From Takakia lepidozioides (Eukaryota > Plantae > Bryophyta), in assembly GCA_030704615.1 (NCBI GenBank), contig CM060732.1, positions 63,612,001 to 63,676,000 on the forward strand: a stretch of 64,000 nt of DNA, written 5' to 3'. Made by a program: the position numbers and the translations under genes. Numbering within the stretch: the stretch's first letter is position 1; the number at the start of each line of letters is the position of its first letter. This document shows, piece after piece, positions 1 to 64,000 of the stretch. The notes beneath the pieces were generated by a model. That model saw only the letters and a program-made list of their open reading frames with translations, was not told the DNA's origin and ran no database searches.

Positions 1-79
1 AATAATAATAATGATGATCAATGATTACCATGGACCAAGGGGCCTGGTTGCAGGTGGGCCCTCTTTACTCGTCCTCCTT

Positions 80-1990
80 ACCTCTTGCACCACATGCCAT
101 AAGAAAAGGAGGAAGCTCATTAGCTTCATGGTGAACTAAAGCTAAAAACAGTAAAATAACCAAAAGTGGTGGATGCTTACCAACGTCACTAACTCTACTT
201 GCTACAGCATTGATATCCACTCGATTGCTTAGATCATTCTCTTTTGAAAAGCCCTCTTCAGTAGCTGAACAGCACTTGGAGACGACTGGATGACTAAATC
301 ACTGACAACCAAGACCAGGTTGACTTTCTGTAATCTCTACTGAAAGGTAATTGCAAAAGCCCTAGAGAAGGCCACGACAGCACACTTAGCATTTAGCACA
401 TTTTTAATAGCATAGAGGATTTAACAGATACAAACTGGTGGCACATTCCAAACACAGGTGCAGGCATAAAGTAGCATAGGAGGTCACTAGAGTGATGATT
501 CCATGGGTTAACCCTTCATATGCTAGTATACAAAACTATGAGGCTAAAAGTGAACTGTGTTAACAAAGACATGCATCCATTGGTGGGTGTGCTGCAGCAA
601 CTCAACCCAAATAAATCATTAAAATCTACCATTGAACTGTAACCTTAAAACCCACACATATTCCAGGTAGCAATACACATCGATTTCACAACTCCAACCC
701 AGGCAACAGACCACAACCTCACACTTGGACAACTCGCTTAATGCAAGCTTTCCAGTAGTGAAGTTAGGTCAAGCTTAACAACAAGGGTCTGGAGACATGG
801 TCTTTCAGAAGGTGGAAGAGGATAGTGTCCATAATATAAGCATGCCTGACACTGTAAGAGTGCAAAAAGTAAGACAATGATGACTGTCAAACCTTGTAAG
901 AGCAGGTCTGAAATCTGGCCAGGGAAGGGTGAACAAGTAGGTAGAAATGACAGGGAATTGCTTAGAAAATTACGGACGTACAAGATAAACAAGTGAAGAC
1001 AGCCAGAATGCAGTGCCACGTGGAGTAGCCAGAAACTATGAACGAGAGAGCCCCTGAAGGAGAGGGTGGAAGAGACGGGGGGATGGCTGCTCACATACCT
1101 CCTCTCGCCAGTCAACATTGTTCAAGATTCCCTGACACACAGCGAAAAGAGGAACACCTGCCTTGGCTATTTGGATGAAAAAAAGACCTGCAACCATCAT
1201 ACCACGCTGCTCATAACTGGAAGGAAAGCCCACCCCAGCACCCGGAAAAATTGCTCCACTAGAAAGTCCGTTATCCCTTTTCTCTCTCCCTCAATCAGTA
1301 CACTTCTAGGAGTTGAAAGCCCTTGGTGTCCCAAAGCACAATGGCAGATAAATTCATGACCAGCTGAAACGCAGCAGTCATACAATGCGAAGCCTCCCAA
1401 ATTTCTGCAAAACCTTGAAGTGGATTGAGCAACAAATAATAAAAATTAATCACAAGTTCCAAAATGTGTGCTTCTCCAGAGCTAGGCCTCTGCCATTCAA
1501 GAGTGGCATTACTTATACATGTTCCAATCTCGGATATAAAGATGCAAAAGCAAAAAGTTGAAGCCAAAAGTGGTTACTAGGTGAAAACCATGCTTGCCAG
1601 GTGCAAGGCCAGTTATCTTCACATTCACCGTTGTGGGACCTGCTCAAAAATCACACCTCCCTATTCAAACTTGGTCGAAAAGCAATTTTCCTTAAAGTGT
1701 AGTCCCCATAGGATACTGTCTCTCTCTGACTTTGTCCCAATATTGCCATACTGAGGCACAACAAACAACACAGTCTGGAAAAGAGTGGCGAAAGTTAGAG
1801 TGCAGAAATAGAACTACACAAATTTCCTTGTGTATAATTTGGAGGGCCTCAACTGACCTCTCGCCTTAGCGGATGTGAATCCAAATCCCTAGCGCTTACT
1901 CCTACTGCAGATGCGAACTTTAGAGATTCTTCCTCCGTGGTGGTTCAGGGATTCCCGTGCAATGTGTTCTCACGGTAGTTCTGTTCGATG
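80..1990 (-). other. Possible fragments of a spliced minus-strand transcript (unidentified)
   Basis: Several short segments are bounded by CAG acceptors and GTAAG/GTATGT/GTCAGT donors on the minus strand (e.g. about 1099-1124, GILNNVDWREE). No consistent reading frame or recognisable product. Confidence 0.2.
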
Positions 1991-2619
1991 TCTGGAATGC
2001 ATTAATCATATGATAGGGATAAAGTGGTCGCACACTGCCATTGTCAGGCACTCTGGTCCCAGCATGCAAAGACGCTGGGGAATGTCTCAAGTTTTAAGTA
2101 GGGAGAATTCAGCAGAAACCACGGCCAACGAATTATGTGTTCTAAAACCGTTCTTCAATCGCATGCCCCGTTGGAGCTAAATACATCTCCAAACCCTAAA
2201 CAAACAGTACCATGATCACTTTCACTCCCATCTATAACAAAGATCACAATGCTTCATTTTCATTTCGTCTGACAGCTATATCTACATTTATTCACAACAT
2301 GCAAAACCACAATCAGAGAGGTCTTCAGAAATAACCATCATCTTCCTGGACCAAATTGACAACGCCTTCTACGTTCGAAGTTCCTTTGAGCACCACAACG
2401 GCCTTCTTCGTCGCCGCAACAATGCTGAGCGGGCGACTAGTGGTTGCAGCTGGCCCTCCCGAGTGCTGGAGTTGGCAATCGCCATACTCTCGTCTTTCAA
2501 CGGCCCACCAGTGTGCGTAACCTGCGAGACGGTCGTCCCACTGAAGGGGCCGGAGGCCAATCCGAGCTCGGGCCGCATTCTAGGGACGTAGAGACACTTA
2601 GGGCTACAGCCCACGGGTG

Positions 2620-2797
2620 GACCGGAACCGGAACCGGAACCGCTTTGAGGAACCGCCGGTTCCGGTTCCCACACAATCCCCAATGAGCGGTTCCGGTTCC
2701 GGTTCCGGTTCTGCACAGGCGGGTCCGGTTCCGGTCCGGTTTCACATAACCGGAACCGGCGGTTACCCGGGGCCAGGCGGGTAACCGCCCAACACTG
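2620..2797. mobile_element. One end of a hAT-like DNA transposon or MITE with ACCGGA/TCCGGT subterminal repeats
   Basis: Dense ACCGGA and TCCGGT hexamers in both orientations, ending ...GGTAACCGCCCAACACTG (CAGTGTT... on the minus strand, a hAT-like terminus). No matching opposite end or TSD found. Confidence 0.45.
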
Positions 2798-3904
2798 GTC
2801 TGTACCTGTACGTCCATGTTTGCAGAAAAAGGCTGGTGCCAAACCAACCGCAAATGACTTCACTGGAAGAAAGCGGTCTTATGGAAACCAGATAAATCCG
2901 CGGTGGCACCATCTCTTCACTTCACGTGTACAAATCCGGCTGTCACAATGCATACTATAATTGGCAACGATACAGACTCCTTGATGCAAGCTTAATCTGT
3001 GCTACGATCTTCACAACATAGTCCATGGAAATTAATGGAAGTAGAAGGATGAAGCTAGCTAATTATGGGACTCAAGAATGTGGGCCCTTGTCAGAAAAAG
3101 TGTAATAGGGCTTCATTAGATCACCTCTTTTGAAGTCCAAGTGTCCTTATCCCCGGTTTGCCAATGGTGGACGGTGTCAAGGCAATCTTACTGCGCCTGG
3201 ATCACTTCACCAACAGCAGTACCGATAAGCACATTTATCTGCAACCTTTAGACTTTGCTTATAAATACAGATTGGACCTGATCTTTGTGGCATTCGTCAC
3301 CGACGCACTGCTTTACTAGTACCATGTGTACTTATTTGCGGACCAAGTACTAAGTAGATTGTAGCACCGCCATGAACGACCCGTACGACCTCCTGGATCA
3401 GCTTGTGCTCGATCCAGATCTCAGCGACCTGCTGTCCACACTCTATCGTTGCCACAGGAACTAAGCAACAACGGCGATCACTAGAGGCATCTTTCTAAGG
3501 ACTAGGTCGGGAAAGGACAAATCGATTAACGGCTAGTTGAAGTCAGAAAACTCATCACCAAAAACTATGAGTCCAGTTCATAAGATTGGAAGAGAAAGAA
3601 GGAAACCGGTCGAGTAGAAAACCAGGGATGCTTCGTGGCGCCTGCTGCTATGTAAGAGCTGATCTAAACTTCAAGTTCGACATTCAACCACTATGCTCGG
3701 TCACATGAACATTATGCACGACGAAAAGTTGTGTATAGTTATAGTGCACGCTGTCTCACAAAGCTCTCAGACACATGCACAAGCTCAAACACATGAGTTA
3801 CACAAGCTCAAATGAATTAACTTAAGGAGTGCAGAGAGTCTCGCGAGCGGGGGCCACACATGTCTCCGTCACGTATCGCTGTCTGCGACACACGTGGCGA
3901 TGCA

Positions 3905-4290
3905 CGTCCGGCGCCAAATTCTTTTCATCCGTCGAAGGCATCGATTCTACGGATGGATGAAATCCATTATGCAGACATAACGAAGGGTGATCCTGGGTTC
4001 AATCCTCCATGCGTCAAACCCCTTCCATAAATGAACATGGAACACGTCGATGTTTTGGATGGATTGAAGCCGTTATGCAGGTGGCCCGTCTTTGTGTGCA
4101 AGCAGGGTGAACAGTTCACTCCTCCAAGTGCCAAAATCGTTTGATAGATGAATGTGGAACGCAACGAGTTTCCGATGGATGGAATCCAGTACGCAGTTAT
4201 GCATAACCAGGGTGATTCAATCCATTAAGCGCCAAACTGTTTCATGGATGAACATGGAACGCATCCATTTTTTGGATGGATGAAAGTGAG
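3905..4290. repeat. Diverged GGATGGA(T)GAAATCC repeat cluster
   Basis: CCGGCGCCAAATT plus several GGATGGATG(G)AA motifs resemble the core of the 42-45 kb MULE array. Confidence 0.3.
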
Positions 4291-6913
4291 TGCATTAATG
4301 AAAATAATAATTTTTATATTATAATGTGGTGAACAATGTATTGGGTTGTGGTGAAAAAGATAAAACGGGTCTTCCATCAATGCACAACCGCAATTCCTTT
4401 TAATTTTGTTAACGTGCATTTTGACAGTTTTCCACCATTGAGGAATGGATATCATCATAGAAGGATTATTTTTATAATGACAACCATCGTTATCATCGTG
4501 CTTGGATGAAGTACACCGACTAGGGTAGCCTGCGCCGTTGGCCTAAGTGTCAAGTATAAGTCCAACAACAATCCTCTATATATCCAAGTGCGTCTCCTAT
4601 GTCGAGGCCCAAATGCGACCCTGGGGAAACCACTTCCATTTTTTACCAAACGGTGTGCAAAAAAATATAGGGTGACATATATTCTTTGAAAATAAAAGTT
4701 ACAATATTCTTAGAAATGAAATTGGTTGTCCTTATTTGTGGATACCATATTTAAATCAAAAATAGGGTTATGAATATATGCTCCAATTATATATTTTTTA
4801 GAATTAGTATAGGGGTGCCACAATGGCAAGAGACATTGTATTGAGACTTCATAAATGACTAGTTGGATTTGGATGACGAGACTTGGACACGGCTTGGATG
4901 AGAGGACTTGGTTTATGGAGCATACGTTTTGGTTTAGGATTGCTTTATTTTCTTCTCATTTTGTCTTCTTCTCCGATGCAAGAGTTTTGTTACACCAGTT
5001 GCTGACCTCATTGTGTTGTTGGAAGCTCCGGTTTATTCACTTGTTGTAAGGTACTTCGTTCTCTCACATGAGGAATATTTTGTCACTACACTCAAAATAT
5101 GCAACAGTTTTCCTCATTTGTTTGATAGATGCATTAGAGCATTGAGCAAGAAAATATTTTGCACTCTAAGAGATATTTAATTTTTTTATGTTATTATACG
5201 GTGTCAAATATTTGATGATTACAGTCAAATACAAAAAAAATAGCATGCCAGATAATTGTGCATAGCGAAGACTCCGGCCAAAGCCGGCATAACTAAGAGC
5301 CACTTTGCCTTATGGCTATTGCCCCTTTCGGGGCTGGGCCCCAATTTAAAATTAAATAATTATAGGGTGGAGGAAAAAAAGAAAAAGAAAAATACCCCCA
5401 TAGAAAATACCTTTAAATCGCAGATGATTCCCTAAACTATATATGGAGTGACTTTCCCGAGAATGCGACCTCTAGGGTAGCCTGTAGTCTTGGAATGCAA
5501 TTAGTTAGGAGTAGTTTCCGTAGGACACACAAATGATTTGCCCTACGAGCGTGGGAGTTGGCCCTGCGCTTGCTGGTAGTTTTAGAGAGTGGGTGGATAC
5601 CCTCCGCCGACCGTTGACCCTTTGTAAAGACCAGCGACACATTTCAGGGGTGGGCGGTTTTGAGCCTAACCCACCTCGTCGCCGGACTCCAGGCCCTGGA
5701 TTGACATTTAGCCTTTCCCTTCGCGGCTGTGGGCGGCGAGGCTCGTCATATTTATGGTGCGTCTGCCGGGAGTTCGGTAAGTTGCTACTAACGGTTGGTT
5801 AGTTGTTGGAGTATTTTTGCACTAACATGGGTTGTTAATGTTTGAAACGGTACGCCCTGAACCTAATTTTCTTTTGAATTTATGTGCATGTTTTGATAGG
5901 GTTGAGCCATAGTTGTTGTTGTAAGGTCCTAGGGAGCCTAGGAGAATTATTGCAAAAGTGTGAATATTATAAATATCGTGATCTAACAATTGTCATGGAA
6001 AATGCAGCATGATATATTTCTTTCAGTCGGTCGAGTGGTGGCATATGTCATTTGAAGCTCGGGTTCAAGGTCTTTATCAATTGATTTTTGGCACCAAGTC
6101 CGGGGAAGTCTCCATAGAGGTGGCCATATTGATTTGCCGAATGGCACGACGTCGTATTTTCCTCATTTTTTTAATTCAATACGCATTGGTCAGGCTGCTG
6201 CCAGCCACCTTTTCTTGGGCACCTTCATCTGACTTCCTCCATAGAGCTGCACTTGGCTTGGCAAATTGCTTATTTGGATTGTTGCCCTTTGTGTCGAACA
6301 ATAGCAGATGAAGGAATAGACCCTGCATTTCCAAGAGTGGATACAGAGGGCAATGAAACGACTGTTCCCTTCAAACAGCTGTCATCTTACCCCGGGATCT
6401 TTACCCCCGACCGGAGTCCGAATCTTTACCGAGTAGTTTTCCTAGAATGGCTCTTTGGGTGTGGAATCAGAGGTTGACGATGGACATAATGCCACATCTA
6501 ATGCATAACATCAAACTAATTCACCCACCCAGATTCTATGGGAAATGGACAACATCTTCAGCATTGGTAATTGAGTTGATTACCACGCATCAGTTGGACT
6601 TGGCGGCATGAGTTGGCCCTGGAGAAGTAGAGTGGGATATCGATTACTCAGCTAAATTCCCTCCAACAACTCATCAAATTGACACCGATAGGTCACCCCA
6701 ACTTTGGATATCACATGCTATTCCATCGGAGTTTATTCCCATTCTACCATTGAGGGTGATATGTGACTTGCCTTGGAACCACGCCCAATGGAACCACGGC
6801 AAGCACGCCCCTCATGACTCCAAGCATGTCACCAAGTTCCTCATCAGTTCAACTGTCGTTAGCGGCGCCTCATTGTTCTCCTTCAGCAATCATGGGGATG
6901 ATAAAGGACGTAG

Positions 6914-7320
6914 TTGCTCACTCCCATTGTAGAGCCCACTGAATGGCAGCAATTTGTGGATGCTATGCTTTCCAAACGGCTTTTCTTTGAAAATAAGGCC
7001 AGGGCTAACATTGTTTGGGCGCAGGCTGTGCAGGCTCGTAACTACAATAAGAAAGTTCACTACTCGGAAGAATTCTTGATGGGCCCCAAAATGCGTGTGT
7101 GCGTCTGCAACTTGGGAAAATTATTTCCAAAACTTCGAAGCGCATTGAGAGCCCTTATCTCATCACTGAAAAGCTTCGTGGGAGAAAATTCTTGTTGCTT
7201 CCCCAACATCATTCCACGCCACACAGAGCTCACCCAGTGCATGTGGGTCACTCCCTGGTTCTCAACAAATTGGTCGTCGATCTTATCTGCTTAAATGTGG
7301 AAGGCACGATGACATGCTAA
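6914..7320 (+). pseudogene. Highly degenerate Ty3/gypsy integrase C-terminal region (GPY/F-like)
   Basis: KARANIVWAQAVQARNYNKK, then after a frameshift SKTSKRIESPYLITEKL, resembling the post-integrase helix and GPY/F module. Confidence 0.3.
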
Positions 7321-8838
7321 CCTTTGTGTGTGTTTGAGTGCAGGGATTGTTTGTTTTTTTGGTGGTCTAAGTTGTGGCCATCTCTTTTGCGTGTGTGCCA
7401 AAACTGGTCGACTTCATACCATCATCATCTAGTGGGTAGTTGCGGCCTACAGTGGACCAAAATGAGACACCATGAGTCCCTAAAAGTACATAAAGGGGGA
7501 TGTGACGAATCCTCAACCATTGGATTCGCTTCAATTTACGATCTCAACCATCTATTATTGACCATTAAAGACTTTATTTTCAAATTGCGATAGTTTCAGA
7601 TCACGATAGTTTTTTTCAAATTTGACCTTGATCCATCCCGGGGGTCTACCCTTGGTCTATGTATTTAATGTGGTAGTGTTCATATTTCAAAGAATTATAT
7701 ATGTAGAGGACTTTACGAAAAATAGTTATTTTGAAGGCTCCAAATAGTACATAAAGTTTATTTTACTTAATATTTTTGTCATTCTAGATTCTTTATCCCT
7801 CAAAACACATTTGGTCAAATCCCTTTTTCTAATTTTCTATGAATCATGCTTTAAAAAAAATCCATAACGGTCTTTATATGGACTATAACAAATCCTTATG
7901 GACTTGTTCAAAAGTCCATAATTTCTAACCATTTGCTTTTTTGGTTGTAAGACTTGGAAGAGGGGAAATATATGTAGTTGAGCCTTCATAGCTTAGTCTT
8001 TTTTTACTAATAACATTTCCATTTGGGAGTAACATAATTTACAACTAATCAAGGTCCCAAAAAAACAATGTTGTGACAGCATTTTTTGTCCACCATAGGC
8101 TACAACTACCCTAGTGTTAGAAGAGGTGGAAGCCCATAGCACAGGCTTTAGCTCGTATTAATTTCTGCATCACTGTTGTAAAGTGATTGGGGTTTTCTCC
8201 CAGCGAGTTTTGTCGTTAGCCCACTTTGTAGGCGCAAGGTTTTCTCATTGAGGGTTTTTTCATCACTCTCACGCCGGATGCTAGTATTAGGCATGATGTG
8301 GATTGCTTAGCTTTGGTAGTTCGTTATTTCGGTTAGCTCGCAGGAGCTCACTTTCCTGGCGGGGGCAAGCTTTACATATGTAGAGCTCCAGATTCCATGG
8401 TGGTGCATATGCTCTCTTGTGAGTCCCTTGGATGAAAAGTAGAGGTAGTTGGATATTAATAATGACAGTGACTATATTTGGTTATATGATTGTCATACAC
8501 TAACAGTCATGAGATAAGCCAACCTGGAAACTGAGCTAGCCGATGTGAGGTCTTGTAATCTGCATGCCCAATGAGAATTATGCATTTGGATCTCCAGATA
8601 AGTCTCTCATGATTAGTTAAATCAAGAGTTCATCAAGCTGAGGTAGGATGTTTTTGATGATCAACCCGGTGCAGTGGATGTGTGAGTGCTTCTGGATGAA
8701 ACAGCTTTGATACTCTGCCGCGTATAGTGATTGGCTTAGCTTGTGTGTGCTCTGTGATAGATCCTCCCTTGTCGGCTTAGCAAGGTTCTACAGCTTACAT
8801 TTCCATGTGCATGATTTTAAGAGCATGGGAGTTTAGCT

Positions 8839-9130
8839 TTACATGTTGCGTTTAGGGCAGTTGGAACGCAAGTGACCTTCTCCGTTACAGATGAAGCAGG
8901 TTGCAGAGATTAGCTCATCTCTGATCGCTACAACGATGAAAGAATTGAGGGTAGGTAGCTTGATCCAACATGAGGACCACCAACTTAGGGACCTCTCCAC
9001 CTTTGGTGAAATCAAAGTTTGCCACATCATTGTCCACACTCATGATGTTGTCCTGAACGGCTCAAACACGTTCAGTGAGCCAATGAAGGTGCCAAAGTTG
9101 GCGCCTATTTCAGGGAGGGAAGTAAGATAA
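8839..9130 (-). pseudogene. Retroelement gag relic with a CCHC zinc knuckle
   Basis: CFICNGEGHLRSNC fits CX2CX4HX4C. Confidence 0.55.
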
Positions 9131-10186
9131 GTAGCCAGGAGGAAGGGTATATGTTTTAATTAAAGACAAAATACATGATGAACGCTGGAACAAATATGCA
9201 CTAACTAGAAGTTTTTTCATGAAACCGTGATGTTAACCCCTAAAGGACGAGCTAACTTTTGGGAGTTTTCCCAAAAAGTGGGCCATACCCTCCATTGCTG
9301 AGCTGTAACTTCCTACCCCCTTACATCTAGCTAGATGAACCGTTCCATTTCATCCCTACCTACTATATGAAGGTCCTCAGAAAATTGTAATCCGGATAAG
9401 GGGCAACCAACATGTCATTTCCCAAAATCGCAGACCAAAATGCCAAAAATATGGGGGGGCTGCTTTGTATGTGAGTTTGGGGGGGTGAAATCGGATCCCA
9501 CTTACTCTACTTACCCCAATGCAGTGCAAGGGCAAGCAAAATTGTTTGAATATTGATTCCTGCGGTCAGTAGATGCTTGTCCCCAAGACAAAGGGCCTCC
9601 ACAATGTTTTTGGGGATTCAGACATAAATTGCAAGGTGGATGGGGTCTTTTGGCAATTTTCAGGCCAGTGCCAATTCAGGCATTTGGGTGCTGGTCCGGT
9701 GACTTCTTCGACGACTTAGTTTCGGGCCACGTCAGGCAAAATCACAGGCCCTGCGTAGGGCAAAAAGCAAAACCGAAACAAGCCCCTGAGTTGCCCGTCA
9801 CCACGACGACTACCCAACCGGCCGGCCAACTGCCTCACTTCCCTGCAGCATGACAAGGTCTCTCTATCTTGCCCTCTTTGAAGCTCTCTCTCACTCTCTC
9901 GTCATTACCATCCAAAACCAAAATTGAGGGGGATTTGAACCCCCTGATCTGCCCGTATGTGCAGACAGCCCCCCCCCCCCCCCCCAAGCAGCCAGAGAAC
10001 CCCCTCCAACAAGGCAACAAACCCCCACTGCAGCAACCTCCTGGAGACCCCCAAAAATCTGCAACCACCCAACCACAGCCCAGAAACCCCTTCTGCATTG
10101 TGCCCTGTCATCATGGACTCCCAACCAAAACAACAAGAACAGAAACCCCATGGCAACCCAGCAATGCAACCCCTTGCAATGCTTCC

Positions 10187-10912
10187 TGTCGCGGCCCTTT
10201 GCCTTGAGGGCAGGGGGGTCGGGACACAAGGGGGGTTGCCCCTGTGGTGGGGGCAATGGCAACAATAGGTACGGGGGCTGAAATACCCTTGAGTGCCCAA
10301 GGCACTCAAGGAGGCGGAGGCGCTCACTAGGTGGAGCCCCGCACACCGGGTTGTGGTGGGGGTGGTTCCACGAGGGGTAGTGGTAGCTTAGTGGGTTTTA
10401 GTGGGGGTGGCATAGGACTCACCATGGGGCGGAGATCTTGTGGTATGAGTCATGGGGAGTCTTGGGACTCATCACGGTCCAATGGGGCTGGGATGGGTGG
10501 GCCAAGACTCACCGTGACTCATCACCGAGAATCGAGAGTCTTCGTGGTGGTTTGCCATAAAATGGCAGGGTTGTTTGTGAAACCCACGCAGACAGTCACA
10601 GAAGTATATATAGGGAGTAGTAACCCCGAGAACGGTGCAAGCCCGTTGGTGACCAAAAACTAGTGAGTGAGCGAGTGAGCCGGAAAGCGACCATGGAGAG
10701 GGGAGCTATTCCGGACTGCCATCTACCAAAGGGAATTTCCACTAGGCCCAAATTGGTGGAGGGTCTTTTGGAGGAGCAAAAGGGGACCGTTATGTCCCGG
10801 TGAACAGCTGAAGCTCCGAGTTGGCCCGACGGCCAGTTTGGGAGTTAGGCGCGCGCATCAAAGCGAGTAACTATGACTTGAAGGGGATCTTACCGAAGTG
10901 AGGTGCACGACA
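10187..10912 (+). mobile_element. 5' LTR of a Ty3/gypsy element
   Basis: TGTCGCG...CACGACA termini, followed by a PBS and gag. A homologous copy lies at 61952-62480 on the minus strand. Confidence 0.75.
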
Positions 10913-10914
10913 CT

Positions 10915-10926
10915 TGGTATCAGAGC
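10915..10926 (+). promoter_or_regulatory. Primer-binding site, tRNA-iMet
   Basis: TGGTATCAGAGC, 2 nt after the LTR end. Confidence 0.85.
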
Positions 10927-10967
10927 TTAGAGTTCAGTACTTGATCGTCCTTGAGATCGGCCTCATC

Positions 10968-12340
10968 ATGGGGTCGGGCAAGCCAAAGCGAAAGCGGAAT
11001 GGCCTGAAAGATGATGATCCTAGTGAGCCTAGTGGAGGCGACGTGTCACCAAAGCGGCAATTTGAGGAAGCGATTCATGCTTTTGAAAGCGAGGCCACTC
11101 AAGAACGAAATGAATCTGGGGAGTCGGAGCCCGAGGACTTCCCAGAGGCTCCGGCAGACCAACAGATGTCTCCCATGCCAGCAGCCTTTTGGGAAGGGTT
11201 GTTGACGCAATTTGGCGGGACGTTGAAAGACGTGTTGAGGGCAGCTAATGTCACTTCCACTAAGGCAAAGTTTAAGGTGAAGCCTAAGGAACCCGACACC
11301 TTTGAGGGCGTCCAAAATCGGAAGGCACTCAACATATGGCTCTTGGAGCTAGAGTAGTACTTCCAGACGGCCAAGTTGAGTGACGAGGATCGGGTGGAAG
11401 TGGCTCCCACCTATTTGAGGGGCTATGCTCAACAATGGTGGTAGAAACACCTTCATGACCAAGGTCCAAACACAGAAACCTTGAGCTGGAGTGGGTTCAA
11501 GGAACTTATGAAAATACAGTTTGTGCCCCTCAACGCGTCCTTGCTCGCCCGAGACAAGATGAGTAATTTGAAGCAAATGGATGACATTCAGGGATATGAT
11601 CAGGCTTTCAATGTGCTGTTGCTCAAAGTCGCGGATATGGCAGAACCAGAAATAGTCTTCAACTTTGTGGCGGGTCTGGCTTCATGGGCCAGGCGGAAGT
11701 TGGAGGAGAAGCCACCTAAGACTTTGAACAAGGCAATTGAAAGGGCTGAATATTTCTCGGATGTCCCTAGGAGCGAAAGACAAGGCCGTACGGAGCTGAA
11801 CCACAAGAAGACCCGGTGGGAGGGTGACTCCTTCCGACCGGAAAAGAAGTGGGATAGGCCACGCGGCGACAATGGCACATGAAAATCGAAGGGAGGGCCT
11901 TCACACATCCCGGTGCTTCGAAAGGAAAATCAGGTGCGACGGCTTATGGTGGACAGAATGCGACCTTCGATGGAGTGTGCTTTAATTGCGGGGAGCCTGG
12001 GCACATGATCAAGAAGTGCGTGAAACCCCGACAATTGAACATGACTTGGGCGGCCACGGAGCTGTCCGAAGATTCCATCAATCGCTTGGTGGAGGCGGTG
12101 GTCGTCAAGACTTGCAAGGTAGGCAACTACTCTTGTGAGTTGTATCAGGAAACTGACGCCTTGCAAAAAAGAGTCAGTTAATGTTCGTGAATGGGATAAT
12201 TTCCGGAACTAACGTATTGTTGTTGGTGGACACAGGAGCGTCGCACTCCTTCATGACACCGACAACGGCACGGAAGCTGGGGTTCCCGACAAGTGATGTG
12301 TGGGGCTCCATTGAAGTGCGTTTTGCCAAAGGAGAACCAT
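10968..12340 (+). pseudogene. Ty3/gypsy gag-protease relic, 3'-truncated
   Basis: Capsid motif KPKEPDTFEG...WLLELE, zinc knuckle CFNCGEPGHMIKKC and protease LLVDTGASHSF. Contains stops and frameshifts and is cut by the LTR at 12341. Confidence 0.85.
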
Positions 12341-13003
12341 TGTCATGGTTTTAGTCATGGTTATCTAGAATTACATACTTCTAGTTAACTAGGACATTTT
12401 AGATATTTATATTTATATTTGTGTGTTGGGACTTCATTTGGTCTCACCTGCCAAATGAGGTGTCGAGCCTCACTTGGGACATGGGGATAGGTTTTCCCCT
12501 TTGAGGATGGAGGAGGCTCATCTTCTTGTAGTTGAGCCTCCATAAGCCTCTCTCACCTCCATAGCTCTAGGTATTGAGAGGGAGTGTGGTGAGGGCTTTG
12601 TAGGGTGGATTCCCTTAGCAAGGGTGCCCTTGGCTTGACTTAGTTTATGTGATTGAGTGGATTCATGAGTGGAGGGTTTCCATTATGTTCACTTTCATTC
12701 TCACTACAAGAAGATCACCTTATGCTTATGAGTGCAGAGTGTAAGGATAGTTTTGCACTTGTTTTGGTGTACACCAAGGAGTGAGAGAGCTAGGAAAGCT
12801 CAAGTATCTCACAAGGCTTGCAAGGTGTTGCAAGGGAGAGTGTATTTGCATTGCATCAAGGAGGTGGAGAGCTCAAGGAGAGAGCTCTTGAGTTATAAAA
12901 CTTTGCAAGTATTACAAGGAGAAAGTTTTGTGTGTGCGGAAGCAAAAGGTCTGAAAGTTTGAGAAAAAGGAGCGTCATCTCTTGTATCTCAAGTATTGTG
13001 ACA
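12341..13003 (+). mobile_element. Solo LTR with 5-bp TSD
   Basis: TGTCA...TGACA termini flanked by ACCAT at 12336-12340 and 13004-13008. Confidence 0.85.
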
Positions 13004-15773
13004 ACCATTTGTCAGGCTTCTATGGTGGAAAGGATGCATTGAGGGTTTGTAGAAGCATTATTGTGCACCAAGGATTTGAGAGTTTGGAAAAGAGCTCTTG
13101 CATCACAAGAGAAGCGTCTTGTGTGTGGAGAAGATAGACACTAGGGTTTCAAGAGCAAGCTCTAGTTGTTCATGGTGTGAAAGAGAAGTCAAAGAGCGGC
13201 ACATGCTTGGGTTAGAAACACCATAGAAAGAGTACAACAAGGATAGCTTGAGGAGCATTGAGTAGCTCAAGAGAAGCTAAGAAGTGGTTGTTTTATCCAT
13301 GGTGAAATGAAGCTAGATGGGGTTTCATTTGGTTGACAAACAAGCAAGCTAAGGCGCTAGAAGGGAGTGCTTTTGCTAGTTCTATGAGTTCTTGGATTGC
13401 TCTTGGTGAAGCAAGTGGTTGACCAAGCAAGTGGCGCATGTGTGGAGCATGCTTTCCAAGTGCGGCTTCCAACTTCAAGCTTGAGGAGAGCTAGAAGGTG
13501 AAGGGAACAAGTTCATTCATTTGTGTATGAGGTGATGCTTATGTGGAGCATGTTTTCAGCCCATTGAGGCTTCTATTTTCAAGCCTTGGAGAGCAAGAAG
13601 AAAGGAAAAGGGCTGGTTTCCACTTAGGTGAAGGAAAAGCACTTGTAGAGTACATGCTTGAGTTGGGGCTTCAACCTTAAGCTTGAGGAGAGCACGACTC
13701 TTGAGCTAGCAAGTGAAGGGACTTAAATCTTACTCTTTGCATGAGATGGAGATGTATTGATGTTTGGAGAAGCAACACATAAAAGCCAAGAATGGAGTAT
13801 GTGTGTGGATGGCCAAAGAAGAGCACACGAATGAGTGCAAGACTTGGTTGCTTGTCAAACACTACAACAAATTGCGGCTTTTACGTCTCTGTGTTATGAC
13901 TGCAAATGCAGTCATGGAAGCCATTTACGACTTCCTGACTCTGCAGACGTAAAGACCTAGTCAGTTGTGACATGGCAGATATGACTCTCCAGGCTGGCTG
14001 TCACGTGGCGCCAGAGCAGCTGTGGGGGTAGTCATACACGCTGGCTTTACTGAATGACTGAACGGACAGTGTAGTCCATGTCAGCGGCTGTGCAAGAGTG
14101 GCACGTGCTCGATGCAGGAAATGACACGTGGCAGAGTGTTTAGCTCTCCATGACTGCGAACTATGACTACGGGTGTGCTAATCTGGTTGCAACACATGGC
14201 ACGTTGTAGTTTTTACACGTGGTCCATCAGCAGATAGACATGTGTCATGATGGGTGTTTTTTTGGGGTGTATTGCTATTTTTTTACATATTTGTATTTCT
14301 GCCACGTGGTGTAGTACTATTGGAGAGTGAAAATAGATGTAGTCATTATTATGACTATGATAGCAGTCATGTACATGTCTATTACAACAATGAAATATAA
14401 TATATAATACAAAGAGAACAAGGCAGCAAGACATAACTGCAACAAGCTGAGCAAAACCAAGAGATTGCATACCATCTCTATTTACCAATCTATTTATCAT
14501 TATCATTTTTGTTGCGATCTAAAAATACATTAAATAGTCGCATGTTCTCATGTGAATTATTTTGTCTAACTATAACACTTTGAAAAGTGTTCACCCAGAA
14601 TCTTCTAATTACTCATGTATTCCATCAATCTGCAACCCATCAAAAACGGCTTGCATGGCTTTAAGAATTACTACAGCAAGGACATTTGTTTGTTTTCCAA
14701 GTTCTTGCATAAGATGCACCAACCAATATTGCATTGTGAGACACTCACTCGCTATACTCCAAAGCGTCCAGGGAAGGTCACTGAGCAACCTGCCAAGGTG
14801 GAAACAATTAAGAGAATTATCTAATACCATATATGAAAAACCAATGCCAGTGTTGTTTATGGTAACTTTTATCCCATGTCCTAAACAAACCAAAGCAAAA
14901 AGGTTGGTGTGTATTGGCGAAGCCGTCAGATACTTCACAAAGAAACATGCACTAAAAATTAAACCCAGGATGATAGGAAGGTCACTCACGTTTATACAAA
15001 GACATCTTGCCCATTGCCCAGCACCCTGCGTCACCCACACTCTATCTCTATTCCTTCAGCTATCCATGCCTCTGCACAAATCAAGCATTCATCCTTACTT
15101 TGCTGCTAGCAGCTGACAATGACAGCCTACATTTGTTCTAGGAAACACCCAACTCAGCGTAGCACACTAATTCCTATGCTGAATTGCGTCTGCTACTCTC
15201 TGAAATGTAGCAGGCATTCACCTTTCTGCCCCGGTTGACCCATCAGTGACTGGGCTCAGATAAGTATTCATTCCACAGCTTCTCCTCATCTCTGTTACCT
15301 ATTTTTTGACACTTTCCTGTTGTCACATTGGCAGTATCATGTCAAAGTCACTCCAAACTAGATTCACTCAATCAGCTAACTTGCAGAATTGAACATGTAA
15401 ATTTAGGGCCGATTCTGATAAGAGGGAAAAACAGGGTGAAATGTGTTGAAGAAGATGCCTTCATTAGCAATGCCTGATTTTATCACTTGTGCCGCTGCTC
15501 CCAGTTGACCATCTACCCATGCAGGTTTCTTGTAGCTATTGATCCACAGGTAATCACAGGTAATCTTGTGCTTGAAATCTGGCCTTCTTGGATGAATCTG
15601 GACCCACACGAAATCCCTGCTCCTTCAGCTATCCATGCCTCTGCACAAATCATGCATACATCCTCGCCTTGCTGCTAGCAGCTGACAATGACAGCCTAGA
15701 ATTGTCAAAGCAAACACTAGCAGGGAAAACAGGGTGAAATATGTTGAAGAAGGTACCTTCATCCTTTTCTCCA

Positions 15774-16230
15774 TCATTTGCTTTCAGGTGTCCAAAGCCC
15801 CATCCCGCGCTCCTGCTCTGCACACCCTTCAAGCATCGCATTCCACGACACCACATCTAGTTCAGCCATAGTGTTGAACACTCCCTTGGCATCCTCAATG
15901 CTCCCACATTTAGCATACATGGCCACCAGAGCCATGTTCAGGATGACATCTGGTACAATTGCAGATTTGATGATGTCACCAGGGATCTCTTTGCCCTTTT
16001 CCAGGGCTGCAGACGCACTGCAAACGCACACAAACGTTATGTCGGCGGCCTTCACCCCTTCCCCCATCATTTTCTCAAAGGTTGGAGCCTCCATCCCGCA
16101 CCCCAGCTGTGCATACCCAGCAAGCATCGCACTCCACGACACCACATCTCGTTCATCCACAGTGTTGAACACTCCCTTTGCATCCTCAATGCACCCACAA
16201 TTGGCGTACATGTCCACCAGGGCAGGTCAA
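15774..16230 (-). pseudogene. PLS-class PPR repeat fragment captured in the CACTA element
   Basis: DMYANCGCIEDAKGVFNTVDERDVVSWSAMLAGYAQ...ITFVCVCSA...ALVAMYAKCGSIEDA are S/P/L PPR motifs. Confidence 0.9.
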
Positions 16231-17047
16231 AAGGACATGTGGTAATTTGACAGGCATTCACCTCCTGACTTGGCTATTCCCAACCCATCCTGCCATTGGC
16301 AAGAGATTCCACAGAAGCTGATAGTTGTCTGTTTGACTGTATAACTATGTATCTCTTGCTTTCTTACAGCTTGTACTATGACACGCGTAATGCTCTTGTT
16401 GTGTTGAATCATTTCACGCCTTCAGGTTTCAGAACAAACATTACCGTCTTTCTTTATCAGACATGTGCACCAAGACAGAATCTCACCAAAAGATTGTTGG
16501 TGTTCAACAGTACCATACATGAAGATAACTAGCACCAAAAGGGCATATGAAGCTTATTCTGCTCTCCACTGGTATTAGCTTGCACCAGGACTTTCAATGG
16601 CTGTCTTCCAGTCCACCCACGGCCCGCTGTAAATGGCTTGCAACCTACATATTTTCAAGAGAGCTGATTACCATGAAAATTTCAAAACTGGCTTTACAAA
16701 CCTAATAATTCAAGCATAATCAGCATTCAAGCTAAGGAAGCTTTACAAGCATCGTGTTGCGAGTAAAGCCTTGGCAATGTCACCAGGAAATCCTTGGCTG
16801 AATGGATGACACTGAAATAATGGAGCTTGAAATCCGGCCCTCTTGGACGAATTTGGGCCCACACTCTATCCCTGCTCCTTCAGCTATCTATGCCTCTGCA
16901 CAAAATCCTTCAGCTATCTATGCATACATCCTTGCCTTCTGCTAGCAGCTGACAATGACAGCCTAGAATTGTTCCAGCAAACACCCCCAACCCTACTTAT
17001 CAACGAGCAATGAGCTAACTTACAAAATTCAATATGCATCTCAGGCG

Positions 17048-17960
17048 TCTGATGAGAGGGCAAAACATGCTGAAATAGGTCGAAGAAGAAGGTGCCCTCA
17101 CCACACTGTCCGTGACCTTGTGTCATGACCCATGGAGGATTTGACCTTGTGTGTGATGCTTGTGTCTGTAGTCAGGTAATGTCGGATTGGTCAATGAGAA
17201 CCTGCACCACGGTGCAGCTGAGCAGGCAGACTTTGAAACACGGTCTGCTAAGACCAAGCTGACTCTCCCAAGAACCTTGTAAACATCAGGAAGAATATCA
17301 AATCATGGTACTAACAGGAGCCAACAACCCACATTTGCAGGATGGACAAAATTCTGCACATCGTACATTAAAAAAAAACCACACCTTGCGATTGCGGTCG
17401 CACCCTGAAGGATCTTAAAAAACTCATGCCAGCTCTGCTCCATGATTCAAATTCAGGGCCGAGTCTGATGAGAGGGCAAAATAGGCTGAAATAGGTCGAA
17501 GAAGAAGGTGCCCTCACCACATTGTCCTCGACCTTGTGTCATGACCCATGGAGGATTTGACTGAACATGAACCCAAGATGACCTCTAGTGTGTGCTGCTT
17601 GTGTCTGTAGTTAGGTAATGTCGGATTGGTCAGTGAGAACCACCACGGTGCAGCTGAGTGGGCAGAGATTGAAACACGGCCTACTAAGACCAAGCTAACT
17701 CTCCCAAGAACCTTGTAAACATCAGGAAGAATACCAAATCATGGTACTAACAGGAGAGCCAACCCACATTTGCAGGATGGACAAACTTCTTCACATCGTA
17801 CATTAAGAAAAAGCCACACCTTGCGATTGCGGTTGTCCCACCATCGTGAAGGATCTTTTAGAAACTCATGCCAGCTCTGCTCCGTGCTGTAAAATCAGGG
17901 CCGAGCGGGTAGAGATTGAAACACGGCCTGCTAAGACGAAGCTGACTCTCCCAAGAACGG
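17048..17960 (+). repeat. Direct repeat of about 415 bp (two copies plus a partial third) inside the CACTA
   Basis: TCTGATGAGAGGGCAAAA...GAAGAAGAAGGTGCCCTCACCAC...CTCATGCCAGCTCTGCTCC begins at about 17048 and again at about 17464. Confidence 0.85.
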
Positions 17961-18204
17961 CGGGCTCCCAGCCAAAACCTCCTCGCACACATACCCTAGC
18001 GTTTCTAGGGTTGCTTGCTCCAGATGCGAAGGTTGATCCAACTGCGGGCCTCCCATGCATGTTTGCCCTCTCTCCCGCTCGCTCGCTCTAAGTCCCAACC
18101 CTCTCTCTCTCTCCCTCCCGCTCGCTCTAAGTCTGTTCACGCTACTGTGATGGGCAACTTTTTAAGTTTTTTAACCTTTTTGTAAACCCTAAAAGCCCTT
18201 TTTT

Positions 18205-18417
18205 GATTTTTTTTCTTTTTTTTTTCTTTTCTTAAAGGAAACCACAAGCCCTTGAGGAGGGGGAAAATTCACCCGCCTTCATTTATGGGCCATAAGACCT
18301 ACAAGACGATCAACGTCAAGACATACCGTCTCGAACAATCCCACACACGGGATAAGGGCAGCGGGTTTGAACCCCAAACCACAAGGGCGACACACTGTGC
18401 ACTTACCAGCCGACGTG
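18205..18417 (-). mobile_element. tRNA-derived SINE
   Basis: On the minus strand: A-box-like GGCTGGTAAG, B-box GGTTCAAACCC about 30 nt later, a body of about 190 nt, and an A-rich tail. Confidence 0.6.
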
Positions 18418-19214
18418 ATTTTTTTTAAATCTTTGTTTTTTTTGGGTTTTTTTAATTCATTCTAGTGGTAAGAGTCTCCGTTTTTTTAAGATATAAATAC
18501 TCATATATTATATATATAACCAGAAAAGCATGTGTCGACACGTGTAGTCATGTAGTGATTCATCCATGTGATGATCTGGCATAATGCATTAGAGTGAGAG
18601 TCATGAAGTCATATGTCTGTCTTGCAATATGCACACGTCATTCTAGTGTAGCCATGACCGTGACTAGTAGTCATATCTGCCATGCCAATATTCGTGGTCA
18701 AACATGTTTGACCTGTGTTGCGCAGAGTCCGAAGCCATGCAGTCGCATATACGCCTTCTCCAGACCTACATTATGACTTCAAAAGCATTTTACGACTGCA
18801 AATGGCATTTCTGCCACAAATATGTCATGACTGCGCACCCATGGGAGTCATAAAAGCCGCAATCTGTTGTAGTGATATGAGGTAAAAAGCTTGATTCTTG
18901 AGCTCCAAAGAGAAGTGAAGCTTGTTGTGTGGCAAATGCATTGCTAGGTGAGATGGAATCAAGCTTGGTTGTGGCTTGAGGTGAAGAAGATCAAGGTAGT
19001 TTGCCTTGGTATCTCATAGAAGTCATGGATGCTTGAGGAGAGCAAGCATGAAGTTCATAGTGGCAGCCTAGTGACTGACTAGTTGTAGCCTAGTGGTTGG
19101 ACTAGTGGGTGGACTAGTGATGGACTAGTGATATACTAGTGTGTGGCGTGCACATGTGTTGTGTGATTTTGGACAGCGATGTAGTTGTGTAGCGATATGT
19201 ATGCGCACGACAGC

Positions 19215-19731
19215 TGTCAAGTTATTTTACCACTAGTGTGAAACTAGCTAGGAAATAGCTAGCTTTTACATATTGACATTTGGGATTGGCCCAAGTGTCA
19301 ATCCAGGGGTCAAGGCAGATTTAGGCCCTGGAGTGGTTATCTTCACGGCAAGCGCGGGAGGCTCATCTTTCTCGAGTTGAGCCTCACCGCGCCTAGCTAT
19401 GGCGCCGTAGTGTGGATTCCCCATGGCGTGGGGTGCACTTGGCTTGACTTGTATTTGAGTAATGAGTTTATATATGCATGAGTTTATGCTTCAGCTTTGT
19501 GAGCTCGCATGAGCTTGTACTTGTATTCTTCTTCGTAATCTATTGTGTGGACTAGTAACTGCCATAGTGGGCAGCATAGTGGCAGCCTAGTGACTGACTA
19601 GTTGTAGCCTAGTGGTTGGACTAGTGGGTGGACTAGTGATGGACTAGTGATATACTAGTGTGTGGCGTGCACATGTGTTGTGTGGTTTTGGACAGCGATG
19701 TAGTTGTGTAGCGATATGTATGCGCACGACA
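19215..19731 (+). mobile_element. LTR related to the 12341 and 48540-49004 LTRs
   Basis: TGTCAAG...CACGACA termini. Shares the blocks GGCTCATCT..GTTGAGCCTC and GTGGATTCCC..TTGGCTTGAC with the other two. Confidence 0.7.
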
Positions 19732-19959
19732 TAGGCCATCACCTGATGATGACAAACAATTGGCATACAAGGCTGATTTGCTTCCTCATGTGTCTGTGCA
19801 TATTCCACTGTGGGTACGGTTGGGAATTTGCATCGAGTAGCAGGCGAGTGTGTGCACCAAGCATGGCAGGAGGCCTTTCCATTGGTGAGTGAGGGGAGTT
19901 CAGTGACATCACCTGGACCTCATGAGTTAGCTCATTTGGACACAGTGCCCATTACCTGG

Positions 19960-20930
19960 CAACCACCCGACTCAGGGATTTGTTTGCTAGACTTGTTTGG
20001 AGGCATGAGCACTGGGCTTGCAGGAGTATTGCAAACAGGGATTAAAGTACGCAAGTACTTGTATGTGGAGAATGATGAGATAGCTCGGCGTATTTCTATG
20101 CGCCACATCGCCTTGCTCACACACCAGTATCCTGAGTTGTTGCCTCTATCAGCAATTCAAGGGTATCAAAAGGCCTTGTCAGCAGACATTACCTTGCTGG
20201 GGGCGGATGATTTGGACCGGCATGGTTCCATTGACTTGGTGATAGCTGAATGGCCTTGCCAATGACACTCTCCCGTAGGTCATGGGAATGGCTTGCATGA
20301 TGCACGATCGCATTTATTTTGGGAGATGTTGCGAGTGTTGCGTGACTTGCAGGTGAGGCAAGTGCAACCTCCAGCTTACATCCTGGAGAATGTTCCTCTC
20401 ATGGGGGATTCTCGGGCTAGGGTTATGGCCAGTGTGCATCAGATCCGGTCATGGATTGGACCAGCTTTATTGTTGGATGTAGCTGCAGTGGGTTCACGGG
20501 CACATAGGCCTAGGTTGTGGTGGACAAATCTTGCACCACCGGAGTTGCTCAAGAGAGCCTATGATTCCATTCAACGGCCACCCAACCTCACGGTTGAGGG
20601 CATTTTGGACCAAGGGAGGCAACCACAGAGGGTGCGACATGATGACCATCCACCTCTAGCAGTGGTAAATTGAGTGGGGTAGCCACGTGCAGCCTTGCCT
20701 ACGCTCATGAGCTTTCCCTCGTCTCATGCTTTTAGAGACAATGGTCCTGGGTTGATTTGGGACAGTGTGCTACAGCAATTGGTGGAGCCCAATGCGGATG
20801 AGCGAGAGCGGGCAATGGGATTTGCCACGGGCACTACAGCTGTGTCAGCTCTGTCAGAGGCATCACGACGCTAGGTGTTGGGTCAGGCAATGGATCTCAA
20901 TTGCTTGACATGGGTCATTGGCTTGTGCAT
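19960..20930 (+). pseudogene. C5 cytosine DNA methyltransferase domain (DNMT3-like) within pol
   Basis: Motif I LLDLFGGMSTG, II YVEND, IV DLVIAEWPCQ, VI YILENV, VIII RPRLWWTN, IX ERERAMGF and X LGQAMD, all in order and in one frame, with 4 stops. Confidence 0.9.
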
Positions 20931-23900
20931 GGGTGAGCAACGGAGATTGCAAGCATTAGTGGCTACTTCTGCACTTCTATTGGATATTGCACCATCTCTG
21001 CCAACAAGGACGGTGGAGGCAGTGAGTGGGGGCGAGCACAGGATCATGGGGTGCAAACACCCATGGCAGATATGGGATGAGATGCGCAAAGAGAGAGTCA
21101 TTGGATCTCTCAAGCAGCATTATGAGGAGTGGGGAGAGCCATGGACTGAGGATCAGTTGGAGGCCAAGGTGGCCAAGGTTTTTGAAGAGGTTGAAAATGT
21201 TTCTTGCTCAGAGGATGTTCTCAAGGTGGCTATGGCGGATCAAGTGGAGGCTACGCCATAGTTAGACTGGGCAGACAAGGCCCAAGAGGTTGCTATCTAG
21301 CAACCAAAAGATACGTCTCCTACCTCCAAGCCTGGTGTACCCAAGGTTGCAATCATTGAGGACAATTGGGAACCAGATGTTGGACCTACAGTCACCGGAG
21401 GAGAGAAACGGAGGATCCAGCAATTTTTAAGGGCTTATAGAAATTGCTTTGCCTTCAGTTTGAAGGATTTGGGGAGTTTGAAGGGTCAGGAGATTCGTAT
21501 TGATTTGGCAAGTGACACGCCAATCTTTCGAAGGCCCTACAGGTATAGTGATATGGAGAGGTCTTTGATCCAGTCACGGACTATGAAGTTGTTGAAAGCT
21601 GGATTGGTGGAGTTGTCAGGCGGGGAGTATGCCTCGGCAACGGTGATGCCAGCTAAGAAGGATATCTATGGCAATTGGACAGAAAGGAAGATGTGTGGGG
21701 ACTACCGTCCTGTGAACCGTCATACTAAGTCCGATAGATATGCCATGCCAACTCCAGATGAGATCTTTGATGCCATTGGGCATGCAAAGGTGTTTAGCAC
21801 ATTGGACTTGCGATCCGGTTACCACCAGTTGCTAATCAAAGAGGCTGACAAGCAAAAGACGACATTCTGGGGGATTGACCAACATGGGAAGGATTGTTTA
21901 TACCAATGGCGGTTCCAACCGTTTGGGTTGAAGAATGCTCCTGCAGAGTTTCAGAGGGTTATGGATAGGATTCTTGCAGGGCTAGACTTCGTCCGGTGCT
22001 ACATTGATGATATCATTATCTTTAGTGCCACGGTTGAGGAACATGAGAGATACCTTTTGAGCGTTTGAGCGTTTGAGGGCGCATGGATTGAAACTGCACC
22101 CTGGAAAGTGCAAGTTCTTCCACGATCAAATTGAGTATCTGGGCCACATGATATACCCTGGAGGATTGGGTGTTCAACAGACAAAAGTGGAGGCCATTTC
22201 ACGCATTTCACACCCTATAGATGTAAGCAGAGTTCGTGCTTTCATGAGGTTGACAAACTACTATTGACGGTTAGTCAAGGATTTAGCAGCATTGCAAAAG
22301 CTCTTACCAAGTTGACCAAGGTGGGTCAGGAGTGGCAGTGGGAGGAGGAGCAAGAGAAGCCTTTGAGGAACTCAAGGCTCGATTGGCTTCTACGCCTATT
22401 CTGAGGCGGCCTATTCGGGGGCGGTCTTTCCAGCTACATACGGAGTGGAGTATGCTGGGGATTGGAGCAGTGCTCACACAGGTGGATGATGAGGGAAGAG
22501 AGTTCATCGTGGCATATGCTAGCCGCTCGAGCAATGATGCCGAAGCAAAGTATAGTTCCTATGAAGGGGAGTGTCTGGCTGCAGTATGGGCAGTGACACA
22601 TTTTAGATGCTACCTCTATGGCAATCTCTTCACCCTTGTCACGGATCACCAACCATTGAAATGGTTGATGTAGTCAGACAAGCTTACATGAAAGCTTGCA
22701 CGGTGGGCACTTATGCTTCAAGAGTACGACTTCCAGGTGGTGCATCAAGTCGGTATAGTCAATCGGGATGCAGATGGATTGAGTCGTAATCCATGCACGA
22801 GCCAGCATGATGATACTAGAGCTCGGTGGCATGGTGAGACGGATGAGGAGATGGTGTCAGGATGGCATGCATCTGCCTTTTTGTGCTTCCTAGCAATGGG
22901 AGCTCAAGCTAGTCCATCCCATGCGATAGGTCATGTAGATAGCGTGCATGACGATCCAGAGATTAGTGAGGAGTTTGGTGGTGTTAAGGATGTGCATGAA
23001 GATGCAGCAGTGTTGGCATACCTTCATACCGGAGAGACAGTAGCTAATATGACTGTTAAGGAGAGAGATTGGGTCCTACAACAAGCCAAGAGATTCAAGT
23101 GGGAGGGGACTCACCTACTCCGAGTATGGGAGGATGGACGAGTGAGGATTGTGCCTCATCCAACACAACGAACGCGATTGATATGCCATGCCCATGAGGA
23201 GTTGGGACATTTTGGGGTGTGACACACTCATAGTTTGCTGCAAGGACAGTATTGGTGGCGGGGCATGCACACGGATGTGCAACAATTAGTGGCAAGTTGC
23301 ATGGTGTGTGATAGAATGCGGGCTTCTTTCAATGCATCTACTCCACAATTGCATCTTTTACCCATTATGGGTTTGGGCTATCGTTGGAGTCTTGACTTCG
23401 CAGGCCCATTGCCACTAACTATTCGCCATAACAAGTATGTGCTGGTGATGGTGGAATATCTCTCCAAATGGATTGAACTGGTGGCATTGCCTGACAAGGC
23501 AAGTAAGGGGGCTGCGTATGCATTCTTAGATCGACTGCTTAGCCAATTTGGTGCTCCAGCCGAGGTACTCACGGACCAGAGGAGAGAATTCTTGGGGGAG
23601 TTTCAGGCTTTGTGTGAGCAAGCCTTGATAGATCACCACACTACTTCTCGGGATCATCCCGAGGCTGATGGCTTGGCCGAGAGGGTTGTGCAAACAGTCA
23701 AGCGAGGCTTGCGCAAGTATGGCTTGCAGAAGGGACACTTGGGAGATTGGGACCTTCAGCTACCTTGGTTGGCCATGGGCTACAGGTTTAGCAAACAAGC
23801 ATCACTTGCCTCGTTCTCGCCTTATTTCCTTCTCTTTGGCCGAGAGCCAGATTTGCCTACATCTATTCGCAGGGAGACTGCAGTAGTCCTCAACCTTGAT

Positions 23901-24279
23901 GATCCGGATGTGTGGACACAAGCATGTGCCCAACGGGCAGAGTTGTTCAAGAGGGTCATGCCTATGGCTTTTGAGAACCTTGCTATTGCCCAACACCGAG
24001 ATACATTGAGAAACTCCACTATACGTGGAGGGGGATATTGGCTAGGTGTTCGGCGTTTCCATCTTGGGTTTATGTGTATCTGCAGCAGACAGCGCTTACG
24101 ACCTTGGATGTCACAGCAGGTCGTGTGATTCTAAGGGTCCGGGAGGTGTTGCCTTCAGGAGTGTTGATTCTGGAGGGTCGAGATGGCATGATATGGAAGG
24201 ACCATGTGCGCAATTGTGTGTCATGTCACCTTCCACATGTGGATGGGAAGATAGATCTCAACCTTGCAATGGTACCTGC

Positions 24280-24350
24280 AGGGTTGCGTTGCATGCTATG
24301 TGGGCATGCTGGTGGTGCCGCGACCATGTTGGTGTGTAACAAATGCTCAA
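24280..24350 (+). pseudogene. N-terminal half of a PHD finger after integrase
   Basis: CMLCGHAGGAATMLVCNKC fits C-x2-C-x11-C-x2-C with the typical MLxC motif. Truncated by the copia LTR. Confidence 0.7.
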
Positions 24351-24714
24351 TGTTGGAAGTAATTAAACATATCTAGAAGACAAAGTCTTGAAGGCCAAAG
24401 GTTTAGAAGTCTAAGAGACTATCTTGTTTAACTCACCTTTGGAAGGTGAATGGTTAGAAGGTGGATGGTCACCATAGTGGAAGTGAAAGTGACCAAGTAG
24501 GACTTCCTAGAGACCTTCTTGTATAAGCTCGGGGGTAAAGCCACTAGTCTAAGTGTAAGAGTATGATGGTGGCTTCTATGGTTGGGAGGAGAGTTTTAGT
24601 TTTAGCTTTAGTCTAAGACTTTAGTTCTTGTTCATGTTCTTGCTCAATTCTAACATGGTATCAGAGCCATTCTTATCTAGGTGAGAGTTGGTAGTTGAGA
24701 TTGAGAGAACGATT

Positions 24715-25219
24715 ATGGCTGGAGCGTCGTCTTCTAGCAATCATCCTTCTATGTCTATGACGAGTGCATTAGATGTGAGAGTGGAAGATCGATTCAATGG
24801 AGCTAACTATCAGACCTGGAAGTTTAAGATGGAGATGGTCCTTCTACACAAAGATCTATGGGGAGTGGTTGATGGATCAGTCCCAAGACCTGACACTATT
24901 ATTGGCCAAGCCATGAGACATGAAAGATCAGAAAGCAAGAGCTCACAAGCTTGAGAGACAATCAATTGCATCTTATTATAAGTGCTAAGCAAATGCTAAG
25001 GATGTTTGGGACAAGCTAGCAAGCATATATGAGATGAAGGATGTCACATCGCAAAGTGTATGCGACGCAAAAGTTCTATGGTCTGAAGATGACCAAGTCA
25101 GACTCAGTTGAACAACACTTGAATTTGTTTTGTGTGTTGCGAGATCAACTAGTCTCTGTGGGAACTAATGTGACTGATGAACACGTCGTAGTGGTGTTAT
25201 TGGCAACCTTACCTGAATC
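24715..25219 (+). pseudogene. Copia gag 5' part
   Basis: RFNGANYQTWKFKMEMVL...LLATLPES. Continues at 30268 as PESYDGFV once the insertion is removed. Confidence 0.85.
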
Positions 25220-25904
25220 CCTGGGGGGTGCACTCTTTATAAAATGTCCGTATCACGTGCGTTCGCCGCCTAATAAAAAAACCTCCTATATACGGGTCCT
25301 TGGATCATTTATACCCCCTCTGTACATACATTTTGAAGATTATAAAACCCCATCTTGTAAATATATAGAAATTTTTAATTTTTAAAAAGTACCGCTTTCT
25401 GTATGTATATTTTCTTTTTCAATAATTAAAAAATACCCTCAAATATGTATATGTATGTTTTTTATATTATATCAAGTTTATTCATTTAAAAATAGAATAA
25501 AATCTAATAAATTAATTAAAAAAAATCTTTTTGCCCTCGATAAAACTTGCTGTGGAATCATAATCAGATGCAGAGAGGAAAGGGACATTGTCAATGCCCG
25601 ATGTGCAAGAGGCCTGAAGAAAGTTTCTATTTTCTGATATACAGTCCTGGGTATTTTCATCAGAGAGTGACCCTCTTGAAGACCATCAAGACCTAGTCAC
25701 TGCACCTCTGTTCATCAACTAGGACAGTTTCTGAACTTGTTCTACAGTTTCAACCTTCGCAAGGTCCAATTATGTTCAAAACCTAATGTTGAGAATTCCT
25801 CTCCAAAAAGAGATTTCGTGCGCCTTTGCTGCCACTGTTGGAGTCCAACCTGACTCGCAGCTGACAGAGTTCAATACATTCAATTAGGTGACAAACATTT
25901 CATT

Positions 25905-26170
25905 TCACCAATACTCCCCACAAGAACAAACATCATTTTGGAAGTGGTGAAAGCGGTTTGCATCCCGTACAACAATCTCTTGCTTAGCTATCTTTGAGAT
26001 GAATTTGGTGGCTGTGTGGCAATCACCACACATCCGAAGATTCCTGATGATCCCCAAAGACATCCCAGAGGGTGTGTTGATAAGCCCAAAAACAATGGCC
26101 AGCTTCTCATTGTGGTGGCAAAGAGACGATTTTTTAAGCTCTTCCTCAACATCATGCAATGCAAAGCGGG
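25905..26170 (-). pseudogene. C-terminal half of a DYW deaminase domain
   Basis: LHDVEEE...HHNEKLAIVFGL...NLRMCGDCH...VVRDANRFHHF...CSCGEYW-stop. Confidence 0.92.
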
Positions 26171-27885
26171 CTTCACCCCTTCGCACATCATTTGCTCATA
26201 GGTCTCCAAAGCCTCCATCGCGCGCCCTTGCTGTGCATATCCTGCAATCATCGCACTGCATGACAGCACATCTCGTTCAGCCATACCGTTGAACACTCCC
26301 TTCATACATATCCACGAGGGTATTGTTCATAATGACATTTGATACAATTGCAAATCTGACAATGTCGCCATGGACCTCTTTGCCCTTTTTCAAAGCTGAC
26401 ACGCTTGCACACACATTGCAAATGTACACAAACGTGATGTGGTCGGGCTTCACCCCTTTCCCCCATCATTTGATCATAGGTCTCCAAAGCCTCCATACCA
26501 CGTCCCTGCAAGCACCGCACTCCACGACACCACACCTCGTTCAGCCATGGAAACTCCTTTCGCATCTTAATGCACCCACATTTGGCATACATGTCCACCA
26601 GGGGAGTGTTCAGAATGACATCTGGTACAATTCCAGCTTTGACAATGTCACCATGGACCTCTTTCCCCTTTTCCAGAGCTCGCAGGCTTGGACACGCATT
26701 GCATCCTGCCAACATTATATTCCACGTGATCAAAGATCGTTGAGGCATTCTGTTGAACACTTGGTGAGCATCAATGATGCTCCCGCACATAACATACATG
26801 TTGACAAGGGTGTTGAGTAGAAAAACATTGTGGACTCCCTCTCTTGATCCTCTTTCAGAAGTTGTGGTCATGGTTGAGGTGCCTGATTTTATCAACTGTG
26901 CCGCTGCAGCTGCTGCCTTTAGTTGACCATCTACCCATGCAGGTTTCTTGTAGCTACTGACCCCCACATGGAATCAAGGTAATCTGGAGCTTGAAGTCCA
27001 GCCCTCTTGGATGAATTTGGACCCACACTCTATCCATGCTCATTCAGGAAAAAACAGGGAAAAACTTTGATAACAGGGAAAAACAGGCTGAAATGTGTTG
27101 AAGAAGGTACCTTCATTAGCAGCGCCTTATTCTATCAAATGCATTGCTGCCGCTGCTGTTTCCAGTTGACTATCTACCCACGCAGCTTTCTTGTAGCTAT
27201 TGATCCGCAGGGAATCAGAAGTAATCTTGTGTTTAAAATCGACCTCTTGGATGAATCGTGTTCCTCGACACCACCTCGTTCAGCCATAGTGTTGAACACT
27301 CCCTCCGCATCCTCAATGCTCCCACAATGGCATACATGTCCACAAGGGTATTGTTCATAATCACATCCGGTACAATTCCAGCTTTGGTGATGCAACCATG
27401 CACCTCTTTGTCCTTTTCCATGGCTGCAGGCTTGCACACGCACTGCAAAGCACACAAACATGATGTGGTCGAGCTTCACCCTTTCCCCCATCATCTGCTT
27501 TCAGGTCTCCAAAGCCCCATCTCGTGCTCATGCTCTGCACACCCTGCAAGCATCACATTCCACGACACCACATCTCATTCAGCCATAGTGTTGAATACTC
27601 CCTTGGCATCCTCAATGCTCCCACATTTGGCATACATGGCCACCAGAGCAATGTTCAGGATGACATCTGGTACAATTACAGATTTGATGATGTCACCAGG
27701 GATCTCTTTGCCCTTTTCCAGGGCTGCCAGACGCACTGCAAACGCACACAAACGTTATGTGGGCGGTTTCACCCCTTCCCCCGTCATTTGCTCATAGGTC
27801 TCCAAAGCCTCCATCCCGCACCCCTGTTGTGCATACCCTGCAAACATCACAATCCACGACACCACATCTCGTTCAGCCATAGTGT
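26170..27885 (-). pseudogene. Scrambled PLS PPR repeat fragments with non-PPR spacers
   Basis: Repeated LVDMYAKCG, ERDVVSW, ALETYEQM and LEKGKEVHGDI motifs with frameshifts, interleaved with KKPAWVDGQ-type spacer segments. Confidence 0.88.
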
Positions 27886-28299
27886 TCAGAATGACAGGTA
27901 ATCTGACAGGCATTCACCTTTTTGCATTCACCTTTTTGCCTCGGTTGTCCCACCATTGACTGGGGTCAGAAAAGTATTCATTCCACAGCTTCTCCTCATC
28001 TCTGTACCTCTTTTAGGATACTTTCATGTTGTCAGTTGGGAGTATCATGTCAAAGTCACTCCAAACTATCAAAGATTCACTCAACCAGCTAACTTGCAGA
28101 ATTCAATATGGATATTTAGGGCCGATTCTGATACGAGGGAAAAACAGGGTGAAATGTGTTGAAGAAGGTGCCTTCATTAGCAACGCTTGATTTTATCAAT
28201 TGTGCCGCTGCTGCTGCAGCTTCCACTTGACCATCTATCCATGCAGGTTTCTTGTAGGTAATCATAAGTAATCTGGAAAACGGCTCCTGGCAAATGACC

Positions 28300-29165
28300 T
28301 TCATCTTCCCAGACAATCTTCTCAGCTCAGCATGGATTTCCTTAATTCTGGGATGCAACTTGTCATCTACAACGAAGGTGTGCACCCTGTTGCAAACCTC
28401 AATGCAGCAGCGACCTGGCTCCTTTTCAACCCCTCTTACCTTCATCATTCTTCTCACCTTTACAGTATCAACCCACCTGCCAGCTACAACATAGATGTTT
28501 GATAGCAACATAAGTCGCGACATCCTGTTCATTCCACTTGAGGATAGATGTTGCCGCACGTTCAGGTCCACTGCCTCATCCAGTTGTCCCGCACGTCCAA
28601 GAAGGTCCACCATGCAGCCAAAGTGCTATACTGTCGGAGTGACACCATGATCTTGAATCAGGGAATCGAAGTAGCGTCTTCCTTCATTCAGAAGGCCAGT
28701 GTGGCTGCATACAGAGAGAACACAAACTGCTTCAAGCCGTTCTTTTGCATTCCTTCAAATTGTTGCAGGACCTCCCTATGACAACCATGCTGTGCATATC
28801 CTGCGATCATTGCATTCCACGACACCACATCTCATTCAGCCATATTGTCGAACACTCCCTTTGCATCCTCCATGCACCCACATTTGGCATACATGTCCAC
28901 CAGGGCAGTGTTTATGATCACATTTGGTACAATTCCAGCTCTGACGATGTCGACATGCACCTCTTCGCCCTTTTCCAGGGCTGCCAGGCTTGCACACGCA
29001 CTGCAAACGCACACAAACGTGATGTGGTTAGGCTTCACCCCGTCGCACATCATTTGCTCATAGGTCTCCAAAGCCTCCATCCCACGTCCCTGCTGTGCAT
29101 ACCCTGCAAGCACCGCACTCCACGACACCACACCTCGTTCAACCATAGTGTCGAACACTCCCTTT
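28300..29165 (-). pseudogene. PPR P/L/S, E/E+ and PG-box fragment
   Basis: CMVDLLGRAGQLDEA, LLSNIYVVAGRW and KEPGRCCIEV...HTFVVDDKLHP...LSGKMK. Confidence 0.9.
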
Positions 29166-29704
29166 GACTTTGTAAATGAAGATAGGTCCCTTTGATGGGG
29201 CATGGATTGAAGTGGTTTCGCAGTCCTACTTGTTGTTTCCTCCTCGCCATGTCCATCTTCTGCTTTGGGGCGGGGTCTAGGGCTGGCAAGGTTTTAGCAA
29301 CCAGTGTCATGACTCTCTCTCTCCTCCTCTTTGTTCTGCCCAATTTGGGTGCAGGGTCTATGGCCACAAGGCTATCATGAGTACTTTCTTCCTCACACAC
29401 ACCTCTTCCTGTTCCGCCCCAACTGGGCACGGACTGGGTAAATGGCCACAATGCAATGGCATCCGTCGTATGAGTACATTTTTCTCTCTCTACTCTTGGC
29501 AATAGACTGAAATTGAAATGCAGGTCGGGGAGTATACCTTTGAACAAACAAACAGATGCAGAGATGAGAGGTAGCCTGTCAATGCCCGACGTGCGGGAAG
29601 CCTGAAGACTAAACATTTTCTGATACATTTCCGGTGTACACTCCCATCTGAGAGCGACCCTCTTCACTTACATCAAGAACAGATCCTTGCACAGCAGTTC
29701 GCCA

Positions 29705-29915
29705 AGATGCACCCACATTTTGCAAACATGTCCACCAGGGTATTGTTTAGAATGACAGCTGGTACAATTCCAGCTCTGAAGATGTCGCCATGGACCTCTT
29801 TCCCCTTTTCCAGAGCTGCCAAGGCAGTGTTTAGAATGACATTTGGTACAATTCCAGCTTTGACGATATCCCCATGCACCTCTTTGCCCTTCTCTAGGGC
29901 TGCCAAGCTTGCACG
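29705..29915 (-). pseudogene. PPR L/S motif fragment, partly duplicated
   Basis: ASLAALEKGKEVHGDIVKAGIVPNV occurs twice, then LVDMFAKCG. Confidence 0.8.
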
Positions 29916-30267
29916 ACGCCACATCTTGTTCAGCCATCTTTGCGGAAGGGAAGGCAAACGCGGGAGTGGAGATGAGAGGAGGAGAGGGAAAAGAGAAAGT
30001 CGCGGGAGGGAAGGGGAGAAAGATCGCGGGGAGAGAGAAAAAAAAAAAACCAAACAAAAGGAATTGATCCCGCGGTGCATCGCAGCCTAATCGTCGTTCT
30101 TACCACTACACTACCCCTGAAAACTCAACAACCCCTTCCTGTAATATTATATTTAAGGTGTTTTAGACCCCCCTCTGTATGTATAATGTTGTACATGGGG
30201 GGGTTTAAAATACCCCTCCTGTGCACGCACGTGGCTGGTACATTTAATGAGGAGTGCACCCCCCAGG

Positions 30268-32270
30268 CCTGAATCCTATGATGGTTTTGTGGTGTCTCTA
30301 GCAGGACAAACCAACTTAACTATTGATGTTGTCATAGGACTTCTCCTCAAGGAGGAAACAAGAAGAAAAGGTCAAGGTACGTCTACAGAAGTAGACAGAG
30401 CTTTATTCACAGGCAAGACTGGAGTAGTCTTGAATAGAAGACTCCCTTCACATGTGTCTCAGAAGTCCCAGAGATTTTAGAAACCTCAATCTAGCTCAAA
30501 GATCAAAAAGGCCAAAGTAAAGTGTTTTTATTGCAAGAAACTTGGTCACATGATCAAGGATTGTAGAAAGCGCATTGCAGATGAGCGCAACAGAGAGGGT
30601 CAAGGGAACATAGCTACTCATCAGAGGAACGCTATTCTATTTGTTGTGTCTCTCTCAGTCATTACTAGACAGAAGCATGTGTGGTATGTTGATTCAGGAG
30701 CATCTCAATATATGAGTTCAGAGAGAGAGCATTTCTTATCCTATAGATCTCTTTCACCTACACAATATGTTCTTTTGGGAGATGATAGCAAGCATGCCAT
30801 TAGTGGGGAAGGCTCAGTCTCTTATGCTCAATGAAGGGGAAACCATAGAGGTGGAAAATGTCCTACATGTCCCTACTTCAACAAAGAACCTGTTGTCTGT
30901 AAGGCAAATTGTTGCAAAGGGATACAAAGTGGTATTCCAAGATGAGAATTGTACTATCACAGATAGCTCAGGAGCTGTGGTAGCAAGAGCTATTCTTGAT
31001 AATTGCTTGTATAGATTACAACATCATGTCTCTAGTGCTCTTACCACATTTTCACCACAGTTGGGATCTACACCTGTCATGTCAGAAACAGAGTTGTGGC
31101 ATAGAAGGTTAGGTCATGTGAGCATTAAGAAGTTGAGACAGATGCAACTCTCAAGCCATCTTGTGGAAGGACTACCATTGAAGGAGATGAGCGATATGCG
31201 TCTCTGCAAAGGTTGCTTGGAAGGGAAGCAACATCGAGGTCAATTTCCTAAGGATGGTGGACGAAGAGCCATAAATATATTGGATATTGTACATTCTGAT
31301 GTGTGCGGGCCAATGCAAACCATATCACTTGGAGGAGCAAGGTACTTTGTGACATTCATTGATGATTTGTCAAGGAGGGTTGTGGTGAATTTTCTAAGGC
31401 AGAAAAGTCAAGTGCTAGAGAAATTCAAGGAGTTCAAAGTACTTGCAGAAAAACAAACTAGAAAGCCTCTTAAGATTTTGAGATCTGACAATGGTGGTGA
31501 GTACATCTCAAAGGTTTTCAATCAGTTTTGTCAAGAGAATGGAATAGCTTGACAGCTTATTGTTCCATATACACCTGAGTAGAATGGTGTAGCTGAGCGG
31601 ATGAATAGATCGCAGCAAGAATATGCAAGGAGCATGTTGAAAGAAGTGAATCTTTCAAATCATTTTTGGGCAGAAGTTGTTGGCGCTGCAGCATATCTTC
31701 ACAACAGAATACCTACCAAATCAGTGTTGGGAAAAACACCAGAAGAGGTATGGAGTGGTCAGAAGCCTAGTGTGGCTCATTATAGGATTTTCTGGATGTC
31801 GTGCATGTGTCCATATTCATACTCAGAAGCGAAGGAAACTTGACTCCAAATTAGAAGGATGCATCTTCATTGGCTACACAGAAGGTGTGAAGGGATATAA
31901 GTTGTTCAATGAGACAACTAAGGCTGTCAAACACAGCAGGGATGGCTCTAAGCTCATTCCCATGTCATCTTCTCCCACTACCAAAGAGGGTATGAAGCCT
32001 TCATCAAACACTACGTCCACCATTTCCAAGAGGAGTCTTATGAGGAGCCAATACAAGAGATGGCTGAAGCAAATGATGAGGTGTTCAACTTGATGGAGTT
32101 GATAAAGGAGTCAAAGTTGGTGAACCACTTGTTGATATGGACTCTAGAGATGAAGTTGAAGATGTGCCAATTCTAAGGAGATCTCAGCGGGAAACCTAGT
32201 AGGCTGATTACATCTATGAGTGCCATTGAAGCTATGGAAGAAGCATCACAAATGGTTGAGCCTGCTACAC
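30268..32270 (+). pseudogene. Copia gag 3' part, protease and integrase up to the RT start
   Basis: Zinc knuckle, DSGAS, KNLLSV, LWHRRLGH, integrase core and GCIFIGY. Ends at EPAT. Confidence 0.9.
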
Positions 32271-32805
32271 ATTTACTCGATCTCTGCTGATTTGAATACC
32301 AATACAAAACCGAATCTCACCCATGTCAGTCATGGCAAACTCAGCACTCAATAGTGCTTTGGTTTCTGGCAACAACCTTTGACGATCGTTGGTGACAATG
32401 ATTGTGTCATCCACATATAGAGCTATGACCACAAATTGCTCTCCCATCTTTTTCACATAGATGTTTGTGTCAGCAATGCTTTGCTCAAATCTTGCCTTTA
32501 AGAGGTAAGCATCGATCCTGGCATACCAAGCTCGAGAACTTTGTTTGAGTCCATACAAACTCTTTTGCAGCTTACACACAATATCACTTCCTCCTTGTAC
32601 AAACCCTTTAGGTTGTCTCTTGTAGATCTCTTCTTGTAGTTCTCTATTCAGAAATGTCGTCTTAACATCCATTTGATGAACTTCGTGATCATGTTGAGCT
32701 GTAAGAGCTAACAACACTCTGGTAGAAGAAATCTTCACCGCTGGTGAGAATGTTTCATTGTAATCCACTCCTTGAATTTGTGCATAGCCCTTAGTTACAA
32801 GACAC
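32265..32805 (-). pseudogene. Copia reverse transcriptase fragment, inverted
   Basis: LVTKGYAQIQGVDYNETFSP, HQMDVKTTFLN, LYGLKQSSRAW and LYVDD on the minus strand. Confidence 0.92.
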
Positions 32806-33756
32806 GCTGCTTGGGACTTAGACACTTTTACGGGTTCTGTGGAGTACCCTTATTTTTTGCACAGACTTACAAATGGTACACTTGGACCAGCTGTCGAACG
32901 GCTTTTACTCACCCATCCCTTCACTATCCGAGGTGGAAACTCCAAGATAGAAGAGTTGGATATCTCTAAGCACTCAGCCCGCTCAGTACTATCAGTCATG
33001 ACCTGCAGCTAGTGAATCATGGTTGTGCTTCCCATTTGTATTCCTTCTTGCCTTCATGTTATCAATTTACCTTATCTGATACTGAAGCATCAGATTGCTT
33101 CAGTATCTACTTAGTTCCAGTTAATCATGCATTCATTTCACAACTTCACTCATGTCTCTCTACATAGTGTGATTGTATCGAATAAGTATCAGATTATGAT
33201 TTATCAGGTATCAGGCCAATGCCATGGTGACTCTAATCCGCCCTACAGTATCACTACAGCTCTGCATGTAATAGGCATCTACTGTTCATCTTTCCTCCTT
33301 CTCTATGCTCTCGTTCTTGCTCTCCGCCTGATCTCCTCTTCCCATGACCCAGTAGCGTTCCCCGTGAAGTGATCCTCTTTCCGTTGCCGCTCTCCTTATC
33401 TGCCCGCAAGCTGTTCTAACCACCTAACTAACTAACCGTCATCCCTGAAGTAACACGTTCTCTCTGCAGTTATCGTTCCCTCACAGTCGTTCCCTGTCTA
33501 TGATAACTGTTCCCCATGTACTGTGACAGGCTGTGTCAAGTTGTGCCGAGCTGTGACTGGCTGTGTCAAGCTTTGCCGAGCTGTGACTGGCTGTGTAAGG
33601 CTGTGTCGGGCTGTGACTGGCTGTGCCGGGCTGTATAACCCCCCTAAAGCCTGCTGCTGCCACCCCTAAGGCTCCTGTTGGTCTCAGTCTGCGCAAAAAT
33701 TAAGGGTACCCCACAGAACCCGTAAAAGCGTCTAAGTCCGAAGCAGCCCTCTAACA
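32806..33756 (-). mobile_element. 3' LTR with 62-bp subterminal inverted repeats and 10/30-bp internal tandem repeats
   Basis: Begins TGTTAGAGG on the minus strand, right after a polypurine tract at 33757-33775. 32806-32867 is an inverted copy of 33686-33747. CTGTG repeats at 33521-33635. Confidence 0.7.
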
Positions 33757-33789
33757 TTTATCCCTCCCCTCTCTCAAAAAGCCGTGTCC

Positions 33790-35350
33790 TCACGGTTTAC
33801 TGTTTGGGATTAGCAAACCTTTGTGAATGAGCACCCTTCTGACGGTGAGAGTCTCGTGAAGGACTCCGTGTGCGAGCCCGAGTCCTGTCATTGGTTGACG
33901 GAGATGATTGAGCACTACCTGGAAATGTCTGACCCTCCTTTGGCTAATAACGAGGTAACCTCTCAGGCATAGGAGATCCCCGTCGTTTCTTCTCTGCCAT
34001 CTGAAGTGCATAGTCCTCTGCCATGTCAAAAGAGTCCGCTGAAGAAACAGTAGTGTTTGAATCCTCGTCTCCCCTTAGGTGTTTTAACGGCCGAACTTTA
34101 AGTGGAATCCTGTGTGGCATACAATGTGGTCCGACCACATCTGGAAGTTTAAATTGTACAACTTGCTGTAAGCGCTGGCAAACAAAATTAGTGAACGTCC
34201 TCAACTCCTTATCTGTATAGGTAAGAGGTGTGCCAATGACTTTGGAACAGTGTAAGTATTTCCATGCCTCATGTCCCTTAAAGAAAATATCCTCAGGGCC
34301 GAATTTCTGTGTTGTTAAATTGTTCCAAGCCGAATGAAACCATGAACGAAGTTGGGAATCCTTCTACATCATAACTTTTGCATCATATAGGTACATATGA
34401 GGTTACACTGAAGGTAAGACCCAATGATCCCCACTGGAATAACTCAGAAATCGGGATTGCATCCTCTGCTGCTCAATGTGATAACGTGCCAGAAAACAAG
34501 CAGCATAGTATAATCCACAGCCCATGACAATATTTGATACCTCCTTGGTCTTGGTATAAATGTACCCATGTACAACTTGGAAGGCAATTAATTCCTTCAA
34601 CATGGTACCTGCTTCAGACCAGTACCTCGCAAAGTGATGATCCTCAATGGGTCGATTGTTCGGAAGAACCTTAGTCCTAGTTGCCAGTGGCAGCCAAATG
34701 CGCATGATCTGGTAGTAATGTACCAACGATTGCGGAGGACTAAATTCCTTCCAAGCCAAATCCAACACAATGGGAATTTGGTTGAAGGGCATAATCATAG
34801 CCCGACTGTACTCCCGTGCAGCATGAGTCTTAGGTGGGTTAAAAGCAGCATCCCCCCATACCTCAGGCTGTGGTGTGGCTGTAGTAACAACAGGGTCAGC
34901 TACCTGCACAGTCACTTGCAGTGGTATTGGTACCACTGGCCCTTCTACCACTGGCATCTCCTGCACCCCTTGCGAAGAAGACTGAAAAATTAGAGTCCTG
35001 GCATGTAAATAAGTAGCCATTAACTGCTCCTCAGGTACAAAGACTCTCTTGTCAATATTTGAACTCAGGTCATCCACCTGAGTCTGCAGGCCTTCTACAT
35101 CCTCCTGTAGCTCCGCTATCCTACTATAGACATTGTCTATAGTAGTTGTGGCAATGTTTTGCACCTGCAGTCTGAGCTCATTCATCTCGCCCTGGGTGAG
35201 CTTCCGTGGTGCTTTGCCTTCCACCGGCCCTTGTGCTAACCATACCTGCATAAGGTGGTTATCCACCAAGTCGTGTGTGGCACCCCTGAGAGTCTGCTCC
35301 TCCGTGAGTCTGTACACATCTAACTGTTGCTGTAAAGCCTCCATGCGCTT
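33790..35350 (-). pseudogene. Additional ORF of unknown function (about 500 aa) between gag and PPT
   Basis: The 335-aa ORF at 34403-35410 continues in frame through a few stops into the 33944-34204 ORF. It has a coiled-coil segment (IAELQEDVEGLQTQVDDL) and no pol motifs. Confidence 0.65.
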
Positions 35351-35360
35351 TGCATGAGGT

Positions 35361-36877
35361 TCAACCAGGTCTTGGAGCTGGTACCACCTGAGCTGTGGCC
35401 ATGGCAGCAAGCCTTTGCTCTAGTTGCTGAAGCCGGTTGGCCATCCCTTGGTCAACGCCCTGACCTCCACGTCCTTGGCCATACTGTGCTTGCCCTTGTC
35501 CTACACCTCGTGCCTGACCACCTCGTCCTCTCTGAGGTGCTCCACCTCGCCCTTGGCCACCATTGTTCCCTTGGAACTGGCCTTGCTGCAACTCAGGGTG
35601 CAAGTCATAACACTGGGTATCTCCATGCCCATACTTGCCACAATGCCCACACTGCAACTGTGCAGGCTATGCTTGTGCCGGCCTTTTGCCACTCTCTGGG
35701 CAATCTTTCTTGATATGGGGTCCTCCACATGTCCAACATATCACCCCTGGTTGTTGTTGGCCTGCAAAGATGCTATTGGCCTCTGCACCTGAGGTCCCCT
35801 GTAAGCTCCATGGAATTTGGGTTGGGGAACCTTGCCCCCCTGACCACGCCGTTGGGCAGTCCCTTGTGCCTATAGGCTGGTAGTTGCGCCTCGTGCAGGC
35901 ATGTCTTTGCCAAATCCAATGGTAACAACTCGCTCCTCCACCATGTTGAGCTCAATCCGCTCAGCCAGCAGAAACACATTTGCTAATGTGGGTTGGGCTG
36001 CTTGTAACAGGGTTGCATCCCGCACCCTTCTCCTGAGCTCCTTGTCCAAAATTCCATACCAGAATTGGATTGCCTGAGCTTCAGTAACCCCTTGGGTCAC
36101 ACTTATCAAGCGCCTCATACGAGTGTAGGCCTCTCGCAGGCTCTCACTGGATTTGCGCTGGAAGTCTTGCAAACTTCGCAGCTTCTCTGTCCGTACACCT
36201 TGGTAGTTCCTCCGCAACTCCTGGAAGAACTCCACCACCGGGCTGAATCTAGGCACATGTGTTGTAGTCGTGGCAGGAGGAGTAGTAGCACCTTCTGCAG
36301 AAGTACCGGCACTACTTGTTCCACTACTAGTGCTGGCAGTGGGAGATATTGGTGCTGATGCCGCTACTGGTCGCGTTGTGCCTCGAGTAATGGAGACGTA
36401 GTCAGGTGACCAGTACATCCTCCACTCCTCAATCTCTGCTTCATGGCCTTGCCTGAACTCGTGGTAATCGTCCATAGGCGGGCCTTCCAAATGCTGGAGC
36501 AATCCCTTCCACGCCATGAATGGGGTGAACAGCTGTGGATTGCGCATCTACTGCAAATCAGACCAGCTGTCGAACTCCTGGATAAAGTCATCCAGCTCGA
36601 TTGTGCCCACAGCTCCAGAGTACCTACGAGACCCCTTGGTAGCTCCATACATCTCCTCCATGTCGTCCCACAATAATGGCGAAGAAAACTACACACCTGT
36701 TGATGAAGCCTCCGAGTCTATGTCTGACTCTGCACTAGTTGAGGGTGGAGGTGAAGGTGGTCTGAAACGAACACCTCGTCTGGTGAACCCACTCTCACTG
36801 CTACTGCCTGTAGCCGTACTCCCCTCAGAACCCCTGGGTAACTCCGTGATGACACTCACAATGTGCACCTCCCCCAC
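35361..36877 (-). pseudogene. Retrotransposon gag (capsid-like region, CCHC knuckle, RGG tail)
   Basis: RYSG...DDFIQEFDSW, FQRKSSESLREAYTRM, CGHCGKYGHGDTQC and RGG repeats. Confidence 0.8.
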
Positions 36878-37109
36878 GTGACACTATAAGGCTCTAGTAC
36901 TAATTCTAATAGTGACACGGGTGGGCACCTGTTGCAGTTTAAGGGTCATATCCCAGTGGCTCAGGGCACCTGCACCTGCATCCACCGCAAGAACTCCTAT
37001 GGTTGGCTGGTCATCAACCCAGTCTCACCATAGAAGAAACACTGGTCTTGCTGGTCATCACTCCAGCCTCACCACCGACAGCATACTCTAGGATTGACCG
37101 GTGATCAAA

Positions 37110-38763
37110 TCCGGCCTAATCCCTATGAAAGCAAGCGCCCACACAAAACCAACATGGCGCACAGTCAAGCATGCAGGTGTTGGGGGGGATCCAAACACAA
37201 GAAATCAAAACATCAACACCCCCACACCAAAATCCATCTGCAGTGCTGATCCTGCAGAATATCCCAGCCCAAAACCCCGGACTCACTGGCCTCCACCAAG
37301 AGAGGCTTTGGCAACTACAAGTACAAAGTAATGAAAATAGTAAAAAGAGGGAGGGGAAGAATAGAGGCCCGACCAAGCAAGATGTAATCATGATCTATGC
37401 TATCAACTGCCAGACTTCTCTCAAAGTGCCTCTCTCTGCATGATGGTAAGGTGTAGGAGGTATATCTATGTCTAGAAACCTGCCACTGACCTTATCCCAA
37501 GCTATAGTAGCTCGCTCTAACCAACCCTCTTCCTCTCTCTGCCAGGTAGAGACAAAGCAATACTCCCCTATCTCCCGCTCATTGAACACTAAAGAAAATA
37601 AAGGTAGGGTCTGACAGTCTCTCAACTCGAAAGCTTTGAGACGGTTGCGGGTGTCCTCATTGCGAATGACTGCATCTCCTTCAAGCAGAACAAACTTGTC
37701 ATTGCTAATGAACCCCCGTTCGTGGTTGCCTTGTGCAGAGCGTGTCCGGCTGCAACCATGTCTGATTGCAAAAACTTGTGTAGCTCCTGCTCCTTTGCTC
37801 CAGTACACCACGGCCTTGTGGCTGAACACCTTGGTCCCCGGGCTGTTTTTGGCTGTGTTCCAAGCCTAGCTTCCACCCACTTTGGTATTTCACCTACAGC
37901 TGCAGAACTGCTTGCTCCAACTGAGTTCTGATTGTCCGGCCTAATCCCTATGAAAGCAAACGCCCACACAAAACCAACATGGCGCACAGTCAAACATGCA
38001 GGTGTTGGGGGGGATTCAAACACAAAAAATCAAAACATCAACACCCCCACACCAAAATCCATCTGCAGTGCTGATCCTGCAGAATATCCCAGCCCAAAAC
38101 CCCGGACTCACTGGCCTCCACCAAGAGAGGCTTTGGCAACTACAAGTACAAAGTAATGAAAATGGTAAAAAGAGGGAGGGGAAGAATAGAGGCCCGACCA
38201 AGCAAGATGTAATCATGATCTATGCTATCAACTGCCAGACTTCTCTCAAAGTGCCTCGCTCTGCATAATGGTAAGGTGTAGGAGGTATATCTATGTCCAG
38301 AAACCTGTTACTAACCTTATCCCAAGCTACAGTAGCTCGCTCTAACCAACCCTCCTCCTCTCTCTGCCAGGTAGAGATAAATCAATACTCCCCTATCTCC
38401 CGCTCACTGAACACTAAAGAAAATAAAGGTAGGGTCTGACAGTCTCTCAACTCGAAAGCTTTGAGACGGTTGCGGGTGTCCTCATTGTGAATGACTGCAT
38501 CTACTTCAAGCAGAACAAACTTTTCATTGCTAATGAACCCCCGCTCGTGGTTGCCTCGTGTAGAGCGTGTCTGGCTGCAACCATGTCTGATTGCAAAAAC
38601 TTGTGTAGCTCCTGTTCCTCTGCTCCAGTACACCACGGCCTTATGGCTGAACACCTTGGTCCCCGAGGCTGTCTTTGGCTGTGTTCCAAGCCTAGCTTCC
38701 ACCCACTTTGGTATTTCACCTACAGCTGCAGAACTGCTTGCTCCAACTGAGTTCTGACTGTCC
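37110..38763. repeat. Tandem duplication of an 825-bp unit
   Basis: TCCGGCCTAATCCCTATGAAAGC starts at 37110 and again at 37935, and the copies are highly similar throughout. Confidence 0.95.
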
Positions 38764-38969
38764 GAAGCAATATTGAGGCCCTCAACGCCAACTACAGCAG
38801 TGTGTTGTCTATTGCTAATGCCTGACTCCCAGTATGCAATCAACTCGTCCAACTGCTCTCTATTCAAATCAGTCTGAGGTCCTTGAGAAACATAAATCTT
38901 GTCCCCTTGTGTGCACAAGCTAAGAGAAGAGACCTGCCCTTCAATTACGTCATCATTTCCCCCAGCCAT
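38220..38969 (-). pseudogene. Additional ORF (about 250 aa) upstream of gag, partly duplicated
   Basis: ATG-initiated 195-aa ORF that reads through one stop to ...EVWQLIA. The duplicate copy (37395-37829) has no stop at that position. Confidence 0.55.
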
Positions 38970-40865
38970 GCAAGGAGGACATCCCCAGATTTGTCTCTCA
39001 TGTAGACCACAACAGGTTCTAGAAACAGAATTGTGGATCTTTCATAGCACACTCACACTCAAAAAATTCCATAGATTTTTAGCAGAGTCCAAAAAATTAA
39101 AGCCTAGATAGGTAGATTTCCCCTTTCTGCAGCTATCCCCCCAAAAACTGAGTCAAACGGAGTCCATTTTACAAAGATATGACCAATTAGGCTCTAAATC
39201 ATTGAAATTAGATCAAAAGGTTTTTTTATTTTTATTTTTATTTTTATTTTTAAATTAAAAAATTAAAAACCAAAACGTTCTCGCCATTATTAGCTGTTCC
39301 CAGGTTATCTACGGGTTCCGAGCACACCACCACAGGCTTGCTCTCTTAGTGAGCTGCTTTGCTCCAGCCAAGATCCGTGCTCTGTTCCAACCACGACTCT
39401 TGAGCTCGGGTGTATGGCTGTGGCGATGGCGATGGCCTGTGCAGCGTCAGACATCTCGACAACGACTGCATTGGCCGTCTCGCGCTCCTCCCTAGCTTCC
39501 TCGCCATCCAGTGGGCTCGGAAAGGGATTCCCAGCTCCTCTCGGAGTGTCGCGTGATAACTCGGGCGACAACTTGTTGTTTCAGCTTCACAGGAGGAGAA
39601 TGTAACACCTGATTTCTCTGTGTCAAGAAGGCAGGCTGTGTTCTTGTCAGCTCTCTCTCTCCTTCCTCATAAAGTACTTCATAGGTCTCAGATGTTTCGT
39701 TGACAGAAACAACTTCGCCACAGTACCAAAGGTTGTCTTTCGACCAGTAGACAGAGATTTTAGCTCCCTACTCCTAATTCGCGCACCAAACGCAGCTCAA
39801 GCGCCTTCAACAGTAACGCAGGGAGTTCGCACTCAGACTATAAAAAATCCCGAGGCCGTTCCCCTCCAGGCTTCTCCGGGCACCAAGAGCTCTCCAACTC
39901 CAAGACTGGACCCCAGTTATGGATGGGGTATCACACCCTGGAGCAGCACGCGTGCGACAAAGAATTGCCCTTCATCACCGAATTGCGGACAACGGCAGAG
40001 CTCGAGCGCCTGGGCTTAAGCGCATCCAAGATTTATGATCTCCGACACAGTCTCAAGGCATTTCCACACGTCCTTCAGCTCTTCTTCCCTACTACAAGGC
40101 CTAACGGGCGAGAAGGTCAGCTCCTATCACTCACTCAATTACCCAAGGGTACCAAAGTGGACCCAGTATCTGGCCTCTCTGTAACGCCACACCACATCAT
40201 GATTCGATTCGATTCGATAACGACACTGACATGCCAAAGGAGCAGGCTCTCTACCGCGCCCGCAAACGTTTTGACGAGATGAAGATTCCTCTTGGTAACA
40301 TCCTTTACTCCCCAATTACCGCTTATACCAAGCATGGTAGTAAGATGTGGTCAGGCCTCTTGAAAGTCGAGTTGCAGCATCCCAGCATTGACGGGATTGC
40401 GCTCCTCAAAGGCAATCATGCCTTTGTCATGGAAATGGCCTCTAGGGTCCTGCGGCAAGGAAAAATTGAAAAGGCATATGATCTACTCGCCCCGCCCGAT
40501 TATCTGTCTCTCTACATGACGAGTGAAATCCTACAGGGTACGATCAGTTACAAGCTGTCCATGCACCTCATCATGGAAACGTATTTATATGGAGACGAGT
40601 TTGAAATCCTCCATGTACACAAAGCCAAGGCTGATTCTAAGTTCTGCTTCATCTACATTGCATCCGAAGACACCAAACAAAGGGGGGCTGCTATTTCATG
40701 AGCGGCATGAGCATGAGCGGCATGAGCATGAGCGGAAAAAAAAAAAGCATGAGCAGACCATTGTAAGTCCACGGAAATAGGGTTAGGAGGCACGGAAATA
40801 GGGTCATGTGAAGTTGGAATGTAGCACCAGTGGACTTGAAATGCAACATTTTATTGCATTTACTT

Positions 40866-41976
40866 GCCGAAAATGGCTAAGTCCCAGATCTGACTAGGCC
40901 CGGAACTGGAAAAATGGCGCCGAATTTCCGATTTTGGTGCCAGTCAGATCTGGGACTTAGCCATTTTAGGCCCCGAACTAGAACAATGGCGTTTTTTTTT
41001 TTTTTTTTTTTTTTTTCGGTGCCATTTTACCAGTTCGGGGCCTAAAATGGCTAAGTCCCAGATCTGACTGGGCCCGGAACTGGAAAAATGGCGCCGAATT
41101 TCCGATTTTGGTGCCAGCCATTCTAGGGACTTAGCCATTTTCGGCCCTGAAAGTACCCACTGGCTATGCCTCTGCTTTCAAAAAACATGTGGTCAAACAA
41201 AAGTTGAGCCAATTGAAGTCGCTCTAGTACTTGAGATGGAGAGTGGGTGAGGTCTGTATGGTGGAGTCTTTTAGCAAAGGTGCCATTGGCTTGACTTATA
41301 TAACGTGATAGAATGGTTTCTCCTCTTTTCACCATTTCCGTATCACTAGAAGAAGATCTGCTTACATCTATAAGTGCAAGGTGTTAGCATAGTTAACACT
41401 TGTGTGTGGAAAAGAGCTTGATAGATAGCTCTTAAGTTACAAGCTGTTGCAGGGTTTGCAAGAAGAAAGTCTTGTGGTGTTTATGTACAAGAGGAGGTCT
41501 TCAAGAAGAGCATCATTGAAAGTTTGAGAGCTTGTGAAGAAGCTCTTGTTCTGCAAGTGTTGCAGGGTTTGAGGAGTTCAAGAAGAGCTCGGGTGTTAAG
41601 GAAGCAAGTGGTGCATGTGTGGAGTATGGTTTCAGCTTGTGGGAGTCTTCAACTTCCATTTTTCCTGTTCGGGGCCGAAAATGGCTAAGTCCCAGATCTG
41701 ACTGGGCCCAGAACTGGAAAAATGGCGCCGAATTTCCGATTTTGGGTGCCAGTCAGATCTGGGACTTAGCCGTATTTAGCCCGGAACAAGAAAAATATCG
41801 TTTTTTTTTTTTTTTTTTTTTTTTTTTCGGCGCAATTTAACCAGTTCGGGGCCGAAAATGGCTAAGTCCCAGATCTGACTGGGCCCAGAAATGGAAAAAT
41901 GGCGCCGAATTTCCGATTTTGGGTGCCAGTCAGATCTGGGACTTAGCCGTTTTCGGCCACGGACTGGAAAAATGGC

Positions 41977-42010
<34 letters not shown>

Positions 42011-43300
42011 CGACGCCATTTTTCCATTTCGTTGCCGAAAATGGCTAAGTCCCAGATCTGACTGGCACCAAAATCGGAAATTCGGCGCCATTTTTCCAGT
42101 CATGCAGGTAATTCGAAGAGCGGATGGATGGAAATCCGGCGCCGGATTACCATCCGCCAGCTAGGTCGGCGGGCAAAATTTCCGTCATGCAGGTAATTCG
42201 AAGAGCGGATGGATGAAAATCCGGCGCCGGATTTCCATCCATCCGCTCTTGGAATTACCTGCATGACTGGAAAAATGGCGCCGAATTTCCGATTTTGGGT
42301 GCCAGTCAGATCTGGGACTTAGCCGTTTTCGGCCCCAAACAAGAAAAATGACGTTTTTTTTTTTTTTTTTTTTTTTTGTTTCGGCGACTTTTTTCCATTT
42401 CGTTGCCGAAAATGGCTAAGTCCCAGATCTGACTGGCACCAAAATCGGAAATTCGGCGCCATTTTTCCAGTCATGCAGGTAATTCCAAGAACGGATGGAT
42501 GGAAATCCGGCAACGGATTTCCATCCACCAGGTAAGTCGGCGAGCAAAATTTCCGTCATGCAGGTAATTTGAAGAGCGGAGTGTCCTCAGCCATGTCTGT
42601 TGCCATGAGATTGTCTGATGAAAATGAAGTTAAGCAGAAAACTTCCCTGAACTTGTTTCCAGTCTGTGTGAAAATCCGGCGCCGGATTTCCATCCATCCG
42701 CTCTTCGAATTACCTGCATGACTGGAAAAATGGCACCGAATTTCCGATTTTGGGTGCCAGTCAGATCTGGGACTTAACCGTTTTCGGCCCCGACATGGAA
42801 AAATGGCGTTTTTTTTTTTTTTTTTTTTTTTTTTTTGGCGCCATTTTTCCATTTCGGGGCCGAAAATGGCTAAGTCCCAGATCTGACTTGCACCAAAATC
42901 GGAAATTCGGCGCCATTTTTCCAGTCATGCAGGTAATTCCAAGAGCGGATGGATGGAAATCCGGCGCCGGATTTCCATCCACCAGGTAAGTCGGCGCGCA
43001 AAATTTCCGTCGTGCAGGTAATTCGAAGAGCGGATGGATGAAAATCCGGCGCCGGATTTCCATCCATCCGCTCTTGGAATTACCTGCATGACTGGAAAAA
43101 TGGCGCCGAATTTCCGATTTTGGGTGCCAGTCAGATCTGGGACTTAGCCGTTTTCGGCCCCGACATGGAAAAATGGCTTTTTTTTTTTTTTTTTTTTTGG
43201 CGCCATTTTTCCATTTCGGGGCCGAAAATGGCTAAGTCCCAGATCTGACTTGCACCAAAATCGGAAATTCGGCGCCATTTTTCCAGTCATGCAGGTAATT
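40866..43300. repeat. Array of self-complementary units (AAAATGGCTAAGTCCCAGATCTGACT...AGTCAGATCTGGGACTTAGCC) separated by poly-T
   Basis: The motif recurs many times in both orientations. The array is interrupted at 41150-41655. Confidence 0.9.
41150..41655 (+). mobile_element. LTR fragment inserted in the MULE repeat array
   Basis: Motifs such as AGAAGATC..CTTA and GGGTTTGCAAG..GAAAG resemble the 12341 solo LTR. Confidence 0.45.
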
Positions 43301-45240
43301 CCAAGAGCGGATGGATGGAAATCCGGCGCCGAATTTCCATCCGCCAGCTAGGTCGGCGTGCAAAATTTCCGTCATGCAGGTAATTCGAAGAGCGGATGGA
43401 TGGAAATTCGGCACCGGATTTCCATCCGCAAGGTTGGTCGGAGAGCGGATGGATGGAGATCCGGCACTGGATTTCCATCCTGCAGGTAAGTGGAATCCCG
43501 GATGGATGGAAATCCGGCGCCGAATTTCCATCCTGCAGGTAATTCGAATCCCGGATGGATGGAAATTCGGCGCCGAATTTCCATCCTGCAGGTAATTCGA
43601 ATCCCGGATGGATGGAAGTTCGGCGCCGAATTTCCATCCTGCAGGTAATTCGAATCCCGGATGGATGGAAATTCGGCGCCGAATTTCCATCCTGCAGGTA
43701 ATTCGAATCCCCGATGGATGGAAATTCGGCGCCGGATTTCCATCCAGCAGGTAAGTGGAATCCCGGATGATTGGAAATTCGGCGCCGAATTTCCGTCCAG
43801 CAGGTAATTCGAATCCCGGATGGATGGAAATTCGGCGCCGCATTTCCATCCAGCAGGTTACTGGAATCCCGGATGGATCGAAATCCGGCGCCGAATTTCC
43901 ATCCTGCAGGTATTTCATCGCTGAGAATTACCTTCCTGCAGGTAATTCTGATCAATGAATTACCTTCCTGTAGGTAATTCTCAGCGATGAATTACCTTCC
44001 TGCAGGTAATTCTGAGCGAGGAATTACCTTTCTACCTTCGTCGATAAGAATTACCTGCAGGAAGGTAATTCATCGACCAGAATTACCTGCAGGAAGGTAA
44101 TTCTCAGCGATGAAATACCTGCCTAATGGAAATTCGGCGCCGAATATCCATACGCCAGCGATCCGACTTACCAGCTGGATGGAAATTCTGTGCCGGATTT
44201 CCATCCATCCGAGATTCAACTTACCTGCTGGATGGAAATTCGGCGCCGAATTTCCATCCATCCGGGATTCGAATTACCTGCAGGATGGATATGCGGCGCC
44301 GGATTTCGATCGATCCGGGATTTCACTTACCTGCTGGATGGAAATTCGGCGCCGAATTTCCATACATCCGGGATTCGAATTACCTGCAGGATGGATATGC
44401 GGCGCCGGATTTCGATCGATCCGGGATTTCACTTACCTGCTGGATGGAAATTCGGCGCCGGATTTCCATCCATCCGGGATTCAACTTACCTGCTGGATGG
44501 AAATTCGGCGCCTGATTTCCATCCATCCGGGATTGCACTTACCTGCTGGGTGGAAATTCGGCGCCGAATTTCCATCCGGGGGCTGGTCTCTGTCGGAGAC
44601 TTGCCGGCCTCTCCGCCGCTCTATTGGATATTCGGTGCCGAATTTCCGTCCGGCGGTTGAAATATGACGGCCAGGTGCCGACCTCTCCCCCCTCCCCAAC
44701 CGCATTGGAATGGCCCCGGATTGAAATTCGGCGCCGTTTTCCCATCTGGGGAGGTTTTTATGTCGGCCAGTTTTCAGTCTGACACCCCGACAAGACTTCC
44801 TTGGGGGGGCCCGGATGGAAATTCGGCGCCGAATCTCCATCCAAGGGATGCTCTCTGTCGAACACGTGCCGACCTCTACGCCCGAGGCGACTTCATCCGG
44901 GCGTCCCCTGTTCGATATTCGGTGCCGAATTTCCGTCCGGGGGTTGAAATGTGACGGCCAAGTACCGGCCTCTCCCCCCTCCCCGACTGCATCCGAACCG
45001 CCCCGGATGGAAATTCGGCGCCGTTTTTTCCATCTGGGGATGTTTTTATGCCGGCCAGTTTTCGGCCTGACCCCCCGACACGACTTCCTTTACCTGCTGG
45101 ATGGAAATTCGGCGCCGAATCTCCATCCAGGGGATGTTCTCTGTCGCACACGCGCCGGCCTCTGCGCCCGAGGCGACTTCATCCGGGCTTCCCCTGTTGG
45201 ATATTGGGTGCCGAATTTCCATTCGGGGGTAGTAATGTGA
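43300..45240. repeat. 53-bp tandem array with a 30-bp palindrome, inverted about a centre near 44030
   Basis: Unit CCTGCAGGTAATTCGAATCCCGGATGGATGGAAATTCGGCGCCGAATTTCCAT. Orientation flips between 43910 and 44120. Longer derived units continue to 45240. Confidence 0.92.
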
Positions 45241-45525
45241 CGGCACGGTGCCGGCTTCTCCCCTTCAGCCGTCATCATCCGGACGGCCCCCCACTTTCTG
45301 ACTGCATACCGTTGGCAGTTATTGCGCAAAGACCAGGGGCCGCATTCCGGAGACAAGGTTCATTAACACTCTGACTGTGGATTTTTGAGATAGTTGGCTC
45401 CCTGGATTTGGATCAGGCTTCGTCGCTCGGACAAATCGGCATCGCATTCATTCCCATCGCTGCATCCCCCTTCTACCAGGGAGCTTCCCCGCACTCCATC
45501 CTGGGAGTCTTGTGTGCACATCTCC

Positions 45526-47615
45526 CATGGCGGAAAACCCGAGCGCTACAGTGTACTGCCCTCCTCACGAGCATAGAGCTTCATTTCCGTGCAGAGGGGA
45601 CACCTGCCGGGTGATGGAGAAATATCTGTGCGTTCGATACCACCTGAAACCGGGGTCGGTTTTTTTGGAGGAGGAAAGGAAGGACTCTAACGGCCTTGTT
45701 GTCGACAGTATTGTTGTGCTCCACGATGATTTCGGCGATGGCAGGGAATGGCGAGTTCCACCATTGGACAGCGTCATATACAGGGCTGTTGGGGACTTCA
45801 TTTGCCCGCCAAATGCACCTTCTATTCTGGCGCCTTCCACGAAACAATCCGCGAATCAGAGAGTGGCTACCTCAAAGAGAGAAGTCCGCAACGAAGTAAA
45901 TCCAGAGCCGAACCCATCCATGAAGACGAGCCAGAACCGGGTTGTTCACAACCTGTCCGACTCAGACGAGGTCATGGAAGTTCCGAGGTCGTCCTGGAGA
46001 TCAGGCAAGTCCTCAATGGACGTCAGTGGAGGAGGGAGTCATATTCCCAGCACGAGCACCGCAGTTCGATCTATTCTTGAAATTCTGCGAGGGCTTCACC
46101 TGGAGGGACACCGGTCGGAGCCTGGCCGGGCTAGACTACAGCAAGTTCGCAATTAAATCGGTTACATGCCTTCCCACCGACGTCGACGGTAATATCTTCT
46201 TTGAGTTCCCTCCTCGGGCGGACTACTCGAGGGCGTCCGGAATGTTGACAGATATGGATAGAAAACATGACGGTCATCCTTGGTGCGTTACCAAAACCAC
46301 CAGCATGAAGATGCTCGATGGTGTGCGGGTGCGCTACGTTGTTTGTGCGGGCGCGTTGCGGTGTTTCTCCCCAACTAGCTTTCACTTTAAATCCAGAGGT
46401 CACAGGAACGAGACCGATTGGACAGGCACAGCTCATCAACCATTTCGAGCTCAGGAGAAGGTTCCGAACTCCACATTTAAGTGTGCGCATTGCAAAGAAC
46501 CACCACACTGCATGTCTGTTTGTAATGCCAAGCAGTTCTATGTGTTGCATCGTTTCCCTGACCTCACCCGAGCTTGCATACACGTTGGTTCCCATTGTCA
46601 CAAATTGGCGAGGGGGAACTCGCGGGAGGCTGCCCACGAAGCAGAGCAGCTCGTTCAGGAGGAGGTTAAGTTGAGATCGGGTGCCAAACCCAAACAGATA
46701 CAGCTCCAAGCCGCCCATAAGATGGCATTGGCCAGAATTATGTCGGAAGACGGCTCCGATAGAGTTCCTCTCGACGAGAAGGAAATGGAGGCATTGCTGG
46801 AGTCGGTGTCCCACGTATGTTCACCGAATGTCCGAAACCACATTGTCTCATGCAAACAGAAAATTGGGCGCGGCTCGGATATGCACTCCATTCTGGAGGT
46901 GAAGCGACGATGTGGATATGACTACATTCATGGAAGTAGGTTTCCAGGACAATGGACTGAGGCAGATCGTTGTTTCGTGTTCAAAATGTCCACGTGTGGA
47001 CCTGGCAGCGGCGTCGAACTGGTTGACAGGATGACGAGTAGGAACTTGTCAAACAGTTTGGTCATGTTCGACCATATCAAGTGAATTACAAATCACCAGT
47101 GGGTGACAATGGGTGCACATGTCTACGACACCCACTGCAGGATGCTAATGACAATTGCTATTTGTGAGATGAAAGGAGAGGACACACAATCGGAGATGCT
47201 TCTTTGGCAGGGAATAAACGAACAGATGGCCAAGGCGGGATTGCCCCCTCCGAATTTCCGTGGTTTCATGGCAGACAACGCACAAGCAAGTTGGGCTGCC
47301 ATTCGAAAGGTGTACGGGCAAGACCCCAATGTTCCCATGGAAGGCAAGGAGAGATCTTGTGGGTTCCATTTTCTGCAAAGCCTTTCGCAGTACACAACCA
47401 GGCTCGTGGCGCCAGATTTCAGAGAGGAGCACCGTTCCATGTGCCTTGCGTGGAAGCGCGCTCCTACCTTGGATGATGCAGAGACACAGTTTGCATGCAT
47501 ACGGGCTTGGTGGACATCGTCAGGTGTTGTAAGGAAATCAGACGAGGGAGCAATGGTCAGTTGGCTAGCATGGTGGCATTATCGTTTCCTCCAGTTCGGC
47601 GACTATATGCGGGAG
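45526..47615 (+). pseudogene. MULE transposase with WRKY/GCM1-type zinc finger, C-terminus missing
   Basis: DGHPW, CAGALRC, CAHC, C and HVGSHCH form the zinc finger. Catalytic-region motifs MFDH, FMAD and CGFH. One frameshift near 46125 and one stop at 47082-47084. GTGAGT donor at about 47616 with no downstream exon found. Confidence 0.8.
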
Positions 47616-48539
47616 GTGAGTTGCACGTCTGAACATGCCAAGTCCGAACTGGCTAAGTCCGAACATGCACTGGAAAAATGGTGCCGAATTACCTGTCATG
47701 AGGGGACCTATAGCCGCGGAATTCGTTCCCATTTTTCGCCAGAGAGACCTATTACCGCGAAATACGTCGCCGTTTTTCAGGTTAAGGACCCTATTACCGC
47801 GAAATTCGGCGCCATATTTGCACATGTCGCTGGGAATTGGCATGAGCGGAAGACGAAATATCATGAGCACAACTGTCAAAAGTGCAATTTTCCCTTCAAG
47901 GGGCCGATTAATATATTTGTTTTTCCTGACACATTGCATTAAATTATTGTTTTTTATTGTTTTTTATTTTCGAAATTTGTACTTCTGCTCATGAAAACTG
48001 ATTGTGTTACTACGCTGCTCATGCCGCTCATGCCGCTCATGCTCATGAAATAGCAAACCTCAAACAAAGAATGCAAGTGCAGGGAGTTCGCGTTGAAAAT
48101 ATGCTGATCCGACCACAACTCAGGATTCGACGGACCAGCCCGACCGGGGTTGCCGCCACAACTCACGAGATCGTAGCTGAAAGGGACGCGTTGACACTGG
48201 TTCTCAAACACCTCAACTCCCTCCACTCACAGCCTGCCGCTACAGAGGCGCTGCACTCCATCATGGGCCAAGGCAACATCCTCCAAGTTCGCTTTAGCAA
48301 TGTGGCTCCGACAGAAAAAACCAAACACACCGGCATGGCCTTAATCACGTGCAAGAACCCCAACATCTATACCCAGTGGTGCAACATGCCCCATGTACAG
48401 GTTATAGACCGGCATGTCAATTTTGAGCCACATGCAAATAGCCTCAATGGTTATGCCCCACCGCAACAGGAAATTCTTGAGCGTCTGCGGGTTGCCAACA
48501 TCAACCAAGCGCTCGCAGACATCATGGACTCAATCAGCA

Positions 48540-49004
48540 TCAAGGCGGGCTCTAGCTCTAAGCTTGGGCACAAATCTCTCAATTTCAAAACAAAAACCAC
48601 AAGTGCTAAAACTAAACTCACCTCTGGCACTCACAGATGCAAGCCCATCTCTCTTGAGTGATAGTAAACTCAAACCACACTGTTGACACAAGGACATGAA
48701 ATACAACACCATCACTTGTTAAACTAAGAGTCGAGCCAGGGGCACTACTATGGGGACTCCACCCCACAACATCCTATTCTCCCTTCATAAGCACACTCAG
48801 ATTCTAAGCAGTGAAGGAGCTCGGTCGTGCAGGCTCAACTCGAGAGAGATGAGCCGCACAACTGACGCTCTCGTGAAGAGAAGATGGTTCAGGTGTCAAA
48901 GTAAACTTGACACCTGACTTAACACTTGAACTAAATCCAAGTGTTAAATACAAATAACTAGATTTATTCTAGTTAGTTTCACACTGTGTTTATTTAACTT
49001 GACA
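48540..49004 (-). mobile_element. LTR of the 19215 family, minus strand
   Basis: Starts TGTCAAGTT on the minus strand. Shares GGCTCATCTCTCTCGAGTTGAGCC and GTGGAGTCCCCAT blocks with that family. Left boundary uncertain. Confidence 0.6.
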
Positions 49005-49059
49005 ACCCGGTTACCTTGTGGAGAGGGGGTTAAAGACATGTTCATGACCGGTTGAGTGT

Positions 49060-50130
49060 CAGTTTGTCAACACGGAGGTGCCACTAGTTGCTGGGGAAAG
49101 TGTTGGTACGAGCACTAGCAATACGAGCGGATATTTCAAGGAAGACACCATATGGGTTGCATTACCTCGCAGTCCCTTTCAAACAAGTGCATGTTCATGC
49201 AATATAAAACTTAGCCATGTGTGTACTAGACAACCCTCGTTGGAATTGCTGCAAACCCTAATTCATGCATAAAGCAACTATGCTATTGAATTCACAGACT
49301 TAGTATATCAAAGGTGACTCCCAATGAGCTGAGTGCATGCTCATTACCTAAATGGTGTGCGGTTTTGGCCACCTTCACCTCTTGTGTCTTCTACGGAAGG
49401 TTCTGATTCGGATTGTGAATCAGGAGAACTCGCACCGGCGGTGCAAGTTGTTTTCTTGCCATTGTTGTGGGACACAATGGAGGAGATATACGGAGCCACC
49501 ATGGGGCCACGTAGGTACTCTGGGGCGGTGGGCACCATTGAGTTGGATGATTTTATCCAAGAGTTTGATAGTTGGTTTGACTTGCGGCAAATGCGCAATC
49601 CACAACTGTTAACGCCTTTCATGGCATGGAAGGGGTTGTTTCAGCACCTTGAGGGGCCGCCCATGGATGATTATCATGAGTTTAGGCGGGGGCACGATGT
49701 TGAGATCGAGGAGTGGAGGATGTACTGGTCACCCGACTATGTCTCCATCACTAGAGGCACTAGAGGCATAAGGGCAGCAGCCACACTGACAGCTGCAGCT
49801 GCAGCTGCAACAGTAGTTTCCATTAGCAGTAGTGGGACTAGTGATATAACAACTATGATGTCCACCCAAGCTACTGCTACACCAGCACCAGTGGCAGTAC
49901 CTGCCTTCAACGTCGTTGTGGACTCGCTGCCATGGCCACAGCTTAAGTGGCACCGGCTCCAAGGCCGGATGGTCCACCTCATGTTCCTGAGGGAGGAGTC
50001 ATGGGAGGCATGGGATTCCTGCGCGGGGCAGCACTACCACTAGCGAGGGGTGCCATTGCCACTACCACTATGTACAGGCCACCACTACCACTGGTGAGGA
50101 GTGCCACTACCACTACCACTAGTGCCGGGT
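49060..50130 (+). pseudogene. Second, internally deleted copy of the 35-37 kb gag family
   Basis: MEEIYGAT.G.RRYSGAVGTIELDDFIQEFDSW...MAWKGL.QHLEGPPMDDYHEF is near-identical. It jumps from FNVVV to the RLAAMATA region. Confidence 0.85.
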
Positions 50131-50174
50131 AGCACTACTAACCCCTGGTAGTGGACCATTGACTACTGCGTAAC

Positions 50175-50830
50175 TGCCATTGTTTTGAAATTTAAGAAAA
50201 AAAACTGAAATATGAATTTTATTTTATTTTATGAAAACGGGTATGTGCCGGTGCATATGAAATCTGAGGGCCATTATCCCCTGTTTCGGGAGGGAAAAAA
50301 AAAACAACAACAAACAAACTGAATTTTGAATTTTATTTTGTTCTATGAAAAGTGGTATGGGCCGGCGCAAACAAAATCTGACCCCTGTTTTGGAAAAAAA
50401 AATTAAATCTGAATTTTATTTTATTTTATGAAAAGCGGTATGTGCCAGCAAAATCTGAGGGCCACTGTCCCCTGGGGGGAAAATATATATATATATAAAA
50501 CTGAAATCTGAAAGTTTCTTTTATTTTATGAAAAGCAGTATGCGCTGCCGCATATAAAATCTGAGGGCCACTGTCCCTGTTTTGAAAATTAAAAAAATAA
50601 AAATAAAGAAAAAACTGAAATCTGAATTTTATTTTGTTTTATGAAAATGGGTATTGCGTCGGCACAACAAAATCTGAGGGCCACTATCTGAAAAAAAAAA
50701 AAAAACCAAAAACAAAAGCAAAAACTGAAATTTGATTTTTTTTTAAAAGGAAAAGGGTATGCGCTGGCACAAACGAAATCTGAGGGCCATGTTTTTTATT
50801 TTTAAATAATTATTTTTTTTTGAAAAAAAA
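50175..50830. repeat. About six diverged tandem units of 90-120 bp
   Basis: AAACTGAA..TGAATTTT..TATGAAAA..GGTATG..AAATCTGAGGGCCA recurs. Confidence 0.8.
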
Positions 50831-51247
50831 AACCACTGTTGTCTAAGATACATTTCGTCATGGAAACCTATATGCGCCTTCTTATACCCAGTATGAACAC
50901 TCTGAGGCACTGTTGTTGTCTGAGATTCATGTTCTCACGAAAAACCTATAATCAAAATACTCATTCATGTAACCAGCACACTCATTCTCTTTCACTTCGA
51001 CAATCGCACACTAATGAAATCGTTGTTATAAGATGATGGCAGATGAGGGCCAGGGGTTGGATGGATGCGAAAGATGACGTCTGCAATGGCTGGAAAAATG
51101 TAAATCAATCCGCGGAAATAGGTGCCTCCCGAAGAAATAGGCCCTGTAAGTTTTGAATTCAAAGATGACATGGCGTGAGCCTATGTTGGGCTCACGAGCT
51201 CCTGGGTTCTCAAGCTGACAGCTCTAGGCTCATGGAATAGTATACCT

Positions 51248-51790
51248 GTCTCTCTCTCTCGCCCTGCCGCTGTTCCCAGCCCCTCCCCGCTGCTGGGCGT
51301 TGCTACAGCGCGGAGCAGCGGGGAAGGGCTTGTATTTTTTTTTTTTTGTTGAATCATCTTCCCCTCATTTATTTTATTTTATTTTTTATTTTTTATTTTT
51401 TTTCTCTCTCTCTTTCGCCTTGCCGCTGCTCCCAGCCCTTCCCTGCTGCTCCGCGCTGTAGTAGCGCCCAGCAGCGGGGAGGGTTTTTTTTTTTTTTTTT
51501 GGTTGAATCCCTTCCCCCCCCCCTCTTTCTCTCGCCCTGCCGCTGCTCTCAGCCCCTCTCCGCTCCTTGGCGCTGTAGTAGTGCCGAACAGCGGGGATGG
51601 ATTTATTTATTTATTTATAGTTGAATCACCCCCACCCTCTCTCTCTCTCTCTCTCGCTGTGCCGCTGCTCCTAGCCCCTCCCCGCTGCTGTAGCAGGGGG
51701 GAGGGGTTTTTTTTTTTTTTTTTTGTTGAATCACTCATCTCTCTCTCTCTCTCTCTCGTCCTGCCGCTGCTACCCGCCCCTCTCTTTCTC
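51248..51790. repeat. Four to five tandem units of (CT)n-CCGCTGCT...CAGCGGGG-poly-T-GTTGAATC
   Basis: Most units contain an inverted pair CCCCGCTGCT / AGCAGCGGGG. Confidence 0.7.
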
Positions 51791-52774
51791 CCTCTCCCAG
51801 GGGTGCGTTCCTGTGCAGCTCGCCGATATACCCAATTGCGAAATAACTGTTGCACTTGTACAAGTGTGGTAAGTCCCTCTCCATGTACCCGTGTCAACTC
51901 TGTAGCTTTATCAAAGGTGATATTGCGGCCTCGAAATGACTTCCTCAAAGTATGCTTCACATTTGACTCCAATTATATGCGTCGTTTGTAATTCTTCAAT
52001 TCAAAATGACCAAACATTAGTGCAACTTGGTATTAATATAATATTTTTTAAATTGTTCAACATAATAATGCAACAATAGAATGATATATGTACATGAACT
52101 TACCGGGATAAGATTGTCCAAAACCAGTCGCAACTTGAGATACTGGGCTCTCATCTCAGCATCAAAGCACATACGATCCCACTCCGCGATCTACATGATA
52201 ATGTCATTTTGTTAGCAAAATTATCACAATATAATTAGATATAGACAATGATACATCATAGTCATTTATGTCACGGACATAGCCCAGATGAACTTGCCAG
52301 GAGTAAATACCAAAAGTTACCAAGTTACCATGTTATCAGAAGTTACCATGATATACCATGATTTATCATTACTTACCATGTTACCGAGATTTTACCAAAT
52401 TACCAAAAGTAACTTAGGAAACTGCTCAGGAAGCTTAATTTGGAGGAAACTTCTCCATCAAGATACCTCTTTTGTTTAAAGAAACTTCTCAATCAAGAAA
52501 CCTTTGTTTAACCTTGGAAACTGCTCCATCAAGAAACCTCATTTGTGGAAGCCTCTTAGGGAACCTCCTAGTAGCCAGTATATATAGGAGGGGAGACTGG
52601 ACACTCTTCAGTCTCGCCAACACCAATTCAAGCTACTCTTGTTTCCAGTTCCTAGTAGTCTATTCTTATTTACTCATCGTACATACGGCCACGCCGACCA
52701 TGACTTCTTGTCTAGCCTTGTACCTCTAATATGATCTATTGTTTGTGTTCAGTCATGTTTTCGTCCTTGATAGT

Positions 52775-52785
52775 TTGGCGAGACT
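52775..52785 (+). promoter_or_regulatory. Self-priming PBS
   Basis: TTGGCGAGACT is the reverse complement of AGTCTCGCCAA (52610-52620), which lies about 25 nt downstream of the LTR TATA box. Confidence 0.75.
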
Positions 52786-52810
52786 AAAATTTGTTCCTTA
52801 GTTAGTTAAG

Positions 52811-55800
52811 ATGGAAGACACATTTATGGAAATGGTCGCCACATTGCAGAATCTTCAGCTCCAGATGCAAGAACTTCGTGCCTCTATTGCCCAACTACAA
52901 GCTGATCAGTCTCAAGATCTTGACAACGCTCTCAACAATTTGCAACAACAAATTTCAGAGTTGAAGGAGTCGAACAATGGATCTTCAATTTTACGAGTCC
53001 ATATTACAACAAATCATACTGCAACGGTTTTTCCAAATCTTCAACAGATTACAAGGGAATAAAATGTCAGCATGCCCGAGAAATTTGATGGGACGAGATC
53101 AAGATTTCGCGGTTTTGTTCAACAAGTACAATTGTTCCTACGATTACATCCACAACGCTACCTTGATAAAGGTATTCAAGTGAGATTCGTGGGCACCATT
53201 CTATCAGGCACTGTCCTATCTTGGTTTGCACCGCTATTAGAGAAAAATTCGCATTTACTATACAATTTTGAAGCATTTATGTCCGAGTTCACTGCAACAT
53301 TTGGAGAATGATAGAGAGAGAGTTGCAGAGACAAAAATGCAAAATCTTCAACAAAGAGCACGTTTTGCTTCCGTTTATGCCGCCAAATTTCGACAACTTG
53401 CGTGCAATCTCGGCTGGAATGAGAAGAGCCTCATTAGTCAGTTTTGATGTGGCTTAAAAGAGGATGTAAGAGATTTGTTGCTGATAATGTCAAACGTGAG
53501 TACACTGAGCGAATTCATCACCCAAGTCATTGCATGCAATAATCGTTTGTTCGAAAGACGTCAAGAGAAGCGATCTGGATGGTCGACGACGCACTATGCT
53601 GCTACTACTACAGCACCAAACACAACGATTCATTAGACATCCGGTAATGATCATATGCAGATTGATGCTGTCCGATTCAAGCCATTGACGCCACAATAAA
53701 AACAAAGACGGCGTTCGAATGGATTATGTATTTATTGCGGAGAAGATGATCACATAACATTAAACTGCCCCAACAAGATAAGATTAAAAGCTCGGGGCAC
53801 AACTCAAGTGTTCGATATGAGGAGGTCAGAAAGTGAAGATATCCAGTCACAGTAGGGACCATGCGGCTGGACACCCCAAATTTCTCACAAAAAAAATGTT
53901 TCTCTCTACCTCCAGACCTTGTACCTTATTTTACAGTTCCAGTAAAGATCAGGATGCAAAATTGAGATATCTCCGTAGAAGCACTTTTAGACTTGGGCGC
54001 TTCAGCGTGTTTTATTGACAAAGACTTTGCGAAGCAACACAATTTAACGCTCGTAAGAAATAAATTCTTAGCCCCTGTTGAAGTCATCGATGGACGACCG
54101 TTAGCATCAGGAAATATTGACCATGAAACTCGACCCCTTGAAGTGAAGCTTAAAAATGAAGCATCACAGATTGTTTTCAATGTCATCCAGTCTCCAACGA
54201 ATCCTGTGATCGTTGGACTTCTCTGGTTTGTACTTCATAATCCTGACATCGACTGGCGATCACGAAAAATTTCGGCAAGAAAAAAATGCAAAGCACCAAA
54301 GGTATTCAACCCATGTTTCTTGGAGCTAGAGCCTTCATGAGAGCTACGAAGAAAGACGCGACATTTGCACTTTATGGGACTCCAATCAAAACCACAACAA
54401 ACCAAGGTACTTCGACATTACCCACTCAATATCAAGATTTCAAGGATGTCTTCGAGAAGAAAAATGCAGACATGTTGCTAGAACATCGACATTATGATTG
54501 TGCAATTGAGTTGTAAGAATGAGCTCAACCACCATTCGGCCCCATCTACAATTTATCTCAGACAGAGCTGGTTTACGCGAATACATCGATGAAAATTTGT
54601 CAAAGAATTTCATTCGACATTCGAAATCACTCGCGGGATCACCTATTTAAAAAGAAGGACGGATCGTTACGCATGTGTGTGGACTATCGTGGGCTCAACA
54701 AAGTCACTATAAAAAATCGATACCCACTACCGCTGATTTTTGGACTCCTCGAACAACTTGGACGAACAATTTTTTTCATAAATATCGACTTGAGAGGAAC
54801 TTACAACTTTGTACGAATAAAATAAAGAGACGAATGGAAGACTTTTCGCACAAGGTACGGACATTTCGAATACAATGTTATGCTTTTCGGTCTTACAAAT
54901 GCTCCAGCAAATTTTCAACACATGGATGAATGACATATTTCGAGAATTTTTGGATGACTTTGTAGTCATCTATTTGGACGACATTTTGATATTTTCACAG
55001 AATGAAAAAGAACACGGTCGTCATGTACGCCTTGTCCTTGATAAATTGAGAGAAAAATGACTATACACCAAGTTGAAAAAATGTCTTTTCCACCAATCTA
55101 AAGTCAAATTTTTGGGCTACATTGTTTCCGACAAATGAGTCTTTATGGATCAGAAGAAAATACAAACCATCATCGAGTGGATTAAACCAACTTCGGTCCG
55201 AGATATACAATGTTTTCTAGGATTTGCAAATTTCTATAGAATCTTCATCAATGACTACTCCAAAATTGCTGCACCAATAACACGACTCACATGGAAAGAC
55301 AAATTTGTATGGACGAGAAGGCTGACCAAGCATTTGAAAGGCTGGAGCAGACATTTACAACGGCTCCAATATTGGTACATGCAGACCCATCTAAACAAGT
55401 TTTTTTTTAAAGCAAATGCATTGGACTTTGCACTTGGCGCGGTACTCTCTCAATATGGTACAGACGGCCGACTTCACCCTGTTGGTTTTCGCAAATATTC
55501 CGTTGCGGAGATCAATGAAATCCATGACAAAGAACTTCTAGCGATTATTGATGCTTTTGAGAAGTGACGTCATCTATTGGAGGGAGCTCAACATCATGTC
55601 ACTGTCTATACCGATCACAAAAACCTCGAGTATTTTATGAGTGCTCGTGTTTTGAATCGACGTCAAGTGAGATGGAGTATATCACTAGCAAGGTTTGATT
55701 TTGTTATTATCTACCGTCCCGGACATCTTTAAGGAAAACTAGATGCTCTTTCTCGACGATTGTATCTTGCGCCAAAGGAAAGGGATGCAGCTTTTGACCA

Positions 55801-57230
55801 ACAAAAATCCATCTTCTTGAAACCATCAAATCTCCAATTGAATTTGCTATCTATGTCCACCTATGACGATGCAGAGATCATAAAGGAGATTCAGGAAGCA
55901 CTGAAGAGCGACCATTTTGCTAAGACACTACGAAGTCAACTAAATCGACCTCGAGACAACCCGCATGTTACAAACGACTTCGAATTCAAAGATGACTTGT
56001 TTTATTTCAAAGGAATTCTTTATGTATCTCTAGGACCTACATGATTTCGAATTTTTCATGTCACGATTTTCCGGCTGCAGGACGTTTCGGCTTCAACAAA
56101 ACAATGAAATTGATATCCAGGGACTATTGGTGGCTACAGATATGGAAACTCGTGAAAGAATTTATAAAATCTTGCGACATGTATGTTAGAGCGAAGGGAC
56201 CACGACATCGACCTTACGACCTTCTTTAACCAATACCCATTCTCAAGGGTCCATGGTCGTCCGTGTCTATTGACTTTATTACGGACATTCCAATTTCCAA
56301 GACCACCAATTCAATCCTTGTTATTGTAGATCGTTTTACGAAGATGACACATTTCATTCCATGTAATAAGACGGTTACCGGCGAGGAAACTGCAAGACTC
56401 TTCTTCAATAATATCTACCGCATTCATGGACTCCTGAAGGACATCGTATCTGATCGAGGACCACAGTTCATATCAAATTTTTGAAGGGGATTATTTCACA
56501 TATTGGATACTAAGATCAACCTCTCTACAACTAATCATCCACAGACTGATGGTCAAACCGAACGTGTAAACCAAATTTTGGAGCAGTATCTTCGCTGTAC
56601 GATAAATTATCACCAAGATAATTGGACGGACCTTCTATCATTGACTGAGTTTGCCTACAACAACACTATACATTCTTCGACCAAACAAACTTCATTTTTC
56701 TCCAAGCTTACATTCCACCTCGCAGAAGCTAAAAAACAATACAAGGAGTATGCAGATTAACGTCGCCAACTCCAACCCAAGTTCAAGGTCGGAGATTGTG
56801 CATGGCTTCTTCGACGAGACATACAAACCTCGTGACCATCAAGGAAGTTGGATTATCAACGCTTGGGACCATTCAAAATTATTCGACAAATAAATCCGGT
56901 CAGTTTTCGGCTTAAACTCCCACGAAGTATGCGCATCCATCCAATCTTTCATGTTTCATTATTGGAGTTGTATCATCCATCGAATATTCCAGGGAGAGTC
57001 TCCGTACCACCTCCACCAATCGAAATCAATCAAGAAATTGAGTATGAAGTCGATGAAGTCATAGACTCTCGCATCAAGTATAAACATCTTGAGTATTTCG
57101 TACATTGGAAAGGTTACGACATCAACGAACGAACATGAGAATCTTCATCCAACCTCGCCAATGCATCTGACAAAGTCCAAGAGTTTCATCAACGATATCT
57201 AGCTAAGCCCCGAGCTACACGTCAATAAGA
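52811..57230 (+). pseudogene. Chromovirus gag-pol relic
   Basis: PEKFDGTRS, GASACFID, LRMCVDYRGLN, YLDDILI, IDFITD, DRGPQF, GPFKI and chromodomain [10 protein letters not shown]...YFVHWKGY. Many stops and frameshifts. Confidence 0.92.
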
Positions 57231-57375
57231 CGTCACAATAATGATGTCAGCCAAGTTAGCTTCAAGGTGAAGACTCCACATTCAATGTATCTGATACATG
57301 TTAAGGAGGGAGGAGCACCACACATCAATATATATAGCTACACTTTCAGCACTCTTGCATCTTGTATTGGCAGCA

Positions 57376-57770
57376 TGGAGTCACATGAACCAGATACATT
57401 AGAGTTGTCGCTTACCCAACTACCAGATCAGCCGTTCCGATTCTTACGACCTTCAACATGATGCCGACGATCTCGAGACGATGGGTCACCAATGCGACGC
57501 GTACTTTCTCGTCTGGACCCCGTACTACGGCAAATGGAGCCTACTCGAAGTTTGATAATTCTGTTGGAGGTTAAAGCTTCGGAGCCTGAGGACAATGAAA
57601 TCATGTTTGAAGACAGTTTCGAAAATCAGAATGCTCAAATCACTGCGTGGTCCCCAAGTCAAGGTGTTGGACACTATCGATGGTTGCAGGGACCTGTAAA
57701 TCATTTGAGCCAAGAACGAAGAGCCAAATACTTGGCAAATACCATTCGTCGAATTTTGGATTTTCTCTAG
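57376..57770 (+). pseudogene. Extra ORF (about 130 aa) between the chromodomain and the PPT
   Basis: MESHEPDTL... joins in frame across one TGA to MRRVLSRL...RILDFL. TATA-like TATATA near 57329. Confidence 0.35.
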
Positions 57771-59000
57771 CTCTAAGCAAGTCTAAGATTTTACTGCTTC
57801 TCGAGGAACTCGACGCTAGAGGAGAGGGTGATGTCACGGACATGGCCCAGAATAACTTACTAGGGGTAAATATCAGAAGTTACCAAGTTACCATATTATC
57901 AGAAGTTATCATGACTTACTGTGATTTACCATGATCTACCATGATTTATCATTATTTATCATGTTACCGAAAGTTTATCAAATTATCAAGAGTAACTTGG
58001 GAAACTGCTCAGGAAGCTTCCTTTGGAGGAAATTTCTTCATCAAGATATCTCATTTGTTTAAGGAAGCTTCTCCATCAAAAAACTTTTGTTTAAAGAAAC
58101 TTCTCAATTAAGAAACCTTTGTTTAACCTTGGAAACTTCTCCATCAAGAAACCTCCTTTGGGAAAGCCTCTTAGGGAACCTCCTAGTAGCCAGTATATAT
58201 AAGAGGCGAGACTGGACACTCTTCAGTCTCGCCAACACCAATTCAAGCTACTCTTGTTTCCAGTTTTTAGTACTCCAGTCCAGTTTCCAGCATTCCAGTA
58301 TTTAAGTCGTGTTCCAATATATTGTACTCTTGTTCATTGTTATAAAGATCGTCTTGATTCCTATTTACTCATAGTGCATACGACCACGCCGACCTTGACT
58401 TCTTGTCTAGTCTTGTACCTCTAATCTGATCTCTTGTTTGTGTTCAATCATGTTATCGTCCTTGACAATTTATATGTCAATAATGTTAATTAGTCCGAAT
58501 GTTACTTACGTATGGTTGCATCCGGTCCTCCTTGACCAGCCCCTTGTGCCGTACACAAGTTCTTCATCTCTCTGTGTTTTCTCTCTAACACCTCGTTCTT
58601 CATGCGACCAATAGTGACACATTCAGACAATAGTGCCGCAATCTGACCTACATGTGCCCCTTGTACGTGAATATAGTCTCATATGTCCATGGATGCATGC
58701 CACATGAACTCCTTGCATAAGAAACCGATATTGTGCAAAACACATATAATGTCAGAACTATGGTTTATGTAATAGCATCCATCCATCCATAAAAATGGCA
58801 AATGACAATAAACCCAAAATACCTATAATCTCCAGTAGGCTCAGTGCCTAGCGGCCATGTATTATAGCGTTGTTGAAGACTGTCAAACCGCTTGTAAAAG
58901 TCCCACATTTGCCAAATATGATGAAAGCGTCGTGGAATCGGTAATCCGTCTATGACCTGTATCCATCACCATTTATATTCGTTTATTAAAAATACATATA

Positions 59001-59532
59001 CCGTACTTACCTAGCTTATCAGGCAATAATTAATTCAAAATCAGGTGCCTAACTAAATTTAGAATTTTTTTACAAAATGTACCTAAAACTTGGAAAAACC
59101 TCCTAAGAACTGCCCAATTGCTCAAAAATTGTGGAAAATACCAAAATGTCCAAATACGTGGGGAAAATGCCTAAATTATATTATTTAAAGTCCAAAAAAT
59201 GGCAAAAACACCTACAATTTAAATTTTCATATCCAGGTTTAGGATTTTGGTAGTACCAGGCGTGTAGGTGCGTACAGCCTTCACTGCATCCATTCTTTTA
59301 TCACATATCAAACATTATGTGTTTTTAAAATAAAATAACCTCAACAATAATTTTTGAGGGAGGTAAAAAACTATTGTTCATCATTATCCAGCCTGGTTGA
59401 CTGAAATACATGTCTAATATTTGGAAATTACCTAGTGGAGGTGCCTAAATAATAAAAACGAATCTGCCTAATGATATTTTATTTGTATTAATTATTAGGC
59501 ACGGAAGTGCCTAATAAGCTAGATAAGTACGG
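59001..59532. mobile_element. Tc1/mariner-type MITE in a transposase intron
   Basis: TIR CCGTACTTACCTAGCTTATCAGGCA / TGCCTAATAAGCTAGATAAGTACGG with TA on both flanks. Confidence 0.85.
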
Positions 59533-61482
59533 TATGTTGCAAGATGTAATTTAAAAAATGGAGCCCCAGTATGTAAACATGCGGGGATTAGTTTAATTAC
59601 CAACAAAAACTCTTCATGTTGTGCCAATATCCTGTCGGAGATGGACCCGTCTGATTGTCCATACAAAATATCATAGTACTGAGTGCCTTTGTGTGTATGA
59701 GTATCCATTCGACAACCGATCCGGAATGATGGCCCCTACATCCAAGTCAAGGAACATTCAACATTAGGAACAAGCTATAATGTGAAAAAATGATTTTTTT
59801 TTAATATAATGACAAAGTATACAATGTCAAATATATGAAAAAATAACTAAAATATCTCACCGTCAGGATGTTATAAATGCGTGTGAAGCGACTAAGGCCT
59901 TCTCGAAGAGGCATTGTCTTGTCAGGTTCCTGTGCTATCATCTGCAAATGTCACATCATCTTTAAGACAGTACGAATAATGGCATGTCGCGCACAATAGG
60001 CTAGTCCACTCATCGGAGGCGGGGTCACATACATTGCACGTGAATAGATTTTATCAATTTAAATGATACGACTATGTCGACTCATAAATGTATCATGTCA
60101 GACATAATATACCATTTTTATTTTATTCTAGCGTGAAATAAATAATAAATTAAAATTAAAATGATAGTACACTAGGATAGTGGCTCGAGACCCGTGATAC
60201 AACTTTGACTGCGTAGCAAATACAAAATACCTTTAATGCGTTTATGCGGTCCATAGCCCAATTGTCGACATGAGCTATAACCACTAGCGCAGCATCTTTG
60301 CCCTCCTACTTGGCGATGGATGCACATGATAAAATGCCACGGTCACATAATAGCTCCAATACAATCTCACATACCTGATACAAAAAATGCATATAGTTTA
60401 ATAATTTGATATAACTTCATAAAATTTCAAATATTATATGATTGAAATCAAACACAATCAAACTTGTCCGTCTTTGCCATAGTGCAGCCGTGAGTCGATA
60501 CCGAGTTTCACCACACTCCGTATGTGAAACCATCGGTACGAGTCCAACCAAGCCCTGCTGCAGATGCCTCTTCGTAGAAATCCTGAACAAATAAAGTGAA
60601 CATTGATTGTCACATTATACATTTATTCAAACGACTAAATTAAAAATGTTACATATACGGATTTATGCAAAATATATAAACAAATAAGCACAAAATATAA
60701 ACATACATTCGTCTGTTGTACAACATTAGTCGAATTAACGTTCTTAAAAATTCCGTGAACATCAAACGGCCAAAACACTCATGTATCGTGGCTATAAGAC
60801 GCCCAGCCTCACGATCACGAATGGAGCCCCATACATCTTAAGTCTGAACAATAAAATCTAATGTCAAATGACGATGGTCTGGGCTTTGACCAATGTATTA
60901 TATAGCGCGTGAAATCTCAACGTCGCTGCAGTTCGTCATTGGCACACCAGTGACAACGGATGCCAGATATGTCATGCCCCACCTGAACTGCCTCCGGTGT
61001 CGGTCATATGCACCAGAAGACCTATGTAGCTCATTAATTGGCAATCTCCATCGGGTGTTTGCATGAGAGGTGTCATGTCGCGACCTTTTGCTTTGAGAGC
61101 CCTGCACACCGGGTTGCGGTGGGGATGGATCCACGAATGTACATGGTAACAGACACATACCACCTCGGAAGTGGTTGTGGGTTCAATCCACCGATTGGTG
61201 TCACAAATGTGTCCACCTTCATAACGGAAGGCAGTAACCTATTGTGGTGAAGAGACCTCATAATTTACGTTTCATTGGGGAGACCGTCGGACATCAAATA
61301 TTATATTATATTAATGTACATGCTCCGAACCAAGTTGTGTTCAACCAAATTATGAATTCAAATAATATACATGATAATATCTAATTACTATGATTATACA
61401 TTTTTATTCTATTAATATATGTTTATTGTCAATGGCCTCTAAGTATGCAATCTTGTGTTTTGGTGGTTCAATATGATGTAGT

Positions 61483-61951
61483 ATGGATACGGATGCTCCG
61501 AATTTGTCCAGGGATTGTGAGCCACATTCTAGACCGACTGCAAAGCCTTCACGTCGTCATGCCCCTCATATTCTCCCAGAATTAGCCACACCATGGACAT
61601 GACAACTAGTATTCACTAGTAGGGATAGCAGTCGTCAGAGACCATTGCGTCAGAATCAGTCTTCACCGGTGCATGAGGCTGTTGTTCGTCCTACAGTCAC
61701 CATCGATGATAATGGTGATAGTGATGAGATTCCCCATCACATGGATGTTGACCATGTTCCTGATCCACATGCTCTCCTTCCACTTATGGAGGATGAGCTA
61801 GAGGTAGCATTGGAGAGTATCGAACTTTGTACATCGGGTCATAGCGATAGTGTTGACAGTGCACCCATTATGCCACATGTTCATGGCATGGATATATCGA
61901 GTGGGGGGCCAGCTTGTGGAGGTCCACAATCATATGCATCGACAGTTGGCA
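61483..61951 (+). pseudogene. Low-complexity ORF relic of unknown origin
   Basis: About 155 codons in one frame with one stop, acidic and Pro-rich, cut by the LTR at 61952. Confidence 0.25.
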
Positions 61952-62480
61952 TGCCGCGCACCTCACTTCAGTAATCTCTCATTCAAATCATAATTACTCG
62001 CTTTGATGCGCGCGCATAACTCCCAAACTGGCCGTCGGGCCAACTCGGAGCTTCGGCTGCTCACCGGGACAGAACGGTCCCCCTTTGCTCCTCCACAAAA
62101 CCCTTTCTCAATTCGGGCCTAGTGGAAATTCCTTTTGGATGTTGGCAGTCCGGAACAACTCCCCACACCTTGGTCGCTTTCCGGCACGTTTGCTTACTCA
62201 CTAGTTTTTGGTCACCAATGGGTTTGCACCGTTCTCGGGGGTTACTACTCCATATACTTCTGTGACTGTCCACGGGGGTTTCACAAACAACACCCTTATT
62301 TTATGGCGATCCACCATGAAAACCCTTGATTCTCGGTGATAAGTCGCGATGAGTCTTGGCCCACCCACCATGGCCCCATTGGACCGTGATGAGTCCCAAG
62401 ACTCCTCACGACTCCACCACAAGGTCTCCGCCCCATGGTGAGTCATATGTCACCCCCACTAAGACCCACTAAGCTACCAC
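61952..62480 (-). mobile_element. Truncated LTR of the 10187-10912 family
   Basis: Reverse complement of about 10380-10912, including the terminal GTGAGGTGC segment. Confidence 0.88.
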
Positions 62481-64000
62481 CAATTATTGATGTAACACAT
62501 AATGATCATACCATTGATACGATTATTTCTTAATATTACTATATGATTGATGAATTATTTTAAAATATTCATATCAAACAAAATATTTATTAATACTCCA
62601 AAATATTAATATCACATCTTCAAATAATGAGAGTATGACATTCTTTAAGTATTGGTAATTTTAAATTGATTATGATTATTAATCAATTCATAACTAATTA
62701 TTCTAGTCGGAAGTTACTTATGACTACATTAGTTACCATGAATGAAGGCATGAAATTCAAATTATTCGTATGCAATTTGAATACCAAAATAATGTGGTCA
62801 TTGGACGCAATTAGATGATGGTTAGAAACTTCCGTGACGAAAACTAATGATTGTGTGACGACGTTCACACTCCAAATTGGGGGGTTCAGCATATAAGAAT
62901 GCCTACAATATGTCATGCAATATAATATTACACAAAATATATATTACATATACGTTACACAATATATATTCGGATTAATACAAATGAGTGAGTGAGTTAC
63001 GGGCGCGGGCCAATTCCAAACTGAAGGAAAAAAAAAAACATTATAAAGTAAGTTTTAATCGGTGGATGACTTACCGCACCTTGAGAATACGTCGAGGCAG
63101 TCAATTGATACCAAGTCTGACCGACCAAGGCCTCGTTGGTGTAATGGTGTGGCCACCGTACTTTCTCCCTATGATAAGGTATAATATACAACAATAACAA
63201 ACATAAGATAAATAAAAATAAAATAAAAAACTCAAACCAAAATACAACACAAAATAACAAGCGAAAAGTGAAGGCTTACTTGAGGAGCTCGAGGAAGAAC
63301 TTGTGTGAGGAACAAATGAGAGCTCCAGATATTTATATCTGGGATGAGCCCTTAAGCAATGATGTACGGATGATGTACGGATGATACCATCTGGATGACC
63401 TTGTGGATGAATTTTTAACAATGTGATATGGATGGTATGACTAGGATGTAGAGTAATAATTATTGATGAGAAAATGTATGACCGTGGATGAGAAGTCATT
63501 ATTACGAAAGCCCTAGGATGGTTGATACTATCATTAAGATCAAATAAGACAAATGAACTTGAGTGCATGACATGTGATTGACTACTGAGATTTTTGTTTC
63601 ACATGAAATTTGAATATGATGCAATCATTGTTTACATGAAGTTTGAATATGACACAATCATTGCGACTTGCACGCTTCGAAAACTGGCTAGAGCCATTCC
63701 CTCATTGTCCATATTGTAAGTGACCGAATTATACCCGATTTTACAAGTCATAAGTTGTAAAAATACAGGCTAAAACCTTTCCCTCATTGTAAGTGACCAA
63801 CTATACCCGATTTTAGAAGTCATAAATCATAAAAATACCTTAAAGATTCTTAAAAAAAGGTATCTTTACACATAACTGATGGGGAAGGATTCCAACTTGG
63901 ATTAAAATGTTGTCCAAAATGCTATTTGTATAACAAAATATCTACAACAAAATGTGTCTAAAAGTTTCTTACATTAGAGTTATCAGATCTGAGTTTCAAC

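Follow-up and report, generated by a model that had tools for sequence, protein, structure and literature searches.

A Ty3/gypsy retrotransposon carrying its own cytosine DNA methyltransferase (DNMT) and a PHD finger is present, as a dead copy, in the window (the whole 64-kb stretch of DNA analysed here), and it belongs to a multi-copy family of elements. In the land-plant subfamily the DNMT closes the Gag ORF rather than residing in one Pol, an arrangement newly seen here. Since the DNMT3-like enzyme ends the Gag-protease frame, large amounts of it are predicted to enter the virus-like particle, and on balance we favor the reading that it likely methylates the element's own cDNA prior to integration. 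The sequence-based support for this mechanism consists of the domain order, the conserved stop, the split repeats, the 4-bp TSDs, the PBS-LTR complementarity and the conservation of the catalytic residues.

DNMT-bearing retrotransposons had previously been described in one dinoflagellate and one charophyte (PMC5890265), and according to one review land plants such as tracheophytes lack transposon DNA methylases (PMC6338049); these elements are now seen in liverworts, peat mosses, the land plant of the window and chlorophytes.

The copy in the window

Coordinates refer to the forward strand unless stated otherwise. A single reading frame without frameshift extends from 19747 to 22068 and contains the DNMT motifs I (19987), II (20062), IV (PCQ, 20254), VI (ENV, 20386), VIII (20497), IX (20800) and X (20875), followed by reverse transcriptase (RT) up to YIDD at 22000; the first-pass annotation, which had placed these motifs in order and in the frame of RT, is borne out on this point, as it is by the profile check, Pfam giving for this frame DNA_methylase with 39.7 bits (cut-off 22) and RVT_1 with 64.7 bits and, for 22374-24050, RNase H, Integrase_H2C2 and rve. 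The copy begins with a remnant of the protease-DNMT linker (19732..19959, recognized by tblastn to the Marchantia proteins P0003/P0039 from 19813-19828 and by eye over 19732-19810), continues with the DNMT3-like C5 cytosine methyltransferase domain (19960..20940, motifs I-X in order, 4 premature stops), the reverse transcriptase (21364..22320, PF00078 and tblastn), RNase H (RH; 22422..22727, PF17917, 117.9 bits) and the integrase (INT; 23160..24068, PF17921 and PF00665), the latter with an H2C2 zinc domain, a DDE core in which the three acidic residues are present and a C-terminal part, and ends with the first half of a PHD finger (24290..24350, from the alignment to relatives), whose four Cys are followed by an unrelated Copia LTR (24351..24655, TG...CA by sequence) that breaks the finger and truncates the element. 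The PBS after this LTR is presumably of the tRNA-Met type.

That this copy is dead, as had been stated, is confirmed by the truncation of both ends and by its many stops, 10 in the frame 19747-22068, of which 7 lie from motif I to the end of the RT piece; frameshifts occur near 22060-22070, 22320-22356 and 24050-24070. Gag and protease (PR) are absent because the copy abuts, at 19731, on the B-A-B 3' end of a different member of the family. The call of a PHD finger held in part: the half finger alone has no Pfam match, and its missing remainder, looked for in the 64-kb window, was not found, but the stretch running into it matches (73% identity, 92 aa) a Marchantia protein whose PHD (PF00628) is complete. 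The CpG ratio is 0.46 for the element, 0.19 for the Copia and 1.08 for another Gypsy, values of depletion that are uninformative on self-methylation.

Further members of the family are found in the same window, namely a second copy, represented by a piece of Gag and zinc knuckle (35391..36661, reverse strand, 61% identical to P0003 of Marchantia, E 7e-98, PF03732 weak), a third copy, represented by the Gag start (49477..49767, 72% identity to P0003, E 8e-42), and one more, diverged member with an A-like 5' end (48831..49005, reverse strand, 69% identity to 19215-19384, starting with TG).

A multi-copy family of the green lineage

That a Ty3/gypsy element encodes both a C5-DNMT and a PHD finger is established by the Pfam domains and by the repetition of their order in relatives. 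Indeed, loci from moss metagenomes repeat the order Gag-protease-DNMT-RT-RH-INT-PHD, identifying a genuine multi-copy family: among the best 80 of 107 loci, 60 of them distinct, RT lies downstream of the DNMT in 53 of the 58 with room for it, the protease upstream in 56 of 62, and a complete C4HC3 PHD follows the integrase in 20 of the 21 that extend far enough. The DDE integrase and the PR-RT-RH-INT order are those of Ty3/gypsy, and TG...CA ends, TSDs in the range of 4–5 bp, PPT and PBS are found in the moss relatives, the window copy being without both ends. A DIRS/Ngaro identity is ruled out by the DDE integrase and the TSDs, and no recombinase family appeared in the Pfam scans; a chromodomain was found in none of the 54 relative proteins scanned with Pfam. 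The 900-bp inserts that many moss copies contain belong to an unrelated repeat.

The relatives that bear a name come from Marchantia, Riccia, Calypogeia, Sphagnum, Closterium and Klebsormidium; no fern, lycophyte, hornwort or seed-plant name is among the named DNMT matches listed. An atlas search returned only "PF00145, Streptophyta". The proposed land-plant host is supported, a PPR fragment having its best matches in Ginkgo, Physcomitrium, Cryptomeria and Sphagnum, at no more than 33–45% identity. The suspected kinship with a Klebsormidium element is supported by GAQ93235.1 of K. nitens, possibly one of the copies of PMC5890265, which matches the window DNMT at 36% identity (323 aa, E 4e-53) and is a Gag-knuckle-PR-DNMT protein with the DNMT in the same slot as in the window family. 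The element is not special to embryophytes or to the genome of the window, relatives being present in Closterium and in chlorophytes; in the latter a sister form has the DNMT placed between RH and INT, the full order RT-RH-DNMT-INT-PHD occurring in 45 of the 342 proteins examined (cluster near-duplicates included). In viral contigs, RT relatives were sought and none was found, and the DNMT matches were distant only (E 2e-14 or worse). Prokaryote genomes yielded two strong matches, L131 and L132, both whole retroelements on short MAG contigs, which we read as eukaryotic contaminants.

The family is abundant in the host, as judged from sequencing-run contigs, the summed depth of which was not taken as copy number. 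Contigs of two runs guessed to be RNA cover parts of the element and say nothing on expression. None of the moss copies examined has an open frame. Relatives with open DNMT domains exist in Marchantia, so that the role of a transposon-borne methyltransferase becomes testable in a genetic model; annotated "DNMT genes" of bryophyte genomes may include such elements.

The family extends to land plants the published kind represented by KnitGypsy-Dnmt3 of K. nitens (de Mendoza et al. 2018, PMC5890265), with which it shares common Gypsy domains, a Dnmt3-type DNMT, a DIRS-like repeat layout and purifying selection, and from which it differs in its land-plant hosts, its abundance and the stop between DNMT and RT; the PHD, self-priming, palindromic junction and TSDs of the window family are not mentioned for KnitGypsy-Dnmt3 in the available portions of that paper. 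SymbioDIRS-Dnmt3 of Symbiodinium likewise has a Dnmt3 domain in a retroelement and split direct repeats, but has a tyrosine recombinase and a dinoflagellate host, unlike the window family with its DDE integrase and 4-bp TSDs (PMC5890265, same portions). The EpiLTRs of Cymbomonas and Euglena also combine a cytosine DNMT with a chromatin reader in LTR elements, but their DNMT is DNMT4-related and accompanied by DAM and a chromodomain, and the accessible text of the preprint separates them from "streptophytes (Gypsy-DNMT3)" (bioRxiv 10.64898/2026.05.21.726589).

The methyltransferase

The enzyme is of the DNMT3 type and unrearranged: motifs I-X are in order, the best solved sequence match of the window domain is DNMT3A, and the predicted fold of a natural relative's DNMT (pLDDT 93.3, superseding an earlier fold from 15 sequences with pLDDT 57.8) best matches DNMT3B (Z 28.4, rmsd 2.6, 279 residues aligned). 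In the alignment of relatives the catalytic Cys is kept in 68/68, the motif VI Glu in 66/68 and the motif VIII Arg residues in 68/68 and 67/68, the residue preceding the catalytic Cys being Glu instead of Pro in 33/68. With the SAM-binding motifs also retained, the family is a candidate for active C5 DNA methyltransferases.

The DNMT is under purifying selection, weaker than that on RT, RH and INT. Between the window and 58 moss copies pN/pS is 0.33 for the DNMT (dS near saturation), 0.24 for RT and 0.60 for the DNMT-RT linker, in line with the selection that the first-pass annotation had made a test of its proposal; among the moss copies w is 0.61 for the DNMT vs 0.36–0.42 for RT/RH/INT and, for shared variants, 0.44 vs 0.11–0.30, L073 having been left out of the dN/dS set as belonging to a distant subfamily.

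This weaker selection could be taken to indicate that the domain chiefly silences the genomic copies of the element or works non-catalytically, through nucleic-acid binding, sparing the host from harm, as suggested in the discussion of PMC5890265, where the Klebsormidium retrotransposon DNMT had no activity in yeast, a result inconclusive according to the authors, which also counts against the cDNA methylation favored here; the CG methylation given in yeast by the related SymbioDIRS-Dnmt3 domains counts for it (PMC5890265). Against a silencing or non-catalytic role, the Cys, Glu and Arg needed for catalysis are retained in members that have diverged widely (41% median identity of the DNMT); this retention and the abundance of the family in the window host make this explanation quite improbable.

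Trees of 72, 59 and 56 rows, from which cluster duplicates and partial domains were left out, were built, and the DNMT and RT trees split the same two groups. In the DNMT tree, which includes no host DNMT3, 52 retroelement rows lie on one side of 4 phage DNMTs (100), K. nitens being in an open fork; as phage DNMT matches score up to 85 bits, a phage-like origin of the domain is conceivable. That the domains came together by chance, or that the genome of the window once captured the DNMT as a neutral passenger, could be suspected from a copy that is truncated at both ends and stop-ridden, but has practically no probability left in view of an order repeated in dozens of loci from several plant lineages, of the concordant groups in the two trees and of the purifying selection on the DNMT.

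A conserved stop between DNMT and RT

Not all in-frame stops of the window copy need be due to decay. The stop TAG-CAA-CCA (21298..21306), which ends the Gag-PR-DNMT ORF, is family-wide and thus probably not a decay product: a stop occupies this site in all 45 distinct moss copies covering it (29 TAG, 16 TAA) and also in L131, compared with a share of 38% at most at 1,367 other codon columns. In L131 two long open frames are divided by this stop alone, and many natural proteins terminate 60–190 aa past the DNMT. The single Pol polyprotein uniting writer and reader, as originally proposed, is consequently not supported for the land-plant subfamily, in which the stop splits Gag-PR-DNMT from RT-RH-INT-PHD.

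The stop is predicted to be a type I readthrough signal, the consensus of which is UAG-CAR-YYA (PMC3542737); in 40 of the 45 moss copies the context is CAA-CCC, one base off CARYYA. A conserved RNA structure 3' of the stop was not found, z (mononucleotide shuffles) being –4.7 in L131 only and –0.6 to –1.4 in three others. The dosage of the enzyme is predicted from this stop: most translation would terminate after the DNMT and few ribosomes would read through to yield RT-RH-INT-PHD. Writer and reader would accordingly be united only in a minority readthrough product, a separation that speaks more for methylation of the cDNA within the particle than for a PHD that guides methylation to the insertion site. 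DNMT and RT share one ORF in chlorophyte-type elements and in some streptophyte-type proteins (P0463, P0470, P0465), and in K. nitens the DNMT lies within the RT ORF according to the authors (PMC5890265, portions seen), so that dosage at the level of Gag is not universal. No paper on readthrough or self-priming in this DNMT-bearing Gypsy family was found in the literature.

The PHD finger

Each of the C4HC3 ligands is kept in at least 73 of 74 relatives, the window copy retaining only the first four Cys. The best solved matches of the PHD are CHD4, PHF12, ATXR5, KDM5 PHD1 and PHF21A, whose PHDs prefer H3K4me0; the finger, by its sequence, resembles readers of unmethylated H3K4, a likeness newly seen here. 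The integrase-borne PHD would likely bind unmethylated H3K4 tails and direct insertion away from active promoters. Among green-algal Gypsy elements, REM1 of Chlamydomonas, with an ordinary LTR pair, can be likened to the family on account of its PHD. In Gypsy-7a_cRei, also from Chlamydomonas, a PHD is similarly proposed as insertion guide, but the LTR pair is ordinary and no DNMT is named in the part of the preprint available (bioRxiv 10.1101/2022.06.16.496473).

An H3K4me0-type reader next to a DNMT3 domain parallels the ADD domain of host DNMT3. This parallel, together with the occurrence of DNMT and PHD in one Pol of those chlorophyte-type elements that have the full order, speaks for a DNMT acting chiefly at the insertion site, where a PHD-tethered readthrough polyprotein would methylate the new copy and its flanks. 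However, the stop parts the two domains, the upstream protease could cut them apart, and the moss PHD is little constrained within the family (w near 0.84 among 15 copies); we regard this reading as unlikely, if deserving consideration. The moss PHD is also without acidic residues present in the algal PHDs.

Split repeats, predicted self-priming and a proposed model of replication

Two full identical LTRs are absent, their place being taken by split repeats A-coding-B(-A-B); the form A-coding-B-A-B is complete in L034 and L071, extends up to the contig end in L003 and is represented in the window by B-A-B at 19056-19731. Here the B1 repeat (19056..19212), 5'-truncated, ending with CA and belonging to a younger family member, is 99.4% identical to 19575-19731 and, over its last 40 nt, 82.5% identical to the moss B repeat; the A repeat of the inserted member (19215..19541) starts where contigs of other copies begin (19215) and contains a predicted self-primer site (19362-19376); the B2 repeat (19543..19731), which contig comparison identifies as the right end (CA) of the inserted element, severs the DNMT copy from Gag/protease. 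The family PPT precedes 19542 in 19 contigs, and 18 contigs have before 19731 a different sequence, reading as PR-DNMT linker (by eye vs Calypogeia P0004).

The B/A junction is the palindrome GACAGCTGTC (19209..19218; CA, 2-bp spacer, TG), likely the integrase attachment site. It is the same in L003, L071 and L131, whereas L034 differs from it at one position and the contig of the algal-type L132 ends with the first 8 nt of it. The 4-bp TSD is exact in 3 of 6 complete elements, with one mismatch in 2 and two mismatches in 1. These comparisons point to elements, newly recognized, in which 4-bp TSDs flank split repeats A-coding-B-A-B and the ends come from a palindrome inside the repeats that has been conserved between the algal-type element and the genome of the window.

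Tf1-like self-priming, likewise newly seen, is predicted from the pairing between PBS and A: it reaches at least 12/15 in 11 of 21 moss 5' ends and 11/15 or less in the other 10, the control maximum being 11 (252 15-mers), and 16 contigs of run X1 continue beyond the A end with a sequence complementary to 19362-19376. The pairing is maintained by three different sequences, in the mosses, L131 and the window host. Tf1/Sushi and the moss Tcn1 likewise have a PBS that can pair with the 5' end of their own RNA, but they are chromoviruses with ordinary LTRs (PMC6317226); no chromodomain was found in the family relatives scanned.

In the cDNA-methylation mechanism that we favor, the transcript would start inside A, ~28 nt past a TATA box, and end in the second A; the minus strand would be primed by the RNA 5' end and the plus strand would start from the PPT that precedes B, so that the cDNA would carry B-A at each end. 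The integrase would then leave the cDNA ends uncut and cleave the CA-GC-TG palindrome within the repeats: an end-joined circle, once cut, would yield A-coding-B-A-B, and a one-repeat circle, or a linear DNA cut twice, A-coding-B. The pre-methylated insertion would resemble resident DNA and its marks would be maintained by host maintenance enzymes. The foamy-virus integrase is comparable, being a DDE enzyme that cuts a palindromic CA/TG 2-LTR junction to give processed ends, but that junction arises by the joining of cDNA ends, whereas in the window family it is fixed, inherited and inside the repeat (PMC1180852).

B is followed by A at 4 distinct 3' ends, and B precedes A at 0/21 5' ends. If a two-repeat circle were cut at random, A-B-A-coding-B copies would be expected, and the lack of a preceding B at these 5' ends speaks against the mechanism. 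A Fisher test of the end asymmetry gave p 0.046 from hand-rounded counts and is not relied on. With A-coding-B-A-B as the sole orientation seen, and with the palindrome and its adjacent CG retained from the algal-type L132 through L131 and the mosses to the window, it could be imagined that the DNMT marks the palindrome or the neighboring CG and, in the manner of restriction-modification, chooses the junction to be cut by the integrase and shields the internal one; this is wholly speculative, the closest folds belong to CG methyltransferases of a general kind and the adjacent CG has decayed in many old copies, so that such a role seems hardly probable.

Rather doubtful, as a whole, is the broader picture of an ancient Ty3/gypsy clade of the entire green lineage, from chlorophytes to bryophytes and the window host, that would produce DNMT3 at Gag dosage through stop readthrough, prime itself, integrate after its circular cDNA has been cut within a palindrome that it inherits and place pre-methylated copies into H3K4-unmethylated chromatin, so that early land plants, where the clade is abundant, would owe to it de novo DNA methylation of an unrecognized source. 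For the split repeats of Klebsormidium, seen but left unexplained in PMC5890265, a concrete replication model is now at hand, namely a DDE integrase using an internal junction.

The methyltransferase-bearing element and its relatives

Frame reading and Pfam analysis indicate that the DNA methyltransferase (DNMT) of the decayed Ty3/gypsy copy at 19733-24350 is a real component of the element. Motifs I, II, IV, VI, VIII, IX and X of C5-methyltransferases follow one another in order and precede reverse transcriptase (RT) in one frame (19747-22068) containing stops but no frameshifts between motifs and RT; DNA_methylase (39.7 bits, cut-off 22) and RVT_1 are recognized, as are, downstream of RT, RNase H (RH), the integrase (INT) zinc domain and the integrase core. 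The arrangement proposed in the first-pass annotation is thereby borne out, including on the profile check that it had suggested. Human DNMT3A is the top solved match (E 1e-11), with DRM2 (3e-4) and bacterial enzymes ranking lower. The half PHD finger also claimed there breaks off where a 305-bp Copia LTR starts (24351); by itself it has no Pfam match, but its identity is plain from alignment with a Marchantia protein whose PHD is complete. Two further Gag fragments of the family lie elsewhere in the window, and 31,674 contigs of one sequencing run, which may derive from the same sample as the window, map on region 18800-25000.

Close relatives (55-70% identity), annotated as hypothetical proteins, are found in the liverworts Marchantia polymorpha, M. 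paleacea, Riccia and Calypogeia and in several Sphagnum species; a full-library search yielded 244 clusters at E < 1e-30, with named distant members in Closterium, Klebsormidium nitens, Scenedesmus and Hariotina. In the moss-metagenome set (best 80 of 107 loci, 60 distinct, moss origin being read from likeness to Sphagnum proteins) DNMT is followed by RT in 53 of the 58 loci with room, so that their joining is not a chance juxtaposition; protease precedes DNMT in 56/62, PHD follows integrase in 20/21, and all ten loci holding every domain are decayed.

Among 342 proteins surveyed, streptophyte-type members have DNMT between protease and RT, whereas 45, the chlorophyte ones included, display the order RT-RH-DNMT-INT-PHD. 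In a DNMT tree that contained no host DNMT3 sequence, a branch with support 99 sets the latter group apart from the rest, and in the RT tree a branch with support 97 does so for 46/47 of it; RT and DNMT pairwise identities correlate with a Spearman coefficient of 0.49. The simplest reading is a single old DNMT capture with later relocation of the domain. By BLAST, phage DNMTs are about equally similar; the folds instead favor DNMT3 as kin.

Some algal-type polyproteins have a G-patch between DNMT and integrase (P0121, P0161, P0177) or a Tudor-like domain after PHD (P0061, P0336). An algal-type element with order RT-RH-DNMT-INT-PHD and two overlapping ORFs occurs in a Minisyncoccia MAG (L132:1-10362), its protein being filed under a bacterium in NCBI, and terminates at the palindromic junction described below. 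L131:1-9285, a circular contig of 9.16 kb assigned to a cyanobacterial MAG, is a complete family member: it has two open frames divided by one stop, a PPT, a self-primer and a single B|A junction. It probably represents a young eukaryotic repeat in collapsed form.

DNMT-bearing Gypsy elements are already published for Klebsormidium (PMC5890265), and the supplementary figures or figure images of that paper may show the PHD or a wider host range. A literature search, with most subscription journals outside its scope, returned no account in land plants or chlorophytes, nor does one appear in the available portions of PMC9033089, PMC6317226, PMC6453930, PMC11982613, PMC9477723 and PMC11899658. According to the available text of PMC6338049, land plants such as tracheophytes lack transposon DNA methylases, and a 2026 preprint uses the phrase 'streptophytes (Gypsy-DNMT3)' (bioRxiv 10.64898/2026.05.21.726589). 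What appears new is the land-plant range, together with the probable readthrough, self-priming and internal-junction anatomy.

Conservation of the methyltransferase and PHD finger

In the DNMT alignment the catalytic Cys (68/68), the motif VI Glu (66/68) and the motif VIII Arg pair (68/68 and 67/68) are kept; motif IV reads ECQ, not PCQ, in 33/68 retroelement DNMTs (type I and II). For a natural relative that shares 69% identity with the window's domain, the predicted fold (pLDDT 93.3) matches DNMT3B (Z 28.4, rmsd 2.6, 279 aligned), DNMT3A (Z 27.1) and M.MpeI (Z 25.3). Between window and moss copies pN/pS is 0.33 for DNMT, which argues against neutral evolution, 0.18-0.24 for RT, RH and INT, while the linker stands at 0.60. 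When moss copies are compared with one another, DNMT is under weaker constraint than RT (0.61 vs 0.42), in part a consequence of post-insertion decay. A DNMT function we infer from sequence; the Klebsormidium enzyme gave no methylation in yeast, an outcome its authors call inconclusive (PMC5890265).

Each zinc ligand of the PHD is conserved in 73/74 relatives or more. Among the best 60 solved matches, the nearest are the PHDs of CHD4, PHF12, ATXR5, KDM5 (PHD1), PHF21A, BAZ2 and UHRF1, all readers of unmethylated H3K4, while those of ING, BPTF and TAF3 do not appear. Constraint on the moss PHD is weak within the family, so that PHD-directed insertion targeting would be only a lead. Gypsy elements that carry a PHD have been described from Chlamydomonas (bioRxiv 10.1101/2022.06.16.496473).

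A conserved stop between DNMT and RT

The single Pol polyprotein originally envisaged is not supported for this land-plant subfamily: the stop at 21298, separating Gag-protease-DNMT from RT-RH-INT-PHD, is present in 45/45 distinct moss copies covering the site, the stop share of the other 1,367 codon columns never exceeding 38%; in the circular contig L131 the matching stop is the sole break between the two long frames. The consensus for type I readthrough is UAG-CAR-YYA (PMC3542737); at the conserved stop the window and locus L025 read TAG-CAA-CCA, L131 reads TAG-CAA-TCA, and 40 moss copies have the context CAA-CCC. At stops 20872 and 23220, on the other hand, >95% of the summed depth from other copies shows a different letter. 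Because, unlike these, the 21298 stop is conserved, ORF1 comprises Gag-knuckle-protease-DNMT, RT-RH-INT-PHD being likely a readthrough product. Placed after Gag-protease in ORF1, DNMT would be synthesized in the same amount as Gag and packaged together with the RNA, a dosage that would be a derived trait since more distant streptophyte-type proteins are single-ORF.

Repeats, priming and integration

Complete moss elements have TG...CA termini with 4-bp TSDs (exact in 3/6, one mismatch in 2/6, two in 1/6). The split direct repeats A and B are arranged A-coding-PPT-B-A-B in loci L034 and L071, and in L003 as far as the contig end, the A-coding-B-A-B layout being that reported for KnitGypsy-Dnmt3 of Klebsormidium nitens (PMC5890265); most other moss elements are A-coding-B. 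By-eye inspection revealed no evident tRNA-type PBS after A. The 15 nt following A pair instead with a site within A, ~28 nt after a TATA box, at 12 or more of 15 positions in 11/21 rows (two duplicate pairs included), 252 controls never exceeding 11; L131 and the Takakia host have different sequences with the same PBS-to-A pairing. The pairing points to self-priming like that of Tf1 (PMC6317226), and the PPT and PBS positions suggest B-A as the replicating repeat.

The integrated ends derive from a palindrome, GACAGCTGTC, at the middle of B-A, found also at 19209 in the window and in L003, L071 and L131, and partially at the L132 end. The integrase would cut this palindrome, with either circular or linear cDNA as substrate, by analogy with foamy-virus integrase, which can cut palindromic junctions (PMC1180852). 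Random cutting of a circle is doubtful because the mirror form A-B-A-coding-B is absent from the 21 5' ends examined; A-coding-B copies may also come from later B-to-B recombination. In the window, the 5' half of the DNMT copy has been replaced by a B-A-B segment at 19056-19731 (B copies 99.4% alike), a young 3' terminus that belongs to a different family member. An A-B junction at L052:13289-13570 has 16 extra bases starting like the PBS; an internal deletion, or retention of a primer site, could account for them.

Other features of the window

A land-plant host is indicated by a cluster of PLS-type PPR genes, duplicated in tandem and now decayed, that retain traces of E/DYW domains (15491-16245 and 25700-30100, minus strand). 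Upstream of the element, a 416-bp unit occurs in 2.5 direct copies (17047-17958), and Copia integrase (+) and RT (-) at 30716-32849 represent a rearranged or doubled Copia. On the minus strand, ORFs of 338 and 139 aa that belong to no clear Pfam family (33944-35419) lie immediately 3' of the family's second Gag fragment, and an 825-bp tandem duplication (96.5%) with unannotated ORFs (37110-38764) lies upstream of the Gag fragment located at 36661. A 53-nt palindromic repeat array with longer units on its flanks (40850-45290) has large inverted arms (43364-43991 vs 44037-44577); directly after it, open frames of 386 and 285 aa without Pfam match (45389-47942, plus strand) may represent a transposase interrupted by a single stop. 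A decayed unrelated Gypsy pol at 54600-56700, unlike its neighbors, shows no CpG depletion (o/e 1.08).
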